Assembly (NCBI RefSeq): GCF_021869535.1
Contig: NW_026262723.1
Location: 100,998,001 to 101,062,000 of the forward strand
Reading direction: 5' to 3'
DNA length: 64,000 bases
From: Mytilus californianus
Lineage: Eukaryota
Part shown: positions 1-64,000 of the stretch, one piece after another
Numbering within the stretch: position 1 is the stretch's first letter
Layout: each line of letters starts with the position of its first letter
Notes under the pieces: generated by a model
Told to the model about the DNA's origin: nothing
Database searches by the model: none
What the model saw: only the letters and a program-made list of their open reading frames with translations
Program-made: the position numbers and the translations under genes

Positions 1-567
1 CACCTTACAATTTTTTTTATACATCAAATATAGTTGACCTATTTTGTATGCTAATTGAAAAGCGGACCAAAACACAAAAACTTAACATTGACCAATGAAC
101 CATAAATATGAGGTCAAAGTCAGATGATACCTGCCAGACAGACATGTGCACCTTACAATTATTCCATACACCAAATATAGATGACCTATTGTATTTAGTA
201 TTTGAAAAACAGACCAAAACACAAAAACTTAACATTGACCATTGAACCATAAAAATGAGGTCAAGGTCAGATGATACCTTCCAGACTTTCCATACACCAA
301 ATATAGTTGACCTATTGCTTATAGTACTTAAAAAAAGATAAATTTTTTTTTCAAGCAGTCGCTGAACCATGAAAATGAGGTCAAGGATATATATATATGA
401 TTGACGGAAACTTTGTAACATAAGGTACCTGCATACAAGATATGAAGCATTCAGATCTATCTTCTGAAATATAAAAGCTTTATACAAATAGTTTACGCTG
501 CCGCCGCCACCGGATAGTAATACCTACGTCTCGCATATTGCGACTTTCGTCACAGGCGAGACAATAA
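1..567. mobile_element. Non-autonomous Helentron/HINE-like element with internal ~150-bp repeats (family A), cut by the window edge
   Basis: Repeated unit (...CCATACACCAAATATAGTTGACCTATTG...GAGGTCAAGGTCAGATG...), a short GCC run and a terminal hairpin GTCTCGC...GCGAGAC at ~528-563. The superfamily call is inferred. Confidence 0.6.
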
Positions 568-2339
568 ACTATCCCATCTATTTATTACTGCTTGATTAAC
601 TTGTACATGTGTTTTTGTCATTTTTAATACTAATATCCTAAAGTAAGGTGCATTTTCTGAGTTTGATATCATATGTTGGGGGATCTGCCTAGTATTCAAT
701 TATTTTAATGACTGAGAAGAAGGGTTTGTTTTTTTCAAAATCCTAGATATTTTTTACAGAATTTGTAATACATTTTCTTTAATTCTAATTGACAAATGCT
801 GAATCAAGAGTTAAAAAGCATTGAAATTTCTGCTGGTTAGAGCCAATAAATGCAGAAAACTGTAACTGTTGGTATATTTCAATCCAAATGAAATAAATAA
901 ATATCATAAAACAATCATTCTTTCAAAAGAAACTGATATAATCCCATTCTTTAATGATTGAAGATGGTGCTTTCTATACCTCTAACGCAACAATTATTTC
1001 TCGTCTTTGGCAACTTTTGTCAAAAGCATTCACTAACAAAACAAAATCATAACAAATCAATGAAGAGCATATTGTACCAACATTCCAATGAAATATTTAT
1101 TTTATATATATTTAGTAACCTTAATCTGTCAGATTCTCCTAGTATTGCTTTTATCTTTTTTTTCTACATGTTTTAGCCTCTTCAATTAAAACAGCAAATT
1201 AAACATGAGTATTCACGAATGTCTTGTCAGTTCAACAAAATAATAAGATTTTCTACATTGTTTATAATCTCTTTTTCACTAGGTAATCTTTTACGTTTTC
1301 ACTCATTTGTAAATCATGCAGTGAGCTTCAGTTATATTTTTACTCTATATATTTGGGATATTGTCTTGTATACAACTACTTTTTCATTTTTACATTGAGT
1401 TTTTAAACAAGAGTCTCCTTAGAGCCTGAATCGCTCACCTGTTAAAATATGCCATTTTGATATTTATTTTTACAACTCCAAACTGAAGAGAGTTCAAGTG
1501 CCATAGGTAAAAAATGATGTAGATGGAGTGGGTGTGACTTCTATTTGTCACTAGATGGAGGGGGGATCGGATCGTATAGTTTTCAAGAAATAAGACAATA
1601 AAGCATTTCCACCTTATGTTTTATTTTTAGCCATGATGTCCATGTTTGTTGATAGACAGGAATAAAAACAAAAAAACTTTATACTAGATACTATAAGTAT
1701 CATTCAGCCAAAGTTTAGTTGAAAATGGTCAGGTAAAGCCACAGAAGAAAATTTTTTAAAACATTTACAACGTGGACAAAGGATGACTACTGACCCAAAG
1801 TGCTAACCAACTGAGCTGAAAAAGCATTTCCTTTGCATTGACTTCAAAGCATGCAAGTTAATTGGTGTATTAATTCTGAAAAAGAAACAAAGAGTTTTGG
1901 GCACTCTTATTGGTATAAGGTTATTATGAGTCAGTTTTGTCAGTTTTCAAATTAAAATGTCAGGGTGTCTGATGATATATGATAGTAATATATACAAATA
2001 GGCATACATGTAGGACCAAACATATAACACCTGATCATAAGCAGATTGATATATATGGTATTTGCTTTATTCATTTATGGCTGAAACAAGTATACTTTAA
2101 GAAATTACTGATAGTAAGTTGTTACTTGAAAAGCTCTTACGATATTTAAGTATGTACAGGAATCAAGCTATCTAATATGACTTAATGTAAGTGTCTATAC
2201 ATTCCCATTACATTTAGAGGCAGTCAGTACTTACTTACATTCAGGTAAGATTATATACATTGATTACACTAAAATCTAAACCTGAATGATCTACATGATC
2301 AAAACACTACAAGTATGTCATTGTAATTGTGATAAGACT

Positions 2340-5300
2340 TCAGGTTTTATCCATATTTTCATTTGTTCTGTCATCAATAGTTCTTTCCACTTCCAATGCA
2401 GCATTCAAAATTTCCATATCATCCACACCTTCATCAAACTCATCAAAACTTTCATCAAAGTAAAATGAAGGTAATGCTTCCTTAGGAATGGATTTATCTG
2501 TATAAATACATTTTACATTAGTATTACTTCAATTTTGCAAATATAAAAAAAATTGACAAAAAATCTTTCATCACTTGCAATACATTATTTAACTTGCTAT
2601 CAATCAACTGTATTCGACTCGTGAATTGCCATCTTTTCATATCATATCCTAGTCAAATAGCATTTCGTTTTTTCAACATTGTTTTTTTTTTTTTTTTTTT
2701 TTATTTCTTTCTTTCATGGTATGAAATGTAAGGCATTATTAACTGAGAAGTTATCATAATATGGTATTAAAAAGTGTTAAAAGTGTGGTTTTATGTCAAT
2801 ATTATGAACACTTTCCTGCAGAGTTTGTTTTATGACTGAATTTTGTATACCTATCTGGAGATTAGGTATTTTTGTCTGTATTATAAATACCTACCTGGAG
2901 ATTTGTAGCTAATAGATTTACACTCTGGATCATGGCACTTCTGGTAATAAACCCCTCGTTTAAGGTCTGCTAACAACCTGTAAGAAAATAGTAAAAAATA
3001 TAACAGGAGTGCACACGCTCAAAATGTCTCAACTGCTTTACTGATTGTGAATAAATTTATTTTGAAAGTCTTAAGAGAAAAAAATTATTTAATTAATTTC
3101 ATCACAGGCTAGACAAAAACTATATGACTAAGAGTGATAAAAATATAACTTTAAAGTTGAACTATGAGCTATTGCTCACTACTGATACCCTCTCTTAAGT
3201 ATTCAGTAAACAAGAAGTTGATGATTGATTGATGTAAAAATGCATGCTCAGATATAAGCCAGATGGAACCAAAGATTTTAAAATTAGTATTTGGTAATTC
3301 TCTGCTGAGGTCACAAAATTTAGGAGAAAGACCAAACAATGCTCAGCAAGGAGTCAGAATAATGGTTGGAAGTGCGATATCATCCTTCTGACTGTGACCT
3401 TGCCAGGTAGAATATTTAAAATCTGACTTGGGGTGTCAGTCTTATACTTAGGAGGTTACAAATATTGTCATCATCCTGATCATGCTGCTGGACATTAAGC
3501 ATCCATCAATCATTCAATTATCCTTTGGATGAATTTTTCAAATATTCAATGCTTTTCTTTTAATGCTTCATCTTGGTTATCAATGGAAGTATTTTTAAAC
3601 AACTTATATTCCTGAATTTAATATAAATACATGTACAATTAATGAAGTTAATTTTTCAAAAAAGTTTTCACTTTTAAAAAGATTTTTAAACACTAACATG
3701 ATATTGTTACTTTTGTGTTCTCTTTCTATATTGTGGCAGTATCTATAACCAACAATGTCGTACACAATTAATTCTCCTTGGCTAAAGTATGTCCAATGTC
3801 GTATACGACCAGCGTTACTATTTGTCTTTAAGGTAGACGATATAAAATCATCAATTTCTGGATAAGGTGATTTAGTAAATCCTTCTACTATATCTGCAAT
3901 AAAATTTAGAGTAATTAGTACCAGACACTTTAAGACATACTACGGTAAATTTATTATTCAAATCTTAGGTTGGACGGTTATTAAGTTATTCCACAGAAAT
4001 GATATAAAGTGCCCTTTCTAAATCAATAAGGACTGCAACTCCTGAACAGTAAAAAAGAAAATCATCAATATCCAACCTGACCTCCAATTTGTCAGAAGTA
4101 TCAACATATCCAAATTTGAAAAGCATTCGTTGACAGTTGAACACAAGTTATTGCATGCCAGGAGCCACCCACCACCTGCCTGAAAGCAAGCCCATCCCCT
4201 TTACAACCCCAAATCAATAACCATTATTCCGTCAGGGAACACGGTTAAAAAGTATTCAGACAAGAAAAGCCAAAAAATTGTACCCCATGTTCTATTTAAA
4301 GTACCTATATCCATGTTGGTTGGTTTTGCTATATTCAGAAATAATTCTGGAACAACCTATTCAAAAGATGACTATTGCCGATTTTTCTTAAAATTGGCTT
4401 TTTGATTTCAGAGATGTTTTAAAAAGTTTATAATAAACCGATGACAGATGCAAGTGTGATATGAGAAGCTCACACTGTTAATATATCAAACGGGCTTCTT
4501 ATTTTTATATGTTACTCTGAATACATTATAAGTTGGTAAAGCATGAGATTCTTCAGATTCCTGCATACTAACCTTCAGCTTTTCCACAAGTTTTTGCCTG
4601 AACATTATCATTGGATAATCTGTTAGAAAACTGACATTCTAAATCAAACTCTAGAATCCTCAGTGCTGGTGAATACCTAGAACAGTTTTAAATGGCAATA
4701 CTTTTATTTTAAAACCCATCATGTTATATGTCCCTATACTTAAATATTTTCCTTCAAAACTTCAACCATCATCACAAATGTTTGCATTTAATGTATTTCA
4801 CCATTAAAATCATACAGAGGAGATAAAAAAAGGTTAACTTTATCAATTAAAAGAAGTAATATCAATAGAGAATGTGAAAAAAAAATCATCTGTCATTTAC
4901 AATTCAAATAATGGTATACATGTATAGTTTGTATTGGATATATCAGCAAATAAGTTTACCTAAGAGTTTTTGTTTTTAGGTTATCCACATCCGAACAGAC
5001 CATATGACTGATCAAAAGACCAGGAAGCAGTGTCTTCATTAATGTCCTTACTTTATAAATGTACAGATGATCTATATAGCAAACTTCAGATATGGTATCT
5101 AATCATTTGATTGAAGTATGGTGTCAGCATCAGAACAAATAAATACCTGTATTACTGTGGATTAATTTATTTTTGTGGACATTAATTTTCATGGATTGAT
5201 GAAATTAGCATTTTCGTGGATACTAGACTTTGTACTTTGTGGTTTCGACAAATTCTACATACAAGCCTATAGGAAATTAGTACTTTGTAAGAGACTTAAA

Positions 5301-8300
5301 TTTGTGGTTTATCAATATTATATACACCCTGTTTTACTTTTTATGAAAATATATAAAAAAAATCCATCAGAAGAGACTCAGTTATTTTTCCTTCATTTTT
5401 CTATTTTAAGGTGGTACCAAACACCTTGACTAAAATTAATTTGGCTCGTTTAATTTTCAAAAAATTTTGACAAAATATTTACTTTGACCCTTTGAAAAAA
5501 AATATAAAAATTTCAAAAAACTTGAACCACACACTTTATCGGAAAAATTTCATTGGATTCATAGCAGTTTGACCAATACTAATTTTGATCATTGAGAAGC
5601 TTAATATTTCCTTAACAATAGAATGTGATTAAAACGTTCAGCTGATTTTTACAGAGTTATATCCCTGTAGTGTTATGTACCACCTTAAATCAAAAGTTTC
5701 TTGAAGATTACTTACTCAATGTTAGCAATGAGTGAATCATTAAATATAAGATGTTCATAAGACATTACTTCATCTTTGGGCGGTATGTACAGATTGTCTT
5801 CACTAATGACTAGAGGATTACTCTTCCCAAATTTTCTTGACTGAAATAATCTGAAATTACGGTTTTTGGTGTAGACACCTGAAAAAACCCACAAAATATG
5901 CAAAATTAAAGATAATACATACATAACTCAAAAACAGTAAAAGTGACCCCACCCATATCGTAACTTGACCTGTGTTTGGTGGTAGTAAGCATTGTGTATA
6001 AGTTTCAGCACAATTGGTTGTGGTAAAGTAAAGTTAAGAGTGCGGAACTGCAAATTCAGCAATTTTTCCATTTATAAAGGGACATAACTTGAGAACAGAA
6101 AAAGTGACGCCACTCAAATTTGAATTTGATCTGTGTATGGTGGTAATAAGCATTGTGTAAAAGTTTCATAATATTGGTTGAGGCAAAACTTAGAGAACAG
6201 AAATCAATTTAGGGACGTACAAGGGTAAACTGAATGTCCTCTCCGCCTACAGGCAGAGGCATAAAAAGGCCTACATAAATTAAAATACTGAAGGAAAAAA
6301 AACATGATTATGGAATACTCATTACCACTGACACTCTAAAAAATTTGTTTGATTGAAAAAAAAGTTGTAGAGGTTTCCAAATTTGCCTTGCATACCTTGA
6401 TCACAGAATAAAGTTTCTTCATTATTTTTGTTTCTAACAACCATTGATAGAAGTTCTTCCTCAGTAAATCTGTCCATAACTTTAGAAGCTTTATGATCAT
6501 TTTTATCCTGTTCCTGAGAATGTCTCGGACTATCTAATCTATTCCCACATGGTACTGTTTGTTCATCAGAGGAATTGTCAGATTTAGAGATGAATGATGT
6601 CTCATCAAAGTCTAATACATCAGACAAATTTTGTTTCAATTTGTTTATTTCTGCCTTCAATTTCTGTAATATGAACTTCACAAAATTTCCTGAAAAATAT
6701 CTTTTCTTTCAAAGTTTGTGTCAAATTTAAAACTTCATCAACTACAAAACTATTGTATAAACATGTTTACTTAAAAGTGTGATATTGGTTTGTGCAAAAA
6801 ACATGCTTCCCTAAGTTTACTACATGTACATAGACAAAAAGGTCTACTTTCAAGTGATATGTTATGCTGGCAATCGTTTTAATCATGGTGATTTTACAAA
6901 CTAAGAGTATCCTTTTAACTCTATAGCAGTAGCAATGTAAGGAGGAAAAACGACTGAATTTATCAATACACAAGTTCTTTGGTTATCATCATGAATTGTT
7001 TGATTGTTATAGCCTCAGTTTTACTCCCTGGTGTCATTTTAACTCTGTCATATAACCAACATATCCACTAATGTGAAACTGACATATCACCAATTGAAAT
7101 GTTCCTGGGTATGGCACTTACAAGATAGGACTTTGTGTGATGGTTGATTGAAGGAGGTTACACTAGATGCGTATTTGTTCTCCCTCTTATTTGTAGTGTG
7201 ATTTTGATTGTTTAACTCCCATTTTTCTGTTTTATACCTGAACATATAAGACATTAAATCAATAATGGTATACTATCTTTATATTCAAATGATGTAATTT
7301 GAAAATAAGGAGTGAAACATTACTCTTGTCTAATGACACTTGAACCTAACAACACAATCATTGGTAGTGTCTCAGGACCATTAAAGTGTCACATCTTTTT
7401 ACACAAGGTTTGAAACGTATGTAACAAAATATACAAATGTTACCACGATAAGTGGATATAAATGCTAACAGTTTTTGCAATCCTCTGTTAAATAATACAA
7501 CTAGTGGTTAAAACCTACCAGCATGAATATTATCTTGAAATGCAGTTTTCTTCAATTGAAAAATCAAATGTCTACTGAACTTCTTTTCTGTGCTGAAAAA
7601 AAAGGTTTCATTATCGCATAACTTGTTTAATTATGACACGAGATAATCAGCTTCGTGAAAAATTCTATGACAGCCTTGTTTTTACAAAATACAATCAGAT
7701 AAGTTACAAGAATGTATTATCCTTATAAGTTTCCAATGTTAAATAATTTCAGCAACCTTCTGTTGTGCATGTCATTATAGGCCTGAGTAGTTTAAAGGTC
7801 ATGTTCAAATAAGCAAGAAAATAAACTCCAAATTCTTTGATAAATATGAGTTTTCAAAAGTACTAAATATATTTTGATAACCAATGTTAAATCTTTTACT
7901 TCCATATTTTTTTTTAATATATTACCTTGCATCCAGACTTAGCACATGTTCTTTTGAACACTTGACTTTGAAGATTTCTTCCATCCATCTTGTAACATAC
8001 TGGAAAATAACATATTTACATAACTTCTAGAAGTTAATGCTTTACAGAATTGAATGAATGGAGAGCACTTTATAATTTCCATTTGAGGAAAGTTAGGTTC
8101 ATAGCAATATTATCCAAATACTGTAAATTCAGAAATTATTGCGAGGATTTTACTGATGTGACTAGTTGACGATTGCAATAATTAGAACTCGCATTACTAA
8201 ATCATTTGAAAAGTTTCATACCTCTCATGTAGAGAATGGTATTGTTTCTCTAAATACACCAATCAATTCTAGTTGAAACCTGGGAATGAAATATCTATTT

Positions 8301-11300
8301 CCGTGTTGAAAAGCCTAGAAATTTTTTCTTATTATTAATATTTATTTTAATATCATTTGGACAGTTCTATTTATTGCTGTTTTTGTTTGGGTCCATGATA
8401 TCTTTAACTGTCCTTGAGTAACTATGGACCTTACCAACTTGACTTATTAACCTGTCATGTAACCGTCCTTGAGTAACTATGGACCTTACCAACTTGACTT
8501 ATTAACCTGTCATGTAACTGTCCTCTAGTAATTATGGACCTCACCAACTTGACTTACTGACCTGTCATGTAACTGTCCTTGAGTAGCTATGGACCTCACC
8601 AACTTGACTTATTAACCTGTCATGTAACTGTCCTTGAGTAACTATGGACCTTACCAACTTGACTTATTAACCTGTCATGTAACTGTCCTTGAGTAACTAC
8701 GGTCCTCACCAACTTGACTTACAGACCTGTCATGTAACTGTCCTTGAGTAGCTATGGACCTCACCAACTTGACTTATTAACCTGTCATGTAACTGTCCTC
8801 GAGTAACTATGGACCTCATCACCTTGACTTGATCATCTATGATTTAATACCTAAATTCTGCTGAAATTGTTGGTTTTATTTTATATTCTTTTGTATCACC
8901 AATAATGATTAATTGTTGTTTGCTTAACATCCAAAGGCAAATATCTGTGCATATTCAAGACGAGGACTTTAATAACAATTAATACAATAGGTACTGGTAG
9001 GTCATGTTATAGTGAGTTGACCAGGATGAAGGGCAGGAAATTTGGAATGCAGCTAGAAAATGAGGATACATTGGATAGGGACTGAAATTTAGCCTTGCAA
9101 CAGGCCAGCTACATACCTCTCAGAGTTGAACACCATTAATTACTGTGAAACACAATATATATTAATTCATTATTTATTTCCACAGATTTGTCTCAAGTTT
9201 ACCATGTGCTTTTATTACCATTATAGGCATGTGGACTTATACTCCACTTAGCAGATGAGATCAATCTCTAAACCTCTAAATATCAAAAGGCAAAACTTTG
9301 AAAATTGTTTTCAAATTGTTTGGTTTTTTATGTTTCTTGGTTATTGTCTGATCCAAGCATATGCCACACCTCCTTTTAGTTATGTTTCATTAACATTTGA
9401 ATATTAGAAATTCAGGGACCTGCAGTTTATGTATCAAATAAACATTTTATATCACGAACAAACAAAGGAAACACTGCATTCCCAGTTTTATATGAGATCT
9501 TGCTAATTAAGGCTGAAGATTATTACCTTTATAAAAATATCTGTCATTGTACTTCCATCACAATTTCTATTGTTTTCTTTGGGGAACTCTAAATCAAAAT
9601 AGAGCTTACATACTGATCCTGAAAGACAACAAATATCACTATCATCCTGAAAAGTAAGTGTTTAATCTACAAAAGAAAACAACAGTGCACACACTGAAAT
9701 GTATCAACTGCTTTACTGATGGTAATTGAATTTCTGTTGAAAGTCTGAGAGAAAAAGGTAACACAAGTATTACATAAACTTAACATTTTCAATGATCCAT
9801 GTAAATAAGGTAAAGGTCAGATAAACCCTGACATATGGACATGTAAGCCTAAAAATAATTTCATACACCAAATATAGTTAACTTAATGCTTATAGTACAG
9901 TACCTGAGAAACAGAATTTACTATGAAAACTTAACCGAGGAAACATGAAAATTAGGTCAAATCAACTCAGCCAGACATTTTCACCTCGCAATCATTCCAT
10001 ACACCAAATATAGTTAACCTATTGCTTTCAGTATCTGAAAAAGGGACTTAACCACGAAAACAATACAACTATTTCATATACCAAATAAAGTTGACCTAAT
10101 GTTTATAGTACATGAGAAACAGACCTCGCTATGAAAAAAACTAAACATTGACCAATTAACCATGAAAATGAGGTCATGGTCAGATAAACTTGGCCAGACA
10201 GACATGTACACCTGGCAATCATTCAATGCACCATTTTTGTCTTCCCAGGGTCTTATGTATGTTTTTTATTAGAACTACCAAAATGATGTCTATAATACAT
10301 ACCCTCTGGTATTAATTCATAATGTGTCTTCTTTTGTTGATCTAACTGCCTGAAAAAGGTCAACATATTTTGTTTTATCCATATGGTATGGTAAGAAATT
10401 TATTTTAATAACACATCATAATTTTCTAAAGCAATATCATATGGTAAGAAACTAACTTCACACACAAGCCAAATCAAGAAATAAACTGCACATATCTGGT
10501 AAAGAAACCATACCACCCCTTAATAAAAAGTTATTCTATATCATACTTACTTACCTCACTTATTGCAAATGTGTAATGTCCTTTTTATATTAAACCATCT
10601 ATTTCAGAAATGGAAAGGTAATAAAAAATATTTTCTTTTCATCTAAGAAAAAGTGAATTTAATCAAATAAAAAATAACAGATATTTTGTAGCTGTAAATG
10701 ATACAATACTGTGGATTCATTTATTTTCGTGGGTACCAATTTTTGTGGATTGAGGAAAAATTGCATTTTCATGGATATTTAATTTTGTTGTTTTGCCAAA
10801 GTCTGCATACAAGCCTATTGAAAATTTGTAATATGTTGAACATCTTTTTTGATTCACCTATAACCACAAAAATTGGTATCGAACAAATAATAATGAATCC
10901 ACAGTATCTAAAATTTATAGTGTGAAAACACACAAGTAAAATATAAAAATAAAGAATTGTGGTATGATTGCCAGTGAGATAACTGAATCAATGGCAAGAA
11001 AACCATACAACTGTAAAATATAAATCAATTGCAAGAAACCCATATAACTGTAAAATATACGTGCATACACCTGTGCATAGTGGACACATTCTACTGCATC
11101 CACATAGCACATACATATACATACAGGGGAAGATTCTAACTAATAATGTACCTATAATAATGCCAGAATACAGGATAAGATGCCACTAAAAACATCCTCT
11201 GTCCAGTTTCTGGTCCTAAACTCTCACTCTCAAAGGAAAATACATGAAGATCCTGAAATATAAAATATGTATACCATTATCCTCTTTACTAAATGGGACT

Positions 11301-14300
11301 CTCACAGAAACAAAACCATAGAATTTCTTGCAAAATAATATGAAACATATATGATATGACATTAGTAGATAAAACACTGATAAGTTTCCAAAAACATTTT
11401 ACCTAATAAGAAGATAGTATAGAATGTTTAAAGTTTTGTTTTGAACTTTTAACCAAACATACAGAGGTCAACTTTTTTCACTGCAATTAAAGCTCAAAAA
11501 TAAATTTTGTGTTGAAGGTATCCCTAAAAACCCTATTTGTTTTGCCACAAAAAGTCAAAATGTCTACCCTAGAGTTTTTCTTTGCACATTTCGTAATAAA
11601 TCTTTGACAAAATTGTTGGTCTCCACATATTGTCAATCTAAAAAAAATAATCCTACTTATTCAATGAATTGGGTTTCATATCAATTTCTACAAATTAAAA
11701 CATATTTCAGGATAATATGTATAGATTTTATTTGTATTGGTAATATTACCATGATTACAAGAGATAACTAGAGTGTTTGGAAAAAAGTCACTAACAAACA
11801 TCACAAATACATACACAAGTGATGACAGCAGATTATATGTGACCATTTTTGCAAATTGCATTAAAACTAATGGTAATCTGGAGAGAATGTTGTTTTCCGT
11901 AAATATGGATAGCTATGTATTGTAGAGATCAGACAGCTACAGGCATACAGAAAAGTATTTCTTATTCATTTATTTTGAATGTACAAAGGGTATAGCTTAA
12001 GTTGTCATAAAACCATAAAACATACCGAGGATTTTCTTCTGGCAAAGCTGAAAGCTTCCTGTTGTCTAAAAAATGTCTTCCAACCTACTGAAGGACCATC
12101 AATTCTACAACAAAAGATACACTGTATAAGAACTTAGTAACACAGATATTTTTTGTTATTTTGACACATTAACAGAGGTATCCCACATTTCTATATCAAA
12201 GTAACAGAAGAAAGCAAATTTAAAAAAAAAATAATTTGATCAAAAATAAATATAAACGTGTACAAGTACACATAACGACAAGTAAATCTGTCAAGTTTGT
12301 TTATTTCCGGCATATGAGATTTTGTATTGAATTTTTCTGACAGAGTAACAAAAAAAGTAGACCAAATCTCTGTTTGGCTTTGAGAAACCCAGACATCAAT
12401 GTTATCCAAAAATAAAATAGGAAGTACACAACTTCACTTCCTGTAAAAAGGTCTGTGCAAGTTTGGTAGCATATCGTATCCAGTACACCCATCTATTACA
12501 GTGGTTGTCAGATTTGTCCACTCCTTCTCCTGGTAACCCCCTCCTCCTACATTTCACATACTGCTGGTTAATATATTGTTTATTCTCTGGCATCCTGAAG
12601 ATACATGAAATATTTGCAACTGACATTACGCAACCATTAATAAATCAGTGGTGTACAAAACCAAATCAGCTAAGATCTACCTTTAGGATTCCTATCTTCA
12701 CTTATTGATTGGTCAACTTCAACTAAACCCCAGATGTTTGGCTAACTCATTTTAAGTTTACATGTACTGATGAAGTATTCACTACAAATCATACCACTTA
12801 CCTAGGTCGGAATTCCTTTGGAATTTTGTCAGATTTCAGCTTCTTCACATTTTCATCCAAAACTTTGCTTATGTGATGTATTTTCCTAAAAAAATCAAAT
12901 ACTGTAATGCATCACTGAAAAATTATGATACAAAAAATTAAATAAGAAATTGCATTTTGCAAAGCCAAGTGCGATCTCTGTGATTGATTTTTGGCAAATC
13001 CAAAGATTGTTCTTTCAAAAAGGCCACAATTTACAAAACTCAGTACTTTTTGAAATAAAAAACTCAAAGTGCTATATAAAGATATCTGATTAGCCTGATA
13101 TCCTAATTTACTGTACACCACCTTTGAAGGGAATATTTAACAAATATTAAGCAAAAGCATCCATATACATGTATGGAAATGGAATGATTAAACAAAGAAT
13201 AATTTGAACATGTTGAATCTGGAATAATTTTGAGTTCTGGAAAATTGAAAAGAAATGCATGATGAAATCTAACCCAATTTAGGAGGGTTACCCATGCATG
13301 TTTAGTTTGTTCATACTGAAATATCAGTGAAAGTAAAATTAACCTTAGTCATGCACGCATGGCTGACCCTTTTTGGTTGGGTTAGTTTTCATCATACATT
13401 TATCAATTTTCCAGAAATCAAAATTATTCCAGATTCAAATAATTCCTTGTTATTATTTCCCTCTTGTATTGAAGTAATTCATTGTATACATGATATATAT
13501 TTCTAGGAAACTGATCCAAGCTATATATAGAAGACTTCATTTTATGCTATGAATTGTGATGAAATAAACAGAAGTATTTGTGTCATGAAATAGAAGTTCC
13601 TGCACAGTATTATTTATTTTGGAATATTATATCCCCTGTGTTGTGACTGTGACTTTGTCTACATGTCCGTGATTACGCAGTACAGTGTTGACGTTGTTTT
13701 CCCGTATTTTGACGTTGTATGATAGTGACGTGAGAGGGGATAGATGTGTTGACGAATGAACAAGATACCTGAATGGTTTGAAGTGTCCAGTGTATGCCGT
13801 GTGTTTTGTATTTTATGTAACGTCTGTATAATACATGCAGTGTGAATAAATCGTGACTGTTATTTTCTACAAAGATGGTGTTTATTTATAAATTATGAAC
13901 GCTCGGAATTCTACGTTTACAACATTGGTGGCAGCGAAAAGAAACGGATCTACGCGGACACATGATTTATTTCTTTATACAGACGGAATGCTTTTAAAGA
14001 GGGGAGGAAATATGAATTTTAACACTGAAGGTACCGTAAACAAATTTTTTAGACCGTACGATTTTGACCAAATGTATACTGTACAACAGAAGGACGATAC
14101 GGCACTGGAATACTTTACAGTAATCAAAATTAAAATTCACCATTTTAAAACTGATATTGGAATTGTAACAGATTCGACCACAGAATGTTCAGAGAAGTAT
14201 CTAGTCGGCAAAAGTGGACGGAAATGAATCAAACATTTTTGTTCGGTGTTAGCATCAAGGATAAAATAATAATCTAAGGTGCAAATTGGAAAGAAAGCAA

Positions 14301-17300
14301 AATTGTCTCCTTCAAATATAATTATTTGTTGTTTTATGTGTCTATAAATTATATTTGTCAGCATTTCATTTTAATATATAATAACCATGAGCCTGTGTGA
14401 CTTACCAGAGTTTGACGGTTCTGAACTTTTTGAAGGTTTCTGGATGAAATTTTCTATTTTAGCCGAACGTTTTAATTTGTCACCTAGTGATATGGCTTTC
14501 TATTTGGTTACTTCACTGAGAGGTAAAGCTTTAGAATGTGTATCGTATTTACCACGTGGAGATCTTTATAATGTATCTGTTTTGTATTCTGCATTGAAAT
14601 GTAGATTTGGTGATATTGAGACGGCTCAGATCTGTAGAATGAAATTGAGAAATATAGCTATGTTTGAACGTGAAAGTGTTCAAGAGTACGTATGTAGAAT
14701 TGAGATAAATGTTCAAAAATCGTTCCCTGGTGTGAACGATGATTTATTAGTGAAGCTGATTACTGAGTATGCTATGTATGGATACCCTGATGGTGATATT
14801 GGATATAGAGTTCTGACTAAAGAACCGTCAACAGTTAGTGAACTTATCAAAGAAATATTGTGGCAGGAACACTGCAGACAAAATTTAAAGTTAGTAGTAA
14901 AATCGCGTTGCACCGGCGACAGTGACTTTGAGAAAAATTCTGAAATAGGCACTAAGCGTAAAATTAATTTCAAAGAGTATGATATTGGGACGAAGAAAGT
15001 TTCCAAAAATACTGACTTTGATATAAATGACAATAGTTTATATAACCAGAAATTGGAAGAAGACAAATGTACTGTTGGTAAATTATATGTATGTAATAAT
15101 TCTGTGTATCCGAGTGAACAGTCTGTTTATTGCATTGTTGAGTCATATGAATTGAAATATGAAGAACTTTGTGACGTTTTTGAGGCAACTGAAGTTGAAG
15201 TTGCAAAAGTTTCGGACGAAGAGATAGCTACCTTGGAACTTCCGCGCGTTGAACAGCCAGCAGTGATTACTGGTGGAACAGACGTTGTTAGCGTTAGAAA
15301 GTTTGAATTGAAATGTCAGGTATTTAGTGACATTGTTGAAGCAACTGAAGTAGAAGTTGCACAAGTTTTGGAGCTAGAGAAAACTAATTTGGAACGTTCG
15401 AACGTTGAACAGCAGACAGTAATCACTGGTGCAGTAGAGGCAGTTAACGTCCGAAATTGGTCACCCTTTGAACAAAGTGACATTCTGTTTGATACGTCTA
15501 ACAGTATTGATGCGATCAAAAATAAAGTACCTAGAGTTTCAACATATACTGGATTATCGACACCAGTATATAGAAAGGACTTCCCATATAAAGAACGTGT
15601 ATGTGAAAATGAGTTCACGCAATTCAGAGATAGCAATGTCTATGAAAACAGTTATAAACATGATGTATGCTCCGGTGGATCGTCTATGTTACCTGAGATG
15701 AACTGGAAAACACGAAAACGCAATTTGTCTTGATTTATCTTTTATTTCGAGGACGAAATATTCTTGAAAAGAGGGAGTAGTGTTGTGACTGTGACTTTGT
15801 CTACATGTCCGTGATTACGCAGTAAGGTGTTAACGTTGTTTTCCCGTATTTTGACGTTGTATGATAGTGACGTGAGAGGGGATAGATGTGTTGACGAATG
15901 AACAAGATAGCTGAAATGGTTTGAAATGTCGGAGTGTATGCCGTGTGTTTTGTATTTTATGTAACGTCTGTATAATACATGCAGTGTGAATAAATCGTGA
16001 CTGTTATTTTCTACAAAGATGGTGTTTAGTTATAAATTATGAACGCTCGGAATTCTACGTTTACAACACCCTGTAACAAATATTACAGTATTTATTCAGA
16101 ATAGACTAAAGGGTATAAAAAACATGAACGAATAGTATGGCATTGTTTATAACAAAGTTTCCAGGGGAACTTCTAGCCTTTATAGTCATTATACGGTGAA
16201 CCTACAGACTAATTAAAATTGGGGTTTATTAAAAAAATCATGAGTGCACATGCTAAAATGTCTTGCTTACTTTATTGTTCATGATTTATTTTTTACTCGA
16301 TAGTCCTAAAAATAAAGTTTTACTACAAGTATCACATAAACTTAACATTATCAATGATCCATGAAAATGAGTCAAGGTCAGATAAACCAAGCCAGACAGA
16401 CATGTACAATCATTACATACACCAAATATAGTTGACCTATTGTTAATAGTATTCAAGAAACTGACCAAACAATGAAAACTAAATATTGACCAATGAACCA
16501 TTAAAGTGAGGTCAAGGTCAGATGAAACCTGCCAGACAGACATGTACACCTTACAATCATTCCATACGTCATGTATATACATGTAGTTGACCTTATTGGT
16601 TATAGTACCTGAGAAACAGACAAACAGGAAAACTTATCATTGACCAATGAACCATGAAAAGGAGGTCAAGGACAGATGATACTTGCCAGACAGACATGTA
16701 CACCTTACAATCATTCCATACACCAAATATAGTTTACCTATTACTTATAGTATTAGAAAAACAGACCAAAACACAAAAACTTAACATTGACCACTGAACC
16801 ATGAAAATGAAGTCAACTGTTACTGTCAAGGTCAGATGAAACCTGCTAGACTGACACATACACTATACAATCATTCCATACACAAAATATAGTTGGCCTA
16901 CTGCTTACAGTATCTGAGAAAAGGGCATAATCATGTAACTATAACATTGATCACTGATCCATGAAATGAGTTTGAGGTCAAGTGAATCCTGTCTGACAGA
17001 TATGTAGACCTTGCAAGGAACCCATATATCAAATATAGTTATTCTATTACTCATAATACATGTAAGTGAGAATTTCACAAAACAAAACAAAAAAACTTTT
17101 TTTAAGCAGTTGCTGAACCATGAATATGAGGTCAAAGACATATGACAGATGGAAACTTTGTAACATAAGGCATCTATCTACAAAGTGTGAAGCCTCCATG
17201 TCTATAAACCTCTTAAATATAAAGCTTAATACAAATAATTAATGCTGCTCCTGCCAAATTGAAATCCATATGTCTTGCATTCTGAGACTTTTGTCACAGG

Positions 17301-20151
17301 CGAGGCAAAAATCATACAGTGCAACACTTTGAATATTAAATTAATATTTAATTGAGTTTTACTTTTACAATCACTATTTTCACCAAAAAAGACAAAAAAT
17401 AGCTTTTAAGTTTGACATTTTAAATCCAGTAAAATGCATTGAATGTTTTTGTTATTATTGTCTGTTCAGTAACTTAAAAAACATATAAACATTTGGATTT
17501 GTTTAATTTATGTAGTAGCTTTATGGTCAACTTCCAAGCAAGGACAGAAGCTCATTTACTCTGCAATCAATGTGTTAAAAGCAGGACTTTGGGAAATTTC
17601 AGAGAGCCTAATACTTGCTTCTGAAGTTGGATTTATGATATAAAAAAGATGAAGTCCTCAGAGATAAACTAATAAAACTTCAACAACATATGCACACCCA
17701 ATGAAACAATCAGTCAAAAAATAAATTTTCTTAAATTCTCTTTCAGACTTGAGCTCAAGATGAACATGATGAAGTGCCATTTGTTCTCATTTAGCAGCAA
17801 GGAGAAAACTGATGAATTTTTTACTTTACAATTAAAAAGATTTAAGCTCTATTCCATACAAAGCCATCATGTTTGTCAAAAAAAAAATAACTAGACCACA
17901 GAAATGCATACTATACATGTCTAGCACAATATCAATCATACAATACAAAATTACCATCAATTTTACTACATATACATGTAGAATGTAAAATGCCCTGCTG
18001 GTCGAAATGTTGGCGCCAGAAATGTCGCCAGATGAAATAAAAAAATCACAATTTGCGACATTGGTGAAGCCCAGCACAATTCCAAGACATGATTTCTTAT
18101 AACTTTATTTGAATATTTTTAAGAATGCAACATAAATGGACCCCATTGGAAATAAGCTGTATGGCCTTCATGGGCAATCCAGATTAAAAATCAACAATTG
18201 TTTTAAGACTTTAGTCGAAAAAACGAGACATAGCGATCCTACATTCCGTCGTCGGCGGCGGCGGCGTCCACAAATATTCACTCTGTGGTTAAAGTTTTTG
18301 AAATTTTAACAACTTTCTTAAACTATCCTGGATTTCTACCAAACTTGGACAGAAGCTTGTTTATGATCATAAGATAGTATCCAGAAGTAAATTTTGTAAA
18401 AATAAAATTCCATTTTTTCCGTATTTTACTTATAAATGGACTTAGATTTTCTGCCAGGAAACAACACATTCACTCTGTGTTTAAAGTTTTTAAAATTTTA
18501 ATAACTTTCTTATACTATTTTGGATTTGTACCAAATTGAAAAGCTTGTTTATGATCAAAAGCTAGTATCTAGAAAGAAATTTTGTAAAAAAGTAAATCCA
18601 TTTTTTCTGTATTTTACTTTTAAATGGATTAGATTTTCTGCCAGGAAACAACATATTCACTCTGTGGTTAAAGTTTTTAAAATTTTAATAACTTTCTTAT
18701 ACTATTTTGGATTTGTACCAAATTGAAAAGCTTGTTTATGATCAAAAGCTAGTATCTAGAAAGAAATTTTGTAAAAAAGTAAATCCATTTTTTCTGTATT
18801 TTACTTTTAAATGGATTAGATTTTCTGCCAGGAAACAACATATTCACTCTGTGGTTAAAGTTTTTAAAATTTTAATAACTTTCTTATACTATTTTGGATT
18901 TGTACCAAACTTGGACAGAAGCTTGTTTATGATCAAATGCTAGTATCTAGAAGGAAATTTTGTTTTCTTCCAGTTAACATTACATTCAGTCTGCAGTTAA
19001 AGTTTTTAAACATATATTAGATTTATAAACTATCCTGGATTTTTTACCAAACTTGGACAGAAGTTTCTTACAATCAAAAGATAGTATCAAGAGGAATATT
19101 TTTATTGATTTACTCATTTTTGTTGAGCCTGTGATTAACAGAAAAAGTAGGCGAGACACTGGGTTCCGCGGAACCCTTACGAATTTTATTATGTTTACGC
19201 GTCTGCAATTGTTTTATATGGGCCCAAAATCCAAGTACATTATTAGATTCAGCAAATCGAAATCAATCAAACTTTAATTTTTCACCTTAATTTTGACCCA
19301 CTTGAAAACATGACCCAAAATCAAAATTCTAAATACATGGTTATATCAAGCATATATCAAGAGAACCCCAATATTTCAAGATTATTCAAACCCCATTGAA
19401 ATTGGTCAGACATAAGCAATTCAAACAAAGCTTTTTGAAAATTGCTTGTTTTTTACCCCTTTTTGGCCCCTTATTCCTATGTTGATATGGCCATAACCCC
19501 CAAATTCAATCTAACCTTCCTATTGTGATATTGAAACTTGTAGTGCAATTTCAATTTCATACAAATCCATACACTTATACTCAATTTATTGTCCAGAAAC
19601 CAGAAAAATGTTTGCTTTTGGCCCCTTTATAGGCCCAAAATTCTAAAACGGTAAGGGCTACAACCATCAAATCAATCCCAACCTTCCTTTTGTGGTATGG
19701 AACCTTGTGGTACAATTTCATATAGATTCATACACTTACATACCAATGTATAATGAAGTTATTGTCTGGAAACCAAATGTCTTTGGGTGGTGACGACGAC
19801 ATCGCCAAACAATATAAAGCCGCAAATGTTTGTCAAAGGTTCAAGTTGTTGACAAAAATTTGTTTAAGTCAATAAATTTATATAATTTAAAAAAGAACTA
19901 AAAAATAGTTGATATAAAGCCTAGAACTACTCATGCTACTGTTAGGCACAGGGGCTTGTTTCATAGGTCAGATGAGGCTAATGGTTGTCGCTATCCTATA
20001 TAAAATATAAATTTACTAAACAAGCCCCTGTGTGTTAGGCGGAACAAAATTATATACACTTGTACGTTGAAATTTGGAGGGCGGATTAACCAGATTCGTC
20101 TGTATACCTCTTTCCTTTGGCTCCATAAAAATTGTTTGTGGTGACTGACAT
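2340..20151 (-). CDS. PRIMPOL: DNA-directed primase/polymerase PrimPol, 14 coding exons, ~530 aa
   Basis: Exons (minus strand, all GT-AG, phases consistent): 20151-20108, 12885-12802, 12104-12026, 11252-11152, 10349-10303, 9618-9527, 7999-7926, 7592-7519, 6689-6396, 5878-5716, 4676-4573, 3893-3698, 2977-2895, 2497-2340; total 1593 nt. The translation has the AEP motifs CKLYFDLEF (DxE), KFSRHLIF (SxH), LFCDQGVYTKNRNFRL and the C-terminal zinc finger YCHNIEREHKSNN...YYQKCHDPEC, matching recalled human PRIMPOL. Confidence 0.95.
5406..5688. mobile_element. MITE with TTAA target (Kolobok-like)
   Basis: TTAA-GGTGGTAC ... GTACCACC-TTAA terminal inverted repeats. Confidence 0.75.
8405..8830. repeat. 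55-bp minisatellite, ~7.7 copies, in a PRIMPOL intron
   Basis: Unit TAACTGTCCTTGAGTAACTATGGACCTTACCAACTTGACTTATTAACCTGTCATG, period 55. Confidence 0.95.
9680..10240. repeat. Family A repeat fragment
   Basis: Same CCATACACCAAATATAGTT / ATGAGGTCA.GGTCAGAT units as 1-567. Confidence 0.65.
13639..16068 (+). mobile_element. Complete non-autonomous gag-only LTR retroelement (Ty3/Gypsy, Mag-like) in PRIMPOL intron 1
   Basis: 5' LTR 13639-13924 and 3' LTR 15781-16068 (TGT...ACA, ~97% identical: 7 substitutions and 2 indels by manual alignment). 5-bp TSD CCCTG at 13634-13638 and 16069-16073. PBS TGGTGGCAGCG at 13926-13936. PPT GAAAAGAGGGAGTAG at 15766-15780. One long ORF; no RT, RNase H, integrase or protease motifs seen. 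Confidence 0.93.
14387..15733 (+). CDS. gag: Retrotransposon Gag (capsid-like) protein, 448 aa, with a long acidic tail
   Basis: Uninterrupted ORF between PBS and PPT. The N-terminal ~165 aa show the gypsy capsid pattern (LPEFDG..F..F...A..F....MAFYLVTSLRGKA.....L...LKCRFG; ESVQEY...IE; EPSTVSELI). No CCHC knuckle. A 52-aa unit is tandemly duplicated (~15146-15457). Confidence 0.85.
   Translation: MSLCDLPEFDGSELFEGFWMKFSILAERFNLSPSDMAFYLVTSLRGKALECVSYLPRGDLYNVSVLYSALKCRFGDIETAQICRMKLRNIAMFERESVQEYVCRIEINVQKSFPGVNDDLLVKLITEYAMYGYPDGDIGYRVLTKEPSTVSELIKEILWQEHCRQNLKLVVKSRCTGDSDFEKNSEIGTKRKINFKEYDIGTKKVSKNTDFDINDNSLYNQKLEEDKCTVGKLYVCNNSVYPSEQSVYCIVESYELKYEELCDVFEATEVEVAKVSDEEIATLELPRVEQPAVITGGTDVVSVRKFELKCQVFSDIVEATEVEVAQVLELEKTNLERSNVEQQTVITGAVEAVNVRNWSPFEQSDILFDTSNSIDAIKNKVPRVSTYTGLSTPVYRKDFPYKERVCENEFTQFRDSNVYENSYKHDVCSGGSSMLPEMNWKTRKRNLS
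16235..17255. mobile_element. Family A HINE-like element
   Basis: About five internal units plus the same terminal region and hairpin as 1-567. Confidence 0.65.
18206..19190 (+). mobile_element. Helentron/HINE-like element (family B) with 187-bp internal tandem repeats
   Basis: GTC/GGC microsatellite near the left end, near-identical 187-bp repeats (identical ORFs at 18520 and 18707), and a terminal palindrome GGGTTCCGCGGAACCC. Confidence 0.7.
19440..19830. repeat. Fragment of family C HINE-like element
   Basis: Shares the AATCCCAACCTTCCTTTTGTGG...GGAACCTTGTGGTACAATTTCA units and the GACGACGAC end with 47900-48820. Confidence 0.55.
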
Positions 20152-20239
20152 TATACTTCCGAGAAGCTGAGAGAAAACTAAAATTATGTTAACTTATAAG
20201 CTTCTGTAACTGACAATGTGTTGTGTTTACATTTTGCAA

Positions 20240-20253
20240 TTTCCCCGCCAAAA
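20240..20253 (-). promoter_or_regulatory. E2F-like site upstream of the PRIMPOL start codon
   Basis: Reads TTTTGGCGGGGAAA on the minus strand, ~90 bp upstream of the ATG. It is close to the E2F consensus TTTSSCGC and plausible for a replication gene; motif match only. Confidence 0.35.
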
Positions 20254-21714
20254 TGATTAATAATATCAAAATCAGACGGATTGTGGTATGATATTCCGGA
20301 AAAGTCGAAAAAAAGGTTAAGTGAGTGACTGTAGTAATTCTTTTCCTTTTAACGTAGTTTCGGGAAACAGACTAATGTGATATAATGCATCATCAGAGAG
20401 AATGTGCGACCTCGAAAAGGGGGATATAGTAAACTGTTCGTTGATATCTACGCCATTGCGGTATTTTACAAACAAGTAATATCTTTAAAAAGGATATCCA
20501 CCGCTTTCAGATGGAAGCATATATTTCTTTTTTTTTCTTTTTGATTATACTTAACTAAATGTCCTAAATTTGGGTCAAATGTCTGGCAATTCTGAAATGC
20601 CGAGCACACGCACTTGTGTCTATAACCAGAGACATATAACAAACTATACATATATACAATAAATTAACTTGTAAAGGTATATAGAGTATTTTCTAACAGA
20701 CAGGTGCATGTGAAATTAAGATAAAATAAAATATATACAATCAGAGTCTTGTATATATGTATATATATACAAAATAACACATTAATTACAACTTGAATGA
20801 AAAACGCTTTTTGAATTTTGAACAGCGAAGAAATGTCAACGATGATTATGCAAGCATTAACTATAACACCTATAAGAACTCTTCCAATAGTTTCGGTAAT
20901 ATTGGCAGTTTTGTAGATTTTGTTTTGCTGTTTTTATCTTTTACATTTTACACCAAGTATCAGTCTTACAATAGTTCAAGTGAACTCTCTCTATAGCCGG
21001 GGCTTTGTGTGCACCGCATATTTCACTTGCATAACTCAATAAAGAATTGATGTAAGTATCAAAAAGTAATAACAAAGTGACATAGTTTAAATGCATACTT
21101 TAGATATTTCTTCTTAAAGCAAATATTGCTTTTCTACCTTGTTCCGACAGTTTCTGTTGTAACATATCATATTTGCCATTACAATTTAAAAGCACACAAA
21201 GGTAGGTAAAATTATCAACAACTTCAATTTCTTTATTACCATAGTACCATTTCTCATCACACGAACTCTACCATGATCTAATATCTTTGGTTGAAATGGA
21301 AAAGAGGTAGATTTTGACATTCTGAAAATATTTGCTATGTTATATTTTCTCTAACCATTAAGGTTTTCAAGACATATTTAAAGAAAATAAATACATTTTA
21401 CCCATATGTTCTATTTTTGGCCATGGCGGCCTTGTTGGCAAAAACACACACTTTATACTAGATACCTTAAGATAAAGTTTGGTTGGACTTGGTTCAGTGC
21501 CTCGGTGGTTTCAGATCAAAAGATTTTTGTAAAATTTTAATGTGACGACGGACACCAAGTGAGCTAAAAACGATATATTCAAGTAATGTAATGGTAAGTA
21601 TCATCCGGAAACGTTCACCATCCCAATTTTCAATACGACAAAATGCAGATATTGAACAGTAAATGAGAGATCGCAGAAATTAACTCAACCTGTACCAATG
21701 ATTTGGTAATGAAA

Positions 21715-22940
21715 AATCCAACAAAATCGGACAAAAATTGTAGTGTTTTGTCATGACTTTATGTAAATAGCCCCGTTACATTAGATAAAGCTAATACTAA
21801 CAACGAACACTGTCCTTTCCCGGATCTTGATATCCATATATTTCTAACGGGAAGCTTAATACTAAAATTTACAACAAAAAGATGATTTTTCATTCCTATT
21901 GTTAATTATCCGTTTTTAGATGGCGAAGTTCTCTTGGCACCATCATATGGTGTTTATATAACTCAACTTGTTCGATTCGCTCGTGTATGTAACAACGTAT
22001 TTGATTTTAACGAAAGAAACCTCTGTATTACTGAAACATTATCACACCAGGGTTTCATTATCACAAACTTGTCAAAAATTTTACTAAATCGGTACAAGAA
22101 CATTATTCGTAAATATTAATCAACGTGTAGACATCATATACGTTCAGGTATTTCACATCCCATCTTTTTTGGTAATGTTCTATACAAAGCACAAAAATGA
22201 CGTCATTCACCTCAAAAGCTTACCAAACCTTTAACAGACTTATTCACAAGGGATAAAGTTACAATACTGGCATTTTTTAAATTAATATTGATTCACTCAT
22301 AGGATCTTTGATTCGGAAATAAACACATTTATTCTAAAACCAGTTGTTGACATGTAGATGCATGTTATGTTTTTCTCGTATAATTTATGATGGCAAGATA
22401 CTAAACCCCTAACGAAAGAAATTGTGGTTGATTTTCATGTCTTTCAATCAGTTTAATTGAGGTCTGGATCTGGAATGTCAGTAACTGCTAGTAGTTCTTT
22501 GTTTATGTGTGTTGATCATTGTCATTTTGCTTAGTTTCTTCTGTTACCTATTCTAACATCGGACTCGGACTTCTTTTAAACTGAATTTAATTGTGCGTAT
22601 TGCTGTGGGTTTGTTTATTCCACATTGGCTAGAGGTATAGGGGAGGATGGGAGCTAGAAAAACATGTTTAACCCGCCGCATTTTTTGCGCCTGTCCCAAG
22701 TCAGGAACTTCTACCCTTTGTTGGTCTGGTGGTTTTTTTTTAAATTTTGGTTCATTTGTATGTTTTTGAGTTTAGTAAGGCGTCCATTTCGCTGAACTAG
22801 TATACATTATTGTTTAAGGGCCAGCTGAAGCACGCCTCCGGATGCGGTATTTTCTCGCTGCGTTGAAGACCAATTGATGGCCTTTGGCTGTGTTCTGCTA
22901 TTCGGGTGGGTTGTTAGGGACACATTCCGGCCCGTTTCCA
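21715..22940 (+). mobile_element. Degenerate Penelope-like RT element fragment with common 3' tail
   Basis: Remnant coding motifs (LDKANTNNEHCPFPDLDI; APSYGVYITQLVRFARVCNN); paralogous to 60660-62600. Confidence 0.6.
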
Positions 22941-23477
22941 TATTCTATATATATTCTATGAAATAACCATTATCATTTTTCAGACGCAGTTCTACACGTT
23001 GTAGTATTTAGCGTGCAAACAATTTATAAAATGAAAGAGATCCTTCATTTATGTATCATCCATGCAGCCCTTTATTATCGCATGCAACAAAAAATCTGAC
23101 ACAACCCAACATCAAAATCCCTGTCCGCCGACTTTTCAGAAACTACTATTTATTACCGCATAAATGGTTCTCGTATCGAGTATACATGTAATATTTGTTA
23201 CTGAACAAACATTTAGTATCAGCTGATCCAGACAAGTGATGACATTGAAGCAGATCATGATCAGATTGGCTATAAAATCAAACAAATTATCTAACGGTGT
23301 TCTGTATATATACATATTAACGTTTATTTTCATTTGTTACACATTTTAAACATATACTAATCTCTTAATTCACTGCCATCATACTATAGTACACAATAAT
23401 CTTCAGTTTAATATTTTTCTAAATTGTAGTATCATATTGTTTAATACACCTTCAAGAGACGTATAATTTTACAATGT

Positions 23478-26400
23478 TCAGTCCTTGAGTATTTTGTCTA
23501 TTGTATCAGTTTCATGTTTGTATTCTTTAATAGTGAGGCTGTCAAAGAAAGATGCTGGTGTCTTTTTTACTGTATTCTGTGCTCGTTTGATTCTTCCAGC
23601 TTGGTTTTTACCTTTCGGTAAAGGTTGCCGCTGTGTAATTTTGTTGTATAAACCAGCAAAAGCAGGTCCTTTCTCTCGATTGCGAGCATATAAATTTCCT
23701 TTCATTCTAGACAGAAGAGATCCACCAAAATAAAGTGTTCTTAATTCATCTATACGTTTCATTTGTTCTGGATCATTGTCCACGTTAAGTTCTGAGAATG
23801 GCAGGCAACGATAAACAGCAATCTATTAAAGCAGAAAAAAGAGACCTGATAAATAAGTTTAACTTCAATATTGAAAATAGTGCATGGTTGAGGGGTGTCG
23901 GTACAATTTCACACTGCATTGTTATTTTTTTATTTTAATATGATTAGTATTTATGTATACTAGTTGTAGAGTGTGCTGAGATCTTTGCAAATCGCAAAAT
24001 AAAATAGAGATTACCGAAGGAAAGTTCGGAGAAGACAACATTGCTTCAGAAGTTGACATTTCAATTTGCAAAATCTAGACAGCCTGTATATCTCAGAGAA
24101 TACGCAACTGGACATATTATCTTTATTTTTTTTATGCATAATACATTTCTCTGTTAACAAAACCTTTAGAACAAATTTATTTTGAAATTTGGCAGCGAAC
24201 ATATAACTATTCATATTTAGTTTTTCAATTGAGATATTATAAAGGTATATGTTCCGTACGTTTTATCTATCATTGACATAATACATGTACCGGTATATTG
24301 TTATATAGTAGATTTCGTTATATGTATACTAGCAAGCGAGTTAATATAGCCTTTAGGTCTGAATTTCAATCAGAATGCTTAAAATCTATTATTACCCATT
24401 AGTGTACACATTTATTATATTCTTATTAATCTTGCTGAAATAATTAGACAAAATGTATTCAGCTATTGTTTATAGAATTAATAGCGATCGGTTCAGACTC
24501 GGGATTAAGGCCGTTACAACTGGATCTACATACTGCTAAAACCTCTATGTATGCCTTACTTTTTCATTTACAAGTATTTGTATACTACTCGTAACTAGTA
24601 TCATGTGACTAGTATTTTAATCATTTTGACGACGCATGCACATCAATGTCAAAAGTTACTCACCGATGAATTAATTTCAACAAACTTGTCCATTTTAGGC
24701 GGCATCTTGTGTCTCATTGTCTTTTTGTATGATTTTCCCAGTATGTCGCTGCAAACACCACCGGTTTTGGGGGGTTTTGGACGGCTAGCTGGGATTGGCC
24801 TTGCAGTTTCCGGACCATCACCGTCATCACATGGTGATTTGGTTTCAGGTGACTGATCATCTTGTACTTTTTGTTCAAACTCCGCTTCTTCGGCTTTATC
24901 ACGGATAATTTTCTTTGCCCCATCCAGTGCTTTCTGCCATAATCCTGAACGTCCTCCGTTTAATACCTTTAAAGTACTGGCCGAACCTGATCGACGCAAA
25001 TCAGATGGAATACGGATTTTTGTTGTAGGCATCAGATTTAATATATTTGGAATCGATTCCCAGGTTTCACCAAACGTACCTATATAAAGTCCATTCATGG
25101 TCCAAAGTCGAATGGCACAATCGCTACTTGCAGTTATTAGAAGCTTATCGCCTTCAACATATTCTATTTTGTTGATTATTTTTGTGTGTGCCCGATATGA
25201 GTTCACTAGAAAGGGCCATTTAAGTGTTATCTTTGGCAACGAAGATGCTGGTGGTGGTCTGTTGTTGATGTTGGATGGCATTTTGTTTGAAGAGATAAGG
25301 ATTTCCGGTGGCTGCTCATAACAATATGAAAATTTTACAAATTTGAACGTCTCATTAAGATATTTCCATCGCTTTGCCCTTTGTGCCTTGGTAAGCACTT
25401 TCTTTGTGCAATATTCTGACAAATCCCACGTTTTAACGTATCCACAGCTATCTGCTGTGAATAAAAAATTATTTTTTTCATCAGTACACATTGTATGTAC
25501 ACCTTCTCCTACTTTATGTGCAGCATTAAATTGACCTAAAAGGCCTCCTGGGTGGTAAATTGACCACGCACGAATCCATCCTTCTGCTCCGCTCGTAATT
25601 AAGATGGCTGTTTCCCCGCTTTCTCTATCACGAGATTCTAAAAATAAGATGCATTCAATAGACGACTCATACATTTTACAAAGTTCGTCATAATCTTCTC
25701 GTCTACTCAAGGCCCTACTCGGAGGTTTCTGGTTAGTTCCATCTACGGGTGAATCTTCTTGGTTCCTATACAATGGGAGTAACGGATGTTCTACTGGTGT
25801 ATCATCTAAGCGACCGATTTTCTGAGACCACTTGTTGTCTTTCATTAAGACGTTTCCTTTAACTCTGTTTAGCATGTCTTTGTTTTTATGTAAAAAACTC
25901 GCTTTTCTTACTCTCTTTTTCATCATTTCTTCTGAAGCAAGATTCTCAAATATATTAGACGAAAAACTTACTTCACTTGATTTAGCTTCTGATTTTCCGC
26001 TTTGGGTTGTGTCTGGTCTGCCATCTCTATTCTTGGTTTTGGTATCTCCAATTGGCTTTATCCCCTTTCCTGCATTTAGGATACAGTAAACGTGTCCAGT
26101 GTCACGTGACCACACAACCACATCGCCATCGTAAGCACCAGTTGCGATGATATTGGGACTTAAATAAGACATGCACAAGATATCTTCGTTGTGTTTCTGC
26201 CTCCAATCTTTTCGATGCTCCTCTCCTCTGCCATCAATGTAAATATGCATCTTCCTCGACCAACCAGTGGCAAATATTCGATGATTGATACTAACTATGC
26301 CGGTTATTTCTAATCCATCCGGAGTGTTAAATGTCTGCAGGCAACTTCCATTATTAAAATTCCATACTTTGATACTACCGTCCATAGCCCCAGTGATAAC

Positions 26401-28116
26401 ACGCCGTAGTGGACCATCAAATGCCATTGCTGTTATTTCTACCGGTACTACGATGCCCTTCTGCTCACGAACATGTGCATTGGCAGCATGTATAATTTTT
26501 TCTCCAGTATACAGATCCCAAACACTGATCACGGAATCCTGACAAGCACTAACTACGAATTTGAAGAGTTTGTTATATAGAACACAAACCACTGGTTTGG
26601 TATGGGACTCGATTTCTGCAACCCTTTCATCCTCGTTAGATTTCTGAAGCACGGCAAGTTGATTTGTAGCTAGGATTAATGTTTGTAAGACTGGGTTTAA
26701 GTAAACCGCTGACAATGGAGTTTTTCCAAGTTTGACTACTCTACCACTAACATGCTGAAGACATGATTGGTCTTTCATATCGAATACTCGTATAGTACGT
26801 TTTTTGTCAATACCAATGATCTGGCCTTTTCGGGAATTAATGACAACTTGATTAATTGGCTTCGTGTATCCTTTCAACACATACATAGACTTTGCATTAA
26901 CTTGTGGATTCCATGCTCGGATACAGTAATCCATGCCACCAGTAACAATGATGTTATTTCCTGGACAGTAATCAAAACAAAGGACTCCCTTATTGATCTT
27001 AAAGGTTGAGTTCGTCTTTTTCTTTACGAATTCGTACAAGCAAAGTGAGTTTTCGGAAGCTTGACTGCAAGACAAGAAGGAGGTCAATTCTGGAATATAC
27101 CTTAATCGCAACACCCAATCAGTATGTACTCGGTTGAATCTATATCCTCTAGCACCTTTGTAGAAACCTCTTATAACTTCAGGCAAGCTAATTCTTTTAA
27201 ATCCACCTTTTTTCACACCAAAGGAACCAAACAGGCCTCCACGAAGGCATTGCTTGAATACAATTACACAAACGCTTCCCGACGTGTCTCCCCAAAGGAG
27301 TTTTGATTCGTTCATATCATTTAAGTCTACCCAGTAATGCATGCACGTTATACAGTCATCCAGTCCTATCAGATGATATTTTTTCCTAAAATTGTTTCCT
27401 TTTAGATCAAAAACAGTAATGTCACGGTCTGTTGACGAAATTGCTACCATTCCTACATTGTAAATGCACGCCAAATCGATCAACCATGGCTGTGTTGCTC
27501 TCTCTCCAATCTCCGATATTGTATTATAGCTTGTGACAAACTTCATATGCACGTTCCAAATTGACAAAAGTCCCTCCTTGCTGATCGTAACATACCTACC
27601 ATTTGTATGGTCTATATAACAGCGACCGTCTCGTCTCCGCACGTTCGGGTAAAATAGAATCGAAACAATTACCTCTCGGTGACGACTCGGAATTTCTTTG
27701 AGTTCGTGGGGAAAAGGTATTTCTTTCATCATTTCTTTCATCAGTAACTTCCCTTGATATTCTAATAGATTATATGTTACATATTCCTCCCAATCAACCA
27801 CTCCGTCACAATTAGCATCTACCTTCATGAAGAGAAGCTCAATTTCATCATCCGTCATTTTGTTACCGAGAGTGTCCCTCATTGCTCTTTTAAACTCTTT
27901 TATGTTTAAACCATCTTCTGCATTACCAAATATTGATTGCAGTTCCGCATACCGAACTTCTGCTGCAATTTTATCGGGATCAAATTCTTTGCTTTTCTTT
28001 ACTCCTGATTTCCGTCTACTTTTACTAACGTTCTCAGTATCAAGAGCTGAGAATGATTTGGTGGATTTAGTGAATTTAACATGGTTCTTAATTGGCGGCA
28101 AATTTACCGACGACAT
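23478..28116 (-). CDS. EF-hand and WD40-repeat protein (WDR49/CFAP337/WDY-like), 2 coding exons, ~1265 aa
   Basis: Exon 1 is 28116-24664 and ends at a consensus donor TCG|GTGAGT. Intron 24663-23823 ends TTTAATAG|. Exon 2 is 23822-23478 (IAVYRCLPFSELNVDNDPEQ...KILKD*), phase 0. There is an N-terminal EF-hand (LFMKVDANCDGVVDWEEY) and many WD repeats (..GH/H...V..; TGAYDGDVVVWS; TASSDCAIRLW). The exact ortholog within the WDR49/WDR64/EFCAB8 family is not resolved. Confidence 0.88.
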
Positions 28117-28214
28117 TGTGAATGAACAGTGTATTATTAGTCATCAAAGTCTCAAAGTGTTGATGTCTATCATATAATTGCGGTCGGTGACTTCACGTAA
28201 CCTCCATTATATCT

Positions 28215-28228
28215 GTTGCTAAGGAAAT
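28215..28228. promoter_or_regulatory. Possible RFX X-box upstream of the WD40 gene
   Basis: GTTGCTAAGGAAAT ~100 bp upstream of the ATG. It has a good GTTGCT half-site and two mismatches to the palindromic consensus. Confidence 0.3.
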
Positions 28229-28341
28229 AAATCTGACGTTAAGACAATTACGCTAGAACGTTGCTCTACAGAGTTCTGAGATTGCATCGCAGATTTTAAA
28301 GTTTGTATCTACATTTGAGGCATATGCCGTCGTAATATATA

Positions 28342-29020
28342 AAAATTCGTCAGGGTTCCGGAACCCAGTGTCTCGCCTACTTTTGCTGTTAATCGCAGGC
28401 TCAACAAAAATGAGGAAAAAAATTAATAAAAATATTCCTCTCAATACTATCTTTTGATTGTAAGTAGCTTCTGTCCAAGTTTGGTAAAAATCCAGGATGG
28501 TTTTTGAATCTAATAAATGTTTTTAAAACTTTAACTGCAGACTGTATGTAAAGTTAACTGGAAGAAAAACTAGGTCCATTTATAAGTAAAATACGGAAAA
28601 AATGGAACAAAATTTTATCAAAATTTACTTCTGGATACTATCTTATGATCATAAACAAGCTTCTTTCCAAGTTTGGTAGAAATCCAGGATAGTTTAAGAA
28701 AGTTATTAAAATTTCAAAAACTTTAACCACAGAGTGAATGTAATGTTTCCTGGCAGAAAAACTAAGTCCATTTATAAGTAAAATACGGAAAAAATGGATT
28801 TTTATTTTTTACAAAATTTACTTTTAAATATAATCTTATGATCATAAACAAGCTTCTGTCCAAGTTTGGTAGAAATCCAGGATAGTTTAAGAAAGTTATT
28901 AAAATTTCAAAAACTTTAACCACAGAGTGAATATTTGTGGACGCCGCCGACGACGACGCCGACAGAATGTAGGATCGCTATGTCTCGCTTTTTCGACAAA
29001 AGTCGAAGGCTCGACAAAAA
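28342..29020 (-). mobile_element. Family B element, inverted relative to 18206-19190
   Basis: Reverse-complement homology along its whole length, including GGGTTCCGGAACCC and the CGACGACGACGCCG tract. Confidence 0.75.
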
Positions 29021-30216
29021 CATGCAAGATTCAAATCTGGATTAATAATTACGGTGTGTTTCTGGAGTAACACTTTTTCATATGAGACAAAAGAATTATT
29101 TGTTTACTCTGTTTATAATGCTGATAAAATTGGGATTGTTTTAGACTGCATGGGGAATTTAAAACGTTCATATTTATTTTGAAAAGTATATTTATCAATA
29201 CATGTTGCATCGATTAAAAAAAAACCTTTTATCCTCTATTGCAATTTTAAAAAACTATAGGCTCTTGTATCGCTCACTTGTCTCATTTGCATTAAATTCA
29301 TACAATGCAATGAGAGCATTTTCAATAGTTTCCAGAAAAAACGCAAAAAAAGGTTACATCCTTTAAGGGATACAACTCCTTTTTAGGAGTTGACTAATGG
29401 CTTCAGAATTGTTTACTTATTTATAGTCTCTCTCCATCTACTTTAGTTGACGCAAAAAAAAAAACACCAAATGAAGACAATAACTCCTATAAGGAGTGAA
29501 CAAAACATTTTTGCCATGTTGACTGATTTAGAGATCTTGTCCTGCTGATCATTTATGTTTCTTAGTTTCCGTCTACATCCACTATAGTTTAAGCAAAAAC
29601 ATAACAATGATTGTCATTCAGGGACACTTACTCATACAATAAGTCAATTAATATTGAAAAAGCTCACATTGACACTTTGGGTCATAAGAGCTAAACAGGC
29701 AATTCTGTTCGTTTTCATAGCCTGAGTTCACAACAATCATAAACTTGATACATTTTCCCTAAATCAACCGATAATTGACCAATGACAATAGAAACATTAA
29801 AATCATCACGTTCGTATGAAAATCATTCTTTTTTTTTTAACTTGTCGATCATTAACAATCTGAATGAGAAACATGTTTTGTTCTGTAGTTTTCTTATTGC
29901 AAATCCTCTAGGATAAACGAGATGTAAGTATTCACTGAAACTAGATGATTTAAACATCGCTTTATTTTTTTCAGGAATTTTTGAAATCATAAAAATTCAG
30001 GGCCATGCAGAATAAAGAGTTTGCAAACTGATGGAACTAAAATGAGAATCATTAGCAATCATAACACATCTTCTTATTTTATATCATAAATATATCGTTG
30101 ATCAACCAAAGTTTGGTAACAATGTATCCGTCAAATGTATATATATACACGTCTAAACATGTGACAACTTTATGACAGACATTCTCCATCGGATAATACG
30201 TGGTTATACAGGGCTA

Positions 30217-30727
30217 ACTATGGCATGGTATTGGTTGCAAAAATTTGATATTTTTCATTTTAATGCAATATTTCTTATTTAATTGGTATATTTCTTCATT
30301 TAAATGCAATATTTTTTTATTTGAATGGTATATTTTTTCATTTAAATGCAATATTTTTTATTCAAATGGTATAATTTTTCATTTAAATGGTATAATTTTT
30401 CATTCAAATGGTATAATTTTTCATGCAAATGGTATAATTTTCATTCAAATGCAATAGTTTTTATTCAATTGGTATAAAATGTCATTTGAATGCAATATTT
30501 TTTATTCAATTGGTATAGTAGTTTTTTATTTATATGCAATAATTGCATTATGGGAAATTCTTTGACGTCATAAGGTCAAATTTGCAACAACGTTTGTGAT
30601 TGGTCAGATATTGTTTGGATTTCTCCCCTTTCTTTCTAAACATGGGTGACCAAGAATTAAAAAACGCGTCAGAATATCGCCCCTCTAACTAAATCTAACG
30701 TTCGTGCGAGTCCTGCACTGGCTCTTA
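30217..30727 (+). mobile_element. Non-autonomous element with internal ~21-bp subrepeats
   Basis: Many TTTTATTCAAATGGTATA/TTTAAATGCAATA subrepeats; an inverted copy lies at 34672-35165. Confidence 0.65.
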
Positions 30728-30879
30728 AAATCTTGTGGTCATAACTAGTATTTCTATTGCAAAATTTCGATGGTCAAAACGTTCGGTCCACTTTTCAAAA
30801 ACCGTTTCATTGTATATGGATTTATATGCAAGTATATCGGTTTTTTTAAATAGATTAGACACCGTTGGTTTTCCCGTTT

Positions 30880-32069
30880 GAATGGTTTTACACTACTAAT
30901 TTTTGGGGGTCCTTTATAGCTTGCTGTTCGGTGAGAGCCAAGGCTCCGTGTCGAAGACCGTACGTTGACCTTTAATGGTTTACATTTTCAAATTATGACT
31001 TGGATGAGAGTTGTCTCATCGGCACTCATACCACATCTTCTTATATCTATATACAACGTAAACCAGACGTTTCTCAGACTGTTTTCTTTTTTTAATAAAT
31101 CCTTTGCCGCGCGTTGTGTACTGATTGATAACTCAGTCTGGGAGAACAAGATTTATTTCAGTACAAGTTATAATTAGGTTTGAGCAAACTTCCAGTAATT
31201 GCAAATACTCTTATGTCGGTGCTTTGTGTCTATTGTCTTAATGTTAGTTTTTGTGTGTGTCTCGTACCGATCTTTTGAGTTAATTTGCTGATTTGTGCAG
31301 GTTGTTATTTTATTGTACTGTTACACCACTGTCCCAGCTTCGGGATGGGTTGCTCACAAACATGTTGTTGTACTGTTACACCGCTGTCCCAGATTAGGGG
31401 GAGGATTGGGATCCCGCTAACATGTTTAACCCCGCCACATTCTGTATGTATGTGCTTGTCCCAAGTCAGGAGCCTGTAATTCAGTGGTTGCCGTTTGTTG
31501 CTTTGTTATACATATTTGTGTTTCGTTCATTTTTTTGTACATTAATTCGGTCGTTAGTTTTCTCGGTTGAATTGTTTTACATTTTTGATTTCGGGGTCTT
31601 TTACAGCTGACTATGCGGTGTAGGCTTTGCTTATTGTCGAAGGCCGTACGGTGACTTATAGCTGTTGATTTCTGTGTCATTTGATCTCTTGTGGAGAGTT
31701 GTCTAATTTGCAATCATACCACATCTTCGTTTTTATATCCACCTTGCCATATTCTTTATTTGCCTGTCCCAGGGATGGAGCCTGTAGTTAAGTGGCTGTC
31801 GTTGGTTCCTGTCTCGACTCATATTTGATATTTTGTAAATTGTTTTGTTATGTATAATTAGGCTGTTAGTTTTTTCGTTTGAATTGTTCACACTTTTCAT
31901 GTCGGGCCTTTTATAGACGACTTTACAGTATAAGGTTTTTGTCATTGTTGAAGGCCTTACGATTGTCTACAAAAAGCATTTGTCTACATGACGGCAAAAA
32001 GCTCTAAAGAGCTTATGTTTGTAGTATTTCATGTAACCCGACTTAAAATAAATTTTTCTTACCTTATCT

Positions 32070-32100
<31 letters not shown>

Positions 32101-32170
32101 TAATTGCTTACATCCACTTCATATTTGAACTCCGGTGGATAGTTGCCTTATTAGCAATCATATTCCATCT
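30880..32170. repeat. Cluster of abundant dispersed repeats (tail GTTGTCTCATTGGCAATCATACCACATCTTC-type) and a (TCTTA)n microsatellite
   Basis: The same tail recurs at ~10960, 36560-36760, 40060-40500 and 49790-50030. (TCTTA)n lies at ~32064-32100. Confidence 0.6.
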
Positions 32171-34671
32171 CTTCATTTTTATATTATATACGTGACTTCT
32201 AAACTCGTGTTTTCCTGAACAAGCATGAAATAATTTTCACTAGGCGTTAAAATTAGCAACAAACAATCAATCAATTTAAACTTGTGTTAAATAAGAGGAA
32301 AACCATTTGATATTTATTTATTTGTTGGGGTTGGGGGACAGAAGGATTTCATATATGAATATGGTTGCCTGGTAAGAGCTGAAAAATAGGCATGATTAGC
32401 GACAGATTGAAATGAATAATAATGCCCTCTCTTCCCTTCCCCATCCTTCATCTATGAACTTAAACTGACCACCACGGAATAGCCCAATAGTGTTGAAAGT
32501 AGCGTTAAACACCAATCAATCAAAATCCCTTCCCTAGAATATCAAATAATCGTCCCTTAACTGTTATTGTCCGTGTAGTTCTTATATTTATCTTATATTT
32601 ATCCAGCTTATCGTCCTACAGGGATGTCCTACTAAGGTTGTCATACCATAAAAACGTTTATAAAACAGCTCACATTCAATATATCTGCATTCATAAATTT
32701 ATTAATTTCATTTAGACTAAACGACGCCATGTTTGTTATGTGCCTCTGCCGTCAACCTATCAAAAAAGAAGAGGTGGAAGAGAGCCAGAAGATCTTCCCA
32801 ATGCAAAAAAAAAACAGAAATGGACTTCTTCTGGCTCACTTCCGAAGAACAAAAAAAAAAACGCGCCCCATTGATATGTTTTAAAAACGCCTTGCCCCTA
32901 CCCTTTTTTTCCAAAAAAATGTCATTATTAAATATATTAACATATATATATAATCATCAAAATTAAAATGCTATTGTATTTTTATAAGACCTACTTTATT
33001 ACATGACCTGGGACTAATGACATCTATCTATAAGTCCTAGCATACATTAATTATTATAATATGAATACTTTTCTTGTTTTAATAACCACATATGATGCTA
33101 TGCATGAGTCACCATTTATCAGGACATGAATTGGGTTTACATAGAGAGGACAAGGGACGACATCAGAAAATCAATGAAGGATAAAAAACTTAATTGAAAT
33201 AGTTTTGGGGAGGGGGGTCAAAATTGCTGCAAGTTTTGTTTAATTAACATCGATTTTATATATATCCTTATAGGTCAATCAATTTTTCCCAAGTTAAGTT
33301 AAGAAAGGTGGGGGGTAGTGGGTCAGTGAAAAAAACTATATGAATTAAGTTTTTTTTTATCCTCCATTGAATTTTTGATGTCGTCCCTAATGTGCCAAAA
33401 AAATAGATAAGGGGCGGGACCAAACCTATAGATAACATAATAAAGAAATGATGAAATATACAGAATACGTTGATTGACTTTTGGTTGCCTTATGTCCAGT
33501 GGCAAATATGTCACGCATGTTTAGGACAAATATAATAGAGATCAAAGGATAAAGAATAGAGTGAAATGGTAAAAACTAAAAAATATAGAATTATAGAAAC
33601 GATCTTTGATCTGAATCCCCTACCCTCACACACACACCATAACAATTACTGCCAATACTCGCATATATACATCTCTATAAAAATATCTAAATTTGAACCT
33701 ACTCACCCCCCTCCCCCTCTAGACACCGAGGTTTTGGATCCGCCCCTGTTAAATGTGTCTAATTATATACATTTTGTACGGGTCTAGATAATAGCTAAAC
33801 GTACAATCATATAATTTGTTGGATACCTAATATATAATATAATGTGTCACAAAATAAACTTGTATACCCCCCTTCCCAATGCAGTATTGAAAAGTAAATC
33901 ATTTAAAAGTCCTGAAAATAAAATATGTTTTGAAATATGCCCTGCATACTTATTTATGCAAAGACATATAGTAATTATTGAACTACTGTGGGGCTTGAAA
34001 AAAAATCTATTTAAGGGATTCGGAGACGAGAACAGTAAAAAAAAGCTCAGCAACGAATCTTAAATGTAAAATGATTTGCAGCATAAGTCATGAGAGCACA
34101 TATTATAGATAGTATTAAATATGAAGTTCACGCTTCATATAGTGAAGTCCTATGTCATAGGACTATTTTTGAAACATGGGTTAGTAACTGGTTCCAATTT
34201 ATCCTGAATTGTCTTAATTAAAGAATTAGTTCCGGAGTATTACAGCTTATGTCTCTACTTGTGGGTTTCTGGTTCTGCTGTCGTAATTAGGTGATTTTTT
34301 TCTACATGTAGTAAAAAAGAGGGGGCTTAGTCCAAATAATTGTAACGTCCTGGATACTTTTTATTCTTTTTTCATGTGTGCCTTCCTGGAACGTCTCTGA
34401 GGATCAAGAAAAGTAAAAAATATAGCACTAAAGAACGTCATGATTACATGTATCTGGACTTAGAAGGGGGAGGGGGGCTAGCTACTAGTATGTATTTTTT
34501 TTTATTTCAATGTGTAGACTGTAGGAGAGTTTCTTCAGAAAAGGTTTTCATTGGAGGTGTTTTTGCCTATGCACGCAGGCATCTGTTTCTATCCATGAAC
34601 AAGTTGTGTGTCAAATTAATTATTATTACTTGTCACTCGCATTTTTTGCTCGTCCTGGCCATTATTGGCAT

Positions 34672-35165
34672 TAACAGCCAGTGCACGAACTCGCACGAAC
34701 GCCAAAATTAGTTAGAGGGGCGATATTCTGACGCGTTTTTCAATTCTTGGTCACTCAAGTTTAGAAAGAAAGGGGAGAAATCCAAACAATTACCGACCAA
34801 TCGCAAACGTTGTTGCAAATTTGACCTTATGACGTCAAAGAATTTCCCATAATGCAATTATTGCATATAAATAAAAAAAACTACTATACCAATTGAATAA
34901 AAAATATTGCATTCAAATGACATTTTATACCAATTGAATAAAAAATATTGCATTTGAACGAAAATTATACCATTTGAATGAAAAATTATACCATTTGAAT
35001 AAAAAATTATACCATCTGAATAAAAAATATTGCATTTAAATGAAGAAATATACCATTCAAATAAAAAAATATTGCATTTGAATGAAGAAATATACCAATT
35101 AAATAAGAAATATTGCATTTAAATGAAAAATATCAAATTTTTGCAACCAATACCATGCCATAGCT
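34672..35165 (-). mobile_element. Inverted copy of the 30217-30727 element
   Basis: Reverse-complement homology; the ORFs at 30245 (+) and 34858 (-) have near-identical spurious translations. Confidence 0.7.
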
Positions 35166-35214
35166 AACACCATAATACATACTTAACTCGTCTAAAATTT
35201 AGCCCAAGTTGGGA

Positions 35215-35340
35215 ACAATGTTAGATCTTCAAATTTGCGGCAGCAAATTTTTTTTTCTTCCCTCTGCGGGATTCGAACCCTTGCTTCTGTTACATAAACG
35301 CCTGCACCGTGTCCATCGTCCTAGACCACCTAGGTTACAT
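35215..35340 (-). mobile_element. tRNA-derived SINE head
   Basis: The minus strand carries an A-box-like TGGTCTAGGA and a B-box GGGTTCGAATCCC followed by an A-rich run, with no complete cloverleaf. Confidence 0.55.
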
Positions 35341-35605
35341 AAAAATATAGCTTTCGAGGTGGTCGATGTAATACATTTCATCGTCGGCTTTATCTAGGGT
35401 TGTAACACAGACAGTATATGATGTATAGTGGCAAGTAGATGGTGTACCTTTCAGATCAGCTATTTTGTCTGTCGTAAAGGATGATAATGTTAATTACCAT
35501 GCAGCCACATCAAATTTTAATTTTATTATACACGTCTAAACATGTGACAACTTATGACAGACATTCTCCATCGGATAACACATGGTTATACAGGGCTAAC
35601 ACTAT

Positions 35606-35747
35606 TTAAATAACACATAGCTGAGAGGGTGATAGAGCAGATTGTTACCCCGAGAAAACATTGTCAACCGAGGCGAAGCCAAGGTTGACAATATTTTTCA
35701 AGGGGTACCAATCTGCTCTATCACCCTCTCAGCTATGTGTTATTTAA
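35606..35747. mobile_element. Foldback (almost fully palindromic) MITE with TTAA ends
   Basis: The arms TTAAATAACACATAGCTGAGAGGGTGATAGAGCAGATTG... pair almost perfectly around the loop CGAGGCGAAGCCAAG. Confidence 0.8.
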
Positions 35748-37828
35748 TTTATTATACTGAATGTTCTATTAAATTTTAAATAAGGGGGGTGGACAGGGGG
35801 TAACCTTCTCCCACTTAAGATAAGCAAGATATATTTTTTTATTTTGACAGTTTATGAAAAAGTTCTTAGGCCAAAACGTAGAACTTGGGCATTGTCTTAA
35901 ATTTGTTGATGTATATTCAATTCATTGTCTTTTAAATTATCGATTTTTGATTTGTCTGCACGAGAGGGTGACATTCAAAAAATTGTCTCCCGCTGAGCCA
36001 TGGGATAGAGTAAATTATCTCCCTCGTATTAGCCAATCGAAATCTGGTATTTTAGCGTGAATTATAATAACAATATATATACAACTCTCTCAAATTTATC
36101 CCAACAATGTTGGATCTTCAAATTTGCGTTTCAGGAAACAGTGGCAGACATATGTTGGAAATGGTTATTTACCATTAATTTTAAAAGAAGAATTATAAAA
36201 TGTATCATTTAACCAAAGTGTGAAATCAAATTCTTCATAAAGATTTTGGATCGTTCAATTTTCTGTTTTAGTATGGTAGGCTTTATTTGAAGTCGGGCAG
36301 TGTTATCAATCGATATACTAGTAGCTGTAAAGGTAGTTATGAATGTATCACACAATCAAGTTGGGTAGCAAGCAATTAGTCCTTCAAATGATCAATTTTC
36401 TGTCTTATTTTCTATTTTTACGGACGTATCAACTCATTATTTTTTATTGAACAGGAAATCATTTATAAAATTATATTAATTGTATACGTGTTCTAACCAA
36501 TCAAAGAAATGAGCAGTTCCTTTTTATCTTTCACCTTAATACTTTGCATATAAAAATAAGGAGATGTGGTATGATTGCCAATGAAACAACTATCCACCAA
36601 AGTTCAAATGAAGTGGATGTAAGCAATTACAGACAACCTTACGGCCTTGAACAATGAGAAAACCCCATACCGTATAGTCGGCTATAAAAGGCTCCGACAT
36701 GAAAAATATGAAACAATTCAATTGAGACAACTAACGGCTTAATTTATAAGAAAACAATTATTCATTTCACTTTGTCACTAGGAATACACCTAATACTTAT
36801 CAACGCACTCCAGCTCCCTCCACCAATAAAAACTTGCAACCACGATATAGTCAATAGTGTTAAGCGTGGCGTTAAACCCCAACAATCAATTAATCATATT
36901 CATTTCACTTCATAGAACACATTAAAGTTAATCACGCATTCAAGGGTGAAATAACGGTTATAATGTGCAAATGAACGCGAGGACTGTTACGATGAAATAT
37001 TGATATGAACTATCATAATTTAAGGAGAAATGAACATGGACATGAAATTTAGGTCGTAGTGACAAAGTTGTTATTGAATAACAGACCAAAACACAAAAAA
37101 AAACAATATTGACCAATGAACGATGAAAATGAGGTCAAGATCAGATGAACCATGCCATACGGCTGCTAACGGTTAAAGCAATGTATCGTTCTGACGAGTA
37201 AAACCCTTTTCATTTTTTTTATATGCATGCTTTTATACCACTGTCTCAGGTTTTTTGGACTCGCAAGACACAAGTAGAGGTGATGGCCGAAATATTTGCC
37301 ACTGGAAATCAACAGCCAGGGACACGAGATTCTGTTTCCCCAAATCCAACCTTATCCTTTTTATTTAAATCATCTTTTTAATGAGTCCGACTATACGTCA
37401 CATAATCAACATGGATTTATGCAAAAATAGATATTTCCGCTCAATCGTGTATTCTGAAAACAGGATCAAAAGTGTCCAAGGTTAAAAGGGGGGGGGGGGG
37501 GGGGGAGTTAGTTGGTTAACTGCTACATTTTTTATAGGCTCAACTTTTTGCTACTTTGTTTTACAAATCGGGCACTGGTTTTTTCTCAATTGGTCTTCTA
37601 GGGGCTTATTATAGTTTACTATACAATATGGATTTTGCTATTTGTTGAAGGCCACACAGCTGCTCATAATTATTCAGTGGTCTCATTGGCATTCCAAATA
37701 CATTTTGAAAATGGAAACAAAGCCCTATATTTGTTTGATCCCACCAGCGTGCAAATGAAGCAGTATTGTAGCGTTTCAAAGGGGAACAATCCCAAGTCAA
37801 CTAAATCAAACGACTGGAGGATGAAAAT

Positions 37829-37971
37829 CAGAGGCGGATTTAGGGGGGTGGGTGGGCTAGGAGGCCCGCCCCCACCCCCTTTCTGGGAAAAATTTGGTTG
37901 ATTATATAGGGAATCACTGAAGCATGACCGGAGCGGGCCCCCACTTATGAAAATTTCTGGATCCGCCACTG
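37829..37971. mobile_element. GC-rich MITE with CAG(A/T)GGCGGAT termini (hAT-like)
   Basis: CAGAGGCGGATTT ... GGATCCGCCACTG; no clean TSD identified. Confidence 0.55.
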
Positions 37972-38229
37972 AAAATGAAATCTTGTCAAACGATATCAAC
38001 TTCTTCTAGTTAAGTGTAGGACTCATTTTGAGTATATTCACACTGACGTATACGTGCCATAGCAGTACAGCTCCCCTCTATATATAGTTAAAATCCAATA
38101 ATTACAAGTTAGATGGTGGAGGTTGCCAGTGCGTGTTTAAACCCATCGAGATTGGCAAACTGGCTGTGGCAGATAGTTCCAAATTCTGATGGCACTCGGG
38201 AAGAAGGAATGTTGGTATACTAGGGTTCG

Positions 38230-38990
38230 ACAGTGTGGTTTTGGAGGTATCTGATGTTATGTCCTCAAGTGGGAACACTTGTTGGTATGAGGTATGGTTC
38301 TGCTGTTGGAATGTCTACGAGGTGGTTGACTTTTTTGTATAGCAAGATGGTTTTTACTTTGGATCTTCTAGATTGTAGGGTTTCCCCATCCAAGATTGGT
38401 GAGCATGGTACTAACACTGCTTGTTGTTGATAGTCATTGGAAACGAATCTGGCCCCTCTACGTTGTATCATTTTAAGTTGGTTGATGTTCCGTTTTATGT
38501 GGGGTCCCATGCACTTGTGGCGTACTCTTACAGTTGATCTGACGATGGTGTTAAATGCTCGTTCTTTAGCTTTTGGTGGGTAGTGTCCGATGTTTCTTCT
38601 TAGGAAAGCCAGGGTGTTGTTTGCCTTCTTAGTAGCAGCATCAGTGTGAGTGTTCCAAGATAAGTTTTTCGAGATGTTAAGGCCTAAATATTTATGCTGA
38701 GTCAATATGAAGATGGGTATGACCATGGATGAGAGTCTTAATTGATTGGGTTCCGCTTCTTAGTGACAGAGATAACTTCGCATTTGTCTGGGATAAACTG
38801 CATCTGCCATTTTTGCTCCCAATCAATGAGGCAGTCACGTCTTTTTATAGAAGTGATGCATCGTCAGTAGATCTAATCCTGCGGTACATGAGGTAGTCAT
38901 CTGCGAAGAGTATTATTTGTGATTTTGCACAATTAGGCATGTTGTTGATGTAGGCGAGAAAAAGAAGAGGCCCAATGCTATATCGTATAT
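38230..38990 (-). mobile_element. Degenerate non-LTR retrotransposon (CR1/L2-type) RT C-terminal fragment
   Basis: GPLLFLAYINNMP..., LFADDYLMYRRI, KYLGLNISKNLSWNTH...KKANNTLAFLRRN, with frameshifts. Confidence 0.85.
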
Positions 38991-40970
38991 ATGTCTTCCA
39001 CATGGAAGATGCATCGGACTTCTGATAATGCCTCAATTCAAAATGAGCAACATTTGGGAAATGTACCTCATCTGAACACGAGACCCTACCACTCGATCTT
39101 GAATATTATATTTATATATCACAACTTTCAGATAAACTGCAACTGCAACAAATCCACTTTGATGACCTATCAAAATTAGATACTGGATTCAACTAGATTG
39201 GCAGTGTCCCGTACAAATTTAGGTAAATTTATGTGAATGAAGGGAACAGATATTAAAAATACCATACTCGTCGTTGACCTCATTGCCAGACAAATACTAG
39301 TCTGCTTATGCTTTTTTACAAGACAAAAATAATTTTAAAAATGTTTGTCATCGCTGTATAGTACATTTTAAATCAAAATGTACCTGGACTATGATCAATT
39401 TTGATTCCAACTGTCCCCCTTGTCAGTTATATTAAAATGTATTGACAGTGGTGCCAATGATCTGATGTGAACACTCAAGGCCACCTGAGCTACAACAGTG
39501 ATTTATGAACAAAATATCAAATTTATCAAAGGATATTGAATATGATATTCCGCCTTTTGTCAGTTTTAACCTAGTTGTATCAGAGGATTTCCATAAAATG
39601 AAAAATGGACAACAGCAGACTTTGGTTGGAAAATCATGCCATGGACTAACTGACAGAATACCTAAAACGAAGTGTGGTGGAACATTTATACTAAAAGAAA
39701 TTTTCAGAGTTACGGATGAAAAGTAAACGCATTAGTGCTATATCTTTATCGCTATTCAATGCAAGTAACATGACAATTATTGGTATACCGGTATCCCTAC
39801 TATTCAATTGCAAGTAACAAGACCATTACTGGTACATCTATACTGCTATTCAATGCAAGTAACAAGACAACTACTGGTAGTGAAAAGGTGCATTACTAAA
39901 ATTTCCATTCGATTTAAACTGTCTGCAGTATATGTAGTGATCAGTATTGTTGACAGATACAAGGCCACAGGTTCATTTTAAATAAATGAACTAGTTTTCA
40001 GTAACTGCAAGTACTTTTGTGTTTTTTATCGATCTGACGAATTCAGCCCTTTTTAACTGTTTTTTAAAGCTTGTTCTGTTACACCACTATTGCAGGTTAG
40101 GGGAGGGTTGGTATGCCCTCAAGCATGTCAACCCTGCCACATTCTGTGTATCCCAAATCAGCAATTGAGTGGTAGATGTTTGTTGCTGTTTATCATATTT
40201 GTTTTGAACATAAATCAGGTTGTTGGTTTTCTCCTTTGAGACATTTGGTATTTCAGGGTACAAGATTTGCTCATTGTTGAAGGCCTTCAGTTGCTAAATC
40301 TCTACATCATATGGTCTCATTGGCAATCATACCACATCTTCTAAATTTTATATCATTATTTTGTCATGATGGTCTATCGTTTACTATACAGTATGGGTTT
40401 TGCTCATTGTGAAAGGCCTACAGCAACCAGATTTTTCATCCACCCTCACCCTTTAGTCCCGGGATTGTAGTCATCCCCTAGGTAATCATACCACATCTTA
40501 ATTTTATTTCATCATTGGTCTCCCCCCACTAGTTCTATGTAGGAGGATTTTTTTTTTTTTTTTTTTTTAGAAAAAAAGCTTTACATATATATATATATTT
40601 TTTTTTAGGCAGGTGACATCTACCAGTACAGATGACTTATGCCATTCACATTTACAGAAATGGTTTGAAGTTTACAAAAAACAATTGATCAACTGGTATG
40701 TAATTGTTTGTCAACATCTTGCCAAGATGTCAATTAAATTGCCGTTAATATAAAGCATTACAATGGATACGTTGATGATTTGATGCTGAACATCCAATGG
40801 CAAATATTACATGCATATTGGAATGAGAACATAATAAAATATCAGTCATTACAGCAACACTAAATGACTTGACTTATCTATATGTGTTGGTGAATGGAGT
40901 TTACAAGAAATGATATACACAAATACATCACAGAATATTTATTCAATTGAAATGTCCCATTTCCATATAT

Positions 40971-43900
40971 TTAAGCCTCTGTTTTTGCTTGAGCATCTTT
41001 CTTCAGTGGACCCTGAAAAACAGAAGATATATATTAGAAATACAGATGAACATAGTGTTCATATTTCAAAACCAGAGTATCATCTTGTTGGTATGAGTAA
41101 AGTAAAAAAATATACCATTTATTTGTATTAAAAAGGTTGTCTATTAATGTATGTTAAAATAGAATTTATCCTGTATACCAGAAAATTCTTTTTGTGATTT
41201 TCTTTGTGCAGCATTTTAATCATGAATTTTTAAAATATTTTTGCGATCCATATTTTTTAGATTGATTTAGTGCAGTACTGAATATAAATTTGAATAGTTA
41301 ATCTATCAGAAGGAAGGCAACATGGTGAAATCTTCATTAGAATCAGGATATCCTGGCAGGGATATCATCCACGTTGTTCATCATTTAGATTAACAACTTC
41401 AAACGAACAAGGCATCTTGAAATAACCGTTTTACCCTTATTTTAAGTCCTTTTTAATAATGATGCCTGAAAGTAAACAAGAAAGCCTACCATAAAATTGT
41501 GTTTCTCCTTGAATGTCTGGAAACGTCCATGTCCAAATTTGCTGGCTGTGTCAATAAATTTCAAGTCAATCTTCTCCATTTGCTTCTTTTTAAATGATGC
41601 CAAGAGAGACTGCAAACAGAAACAAACACAAAATGTCATTTATATACAATGTGGATTTGTTTATGCTCTCAGATGGTATTAATTTTATTCATGTACAGAA
41701 TTGATATGCATTACAAGAATCAATCATCAGAAGGAAGGCAACATGGTGAAATCCTCATCAAATTCAGAGTATCCTGGCAGGGATACTTTCCATGTTTTTC
41801 ATCATAAATTGATTTTCAAGTTTCTATAGGATTACACAACAATTCATGTATCTGTATAGAATCTGAACATTTAAATGAAATGTTATAAAAATAAAAATAT
41901 CTTGTACACTCCTTACAATATATTTTATTGACATTGACATTAATGACTTTGGTACATGTTGGATCTAAATAAAATATACCTTTCTAAGTGTGACAACTCT
42001 CTTCTTAGGTCCGATACAACATCCCTTAATCATAACAAAGTCATTTGCTACTTCTCCATAGTGAGGAAATCCTCCCATTGGAGTGATTGGCTTCTCATCA
42101 GCATCATACTCAGTTGAACCATTGTTTGTAATAAGCTTGCCTTCCTTAGTATGGTATCCATCACCAAGACGATAGATCTTTTTGTTGATTTCAGTCCTGT
42201 GATGGTAACCCTTTTGTCCAGCTCTGGCCACAGTGAACTGGACACGACTTGGATGCCAGGCTCCAATACAAGCTACTTTACGCAGACCTTTGTGAGTCTT
42301 CCTTGGCAACTTCTTGCAGTGCCATCTGGATGTTACACCTATTAACATAAATATAATATATTAACCTAGAGGATAATGATGAGAGTCATCATAGACGGCC
42401 TTGCTGGGGTAAACAAATATATAATTTATAATAAGGCAAACAGAATAATGCATGCTTGTAGGTTATCAATATTTCTTGGAATTTATGGTGCAAGCAGATA
42501 TAAAAGAAGTTGCACATAATTTATGATAAAATTTGTGATTTTTAAACAAAAACAAACTTTATTTCCCAAATTAATGAGCTAAATTTCACCCAAAATATGA
42601 TATGAACGAAATTTCATTGGCCTCCTACCTATACTTTGGAGTTTTCGGGTTTACAAAATTTTTTGACAGACAGATGGACAAAGTGAAAACTATAGGGCCC
42701 TTATTAGTATCATCTAAAAGGTATTCAGTGTTAATTGATAAAAACAAACCTAACGGAAGGCATTCATTTTTTGATGCAACACTAATCCATCCCACAACTT
42801 CAAGGGGTTTTAAAGTAAAAGAGAGCTGAAATTTTTTAGTGCATATGCACAGGGACTGCCAAGTTAAACCAAGTTCTTAAATAGGACTTTCAATGTATGG
42901 ATTTCTTCCTTTTACCAGACACACCTTCTAGAAGTGGGGAAAAACATGTCAAATTCATTTCACAACTCTAAACAGATATGAAAGTTAGAGCTAAAACAAT
43001 TTTTGTACATGTGCACAGGTGTAAGTTGAACCAAGTTTTTAACTGGTTTTCTTCATTGTATGTGACACATTAAAACTAAGCTATTGTTATACTTGTTCAC
43101 CACCTTTCTACTGTTTACAATCTTACCTTTTACTCCTTTACCCTTGGTTACACCAATGATATCAATATTTTCATCCTGGGCAAACACATTTTTTACAGGT
43201 ATGCTCTTCTCAAAATAACTTTTAGCCCAGTCCACTTTCTGGGAGATGGTACCACCGTTAACTTGGATCTCCATAATATGGGCTTTCTTCTGACGTTTCT
43301 TCATCAACTTAGTCTGTAATAAAAATGATGGTACATGTATGCATTGATCACCTCATAAACCACTCCTCCAGAAATAGAATGTTATTTTTATTTTGGGTTG
43401 ACCAATAATTTTTTAAATGCCAGTGTTTAAATTAGACATGTCAAACATATGCCATTTTGATATGTATTTTCACTTTAATTGCAGTTGTGTTGTGTTTGCT
43501 TATTTGTAAATTATTTTATTGATCATTCATTTTTGCTGTATTCTCTCCATAATAGTTACAAGAAAATATACAAAAATAGCAGAAACCCTAAAAGGTGCAT
43601 GTCCTCAATTTGACAAAGATTACAGACTAATTTCAGACATTAACAAAAAAAGGTAAAAGTTCTTATATTGATCAAGTCATGAGTGTTTTCAAATTACAGA
43701 CGATTTATTTTGGACAAGGTAACAGTTTGCAGTAAGATATGACACAGATCAATCAGTTATTGCAATCTCAAATGCTGCATTTTAGTGGAGCACAAACAAA
43801 TATCAATTTTCAAGTCTTTGGTTTGACCTGACCTCCTGCACTTAAGAACAGCACGTTACCACTAGATTACTAAGGCATTTCTTTAGACTTGTCTACATTT

Positions 43901-46900
43901 CGAATAGAAATAATTGCCTTACCTGAGTATGGGCAAGGACTCGGATGACTCTACAGTACTTCTTCATCTTGTTGAAGTCACGCTCTATCTCTTTCTTTCC
44001 AGCCTCATCCTGCCATTTCTTGGCAGATTTAGTGAATGCCTTCTTCTTGGATCGGTACCTTAAATAAATATGAACCGTTTCATCATGAAATAATATTCAT
44101 GAGCGGAAACAGCATTGTAACAAGCTCATTGGTTTATAACCAAGAGGAGCTTCAAGTTGAGCCACTTTCCTAGTGATTGATAATGAGACACTGTCAATCT
44201 CTTGGCATCAATCACCTGTAAATATTGAAAAAAAGAAAGTGCACAATACAAATATATTCAAAATCATATATAATCATATGTATATCAATCTTGAACTTTC
44301 AATAACCTTCTCGAAAGATGTAAATATTTTATATGCAAATCATCCAGTCTGTCCTACTTGTGTCACAATTTAAACCAGCTCTCTCTGTACAAATATTCCA
44401 ATTGGAAATTTTCAAAACTACTTTGGCTGTTTTTTCATAATTTCAGCAGGAAGCAACTCCCAAAAAAAGTCTTTCAACTGCACTGGATTTTAAAAAATAA
44501 AAATAAAATTATGAGAAATGAAAAACCATAGAGATGGTGACAGATCACCTAAGCGCCATGTTGTCCCATAATAATAATTCTTGTTATGCATTGTTTTTGC
44601 AGCTATAAATATACAACTTATAGTTCATACCAATTCTTGTAAAAACGTCTTTTACATTCTTCACTAAGATGTTCAGCAAAGATGGTTTTAAATGCTCGTA
44701 ATCCACTTGGAGTTTCAATATATCCAACCACACCTACAACCATCATAGGTGGTGCCTCCAGTACAGTTACAGCCTCTACAATCTCCTTCTTGTGAGATTC
44801 TAGAAAATAAAATTGAAATGTCTTAGTCTCTGCTGGAAATCATCAAATACATGCTACATTTGGCCTAATAAAATAATATCTGTGTTACCGTTAAAATGTT
44901 AGGGTAGGAAGTTGAGTAAAAATTTGATTTCAAGTTGTTGACAGGGGAAAGAGTTTGACTTTAATATTAATAGCGCTTGTTCAAAAATGACCAAAAACTA
45001 TTCGGGGTAGGCAGGGTTAACAGAGAAGTATTATTTTTGTATGTATTTGATGTATGTCTATATTGTACCTCTTCATTTAGTGAGGACATTCATTTCAATC
45101 TCTGTTCACCTTATTCCTAGGAAAATCCTGTTTAGTCAAGATATTTGGCTGAACCTTTAAATGTTTTGTTAACAAGGTGGCTGTGGAACTGAATCATTTA
45201 ATTTTCAGTCATTTTTATATACATTTGTAGCAATGAAAATATAATTTTTCACAACCAATTATTTAAGAGTTCTCTCCAGAATTCTGTTATAGTGTTGTGG
45301 TAAGTTTTTAGATGTACATTACAAATGGCTGCAGACCATGCAATTCATTTTAAAATCCAAGCAATCCTCATTTTAATAGGATTTAAAATGATTTTTTAGC
45401 TACTTTCTATTGAGGATTGAACAGCAACCTTGATAGAATATGTTTACATCATTTTGCATTAAGTTTTCCCTTCATTTACAAGTTGTAAACAACTAATAAT
45501 GTAAGGGCAAGTTCTGATCAATTTTGGGCTTGTGCAGATTGAAGTTTGATTTCCAAAAAAAAATGAAACAGTAATGATTTTGTAGACAGGAGACACACGA
45601 ACCTGTTGTCAGTGAAAGGTAAATTTAGTTCAAAAGCTTGTGAACAACTTACTGGATATTTGAAATTGTCAGGTAAAATTGTTTAGGTAGGCACCAGAAA
45701 TTGGAAACTCTAAATCAATTGCAGTGTTACAATTGGATAATGCTGCACACCCCTTCACTTAAAACATCCTGGGAATAACACTTAAAGTTTAGGCCTAAAA
45801 AAAAAAAAAATCTGTGTTTCCGGTAACATCATTTTGTTAAATAGGGTCGGTAGGTCGGATTTCTTTTTTTTTGACATTGTATACGAAATCCGGAAAAATA
45901 TTATGGTTTTTCCACGTCCGTGTCCGTAATTAGTTTCAAATACCGGAAGTGCGGCCTTTGCAATGTTTTTGAAGCACCTGCTGTGCAAATTTCTTGGATT
46001 TTAACCTATTTGGAATACCTTTTTGACATAAATAAAATGTTTTACTGGCTTTCTGTGCAGTTAGATAAATAATTATGTTGATTAACAGAAGCCTGTGTCA
46101 AAAACAGGGTCGGTTGATACCAATTTTTTTTTTTTTTTTTGAAGATCCAATAAAAAAATTAGGGTCAGGGCTAAAAAAACAGGGTCGGTCGGGTTACCGG
46201 AAAACAGATTTTTTTTCTCTCTGCCTTAAGAAATTATACAAGTCCTTACTGCTCTGATAATATTCTTTTATAAGGTGTAATACCACCAAAACATGTTACG
46301 TCACATCAGGTTGCATACGAAAAAGGGTTGAAAAAATATTTCCTTGAATTTGACAGTTGAAGGAAAATAATCCTACATTTCATTGCAGTAAAAAATTTCT
46401 GAGTCATAAACATATATCTTGGATATTTCAAAGCCCCATTATTTTTTCATTTGGTGTTTCTATACAATATTTTGGAAACTTGAGGTTACATAGTTACTAA
46501 AGCTTGTACACGGAAAAAGAGGGTGAAAATTTGATTGGTTAAATTCCAGTGGTGGTTACTTTCTTATATGCAATGAAATGTTATGTGAAATTTTGTCTAT
46601 AGTACTGGACAGGATAAAACTTTACTCATGCCAAGTATTTCTTTATTTGAAACAAAGATAAATTCTGCACAATTTTTTGAAAAGTGAAAATTTAACAGAC
46701 TAATAGGGGAAAATCAATGGTGGTAGTACACCTATTACTGTAAATTAAATTTAAAATCAACATACTGGAGCCTGGTCTATCAACTTCTCTGACAATATGG
46801 GACATTCCTGCCTTGTATCCAATAAATGCTGTGAGATGAACTGGCTTATTCTTGTCATCATTGGGAAATGCCTTCACTTTTCCACGGTGGCGTTTGGCCC

Positions 46901-49900
46901 TCTTCTTGGGTAGGAAGCCTTTAGAACCGTGCCGAGGAGCCGAGAATTTTCTATGAGACTGAAAATATAAAAATAAAATATAAGGACTCTTCTTGCAATT
47001 TGAATTCAATGTATTATATTCATATATCAAAACCTACATGTAGTTAGAATTTCTCTCTATTATTTGTACTGTTAAACATGTTCAAACTAAACCCAAGTTT
47101 TATCAAGTCAAATCACACAATGTCGTGTTTCAAATTCTCAATAGATGAATGAATTGGTGCTCAACATCCAGTGGCAATTATTACATCAGGACTCATATTT
47201 TGATATAAACGGAATATGAACCCTGGTTAAGTACTAGACCAACACACTCTGACAGCCAGATTTCAACGTGCCAATTTACAAGGAAAACAGTGCAGGAAGA
47301 GCTACATTAACACATCATAACAACTGGGAGCTGATCAGTATTGTGCTTTTAGTCTTAATTTCACATACTAACATGTAGTGGAGAGGCAGCATATACCAAT
47401 TTTCAAGTCTTAAGTTTGTTCTGACAGATTGAACCCACAACTTGCCACATTAAAGAAGAAATTGGCAGTTGACCAATAGCTAATGTTTTACAAATTTGAC
47501 TAGGGTCCATTATGGAAAGAGTTCCAACTCTCATAATTTTGTTGTCCATTTCAATTTTCCAAAAAAACTCATTTTCAACAATATGAAGACACAGAAATAA
47601 GGAATTTGGAACATTTTTTTACTACCTTGTGAGGAACTGTTAATGGATTGTACTAGCAAAGAAAAACTGTCTTACATGCATGAAAATGTAAAGGATATAA
47701 TGCACATCCCAAAAACATGTAATGCACTTTAAATCTAATAATCAAGTTATGTCATGTCTAAACTCTACCAGGTGCGAAATTTTGTCTACTTGGTAAATTC
47801 AGAGTTGTAACCACTGCCATATTTTAAATTCCTACCGATGACCCTGTAATGAGCGCCAGTATCATGGACTTTCAGCGAATAAAATGTAAACATTGATTAA
47901 CAAAACACAATAAAATGCTCCGCTGGGCGCAGCTTGATACGACCACAGAGGTCGAACCCTGAACAGTTGGGGCAAGTATGGACACAACATTCAAGCTTGA
48001 TACAGCACTGAATTTGGATTGTGATTAAATATTTGACACAGCATAGGTTTCTGACACAGAATGAATGTGGTCCAAGAACTTAAAATTTTTTAATTTACCT
48101 ATTCAAACCATATCATTATTATTTGCTTTTATATATAAATCAGAAATAACCCATTTATAAAATGGAAAATTTTAAAGCAAAAAAAAATCCCTCCCCTAAA
48201 TTTTTTGAACCCCTTATGATTCATCACCCCCAAACTCAATCCCAGCCTTCCCTTTGTGGTATGGTACTTTGCAGTACAATTTCAGAGAGATCCATACACT
48301 TGAACACAAGTTATTGTCTGGAAACTAGAAAAATGCTTGTTTTTAGGCCCCAAATTCCTAAACGTTTATGGCAACTACCCCCAAACTCAAACCCAGCTTT
48401 CCTCTTGTGATATGGAACCTTGTAGTACAATTTCATAAAGATCCATACACTTACACACAAGTTATTGTCCTAAAACTAGAAAAATGCTTGTTTTTTTCCA
48501 CTTTTTTGGCCCCCAATTCCTAAAATTTTGAGGCAATTACCCCCAAAATCAATCCCAGCATTCCCTTTGTGATATGGAACCTTGTGGTACAATATCAGAT
48601 AGATCCATACACTAATACACAAGTTATGTCTGGAAGTTACAAAAATGCTTATTTTTGGCCCCTAATTCCTTAACTGTTGGTACCATAACCCCCAAAATCA
48701 ATCCCAACCTTCCTTTTGTGGTATTGAACCTTATGGTAAAATTTCATGGAGATCCATTTACTTAAAACTAAAGTTAGAGTGCGAAAACCAAAGTGTCTTC
48801 GGACGACGACGCCGTCATACCAATGGTTTCATGTCGATCAGGCCCCACGTCGATCCGGCCCATATTTAAAGTCGATTCCGGCCCAATAAAAAAATATATT
48901 TATAAGGAATAAAAATAAAGATATATATTAATTGTAATTCATAAATGTTTATGAATTTTATTATAACGTAAAAGGTGTACGGTAAAAAAAAAAGGCCTTT
49001 GACAAATATTTTCTTTAGATGAGTTTAAAACAACTATGTTGATTATGTTTTCATTACAAGTTTTCAAGATTATTGGGTATAATTATAATAAAAACGTATA
49101 TAACAGAATTTAGTACAATCAACAGACATCAACATTAATCAGCAGTAATTAGCATTTTCTTTCAATTGACTGTGATCTTACCAAGTCTTTCATCCTGTGT
49201 AATAACAAATAGTTACATACACAACGGTACAAGCCGATCCCCAAGCTGATACATACAAACTCCACTTCTACAAGATGGTTCCAGCGCTCATCAAGGAAGC
49301 CAAAACTGTTTCGAGGCAAGTGCGTCTGGTAGATGAACAGAGTCTTGCCCGTTGGCAATGCACCAAGTATAAAGTTCCAATGGGAACTATAAAATTCCCA
49401 TGGGAAAAGTACTTTTTCCGATGGGAACTTCTAATATTCTTATGGGAATTTTTAAAATTTTTACAAATTCCATTTACACTGTTAAAATTTGTCACAAAAT
49501 CCTCCAAAGTCAATATAGTTTATTCATATTTTATTATGGGGCCGGATCGACGTAGGGACGGATCGACGTGGGCCGGATCGACTTTGGGCCAGATCGACTT
49601 GGGGCCGGATCGGTTTGGGGACGGAACGACCGGATACCATACCAATATACGACCAAAAAATTTTCAATTTTTGCGTTCGTATAATAAGGTAGTGCTCTAC
49701 TTGGAGTTCAGTATTTTTTTTTACACTTTTCTATTAAAGTCTAATAAAGAGGAACATTTATGAAATGATTACTTTATAATAAAATTGAGAATGGAAATGG
49801 GGAATGAGTCAAAGAGACAAAACCCGACCAAAGAGCAGAAAACAGTCGAAGGCCATCAATGGTTCCAAGTTCAACACAGCGAGAAAATCCCGCAACCGGA

Positions 49901-50219
49901 GGCGGGCTTCAGCTGGCCCCTTAACAAAAATGTGTGCTAGTTCAAAACTCCAAAACATATAAATGAACTAAAATTAAAAAATATACAAGACCAACAAAGG
50001 CCAGAGGCTCCTGACTTGGGACAGTCGCAAAAATGCATATATGTACCATTGTCAAACATCCGAATTACTGTTTTTTTTTTCATAAATAATGCATTTAAAT
50101 TAAATTAAAACTAAAAGACATATAATTGATTGCTTATTATTGTAAATTAGTCTATAGAATCATCATTTTTATTGTTGGAAATCAGTGGATTTAAATGGAT
50201 TGAAAGTCCACGTTACCAT
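40971..50219 (-). CDS. RPL3: 60S ribosomal protein L3 (uL3), 8 coding exons, 402 aa
   Basis: Exons: 50219-50217 (ATG only), 46958-46766, 44799-44631, 44058-43923, 43313-43127, 42338-41980, 41609-41490, 41012-40971; total 1209 nt. Translation runs [18 protein letters not shown]... [30 protein letters not shown]... [13 protein letters not shown]... [19 protein letters not shown] lies at ~40938-40943. Confidence 0.98.
41297..41394 (-). ncRNA. SNORD83: Box C/D snoRNA, SNORD83 (U83)-like, in RPL3 intron 7
   Basis: Minus strand: C box ATGATGA, D' CTGA, C' TGAAGA, D CTGA, and a 9-bp terminal stem GTTAATCTA/TAGATTAAC. The guide-plus-D-box TTGCCTTCCTTCTGA matches the recalled 3' end of human U83B, which is also hosted in RPL3. 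Confidence 0.9.
41718..41814 (-). ncRNA. SNORD83: Box C/D snoRNA, SNORD83 (U83)-like, second copy in RPL3 intron 6
   Basis: Same architecture (ATGATGA...CTGA...TGAGGA...TTCACCATGTTGCCTTCCTT-CTGA) with terminal stem AATCAAT/ATTGATT. The internal hairpin covaries with the first copy. Confidence 0.9.
45789..46228. mobile_element. MITE in RPL3 intron 2
   Basis: Imperfect TIRs AAAAATCTGTGTTTCCGGTAAC / GTTACCGGAAAACAGATTTTTT with TTAG/TTAA flanks. Confidence 0.55.
47900..49685 (-). mobile_element. Family C HINE-like element in RPL3 intron 1, carrying a nested DNA transposon
   Basis: About 93% match by eye to the reverse complement of 54975-55153. GACGACGACGCCG tract and terminal hairpin ATACGACC...TTCGTATA. 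Confidence 0.65.
48825..49638. mobile_element. 814-bp non-autonomous DNA transposon with GG termini and 8-bp TSD
   Basis: TSD ATACCAAT at 48817-48824 and 49639-49646. Ends GGTTTC.../...GATACC. Multiple subterminal GTCGATCCGGCCC(C) repeats in inverted orientation at the two ends. Confidence 0.8.
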
Positions 50220-50237
50220 CTTCTGAGTTCGGCATGC

Positions 50238-50270
50238 AAAAAGAAGGAACAAGAATACGGCAACTTCCGG
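50238..50270 (-). promoter_or_regulatory. RPL3 5'TOP/TCT start and ETS (GABP-like) site
   Basis: On the minus strand TTCCTTCTTTTT (50249-50238) lies ~20 nt before the ATG|GT of exon 1, and CCGGAAGT is at 50270-50263. Both are typical of animal ribosomal protein promoters. Confidence 0.75.
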
Positions 50271-50695
50271 ATTCCCATTGACGAGGTACACGTAAGGAAA
50301 AATAAATCAAGATACTGACAAAACTTTTCACACAGAATATTTGAATTACATAAATGAAGATAAACAAATCAATTTCAAGAAAATATTAAGTCATAACTGT
50401 ATCTCCCTTTTCGTAAATAAGCCAAAATATTTTACTTAATTTCTCCTTCAGGCCTTTGGCCTCAACATTACGACAATCAGACACAGGGCAATAGTTTATA
50501 TCAGAGACAAAAATGAATAAGAATGTTCTACACGATTGTAGCATTTAAACTCAGATTATTTTTCTCCAATTGTTGATATAATTATATGTTCAGTATTTTA
50601 TATCAAGAGTAATGTCGTAAACAAAAAGGTAAACGGTGAAGGTCATTTATGAAGGATCCCAATTTTGTGGATGAACTGCATTGACGGCGTTGGAA

Positions 50696-53600
50696 ATGGC
50701 TAATAATGAGGAAAGGACCCCAAAAGGGGTAGAAAAGGGACTTGTAGCAATGTACAAAGTTCTTGATGGCCCTACATCTTGGGTTAAGGGTAAATGATTT
50801 GTCTTCTTTGAACTAGTTTGGACGCATTAAAGTTAACTCGAGCCACAGAAGGTCGGTTTTAACTTTTGTTTTACTTTACTCTTTAGAGGTCCCATCCCAT
50901 ATAGAGCTATACAAAACTAACGCTTTATGCCTTACCCTAAATCTGACCCTAACGCTGATCTCAACATTAGCCCTACCCCCAAAACTTATCTAATTGGAGA
51001 GCATGATTCTTATTATCTCCTTTGGGATCTCTGTGTTTCAAGTCTGCATGCTATGCTTATTTGGATTAAAGACGACTACCCCCTGTTGGGTATCGTAGCA
51101 GATTATCATATACTATGAAAATTGTTATAATTAATTTTCATGATTTCATATATAACTAATTTTATTCAGTATAAAATCCAGTACAAAAGGATCATCGCTG
51201 AAATACATGAAAACATAGAAAAAAAAAATAAAACAAAAGAGACAGCAAATGTGTGACGTATAACAAAAAATAGACAAAACACCCACATCAATATTATGCA
51301 ATTATTCCCACTGATGAATTTCTAATCATAATACATTTGTCTATATATATAAAAAGAAATCTGTTGAGAACATCAGTCTCTGAACAGTTCATTAAATATC
51401 TAAATTTATCAAAATTATCTAAATTACAAAAACATGGTAAAATATTAACAATGTCATCATTAAACTTTTTCCTCTCGTCATTCATAAATAAATTGAAAAG
51501 AAGGGGACTCAGTATACACCCTTGTTTTACACCAACATTTGAGAATATGGAATCAGTTAGTCAGGAATCTACCGGTAGTTTAACTGAATATCTAACACAT
51601 GTAATCATGTCTTTGATTAAATGGAAAACCCTGCCACTAATACCTTGCTCAAAAAGTTAAGAAAAGAGAAAATTCCTCCTTTTTCTAAGGTCAACAAAAC
51701 ACCAATATAGATATTTTTTTTGCCCTAAATATTTTATCCACAATAGATTTTAATGTATAAACATGATCAATTGTTCTGTTAGCTTTTCTAAAGTCTATTT
51801 GATTTTTACATAGTATGTTGTTCTCAGTTACAAATAAATCTAATCTGTTGCATAAGATCTTTACAAACAACTTACTTAGACAACTAGATATTGCTATATC
51901 TCTGTAGTTACATGTACTTGGATCTCTAACGTCTCCTGTTTTAAAAAGAGGTTTAATCATACTTTCTGTCCAACTACTCAGGCCATTCATTAGGAGGCGG
52001 TACCCGGTACTTTTACCCTCCTATGCTACAGATAAGTACCGCCTGAATTCAGAAATTTTTATATAAGATGTTCATTGAATATATTGAAAAGTACCACCTT
52101 CAAATAGGAATGTACCGGTCAACATGAAAGATAATGAAACCCCTGACTACTAGGAAATAAAGTTGATTTCAAAATGATATTGATAAGTTTGCAATTACAA
52201 TTCAACATATTCACACTAGAATGTTTAAGCATCTCATTACTTATACAGTCAAAACCTACACTTGTGTTATTCTTTAAACTTTTTATAGCTTTCAACACTT
52301 CCTGCATATTTATATCATAATCAAGTAAAACATTATACCTTGAAGGAAAATCATCCTGTTCATTACAACAATCTACATTTAAGAGTTTATCAAAATAATC
52401 ATACCATTCATCAGAGGGAATATTGGAACTCTGATCACTGATGTCCTTGTCAGAATATTTAAATTTATTAATAATATCCCAATAAGCCTTAGGATTTTTG
52501 TCTTCTAATTCCAGTAAGGAATCAAACATCTTTGCTTTATACTGTCGTTTTTTTTTCCATACTAGTTTTTTGAACTGCTTTTTTAGGTTATAGTAATTCT
52601 TCAACTTTTCTTCATTTACAGAACCCTTAGAGAGTGAACGAGAAGATTGGATTAAAGTATGATACATTGATTTGCACTCACTGTCAAACCCTAAACTAGA
52701 TTTCTTTCGTTTACGTTTTTTAGATTTAAACCTGTTACCCTTGGGAAGATTTAAATGACTTCTTATCTTATTGAGAATGTTGTGAAAAATATCTGTTAAA
52801 TCCTCAGTGGCTTCATCCACCCTGTTTCTTTGTAATACTCTGTCTTTACCTATGAATAGTTGTACATAAGATTCAACTTCCTTTGATAACATCATGTCTG
52901 CATAACATTTTTGAACCGCATTGTTCCATTATAAACCCTTAGGTATTGGTCTCCCAACTTTTTGTTGTACTTGAGAATAATTTAAAGATAGACATACATT
53001 TATAGGACAGTGATCAGAGTGGACGGTAAAATCCTTTACAGTAAAAAAACATACATTTTTAGCATATTATTACTAACAATACAATAATCAACAACAGCAC
53101 TACCATTATATTGATGGGAAGTGGGTTTGCCTTATGTATCACCTAAAGTTTGCCCATTTAGAATTCTGCTTCTAGATGATATGCAAAGCTCTAATAGGCG
53201 TTTTCCGTAATCATCAGTCTTAGTATTCTTTTTAGTACAATGTCTCCTATAATGTACATTATCTGCCAAATATGAATTAGGAAGTATATCTTGTAAACTT
53301 TTGATATGATCACATTAAAAATATTTCCAAATCATTTTTTATACGACCGCAAAAAAATTTGTGGTCGTATATTGATATGACGTTGGCGGCGTCGTCGTCG
53401 TCGTCCGAAGAAACATTGGTTTTCGCACTCTAACTTTAGTTTAAGTGAATGGATCTCTATGAAATTTTACCATAAGGTTCAATACCACAAAAGGAAGGTT
53501 GGGATTGATTTTGGGGGTTATGGTACCAACAGTTAAGGAATTAGGGGCCAAAAATAAGCATTTTCTAGTTTCCAGACAATAACTTGTGGAATAGTGTATG

Positions 53601-56600
53601 GATCTCTCTGAAATTATACCACAAGTTTCCATACCACAAAGGGATGGTTAGGATTTGCTTTGGGGGGTTATGGCTCAAACTGTTTAGGAATTAGGGGCAA
53701 AAAAGGGGAAAAACAAGGTTGTCCTGGTTAATGGACAAATACTTTAGTACAAAACATAATTTAAAGCAGTGTAAGGGAGATAAATCAAATACAATATTTG
53801 AATAACCTCCCTTACACTGCTTTTAAATTATGTATAAAGTAATGGTTAATGAACAATTAAGACAATTTAAAACAGTGTAAGGGAGGTAATCCAAATACAA
53901 CGTTTTGATTACTTCCCTTACACTGCTTTTAAATTATGTTTAAAGAAATGCATATTTATAAAGGAAGACCAGTAAAAATATCTGCAAATGTTGCATCTTT
54001 TTTTTTTTACTAAAAAATCCATATGAAAGATTTGACACCATATTTTAAATTCTATTATAAGATAGATTAAGTTAGCATTATGGTAAAAAGAAATTGTGGG
54101 GGGGTCATTTTTTTCTCATTTCAGATTTCAGAAATTAAAATGAATTATTCTTCAAATTTTTTTTTTTTTCAAATTTCAAATATTGAAAAATTTCAAGAAG
54201 TAATCTTTAATTGCACAGTATGGTGCATTAGATTTGTAAAATCTTTGACCACATTTATTTATTTGTTATGAAGAATCTAACCGTGTATTTAGATTTTTAA
54301 TTTTGGGTCCAGTTTTCAAATTGGTCTACATTAAGGTCCAAAGGGTCCAAAATAAACTTAGTTTGATTTTAACAAAAATTGAATATATGGGGTTCTTTGA
54401 TATGCTGAATCTAACCATGTATTTAGATTTTTTATTTGTGGGCCCCACTATCAAATTGGTACATATTGAGGTCAAAAGGGTCCAAAATTAAACTTTGTTT
54501 GATTTCATCAAAAATTGAATTCTTGGGGGTTCTTTGATATGCAAAATCTAACCATGTATTTAGATTTTTAATTTTGGGTCCCGTTTTTTAAATTAAGGTC
54601 CAAAGGGTCCAAAATTAAACTTGGTTTTATTTTAACAAAAATTGAATTCTTGGGGTTCTGTGATAAGCTGAATCTAAACATGTGTTTAGATTTTTGATTA
54701 TGGGCCCAGTTTTCAAGTTGGTCCAAGTTGGGGTCCAAAATTAAACTTTGTTTGATTTCAACAAAAATTGAATATATGGGGTTCTTTGATATGCTGAATC
54801 TAACCATGTATTTTGATTTTTGGGCCCCGTTATCAAATTGGTCCACATTGAGGTCAAAAGGGTCCAAAATTAAACTTTGTTTGATTTCATCAAAAATTGA
54901 ATTCTTTGGATTCTTTGATGAGCTGAATCTAACCATGTATTTAGATTTTGGATATTGGACCATAATAGGTAAATTAAAATTTTTTAAGTTCTTAGACCAC
55001 ATTCATTCTGTGTCAGAAACCTATGCTGTGTCAAATATTTAATCACAATCCAAATTCAGAGCTGTATCAAGCTTGAATGTTGTGTCCATACTTGCCCCAA
55101 CTTTTCAGGGTTTGACCTCTGCGTATCAAGCTTCGCCCAGCGGAGTATTTTATTGTAGTTTCCGGACAATAATTTGTGTATAAGTGTATGGATCTCTCTG
55201 AAATTGTACCACAAGGTTCCATATCACACAGGGAAGGCTGGGATTGAGTTTGGGGTTAATTGCCCCAAACGTTCAGGAATTAGGGGCAAAAAGGGGCAAA
55301 TAACAAGCATTTTTCTAGTTTCCAGACAATAACTTGTGTTTAGGTGTATGGATCTCTCTAAAATTGTACTACAAGGTTCCATACCATAAAGAGAAGGCTG
55401 GGATTGAGTTTGGGGGTAATTACTCCAAAAGGGGGGGTGGGGGGTTTAAAAAGTTGGGGGGATTTTTTTTCCAATTTTTTGGGGGGGGTTCATTTTTTTT
55501 CAAATTTTTCAAATCTTCAATTTCACAGTATTGCTTTATAGCAAGAAATCTTCAATTGCACAGTATTGTGCAATAGCACAGTAATTGACAATAGCACAGT
55601 ATTGGGCAAAAGCAAGTAATCTTCAATTGCACAGTATTGCGCAATAGCAAGAAATCTTCAACTGCACAGTATTGCGCAATAGAAAGAAATTTTCAATTGC
55701 ACAGTATTGCGCAATAGCAAAAAATCTTCAATTGCACAGTATTTCGCAACAACACAGTATTGCGCAATAGCAATAGAGGAAATCGTCAGATCTACTCACA
55801 AGTCACATTTTGCTGATAAAGGTGGTAGGCTGTCACTCTTTATAGGAGTGATTGCCCAGCCCCTTAAATAAGGATTTTTGTTACCCTCTTTTGTGTTTTG
55901 AGCAAAAACTAAAGAAGATGGAGAGAAACTAAACAGACTAAATGATCAGGAATACAAGATCAACAAAACAGAGATTTTTCTTATGAATTCTATTCTTGTC
56001 TTCAATGTTGGAGAGTTTCCTTTGTTGAATATGCACATAGACCAAAGTGAGCAACACAGGCTCTTTAGAGCCTGTAGTTATACATAGGGTACACACAATA
56101 ACGACAGATGTAAAAATAGGTCATTGAAGGTCAATCATGTGTATCAATGTAAATAATTGGCCCTACCCCTCAGTCTGAGTCATGGTCTATTGACTTTGAA
56201 ACTTTTGCATGTTTTATTTTGAATAGGTATTTGGACTCTCTAAGACTTTTTTATACATGTACTTACTAATTTGTAAAGACTGATAAGAAAAAATAACCTA
56301 AACTCTTTTATACAGGGACTGGGTATATTGGTCTTGGGACTAGAATATGGCAAAAAACTCTGTTTTTTCTGCTTGTAGTTGGATAAGTTCTGACTCTTGT
56401 ATTGTATGTTTGCTGTAATGGTAAAGTAATAGTTGTGTGGTGAAGGCTAGTCTAAGCAGAAGGAAAATAAAACTTTATAAATTTAGTTTGTCCAGAGCAT
56501 GTGCATATAAACTCTTGAAAGTTGAAAGCCACAGATGTAAAAATACTTAAATACTTAAACAGCTACAAAATATAGTACTTTAAAGAGATTCTATATCATT

Positions 56601-59532
56601 GCAGAAACATTTGTACAGCCATTCCAGAAAAAATACCCATACTATCACAGAAGATTTAACCGAGTACCAACAATTGATCAATGTGATGTAAATGAAGCAG
56701 CATGTATATATGAAGCACAGGAACAGTGGAAAAGAGACAAGTAAGTTCAGCTTCTGATAGAAGATAGAACAGCATCAACTGGTTAATGCTTTTGTTAATT
56801 ATGACCATTATTTGAGAGTTTGAGACTGTATTGTTTCTTAATATTTTTTTGCTGGTACTCATGTTTTTTTTTTAGCTATTTTACTGTTATTAAAGAATTA
56901 AGTACTTTTCCAGTACTAACTTTTATTGTACAGTCCACTTTTGTTAACTAAAAGTTTATCAGACTGACTTTGAGTGATGAAAACAATTTGAAATTAAAAG
57001 AATTTTGAGATGTAAGGAGTAAATGTAAGGTTGTCACTGAATAGAAGTTCCTTCATAACATAAGTTCCAAACGGAAACAATATTCTGGAATATTATTTCC
57101 ACTGGAATAAATATTACAGTAAATGTTCCCAAACGGAATAAATGGTATAGAATATTTGTTCCAACAGGAACAGATATTATGACATTGTTTATAACAAAGT
57201 TTCCAGTGGAACTTCTGTTAGGCGGAACAAATATACGTTGACAAGGTAAATCTATATATATTGGGAGAGACAGACCTTTGACTTTGAGAGAACAGCAAGT
57301 TTGAGATGAGTTAGAGACAATGGGAGTCAACTGTATGTTCTATGTACCTTTTGTAAGTCCATTGATTGAGATTAAAAAAGGGGTAGGGATGAGATCTCAG
57401 AGACTTATGACTTGCCATAAGTTTTCCATTTGTATGGGCAAAGAAATATTACTGGTACACACATTGTATATCAAAAGTTTCTAAACTATGATGTAAAAAA
57501 AATAATATGTTAATTTTTTTAGCAAGATAACATTTTATAATCAATATGCAATTTGTTTGTCTAGAACATCTTGTTTTCAGTTTATTAAAGTACTAGTCAT
57601 TATATATTCATTTCAAGTTACAATTTCAAAGGTACAATTTGAGTTATTAATAAGTTGACCTTTTCATATTTTTAGAATGGTGGACAGTAAAATTGTAAGA
57701 ATATTGAAAGATCGGTATATAGATTGTAATTACTATGAGGGAGAAGATGCACCTGTAAAGTGTGCATCCATAGCAGCAGTGAGTGAAGAGGCAGCCACAA
57801 ACTGGTTTATAAAATGTACGTATTCTTACATTGTTCTTTCTCTGCTCGTAATTATCTGTCTTCACAAAAATACTTTTTGACTTGCAGGCAATGAAAAAAT
57901 CAGTCTTTCATAAGATTTCTTTATATTTATATGGCTTGTGAGGCATCTTTTCAGAAAATTTTACTGGCCATTCAACATTTTGCTGGCCTGGGTTGTAAGG
58001 TTTATGGTTAATTGTGAAAACTGCATTATTGTCATTTGCATTGTTAAACTAAACTGAGCCTGTTTATTGGTTAGTATTACCAAAATTTATGCTATTTATA
58101 CAAATTTATTATTTAGTACATGATATATTGAGGATAAAACTAAGGTAGGGACTATAAGATATTTTATGACAACTACTTTGAAGACAATAATTTCAGTATT
58201 AATTTGTTCCTTACCATCAACTTCTTATATGCCAACTCTTTTAACAAACTGTTTTTAAAATCCTTATGGTGGAGTAATAAACATTGAAATTAACCTTTCC
58301 TTGAATAAGTCTTAGGTTTTAGTTAACTTTTTGAGAAAATATGTTCCAATTTTAAAATAAAGGTACTTTGACATAAAAAGAAAACTAAAAAAGATAAAAA
58401 GTTTTGTACTTTTAGGTTATAGGTTTAAAATTTTAAAACTCTCTGCACATTTGGAATTCATTGCAAGAACCTTGAAGGGGTTCAAAGATGGCCTGTCGAG
58501 TCTTTTGTAAGGCAAAACTTTGGTTCAAATCCAACATGCCCTCATTTTCAAGTGTCTGTCCATATTTTCTGCCTTCATCTTAGTCAATCCACCTTGCAGA
58601 GTCTACCTATTAAACTTATTGTTAATTTGTTCTGGTCCTGAATATGCATTGGATTTTTGCCAGTAGATTAATTGAATGATAGTTGAATTGTAAACAACAA
58701 TCAATCAATCAATCAATCTAGTGTCAAATATTTGCCACTAGCAAAGATCAAGCAAAATATTTTTTTCTCTTAAACATATTAAAAAAATTTCTGGTATCTT
58801 GTCATGTTTTTTCAATATCAAGAAATGTTTTAAAAAAAAATGTATATTCAGTGTCATGAGTTTGTTAAGTGAGTTATGATTTAAAACAAATAATCTATTA
58901 TAATTTAGTGTTGTCTTGCACATCAAATCAATTGAATGAAAAATGAAAATAACTTCAACTGGATAAATTGAATCTTTGGCAGTGATTAGATATTATAAAA
59001 TATTATCAAAATAGAAGGTCAAAATGAACATATTTTATACAGTCAAGACATCAAATAAGGACATAGTAATTTCAGTCCTCATATTTACTGTACTTCTATA
59101 CCTCTTCATTTATTACAGATGTTCTACAATTATGTCTAAGAATACTACACTACCAAACTGTGGGTAGCCCCCTGCCCAAAACTGGTGTATTGTCACTTGC
59201 ACATCTTTTTTTTTTTGCAGTCAAATTTCTGGCAAAAAAACCTTTTAAATGTACAAGGTTTTTAGCCATTTTCTGGTAGTATCTGGTTGTACAAGGTATT
59301 TCTTGTAAGAAATAAGTTATCCATGAGGCAAGAATACACTTTTTGAAAGACTGTGAATAATACAGACATTATACAACATCAGTTGATTTATATTTGCATG
59401 TTTTTTTTAAGCATTACTTATTTATCCTTTGTAGATGGTGATTTAGGATATAATTCTACAGTTGTTGAAGCTTACATGAAACAAAAGCATAGAATGATCT
59501 GGGAACGACGAAAGTCAGCTGAAGCTGTGTAG
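50696..59532 (+). CDS. NDUFB10: NADH dehydrogenase (ubiquinone) 1 beta subcomplex subunit 10 (PDSW), 4 exons, 155 aa
   Basis: Exons 50696-50789, 56605-56740, 57676-57815, 59435-59532 (468 nt, phases consistent). Translation MANNEE...LDGPTSWVKETFVQPFQKKYPYYHRRFNRVPTIDQCDVNEAACIYEAQEQWKRDKMVDSKIVRILKDRYIDC...C...YGDLGYNSTVVEAYMKQKHRMIWERR aligns with recalled NDUFB10 motifs. AATAAA at 59562. Confidence 0.93.
51300..53290 (-). mobile_element. Degenerate LINE (CR1/L2-like) ORF2 remnant, antisense in NDUFB10 intron 1
   Basis: Endonuclease remnant (TDDYGKRLLELC; SDHCPI), linker (ORF 52119-52895) and RT motifs (YRDIAISSCLSKLF; NQIDFRK; GVKQGCILSPLLFNLFMND), then an abrupt jump to C-terminal sequence. 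Confidence 0.88.
53336..55775 (+). mobile_element. Composite family C HINE-like element with ~130-bp satellite-like core and 35-bp terminal array
   Basis: Starts TTTTTATACGACCGC...GGTCGTATA plus a (GTC)n tract. ~130-bp repeats at 54290-54960 (GGTCCAAAGGGTCCAAAAT) and ATTGCGCAAT-containing units at 55560-55775. Confidence 0.7.
57042..57217. mobile_element. Uninterrupted paralog of the same MITE, in NDUFB10 intron 2
   Basis: Same TIRs and shared internal blocks (GGAATATTAT..CC.CTG..A..AAATATTACAGTA; CATTGTTTATAACAAAGTTTCCAG.GGAACTTCT). Confidence 0.7.
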
Positions 59533-60659
59533 ATTGCTCTGACAGTTTCATATGAATCTTTAATAAAACATTAGTGAAAGAATGATATTTGTTTGAAATA
59601 GTGTATTGTGATGGCAAATAAATTTATATTTGTGGAAACTTTGTCTCATTTTATTGTTAAGCAAGGCTTAGTTTGTTGGTTTTAGGATCTGCCAACCTGA
59701 TTTTTTCAAATTTTTAGAAAAGGAAAAAACTTGTATATTCCTGCTTTTTAGATCTCACCAGCCCTAGAAAAAAATTATCCCTAAAATGTAAATGAAATAT
59801 ATTTGCAGAAAATATTTCACCTTGACCACTGTGCTTGTGTTCTAAAATAATAAATCTAAAAAAAGCCAATAGCAGCAGATAAGGAAATGCACTTTAAGCA
59901 AATAATTTTATGGAATGAAAAGTAAAGCACTCAGTATAAGTAAATAAGAAAAATGTCAATCAGTGAAAATTAAAAAAATCTGTTTTCAAATTTGCTGCAT
60001 ATTTTGTTGCTGAACAAGCTTGATCCTTTATAAACTTTGTAGAGGAAACATAAATTGGAAACTCAAATGCATGAATTGGATCAAAATGAATCCAACGATT
60101 CAAACAAAAATGTGTCAGTGTTAAACTAGTTTTTACCACACCTGGGCTAATAAGGCCATATGAGCTCATTGTAAACTTTTTCAAAAATCTTTTCCTCTAA
60201 AACTGCAAAACCAATTTGAACCAAACTTGGACTGAATGATCCTTAGATCCTTAGAGTATCTAGTATAAAGTTTTTGTTTTTTATTCATGTCTGTCAAGAA
60301 TTATGGCAGCCATGGCTTAAAAAGAACAACAGAGTAAAATGCTTTTATTGTCCTATGTCTTATATCTTGAAAACTATAAAAGAAAAAATCAGGGGCAAAT
60401 TTGTTTAGAATGTCAAGATCTACATTCCTCCTGTTTGCATCAAAATTATCAGAATACTTCTTAAGGAGTTATTGCCCTTAAATGACAATTTTTGGCTAAT
60501 TGTCATGTTTTTGCCTATTAACTCAAAAACTCTATTAGTTAGGTAGAAACTTTTATTTGCGAAAGAAATTAAACCATTCCCAAGAATCAGTTAGTGTTTA
60601 CATAGTCATATAAATTTTTGCAAAAGAAACTGTTCCATTGAATAAATACAATGAATATT

Positions 60660-62600
60660 GTTTCTGTGGAGATCATTCAATTGGAACCTTGAATTTCTCC
60701 CTATTAACCAATTGGAGATTGATAAAATTTGTCCTACAAATAATAGATATTGTAAATATTACAATACTTTCATTGTACAATGGGGGCTAACTATGCATCA
60801 CTTATTGCAGACCTGTTTCTGTATTGTTATGAATCACAATTTATGTTTAAAATTAGCCACAATCAATCAAAAAAACATCGGATAAACAAATTTAATTACC
60901 TTTTTTTTTTTTTAGATATTTGGAGGATATTTTTGGCTCTCAATAATGACAACTTTAGTATGTACACTCAATATATATGTTCCTGGTACACTAAAGATAT
61001 TTATCCTATTGAACTTACTTTAAATAAAGCTAATACTAACAATGATCACTACTTTAAATAAAGCTAAGACTAACAATGATCGCTATTTTAAATAAAGCTA
61101 ATACTAACAATGATCACTACTTTAAATAAAGCTAAGACTAACAATGATCACTACTTTAAATAAAGCTAAGACTAACAATAATCACTACTTTAAATAAAGC
61201 TAAGACTAACAATGATCACTACTTTAAATAAAGCTAGGACTAACAATGATCACTACTTTAAATAAAGCCAAGACTAACAATGATCACTACTTTTAATAAA
61301 GCTAAGACTAACAATAATCATTACTTTAAATAAAGCTAAGACTAACAATGATCACTACTTTAAATAAAGCTAATACTAACAATGATCACTGCCCTTTCAT
61401 TTCTAATGAGAAACTTAATACTAAAATTTAGGATAAAAGAGATCATTCTTCATTTTCTATTGTTAATTATTCGTTTTTAGATGTGACGTTCCCTTGGCAC
61501 CATCATAAGGTGTTTATTTATCTCAACATGTTTGATTTGGTTGTGTATGTAACAACGTATTTGATTTTAACAAAAGAAATCTCACCATTTCTGAAAAATA
61601 TTTACACCAGGGTTTTCAATATCACAAACTTGACAAATTTTACTTAATTTTATTTCAAAACAAGGACATCATTCATAAATATGAATCAATGTGTAGACGT
61701 CTTATACATTCATGCATGTCACATCCCATCTTTTATGGCAATATTCTATACAAATCATAAAAATGTCGTCATTCACCTCAAAAGATAACCAAACCTTTAA
61801 ACAGGCTTATTCTTAAGGGATATAGTTATGATGTCAAGTCATTAAAGATGGCATTTTTAAAAATTAATATTGATAAGAATTGATTGATTGATTATTTGGT
61901 GTTTAACACCACTTTCAGCACTATTGTGCTATTTCGTGGCGATCAGAATTAAATTTTTGGAGGAAGCTGGAGCGCCTGTAGAGAACCACCTACCTTTGAA
62001 CTCACAATTTCAGTGTTGGCAGGCTAGTGATACAGTGTAGTTTGACTACCTAGACCACTCACTCACCGAGGCCCCCACTCATGAGGTCTTTGCATCCGAA
62101 ATAAACACATTTATTCTAAAACCAGTTGTTGGCATGATACGGGTTATGTTTTTCTTGTATAATTTATGATGGCATGATACTAAACCCCTAACGGGAGGGA
62201 TTGTGGTTGATTTTCATATGATGAAGACATAACCTTTCGATCAGTTTAATTGAGGTCTGAAGCTGGCATGTCAGTAACTGCTAGTAGTCCTTTGTTAATT
62301 TATGTTGATCTTTGTCATTTGCTTATTTTCTTTTATTACTTATTCTAACATCAGACTCCGACTTCTTATGAACTGAGTTTTGCTGTGTGTTTGTTTATTC
62401 CACTTTGGCTAGAGTCAGGAACCTCTAGCCTTTGTTAGTCTTGTGTGTTTTTTAAATTTTGGATCCATTTGTATGTTTCGAAGTTTTGTGTGGGTGCGGA
62501 ATTTTCTCGCTGTGTTGAAGACCCATTGGTGGCCTTGGACTGTTTTTACTCTTTGGTTGGGTTGTCTCTTTGACACATTCCCTGTTTCCATTCTCTATTC
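60660..62600 (+). mobile_element. Degenerate Penelope-like RT element
   Basis: MGANYASLIADLFLYCYESQFM (RT motif), IYPIELTLNKANTNNDH and downstream homology to 21715-22940; frameshifts and stops. Confidence 0.65.
61021..61391. repeat. 34-bp minisatellite, ~11 copies, inside the Penelope-like element
   Basis: Unit TAAATAAAGCTAAGACTAACAATGATCACTACTT, period 34. Confidence 0.95.
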
Positions 62601-63416
62601 TACAATATGTATTGTAAAAAACTTAGCCTTTTACTAAGTGGGCAATTAAATTCACAAGTTGAGGAAGGGTGCACAATATTGCCAAAAGATGAAACAACAA
62701 ACAGCAAAAAAAAAAAGTGAATATTTAGCATCAGTAAGCCCTTCAAAGGGTAACTTAAAGGTGTTTGAGAAGGGTAAGCAATTTCTGCTACACTATTGGA
62801 ACACATTTTATTGCTTCACTCAAAGATAAATATACCCCACTGTAAAAGTGGGGCTATATTGCAATCACATTGTCTGACAAATATCTTGGTCACACTTTTC
62901 TCAAACTACAACACAGAATTACTTCATATTTGGTCACAGCTCAACATTGATGATTGAGTACTTTTCAAATCTTTTGAATAACTGCTTTCTGTTACCCAAT
63001 ACTTTGGATTTTTCATCATATTTTTCTCAGAAACTTTTCAACAGAATGACTTCATATTTTTGTCACCAGCTCAATAGTGATGAGCTTTTTCGGATCTGCC
63101 AGATAATTACTTCCTGTCTTTCGACACTTTAAATATGAGAAGTGGTTATATAATGCTTAGCACAACAATGTATGCATTCTTGTTAAACCTTAATCCAATG
63201 GGAATTACTTTTGTACTTTTAATTCCATTTAATGATTTGTTGACAGCTCAAATGGAAAATTGATTAAGGTATTGATGATGTTTCATCTTTAATGGATAAA
63301 ACTATTTTCAAATTGATGATTTTTAGAAACTTTAATGTAAAAAATTACTGTAACAATATAATTTAATTCGATATTTGCTTTAGAATTTCCTTTGGTTCCA
63401 TAAACTTAATACTGCT

Positions 63417-64000
63417 GATCCTGTGTACTGTAAACTTTATTTTGGTCAATACAATTGTTTATTTTGAGGATCCAGGGTACTGTTAACTTTATATTGGTCA
63501 AAACAATTGTTTATTTTGAGGATCCAGTGTACTGTTAACTTTATTTTGGTCAATATATTGGTTTATTTTGAGGATCCAGTGTACTGTTAGCTTTATATTG
63601 GTCAGTACAATTGTTTATTTTGAGGATCCAGTGTACTGTTAACTTTATATTGGTCAATACAATTGTTTATTTTGAGGATCCAGTGTACTGTAAACTTTAT
63701 ATTGGTCGATACATTTGTTTATTTTGAGGATCCAGTGTACTGTAAACTTGATATTGGTCTATACATTTGTTTATTTTGAGGATCCAGTGTACTGTTAACT
63801 TGATATTGGTCTATACAATTGTTTATTTTGAGGATCCAGTGTACTGTTAACTTGATATTGGTCTATACAATTGTTTATTTTGAGGATCCAGTGTACTGTT
63901 AACTTTATATTGGTCAATACAATTGTTTATTTTGAGGATCCAGTGTACTGTTAACTTTATATTGGTCAATACAATTGTTTATTTTGAGGATCCAGTGTAC
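63417..64000. repeat. 52-bp minisatellite, at least 11 copies, running off the window end
   Basis: Unit GATCCAGTGTACTGTTAACTTTATATTGGTCAATACAATTGTTTATTTTGAG. Confidence 0.95.

What the first reader, a model, noticed from the sequence alone, without database searches (positions are those of the whole stretch)
13639..16068. Intact gag-only LTR retroelement: all cis signals plus a capsid ORF, but no pol
Seen in sequence: paired 286/288-bp TG..CA LTRs, a 5-bp TSD (CCCTG), a PBS, a PPT, an AATAAA in the LTR and one uninterrupted 448-aa Gag ORF ending ~45 bp before the 3' LTR. There is no room for protease, RT or integrase. Established: TGGTGGCAGCG is complementary to the CCA end of tRNA-Leu(AAG/UAG), and Leu PBS plus 5-bp TSD is typical of Mag-clade gypsy elements, the clade of the bivalve Steamer element. 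Gag-only (TR-GAG-like) elements are mostly described from plants. Inference: the TSD shows this 2.4-kb unit integrated as it is or lost pol cleanly afterwards. It may be a family that makes its own capsid and borrows Pol from an autonomous partner, which would be a little-described parasite-of-a-parasite system in molluscs.
Basis: partly seen in the sequence, partly recalled or inferred. Interest (0 to 1): 0.8.

Follow-up and report, generated by a model that had tools for sequence, protein, structure and literature searches.

The report
Capsid-only LTR retrotransposon family in mussels
This is a real 2.4-kb jumping gene of Mytilus mussels that keeps every signal needed for retrovirus-like copying and a capsid gene under selection but has no enzymes of its own, so it must borrow them; such elements were so far described mainly in plants.

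Summary
The LTRs are 286 and 288 bp long, start TG and end CA, and differ by 7 substitutions and 2 indel positions. A perfect CCCTG target duplication flanks them. The PBS, PPT and AATAAA are present, with one intact 448-aa ORF and no pol.

The copy is not a one-off deletion. The same unit occurs at non-orthologous sites in M. edulis and M. galloprovincialis. Four perfect TSDs are all different, LTR pairs are 97-99% identical, and every copy that keeps this end has the same junction from gag stop to PPT.

ORF residues 1-175 fold with confidence as a two-lobed retroviral capsid, closest to PNMA2 and dArc. This domain is under purifying selection (dN/dS 0.34-0.39). The C-terminal half is disordered, acidic and repeated, evolves almost neutrally and has no zinc knuckle.

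Three other gag-only Mytilus elements share the PBS, a 15-nt motif before the PPT, and TGT(T/A)GT(G/A)AA LTR starts. The nearest pol-bearing relative found is a Ty3/gypsy element with separate gag and pol ORFs.

The partner that supplies Pol was not identified. Steamer has a different PBS and different LTR ends, so that link is not supported.

Verdict: a TR-GAG-like non-autonomous family, a new variant of a known kind.

The parts
13634..13638 (+). Left target-site duplication, CCCTG
   Evidence: Identical to 16069-16073
13639..13924 (+). 5' LTR, 286 bp, TGTTGTGA...ACAACA. Contains TATAATA at 13827 and AATAAA at 13845.
   Evidence: It is 97% identical to the 3' LTR and 85-88% identical to LTRs of copies in L001 and L003-L006.
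13926..13936 (+). Primer-binding site TGGTGGCAGCG, one base after the LTR
   Evidence: Invariant in six family copies (W, L001, L003-L006) and in three other gag-only elements, L009, L007 and L020. The tRNA identity was not tested here.
13937..14386 (+). Untranslated leader. It contains the conserved purine motif AGAGGGGAGGAAAT at 13998-14011. An ORF at 13895-14227 overlaps it but is not conserved.
   Evidence: The motif is shared with L007 and L020. The ORF has an early stop in L003.
14387..14911 (+). Gag capsid (CA) domain, residues 1-175, two helical lobes
   Evidence: Pfam PNMA E 3.6e-7, above its cut-off. AF2 pLDDT above 94. Foldseek: PNMA2 capsid E 1.5e-5, dArc1/2 TM 0.70-0.77. 745 relatives in the representatives library. 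dN/dS 0.34-0.39.
14912..15733 (+). Gag C-terminal half, residues 176-448 plus the stop codon. It comprises a disordered linker, two 52-aa acidic repeats (nt 15148-15300 and 15304-15456), and a tail ending in a basic KTRKR patch. It has no CCHC zinc knuckle.
   Evidence: dN/dS is 0.7-0.9 and not distinguishable from 1. No Pfam or PDB match.
15745..15759 (+). Conserved pre-PPT motif TTTCGAGGACGAAAT, a palindromic stem with an AGGA loop
   Evidence: Exact in W, L002, L003, L004, L009, L007 and L020; one C-to-T change in L001 and L005. A hairpin is possible, but its folding energy is not significant.
15766..15777 (+). Polypurine tract GAAAAGAGGGAG, followed by TAG and then the 3' LTR
15781..16068 (+). 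3' LTR, 288 bp
16069..16073 (+). Right target-site duplication, CCCTG

Best explanation
The element is one copy of a non-autonomous, Gag-only LTR retrotransposon family of Mytilus mussels, similar to the plant TR-GAG elements.

Proposed mechanism:
1. It is transcribed from its LTR.
2. The RNA carries a tRNA primer-binding site, a conserved motif next to the polypurine tract, and LTR ends that an integrase can recognise.
3. It encodes only a capsid-type Gag, with no nucleocapsid zinc knuckle, protease, RT or integrase.
4. Reverse transcription and 5-bp-staggered integration must therefore be carried out by Pol from another element, most likely a Ty3/gypsy element of the lineage whose gag is its nearest pol-linked relative.
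5. Its own capsid protein probably assembles, or co-assembles, the particle in which this happens.

Shown: the anatomy, the family status with independent integrations, the capsid fold, and purifying selection on the capsid domain.

Inferred: supply of Pol in trans, the identity of the partner, and any role of the element's own Gag in its own mobilisation.
For: **Anatomy.**

**Family status.**
- Full 2.4-kb copies occur in M. edulis (L001, L005; L004 carries an extra 617-bp insertion) and M. galloprovincialis (L003). L006 is a TSD-flanked M. edulis copy whose interior is disrupted.
- They are 87-89% identical to the window copy over its whole length, and their flanks are unrelated.
- TSDs are CCCTG, ACCCC, CACAC and ACATG.
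- LTR-pair K2P is 0.007-0.028.
- At least 14 annotated ORFs of the family exist in two M. edulis assemblies, several of them 451-494 aa.

**No pol anywhere.**, and the shared gag-stop/motif/PPT/LTR junction in the copies that retain it.

**Capsid.** Pfam; AF2 pLDDT above 94 for residues 1-175; Foldseek hits to PNMA2, dArc, MLV, HIV and copia capsids.

**Selection.** The CA domain has omega 0.34-0.39, bootstrap CI 0.17-0.79, Fisher p 0.003-0.007. It is also the best-conserved part of the element, at 92.5% nt identity against 86-88% for the LTRs, with no indels.

**Wider clade.** L009 (4.8 kb, TSD GCTTC), L007 and L020 are also gag-only. They share the PBS, the 15-nt pre-PPT motif and TGT(T/A)GT(G/A)AA LTR starts. 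In the CA tree, the window family groups with L007, L020 and P0009 at 100/100 support. Its sister groups are the L009 type and the pol-bearing L010 type. L010 encodes gag followed by a 1367-aa PR-RT-RH-IN pol.
Against: - No autonomous partner sharing the LTR ends, PBS or pre-PPT motif was found. The available tools cannot search whole Mytilus genomes by DNA, and the metagenome and viral scans gave nothing usable.
- Several young copies have a broken gag. L005 has only 2 LTR mismatches yet carries a frameshift in the repeat region, and L003, L004 and L002 are also broken. An intact ORF in cis is therefore not needed for insertion, or the breaks arose after insertion.
- The C-terminal half evolves nearly neutrally.
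- The Gag lacks an obvious RNA-binding domain: no CCHC in any frame.
- No expression data were available.
Confidence: 0.75

Rival explanations
1. The element is mobilised purely as a cis-signal carrier, like a LARD or TRIM. Its Gag would then not be used for its own transposition. Instead the Gag could act as an interfering or restricting capsid against the partner or other retroelements (as with Fv1, enJS56A1 or Ty1 p22), or it could simply be a slowly decaying remnant.
For: Young copies carry frameshifted gag. There is no zinc knuckle or other RNA-binding domain. The C-terminal half is nearly neutral. The CA clade sits on a very long stem branch of 1.7 substitutions per site, which suggests a changed function.
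Against: The CA domain is under purifying selection and is the best-conserved segment of the element. Four diverged gag-only lineages all keep an open CA-coding ORF. That is hard to explain if the ORF were useless to the element. Interference and self-packaging are not mutually exclusive.
Confidence: 0.17
2. It is a domesticated host gag gene, similar to PNMA or Arc, that happens to retain LTRs.
For: A Pfam PNMA hit, and PNMA2 as the best structural match. The ORF is intact and the CA domain is under purifying selection. RefSeq and UniProt label relatives as PNMA-like or uncharacterised proteins.
Against: The element is multi-copy at non-orthologous sites, with different TSDs and near-identical LTR pairs. 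It retains full cis signals for reverse transcription. Many copies are broken. PNMA genes themselves derive from Ty3/gypsy gag, so the Pfam label is expected.
Confidence: 0.05
3. It is a one-off internal deletion of a full-length gag-pol element.
For: Nothing beyond the absence of pol in this copy.
Against: At least six LTR-flanked copies in three genomes lack pol, and those that keep the 3' end share the same junction. Three further gag-only lineages exist. No gag relative above 57% identity is linked to pol.
Confidence: 0.02

Closest known systems
TR-GAG elements of plants (Chaparro et al. 2015, PMC4350172)
   Same: A short LTR element under 4 kb with TSD, PBS and PPT. It has a single ORF encoding Gag, no pol, and multiple copies with recent insertions. 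Mobilisation in trans is presumed.
   Different: - The host is an animal (a bivalve).
- The Gag is of the Ty3/gypsy-PNMA type, not the copia UBN2 type of TR-GAG1.
- This family has lost the zinc knuckle that TR-GAG1 retains and carries an acidic 52-aa tandem repeat instead.
- It belongs to a set of at least four diverged gag-only lineages that share cis signals.
Steamer and Steamer-like Ty3/gypsy elements of bivalves (PMC8905726, PMC11046912)
   Same: A bivalve LTR retroelement with short LTRs. Steamer's PBS is described as complementary to a Leu tRNA, as is recalled for this element. A 5-bp TSD for Steamer is also recalled, not checked here.
   Different: - Steamer has one fused gag-pol ORF, LTR ends TGTAACA..ATAAACA and PBS TGGTGTCAGAAG.
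- MchSLE1 of M. chilensis has an Asn PBS.
- No fused gag-pol protein appears among the 150 best Gag relatives.
L010-type Ty3/gypsy element (Logan SRR26215659 contig; gag P0015 plus a 1367-aa pol)
   Same: Its Gag CA domain is homologous (34% identity, E 4e-23) and falls in a sister group in the CA tree. A protease fragment next to a truncated family copy in L002 is 48% identical to its pol.
   Different: It is autonomous, with PR-RT-RH-IN, and its Gag has a long N-terminal extension. Its LTRs and PBS are not on the contig. The pre-PPT motif is absent from its 3' end. Its host species is unknown.
PNMA2 and Arc/dArc domesticated capsid genes
   Same: The same bilobed CA fold: PNMA2 TM 0.66-0.70, dArc1/2 TM 0.70-0.77. 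They are also Gag-only coding units.
   Different: Those are fixed host genes without LTRs. This is a mobile, multi-copy element.
HeT-A telomeric retrotransposon of Drosophila (from general knowledge)
   Same: It encodes only Gag and depends on reverse transcriptase supplied by another element.
   Different: HeT-A is a non-LTR element with a telomere-specific role. There are no LTRs, PBS or integrase step.
biv-TRIM (PMC6934838)
   Same: A non-autonomous LTR element of bivalves, including M. galloprovincialis, whose partner is unknown.
   Different: biv-TRIM has a 77-80 bp non-coding interior and no canonical PBS. The present family has a canonical PBS and a capsid gene.

Membership tests
LTR retrotransposon (structural definition) | Two direct LTRs with TG..CA ends, flanked by a short target-site duplication | tested here: met
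LTR retrotransposon (structural definition) | A PBS next to the 5' LTR and a PPT next to the 3' LTR | tested here: met
   Both are conserved across copies and across related families.
TR-GAG (non-autonomous LTR element with gag) | Total length under 4 kb with a single ORF that encodes Gag | tested here: met
   2430 bp. Pfam, AF2 and Foldseek identify a capsid.
TR-GAG (non-autonomous LTR element with gag) | No protease, RT, RNase H or integrase coding sequence | tested here: met
   There are 47 bp between the gag stop and the LTR. tblastn with a related Pol finds nothing. Pfam finds no pol domain.
TR-GAG (non-autonomous LTR element with gag) | Repeated family whose copies share this structure, as opposed to a single deletion | tested here: met
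TR-GAG (non-autonomous LTR element with gag) | Mobilised in trans by an autonomous partner | not testable with these tools
   No DNA search of Mytilus genomes was available. The metagenome and viral scans were uninformative.
Ty3/gypsy (Metaviridae), Mag clade / Steamer-like | RT/pol phylogeny places the element in the clade | not testable with these tools
   The element has no RT. The only pol-linked gag relative (L010) is 34% identical, and no reference clade set was at hand.
Ty3/gypsy (Metaviridae), Mag clade / Steamer-like | Shares Steamer's PBS and LTR termini | tested here: not met
   TGGTGGCAGCG against TGGTGTCAGAAG. TGTTGTGA..ACAACA against TGTAACA..ATAAACA.
Ty3/gypsy Gag superfamily (PNMA / Retrotrans_gag capsid) | Bilobed all-helical CA domain with detectable sequence homology | tested here: met
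   Pfam PNMA 30.2 bits against a cut-off of 25. Retrotrans_gag 21.4 bits against 24.1, just below its cut-off. Foldseek probability 1.00 to PNMA2 and dArc.
Ty3/gypsy Gag superfamily (PNMA / Retrotrans_gag capsid) | Nucleocapsid CCHC zinc knuckle, usual but not universal | tested here: not met
   No C-X2-C-X4-H-X4-C in any forward frame of any family copy. It is present in the sister elements L007, L020 and L009.
Domesticated gag gene (PNMA/Arc-like) | A host locus at a fixed, orthologous position, without LTRs or TSD | tested here: not met
TRIM / LARD | No protein-coding capacity in the internal region | tested here: not met
   An intact 448-aa ORF under selection

The most novel reading that the evidence does not exclude
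Mytilus genomes may harbour an old, diversified clade of capsid-only LTR retroelements, with at least four lineages whose CA domains are as little as about 35% identical. The lineages keep the same PBS, the same pre-PPT motif and closely similar LTR starts. They would persist as obligate hyperparasites of a Ty3/gypsy Pol donor while keeping their own capsid under selection. One lineage, the one in this window, has replaced the nucleocapsid zinc knuckle with an acidic repeat. That would be the first characterised animal counterpart of plant TR-GAGs and a natural system for asking why a parasite of a retroelement needs its own capsid.
Probability: 0.45. Interest if true: 0.7.

Novelty: new variant of a known kind. 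Interest (0 to 1): 0.58.

Why it matters
Non-autonomous LTR elements that keep only gag are documented in plants. In the paper library searched here, no animal or mollusc case turned up.

This window gives a clean, coding-intact example, and the related loci show it is a transposing family within a wider gag-only group. Three consequences follow.

1. It gives a handle on how retroelement parasites exploit Pol in trans, and on what the capsid contributes. Four diverged lineages retain CA, while NC is dispensable in one of them.
2. It explains a set of "PNMA-like" or uncharacterised proteins in Mytilus annotations, and some chimeric gene models built on them.
3. It is relevant to work on retroelement activity in bivalve neoplasia, where Steamer-type elements are used as markers.

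Tried and rejected
- **Exact-protein look-up.** The window ORF is not on record.
- **Metagenome scan** for the pre-PPT motif plus LTR start. It returned 9 loci. Eight are bacterial chance matches. One (L011) has the match at the contig end with no internal region.
- **Viral-contig scan.** One match, in a 76.8-kb viral-collection contig, taken as chance and not inspected.
- **tRNA check of the PBS.** The window has no tRNA. The only tRNA-Leu-like gene in the fetched Mytilus DNA (L001 2798-2878) has an irregular anticodon loop, and its 3' end does not match the PBS. The tRNA assignment remains untested.
- **Hairpin at the pre-PPT motif.** Folding z-scores of -0.1 to -1.8 are not significant, and the stem is invariant, so there is no covariation.
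- **Rfam.** Nothing relevant.
- **PDB sequence searches.** With the family profile, only PNMA2 at E 0.36. With the C-terminal half, nothing.
- **L020 as an intermediate form.** The C-terminal similarity to L020's downstream ORF is not significant, so this idea was dropped.
- **Upstream ORF 13895-14227.** Its end differs between copies and it has an early stop in L003, so it was treated as non-coding.
- **Closest outgroup Gags.** Their contigs are only 1.2-1.7 kb, which is enough to show the gag-only structure but not the full LTRs.
- **L002.** It was first considered a possible recombinant with a partner. It has no LTR or PBS on either side and its upstream gag is degraded, so it is left as unexplained.


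Full report
**1. Observation**

The region 13634-16073 is a complete LTR-bounded unit.
- **LTRs.** They lie at 13639-13924 and 15781-16068 (286 and 288 bp). Both start TGTTGTGA and end ACAACA. They differ by 7 substitutions and 2 indel positions, giving K2P 0.025.
- **Target-site duplication.** CCCTG flanks both ends.
- **PBS and PPT.** TGGTGGCAGCG follows the 5' LTR after one base. GAAAAGAGGGAG followed by TAG precedes the 3' LTR.
- **Promoter and polyadenylation motifs.** Each LTR has a TATAATA 18 bp before an AATAAA. Whether the AATAAA lies in U3 or in R cannot be told from sequence.
- **Coding capacity.** The only long ORF in the unit is 14387-15733 (448 aa). It ends 47 bp before the 3' LTR.
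- **No pol.** The internal region is 1856 bp, so a pol cannot fit. A tblastn search with a related 1367-aa Pol finds nothing in the window.
- **Other checks.** The window contains no N.

**2. The ORF encodes a capsid protein**

- **Sequence evidence.** Pfam matches residues 11-111 to PNMA (E 3.6e-7, 30.2 bits against a cut-off of 25). Retrotrans_gag scores just below its cut-off.
- **Relatives.** A search of 1.84 billion representative proteins gives 745 relatives at E<=0.001. Outside the element's own family, nearly all of the 150 best hits align to residues ~5-230; the exceptions are Mytilus gene models carrying fragments of the C-terminal half.
- **Fold.** An AlphaFold2 model built on 81 aligned relatives has pLDDT above 94 for residues 1-175, forming two helical lobes.
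- **Structural matches.** Foldseek against the PDB returns the PNMA2 capsid (E 1.5e-5, TM 0.66-0.70) and the dArc1/dArc2 capsids (TM 0.70-0.77). MOAP1, MLV, HIV and copia capsids follow.
- **C-terminal half.** Residues 176-448 are predicted disordered apart from two long helices. These helices lie in two 52-aa acidic repeats (nt 15148-15300 and 15304-15456; pI about 4.2). The protein ends in a short basic patch.
- **No nucleocapsid.** This half has no Pfam or PDB match. No family copy has a CCHC knuckle in any forward frame.

**3. It is a family, not a one-off deletion**

- **Host range of relatives.** The word search found relatives only in Mytilus (M. edulis, M. galloprovincialis, M. coruscus), at 73-80% amino-acid identity.
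- **Full copies elsewhere.** Fetched contigs show LTR-leader-gag-PPT-LTR units matching the whole 2430 bp at 85-87% in the BLAST alignments:
  - L001: M. edulis chromosome OY782960.1.
  - L003: M. galloprovincialis.
  - L005 and L004: M. edulis. L004 carries a foreign 617-bp insertion in the leader.
  - L006: the interior is disrupted but the TSD is intact.
  - L002: a truncated fragment without LTRs.
- **Independent insertions.** Flanks are unrelated to the window's flanks. Perfect TSDs are CCCTG here, ACCCC in L001, CACAC in L005 and ACATG in L006. The 3' ends of L003 and L004 are damaged.
- **Age of insertions.** LTR-pair divergence is K2P 0.007 (L001, L005) to 0.028. Between-copy divergence is larger: 11-13% between the window and the others, and 1-7% among the edulis and galloprovincialis copies. 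Most divergence therefore arose in replicating lineages, or between species, before insertion.
- **Shared junction.** Copies that keep this end show the same junction from gag stop through the 15-nt motif and PPT to the LTR; L001 has lost about 10 nt of the PPT and L006 lacks the region.
- **Copy number.** One 90% protein cluster alone holds nine annotated M. edulis proteins on different contigs, several of 451-494 aa.

**4. Selection**

I projected the copies onto the window's codons and used Nei-Gojobori counting.

| Region | Comparison | dN/dS | Statistics |
|---|---|---|---|
| CA domain (codons 1-175) | window vs L001, L003, L005 | 0.34-0.39 | dS about 0.16; bootstrap 95% limits 0.17-0.79; Fisher p 0.003-0.007 |
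| Codons 176-448 | window vs L001, L003, L005 | 0.72-0.91 | not distinguishable from 1 |

- The CA-coding stretch is also the most conserved large segment. It is 92.5% identical without indels, against 86-88% for the LTRs and 88-90% for the leader.
- Only the window copy and L001 among the fetched loci have a full open gag.
- L004 and L005 are frameshifted inside the acidic-repeat region. L003 has lost the start of the ORF. L002 is frameshifted.
- With only a handful of sequences these are pairwise estimates, not a tree-based test.

**5. A wider set of gag-only elements with the same cis signals**

- **L009.** P0019 is an M. edulis CCHC Gag 36% identical in CA. It lies in L009 inside a 4.8-kb element with these features:
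  - LTRs of 895 and 911 bp (K2P 0.015) and TSD GCTTC.
  - The same PBS.
  - The same TTTCGAGGACGAAAT motif before its PPT.
  - LTR start TGTTGTAAA.
  - No pol.
- **L007.** This element belongs to the P0012 cluster, 49% identical in CA; the cluster also holds M. edulis and M. galloprovincialis proteins. It has an LTR end, the same PBS, a 321-aa CA+CCHC gag, the same motif, a PPT and LTR start TGTTGTGAA, all within 1.2 kb.
- **L020.** This element (P0008, 57% identical in CA, E 3e-64) has the same layout within about 1.55 kb, with LTR start TGTAGTGAA.
- **Leader motif.** A purine-rich motif in the leader, AGAGGGGAGGAAAT in the window family with one or two purine substitutions in L007 and L020, is also shared.
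- **CA tree.** The window family, P0008, P0009 and P0012 form a clade with 100/100 support on a long stem of 1.7 substitutions per site. Within an 18-row group (95/86 support) its neighbours are the L009-type Gags and the group of P0015.
- **Nearest pol-linked relative.** P0015 sits in L010 directly upstream of a 1367-aa PR-RT-RNaseH-integrase ORF. The Gag lineage is therefore Ty3/gypsy with separate gag and pol ORFs.
- **Interpretation.** Either the gag-only state arose more than once, or it is old. In both cases it is maintained.

**6. How it most likely works**

- **Shown.** The unit integrates as such with 5-bp staggered cuts. It carries conserved priming and end signals. It keeps a capsid domain under selection.
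- **Inferred.** Its RNA is reverse-transcribed and integrated by Pol from an autonomous Ty3/gypsy element that recognises the shared PBS, PPT-adjacent motif and TGTTGT...ACAACA termini. Its own Gag builds, or joins, the particle.
- **Open question.** This family has lost the zinc knuckle that its sisters retain, so how its RNA would be selected is unknown. Candidates are the basic C-terminal patch or co-assembly with the partner's Gag.
- **Main rival.** The Gag may not be needed for the element's own spread and may act on the partner instead, by interference, or it may be decaying. Broken gag in young copies and the neutral C-terminal half favour this. Purifying selection on CA and its retention in four lineages argue against it.
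- **Weaker rivals.** The domesticated-gene and single-deletion readings are contradicted by the copy data.

**7. Comparison with known elements**

- **TR-GAG.** The anatomy matches the TR-GAG definition from plants: under 4 kb, with LTRs, PBS, PPT and TSD, one Gag ORF and no pol (PMC4350172). All 19 papers in the library that use that term concern plants. Searches for gag-only or non-autonomous LTR elements in bivalves returned only the non-coding biv-TRIM (PMC6934838). This is absence from the searched library, not proof of absence from the literature.
- **Steamer.** Steamer's published PBS and LTR ends differ from this element's (PMC8905726). MchSLE1 of M. chilensis has an Asn PBS and a single 1376-aa ORF (PMC11046912). 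No fused gag-pol protein is among the 150 best Gag relatives.
- **Mag clade.** Assignment to the Mag clade cannot be tested without an RT.
- **tRNA identity.** That the PBS matches tRNA-Leu(AAG/UAG) agrees with my memory of vertebrate tRNA-Leu 3' ends. It could not be checked against a Mytilus tRNA.

**8. Limits**

- The host species of the window was not determined beyond "a Mytilus-like mussel", an inference from the exclusively Mytilus relatives.
- The partner was not found, because no tool searches Mytilus genomes by DNA and the contig look-ups were exhausted.
- Copy numbers come from annotated proteins only.
Breaks are described only by their location.

**9. Verdict**

The core of the interpretation, a transposing gag-only family, is supported. 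The Steamer/Mag attribution is not, and the borrowing of Pol is inferred. I rate it a new variant of a known kind, with interest 0.58.

Noticed in passing
L009:8670-13464 (M. edulis CAJPWZ010000437.1): A second, larger gag-only LTR element of 4.8 kb with 895/911-bp LTRs and TSD GCTTC. It has a CCHC Gag, the same PBS and the same pre-PPT motif as the window element. About 1.1 kb of non-coding sequence follows gag.
   Followed up: partly
L007:1-1227 and L020:1-1730 (Logan contigs; the L007 protein cluster includes M. edulis and M. galloprovincialis entries): Two very small gag-only elements with internal regions of about 1.2 and 1.55 kb. Each has CA+CCHC Gag, the same PBS, the same pre-PPT motif, and LTR starts TGTTGTGAA and TGTAGTGAA.
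   Followed up: partly
L002:6326-9391: A family fragment that begins about 20 nt after the leader purine motif (element position 394) and stops exactly at the PPT, with no LTRs. It abuts a degraded CCHC-gag plus protease fragment that is 48% identical to L010's pol. The origin is unexplained: aberrant cDNA, a recombinant, or a rearrangement.
   Followed up: partly
L001:9398-9423: This M. edulis copy has an intact 461-aa gag, a TSD and LTRs differing at only 2 sites. It lacks about 10 nt of the polypurine tract that the other copies have.
   Followed up: no
L004:5050-5667: A foreign insertion of about 617 bp, made of two roughly 360-bp repeat units, in the element's leader. It sits at almost the same element position (~400) as the L002 breakpoint.
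   Followed up: no
window:13998-14011: A purine-rich leader motif, AGAGGGGAGGAAAT, that resembles the PPT and is conserved in L007 and L020. In those two elements it lies 13-15 nt before the gag ATG. In the window family about 370 nt separate it from gag.
   Followed up: partly
window:16364-17058; also 1-264 and 9790-10260: A satellite of about 150-bp units lies immediately right of the element and recurs elsewhere in the window. Other arrays are 55-bp units at 8350-8899, 34-bp units at 60948-61457 and 52-bp units at 63302-64000.
   Followed up: no
window:24649-28116 (-): An uninterrupted 1155-aa ORF with an EF-hand pair and WD40 beta-propellers. It looks like an intronless host gene.
   Followed up: partly
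window:13253-13401: An inverted repeat with 48-nt arms, 79% complementary and 53 nt apart, about 240 bp left of the element. It may be a MITE-like remnant.
   Followed up: no
L001:2798-2878: A tRNA-Leu-like sequence with an irregular anticodon loop. Its 3' end does not match the element's PBS.
   Followed up: partly
L010:6309-7049: The autonomous relative has a third ORF of 246 aa after pol, cysteine/histidine-rich at the start and then charged. No function was assigned.
   Followed up: no
Proteins P0007, P0010, P0014 (M. edulis, M. coruscus and unlabelled gene models): Gene models annotated as a JNK kinase, a hAT-dimerisation protein and a TRPM2-like channel each contain pieces of this family's Gag. 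They are probably annotation chimeras over inserted copies.
   Followed up: no

What the first reader, a model, noticed from the sequence alone, without database searches (positions are those of the whole stretch)
50217..50789. RPL3 and NDUFB10 are head-to-head, mirroring human RPL3L-NDUFB10
Seen: the RPL3 ATG (50219, minus) and the NDUFB10 ATG (50696, plus) are ~480 bp apart and share a promoter region containing a TOP/TCT tract and an ETS site. Established (recalled): on human 16p13.3 the muscle paralog RPL3L lies head-to-head with NDUFB10, while the SNORD83-hosting RPL3 lies elsewhere. Inference: the pairing predates the protostome-deuterostome split. After vertebrate duplication, RPL3L kept the ancestral neighbour and RPL3 kept the snoRNAs; here both traits occur on one gene. 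This would be ancient co-regulation of a ribosomal and a complex I subunit.
Basis: partly seen in the sequence, partly recalled or inferred. Interest (0 to 1): 0.7.

Follow-up and report, generated by a model that had tools for sequence, protein, structure and literature searches.

The report
Ancient RPL3–NDUFB10 head-to-head gene pair
In this mussel genome the ribosomal protein gene RPL3 and the complex I subunit gene NDUFB10 start 476 bp apart on opposite strands, and the same arrangement in seven other animal lineages shows it dates back at least to the last common ancestor of protostomes and deuterostomes.

Summary
RPL3 (minus strand, ATG 50217-50219) and NDUFB10 (plus strand, ATG 50696) are both real, single-copy genes in this Mytilus genome. 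476 bp separate their start codons. NDUFB10 exon 1 (50696-50789) is joined to exon 2 (56605) by 168 stranded RNA-seq reads across a GT..AG intron, so its transcription start is not elsewhere.

I surveyed 10 kb either side of NDUFB10 in eleven other animals.
- **Same head-to-head pair (7):** scallop, brachiopod, annelid, crinoid, acorn worm, amphioxus and a bird. Spacers are 247-1944 bp.
- **Absent within 10 kb (4):** spider, horseshoe crab, priapulid and Xenopus.

The bird locus continues as in the published human locus order RPL3L-NDUFB10-RPS2. Its RPL3-like gene is the divergent paralogue and carries no SNORD83-like snoRNA.

Mussel RPL3 carries two SNORD83-like snoRNAs, in introns 6 and 7. 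Homologues sit in RPL3 introns of scallop, amphioxus, crinoid and annelid.

"Co-regulation through a shared promoter" is not shown. The TOP tract and ETS site lie on the RPL3 side, and no motif is shared across species.

This is a new member of a known kind (a conserved ancestral head-to-head pair). I found no paper reporting it. Non-bilaterians were not tested.

The parts
50217..50249 (-). RPL3 exon 1. A short 5' leader starts in a pyrimidine (TOP-like) tract and ends with the ATG (50219-50217), the only coding triplet. The GT donor is at 50216-50215.
   Evidence: Sequence. The same 'ATG only, then GT' first exon, with a pyrimidine tract 20-30 nt upstream, occurs in annotated RPL3 of amphioxus, Lingula, scallop, annelid and crinoid. 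The 5' end is inferred, not mapped.
50238..50249 (-). TOP/TCT-like pyrimidine tract, TTCCTTCTTTTT on the minus strand.
   Evidence: 12-nt run found and read.
50263..50270 (-). ETS/GABP-type site CCGGAAGT, 13 nt upstream of the TOP tract.
   Evidence: 2 matches in the window against 0.38 expected. Not conserved in the other species' spacers.
50220..50695 (.). Divergent spacer of 476 bp between the two start codons (33% GC). It must hold both core promoters.
   Evidence: Homologous spacers in other species are 247-1944 bp.
50696..50789 (+). NDUFB10 exon 1, coding part: 31 codons plus 1 nt (phase 1). It ends in the conserved ..LDGPTSWVK motif.
   Evidence: Splice to 56605 in 168 RNA-seq reads. 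Aligns to the (I/L/V)DxP(V/T)(T/S)W(F/V)(R/K) region of homologues. Same intron position as in scallop, whose exon 1 is 32 aa.
50790..56604 (+). NDUFB10 intron 1 (5815 bp, GT..AG), filled with repeats and a reverse-transcriptase fragment.
   Evidence: Joint; RVT_1 hit on 51691-51987.
56605..56740 (+). NDUFB10 exon 2.
   Evidence: PF10249 positions 7-58, 69.5 bits. Translation. Matches fly and mammalian NDUFB10 chains in the PDB at E 2e-11.
57676..57815 (+). NDUFB10 exon 3.
   Evidence: PF10249 positions 50-101; splice sites read.
59435..59532 (+). NDUFB10 exon 4, coding part, ending in TAG. An AATAAA lies at 59562-59567.
   Evidence: PF10249 positions 102-126; sequence.
46766..46958 (-). RPL3 exon 2 ([12 protein letters not shown]...DRPGS).
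41980..44797 (-). RPL3 exons 3-6. Approximate positions are 44624-44797, 43887-44060, 43119-43316 and 41980-42339. Only the exon 6 donor (exon ends at 41980) was read exactly.
   Evidence: PF00297 matches, converted to window coordinates; ORFs; sequence.
41490..41609 (-). RPL3 exon 7 ([40 protein letters not shown]).
40971..41012 (-). RPL3 exon 8, coding part ([13 protein letters not shown], then stop). An AATAAA lies about 30 nt downstream.
41719..41814 (-). SNORD83 (U83B)-like C/D box snoRNA, copy A, in RPL3 intron 6.
   Evidence: Rfam snoZ13_snr52 34.2, snoU83 31.6 and snoU83B 29 bits, all full-length but below gathering. The C box, D box and guide CCATGyTGCCTTCCT are invariant in a 7-sequence, 5-species alignment.
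41299..41392 (-). SNORD83 (U83B)-like C/D box snoRNA, copy B, in RPL3 intron 7.
   Evidence: Rfam snoU83 37.3 bits (E 7.8e-4) and snoU83B 27.5 bits, below gathering. It has the same boxes and guide as copy A.

Best explanation
These are the single-copy mussel genes for ribosomal protein uL3 (RPL3) and complex I subunit NDUFB10 (PDSW). They are transcribed divergently from a 476-bp spacer.

The arrangement is inherited, not convergent. It was already present in the last common ancestor of protostomes and deuterostomes. It has survived in lophotrochozoans (bivalves, brachiopod, annelid) and in deuterostomes (crinoid, hemichordate, amphioxus, and a bird, where the RPL3 copy is RPL3L). It was broken in the sampled ecdysozoans and in Xenopus. 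The ancestral RPL3 also hosted SNORD83-type snoRNAs in its 3' introns. After the vertebrate duplication, the copy next to NDUFB10 became RPL3L and lacks them, while canonical RPL3 kept them.

Most likely reason for persistence (inferred, not shown): the two compact housekeeping core promoters sit back to back in one short promoter region. Any breakpoint between them would then damage an essential, highly expressed gene. Whether the genes also share regulatory elements and are co-regulated is open.
For: Gene identity:
- PF00297 and PF10249 match above cut-off at this locus only.
- Exon 2 of NDUFB10 matches PDB NDUFB10 chains.
- The RPL3 protein starts MSHRKF across the exon 1/2 joint.
- 168 stranded RNA reads join NDUFB10 exon 1 to exon 2.

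Ancestry:
- An identical head-to-head adjacency occurs in 7 of 11 other lineages sampled. All were confirmed by tblastn.
- ATG-to-ATG spacers are 247-1944 bp.
- The outer flanking genes differ between phyla: Kelch, Rhomboid, Tektin or RPS2-like. The junction itself is therefore more stable than its surroundings.
- Gene structure is conserved: the RPL3 first coding exon is the ATG alone in 6 species, and the NDUFB10 intron 1 position is shared with scallop.

Vertebrate side:
- The bird locus holds RPL3-like, NDUFB10, a SNORA64 host, ACA64 and a WD40 gene, in that order.
- The human locus is named RPL3L-NDUFB10-RPS2 in bioRxiv 10.64898/2026.06.23.733628.
- The bird RPL3-like exon is 79% identical to mammalian RPL3.

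snoRNAs: and PMC3412847.

Background: the ETS factor GABP is reported to direct bidirectional transcription (title and abstract of PMC2077898, listed).
Against: - No non-bilaterian was sampled, so the age has only a lower bound.
- The four negatives rest on a 10-kb flank and on public annotation plus tblastn. A pair pushed more than 10 kb apart would be missed.
- Shared regulation is unsupported. The TOP and ETS elements lie within 55 bp of the RPL3 ATG and about 430 bp from the NDUFB10 ATG. The ETS 8-mer is absent from the seven other spacers, and no 7- or 8-mer is shared beyond shuffled controls.
- Spacer length varies eight-fold.
- From my own knowledge, vertebrate RPL3L is muscle-restricted and NDUFB10 is ubiquitous, yet they stay adjacent. 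That argues against obligatory co-expression.
- Neither transcription start was mapped to the base.
Confidence: 0.85

Rival explanations
1. Selected co-regulation. The spacer is a true shared bidirectional promoter, for example ETS/GABP-driven. It couples output of a cytosolic ribosomal protein with a complex I subunit, and this coupling is what selection has preserved.
For: Divergent orientation with a spacer under 0.5 kb. An ETS consensus lies in the spacer. GABP is reported to direct bidirectional transcription (PMC2077898). Irimia et al. 2012 found that conserved microsyntenic pairs are enriched for 5'-5' orientation and short spacers (PMC3514665). The orientation is conserved in 8 lineages.
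Against: The ETS site is mussel-only, and no motif is shared among the 8 spacers beyond chance. The known elements sit on the RPL3 edge. The spacer reaches 1.9 kb in the annelid. The vertebrate partner RPL3L is tissue-restricted (PMC10313321). The pair was lost in several lineages. No expression correlation was measured.
Confidence: 0.3
2. Neutral survival. There are two independent promoters, and the pair persists only because the spacer is a tiny target for rearrangement and the lineages that keep it have slowly rearranging genomes.
For: All positive lineages are known from the literature, on my recollection, as conservative genomes. The negatives are ecdysozoans and a frog. No conserved spacer motif was found. 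Spacer length is free to vary.
Against: The genes just outside the pair differ among phyla, so these neighbourhoods have been rearranged while this one junction stayed intact in eight lineages. Eight-fold retention of one specific junction since before the protostome-deuterostome split is more than is typical for adjacent genes. Only about 600 such pairs were reported across metazoans (my recollection of PMC3514665).
Confidence: 0.3
3. Convergence. The adjacency arose independently in molluscs and in chordates.
For: None found. It is absent in 4 of 11 other lineages sampled.
Against: The same orientation and immediate adjacency occur in seven further lineages from both sides of the bilaterian tree. 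The intron-exon structure of both first exons is shared.
Confidence: 0.02

Closest known systems
Human RPL3L-NDUFB10-RPS2 locus on 16p13.3
   Same: The same two gene families are immediate neighbours. The bird orthologue of that locus shows the same head-to-head orientation, with a spacer of at most 893 bp. The locus order is named in bioRxiv 10.64898/2026.06.23.733628.
   Different: In vertebrates the partner is the muscle paralogue RPL3L. No SNORD83-like snoRNA was found in the bird copy. RPS2 follows NDUFB10 in vertebrates, whereas in the mussel RPS2 lies 62 Mb away on the same contig. The mussel has one RPL3, which is both the neighbour and the snoRNA host.
Conserved ancestral microsyntenic pairs (CAMPs) with 5'-5' orientation, e.g. 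HSPD1-HSPE1 (Irimia et al. 2012, PMC3514665; Davila Lopez et al. 2010, PMC2871058)
   Same: An adjacent, divergently transcribed pair of housekeeping genes with a short spacer. Adjacency and orientation are conserved across distant animal phyla.
   Different: [quoted passage not shown] RPL3 and NDUFB10 have no direct functional link, and sharing is unproven. The pair is not named in the main texts. It is also absent from the seven held supplementary files of Davila Lopez et al.. The Irimia supplement is not held, so it could not be checked.
GABP/ETS-driven bidirectional promoters of mammals (Collins et al. 2007, PMC2077898)
   Same: Divergent starts less than 1 kb apart, with a CCGGAAGT site in the spacer.
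   Different: There is no CpG island (33% GC). The single site is next to one gene only and is not conserved in other species.
SNORD83A/B in human RPL3 introns 5 and 7 (Rfam RF00593; PMC3412847)
   Same: Two C/D box snoRNAs lie in 3'-proximal introns of RPL3, with a conserved guide next to the D box.
   Different: The mussel copies score below Rfam's gathering cut-off, and the scallop copies score above it. In sponges the SNORD83 homologue is reported in RPP0, not RPL3.

Membership tests
RPL3 / uL3 (Pfam PF00297) | Ribosomal_L3 domain match above the curated cut-off over the whole protein | tested here: met
   Five exon matches of 55.7-195 bits cover profile positions 2-363 of 369, at one locus only in the genome. 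The exons are 60-94% identical to RPL3 of seven other animals.
RPL3 / uL3 (Pfam PF00297) | Typical ribosomal-protein gene start: pyrimidine (TOP) tract at the 5' end and a short first exon | tested here: inconclusive
   The tract and the ATG-only exon are present and conserved in six species. The transcription start itself was not mapped.
NDUFB10 / PDSW (Pfam PF10249) | NDUFB10 domain match above the curated cut-off | tested here: met
   Exons 2-4 score 69.5, 37.8 and 30.5 bits over profile positions 7-126, at a single locus. PDB NDUFB10 chains match at E 2e-11.
NDUFB10 / PDSW (Pfam PF10249) | A complete, expressed open reading frame with the family's N-terminal region | tested here: met
   Exon 1 is spliced to exon 2 in 168 RNA reads. 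The four exons give 155 codons in frame. The motif LDGPTSWVK aligns with homologues. The joined protein was not sent to any search tool.
Bidirectional (divergent) promoter gene pair | Opposite strands, 5' ends facing, starts less than 1 kb apart | tested here: met
   The ATGs are 476 bp apart, so the transcription starts are closer than that.
Bidirectional (divergent) promoter gene pair | Shared regulatory elements or correlated expression | not tested
   No expression comparison was possible. The motif survey found nothing shared across species.
Conserved ancestral microsyntenic pair (CAMP) | Adjacency of orthologues in several distant phyla, inferred for their common ancestor | tested here: met
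   Adjacency was found in Mollusca (two bivalves), Brachiopoda, Annelida, Echinodermata, Hemichordata, Cephalochordata and Vertebrata.
Conserved ancestral microsyntenic pair (CAMP) | Conserved relative orientation | tested here: met
   All eight lineages are head-to-head (same calls).
Conserved ancestral microsyntenic pair (CAMP) | Presence outside Bilateria (cnidarians, placozoans, sponges) | not tested
SNORD83 / snoU83B (Rfam RF00593) | Score at or above Rfam's gathering cut-off (35 bits) | tested here: not met
   The mussel copies score 29 and 27.5 bits. The scallop copies, in the same host gene, score 43.2 and 40.2 bits.
SNORD83 / snoU83B (Rfam RF00593) | C box, D box, terminal stem and a conserved guide next to the D box, in an RPL3 intron on the host strand | tested here: met
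   TGATGA, CTGA and CCATGyTGCCTTCCT are invariant in seven sequences from five species. The terminal stems were read. Expression was not tested.

The most novel reading that the evidence does not exclude
The RPL3-NDUFB10 divergent pair is a selected regulatory unit, a truly shared promoter that ties production of a cytosolic ribosomal protein to that of a complex I subunit. It is older than Bilateria. The reported influence of RPL3L-containing ribosomes on mitochondrial activity in mammalian heart would then be a remnant of, or connected with, this ancient cis-linkage.
Probability: 0.12. Interest if true: 0.7.

Novelty: new member of a known kind. Interest (0 to 1): 0.45.

Why it matters
The finding gives a dated, well-sampled example of a head-to-head junction that has survived since before protostomes and deuterostomes split, while the genes around it were reshuffled.

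It also clarifies the origin of the vertebrate muscle paralogue RPL3L. RPL3L sits at the ancestral NDUFB10-linked position, while canonical RPL3 kept the ancestral SNORD83 snoRNAs. This is reciprocal loss after duplication.

Because eight lineages carry spacers of 0.25-1.9 kb, the question "shared promoter or merely no room for a breakpoint" becomes directly testable with CAGE, ATAC and reporter assays.

It does not change any current view. Conserved divergent housekeeping pairs are an established category.

Tried and rejected
- **Exon 1 peptide alone:** the 31-aa peptide found nothing in the PDB, and BLASTP against one homologue found nothing. Against another it gave only a weak 14-aa match (E 0.005). 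Its assignment rests on the RNA joint, the reading phase and the multiple alignment.
- **Nearest database protein:** the Mytilus trossulus model XP_063447078.1 (P0001) lacks this exon 1 and runs into introns at both ends. I take it for a faulty model, not evidence against exon 1.
- **Rfam at gathering thresholds:** no match anywhere in the window. The snoRNAs appeared only with E-value thresholds.
- **Extended synteny in the mussel:** RPS2 (PF00333) is on the same contig but 62 Mb away. No Rhomboid gene is near.
- **Shark look-up:** it returned a 715-bp intronless NDUFB10-like gene without DNA, which was uninformative.
- **Shared promoter motifs:** I scanned the eight spacers for ETS, NRF1-like, YY1-like, CRE and Sp1 motifs and for shared 7- and 8-mers. 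Nothing exceeded shuffled controls.
- **Literature:** six full-text searches and two microsynteny papers, one with its supplements, gave no report of this pair as conserved.
- **PDB test for RPL3L:** the PDB holds no vertebrate RPL3L chain, so I used identity to canonical RPL3 plus synteny instead.
- **Not done:** the joined (spliced) protein models were not sent to any search tool; exons were searched one by one by reference. No human sequence was fetched or compared.


Full report
**What is in the window**

The window is C143:100998001-101062000 of a 1.65-Gb, 175-contig genome. GC content is about 32%. The nearest database protein to NDUFB10 exon 2 is a Mytilus trossulus model at 98% identity. 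One RNA run holding the locus is labelled "mollusc metagenome". I tested the identity only to genus level.

**RPL3**

- On the minus strand, an ATG at 50219-50217 is followed directly by GTAACG.
- It is preceded by the pyrimidine tract TTCCTTCTTTTT (50249-50238) and, 13 nt further upstream, by CCGGAAGT (50270-50263).
- Exon 2 begins at 46958 right after an AG, so the product starts M|[12 protein letters not shown].
- PF00297 matches five exons covering profile positions 2-363 of 369. Nothing else in the genome matches.
- I read exon 7 (41490-41609) and exon 8 (coding 40971-41012) by hand.
- Annotated RPL3 genes of amphioxus, Lingula, scallop, annelid and crinoid have the same first exon: ATG only, then a GT donor, with a pyrimidine tract 20-30 nt upstream. 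This supports the exon 1 model without reads.

**NDUFB10**

- PF10249 matches only three exons, at window positions 56.6, 57.7 and 59.4 kb.
Exon 2 starts at 56605 after CATTGCAG, also in phase 1.
- Together with exons 57676-57815 and 59435-59532, the frame stays open for 155 codons plus the stop.
- Exon 2 aligns to residue 27-30 onward of fly NDUFB10 in the PDB, so about 30 N-terminal residues were expected upstream.
- The end of exon 1 (VLDGPTSWVK) aligns with the conserved (I/L/V)DxP(V/T)(T/S)W(F/V)(R/K) stretch of homologues.
- Decisive evidence: 168 reads of a stranded raw RNA-seq run (X24), from 75 start positions, skip exactly 50789 to 56605 with GT..AG ends. Depth over exon 1 was 86.9 with the first mate on the minus strand and 0 on the plus strand, which indicates a plus-strand RNA.
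- A contig from an independent RNA run (X15) has the last 13 nt of exon 1, with one mismatch, directly before 56605.
- I chose the laid stretch (50650-56649, the 6-kb limit) to span the joint. As a result, the NDUFB10 5' end upstream of 50650 and RPL3 exon 1 were not covered. No pile of read starts was reported between 50650 and 50695.

**Synteny survey**

I searched with NDUFB10 exon 2 and then with full-length homologues to obtain named proteins from annotated genomes. I looked up their loci with 10-kb flanks, always placing NDUFB10 on the plus strand.

A Ribosomal_L3 gene on the minus strand lies directly upstream in seven lineages:

| Lineage | ATG-to-ATG spacer (bp) |
|---|---|
| Scallop, Ylistrum balloti | 247 |
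| Crinoid, Anneissia japonica | 315 |
| Brachiopod, Lingula anatina | 427 |
| Mussel (this window) | 476 |
| Amphioxus, Branchiostoma floridae | 713 |
| Hemichordate, Ptychodera flava | 752 |
| Bird, Lagopus leucura | at most 893 |
| Annelid, Paralvinella palmiformis | 1944 |

tblastn with the mussel RPL3 exon peptides confirmed RPL3 on the minus strand in all seven loci. It found none in the four negative loci: spider Parasteatoda, horseshoe crab Tachypleus, Priapulus and Xenopus tropicalis.

The genes beyond the pair differ between phyla:
- Kelch/BTB in amphioxus.
- Rhomboid in Lingula (and in Priapulus, which lacks the pair).
- Tektin in both ambulacrarians.
- An RPS2-like gene in the bird.

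Independent origin of the same immediate, same-orientation adjacency in eight lineages is not credible. The pair therefore dates at least to the protostome-deuterostome ancestor and was lost in the sampled ecdysozoans and the frog. Non-bilaterians could not be sampled.

**The vertebrate side and the snoRNAs**

In the bird locus, NDUFB10 is followed by a 286-aa gene on the minus strand that holds SNORA64. Next come ACA64 and a WD40 gene. This fits the human locus, which a 2026 preprint calls RPL3L-NDUFB10-RPS2. That human RPS2 hosts SNORA64 is my recollection.

The bird's RPL3-like exon is 79% identical to mammalian RPL3, too low for the canonical gene. No U83-like snoRNA was found in it at E 0.1 or better.

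In the mussel, two C/D box RNAs lie in RPL3 introns 6 and 7, at 41719-41814 and 41299-41392 on the minus strand. They match Rfam snoU83B, snoU83 and Z13/snR52 over full length but below gathering.

Related RNAs on the host strand in RPL3 introns occur in:
- scallop: two copies, 43.2 and 40.2 bits, above gathering
- amphioxus
- crinoid: two copies
- annelid

The seven-sequence alignment has an invariant C box, an invariant D box and the invariant guide CCATGyTGCCTTCCT. Human SNORD83A/B lie in RPL3 introns 5 and 7 (PMC3412847).

One ancestral gene had both traits, and after duplication RPL3L kept the neighbour while RPL3 kept the snoRNAs.

**How it works**

- **Shown:** divergent orientation, a 476-bp spacer, and expression and splicing of NDUFB10 from this start.
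- **Inferred:** both core promoters lie in this spacer.
- **Not shown:** shared regulation.

The TOP tract and ETS site lie within 55 bp of the RPL3 ATG. CCGGAAGT occurs twice in the window against 0.38 expected, and 7 of 100 shuffles do as well. It is absent from the other seven spacers, and no 7- or 8-mer is shared among the eight spacers beyond shuffled controls.

My preferred explanation for persistence is that two compact promoters of essential genes stand back to back and leave no harmless breakpoint. Selected co-regulation and plain neutral survival are the rivals. Expression data and a genome-wide null would decide between them.

**Comparison and novelty**

This belongs with the conserved ancestral 5'-5' microsyntenic pairs described by Irimia et al. 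2012 and Davila Lopez et al. 2010. Neither main text names the pair, nor do the seven held supplementary files of the latter. The Irimia supplement is not held, so prior listing there cannot be excluded. Six literature searches found no report of the conservation.

I file it as a new member of a known kind, of moderate interest.

**Limits**

- The joined spliced proteins were not submitted to any search; exons were searched singly by reference.
- No human sequence was fetched.
- The human orientation is recalled, and was checked only through the bird orthologue and a paper's locus name.

Noticed in passing
window 41299-41392 and 41719-41814 (minus): Two SNORD83/U83B-like C/D box snoRNAs lie in consecutive RPL3 introns. 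The guide CCATGyTGCCTTCCT is invariant from mussel to amphioxus, crinoid and annelid. PMC3412847 calls its target unknown.
   Followed up: yes
window 53250-56250 (NDUFB10 intron 1): Repeat-rich stretch with very high summed depth in RNA contig runs, up to about 8e5. RNA-seq reads there have many internal joints and loose ends. It looks like a family of abundant, transcribed interspersed repeats.
   Followed up: no
window 51691-52895 (minus): Degenerate reverse-transcriptase ORFs inside NDUFB10 intron 1, with a weak RVT_1 match (E 3e-4) on 51691-51987. Probably a dead non-LTR retrotransposon.
   Followed up: partly
window 24649-28116 (minus): A 1155-aa uninterrupted ORF with an EF-hand pair and WD40 repeats. 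That is unusually long for an intron-free frame in this genome.
   Followed up: partly
window 14387-15733 (plus): A 448-aa ORF with PNMA / retrotransposon-gag similarity (E 3.6e-7), in a stretch of strong positive GC skew.
   Followed up: partly
P0001 = XP_063447078.1 (Mytilus trossulus): The public NDUFB10-like model of M. trossulus (136 aa) lacks the true first and last exons and reads into introns at both ends. It is probably an annotation error.
   Followed up: partly
L010:7032-7127 and 8269-8365 (minus); L011:8421-8490 (minus): Amphioxus RPL3 introns hold two SNORD14 matches above gathering (67.8 and 75 bits). A Lingula RPL3 intron holds a SNORD31 match (60.5 bits). The snoRNA cargo of RPL3 differs between phyla.
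   Followed up: no
L015 and L020 (16-22 kb); L011 and L016 (16-25 kb): A Tektin gene lies tail-to-tail after NDUFB10 in both ambulacrarians. A Rhomboid gene lies tail-to-tail after NDUFB10 in Lingula and in Priapulus, although Priapulus has lost the RPL3 neighbour.
   Followed up: no
G000:C143:38687256-38688178: The only RPS2 (Ribosomal_S5) locus lies on the same contig as the pair but 62 Mb away. In birds and humans RPS2 directly follows NDUFB10.
   Followed up: partly
P0386 locus (Scyliorhinus torazame, no DNA served): The shark NDUFB10-like gene spans only 715 bp for 174 aa, so it has no room for introns. It may be a retrocopy.
   Followed up: no
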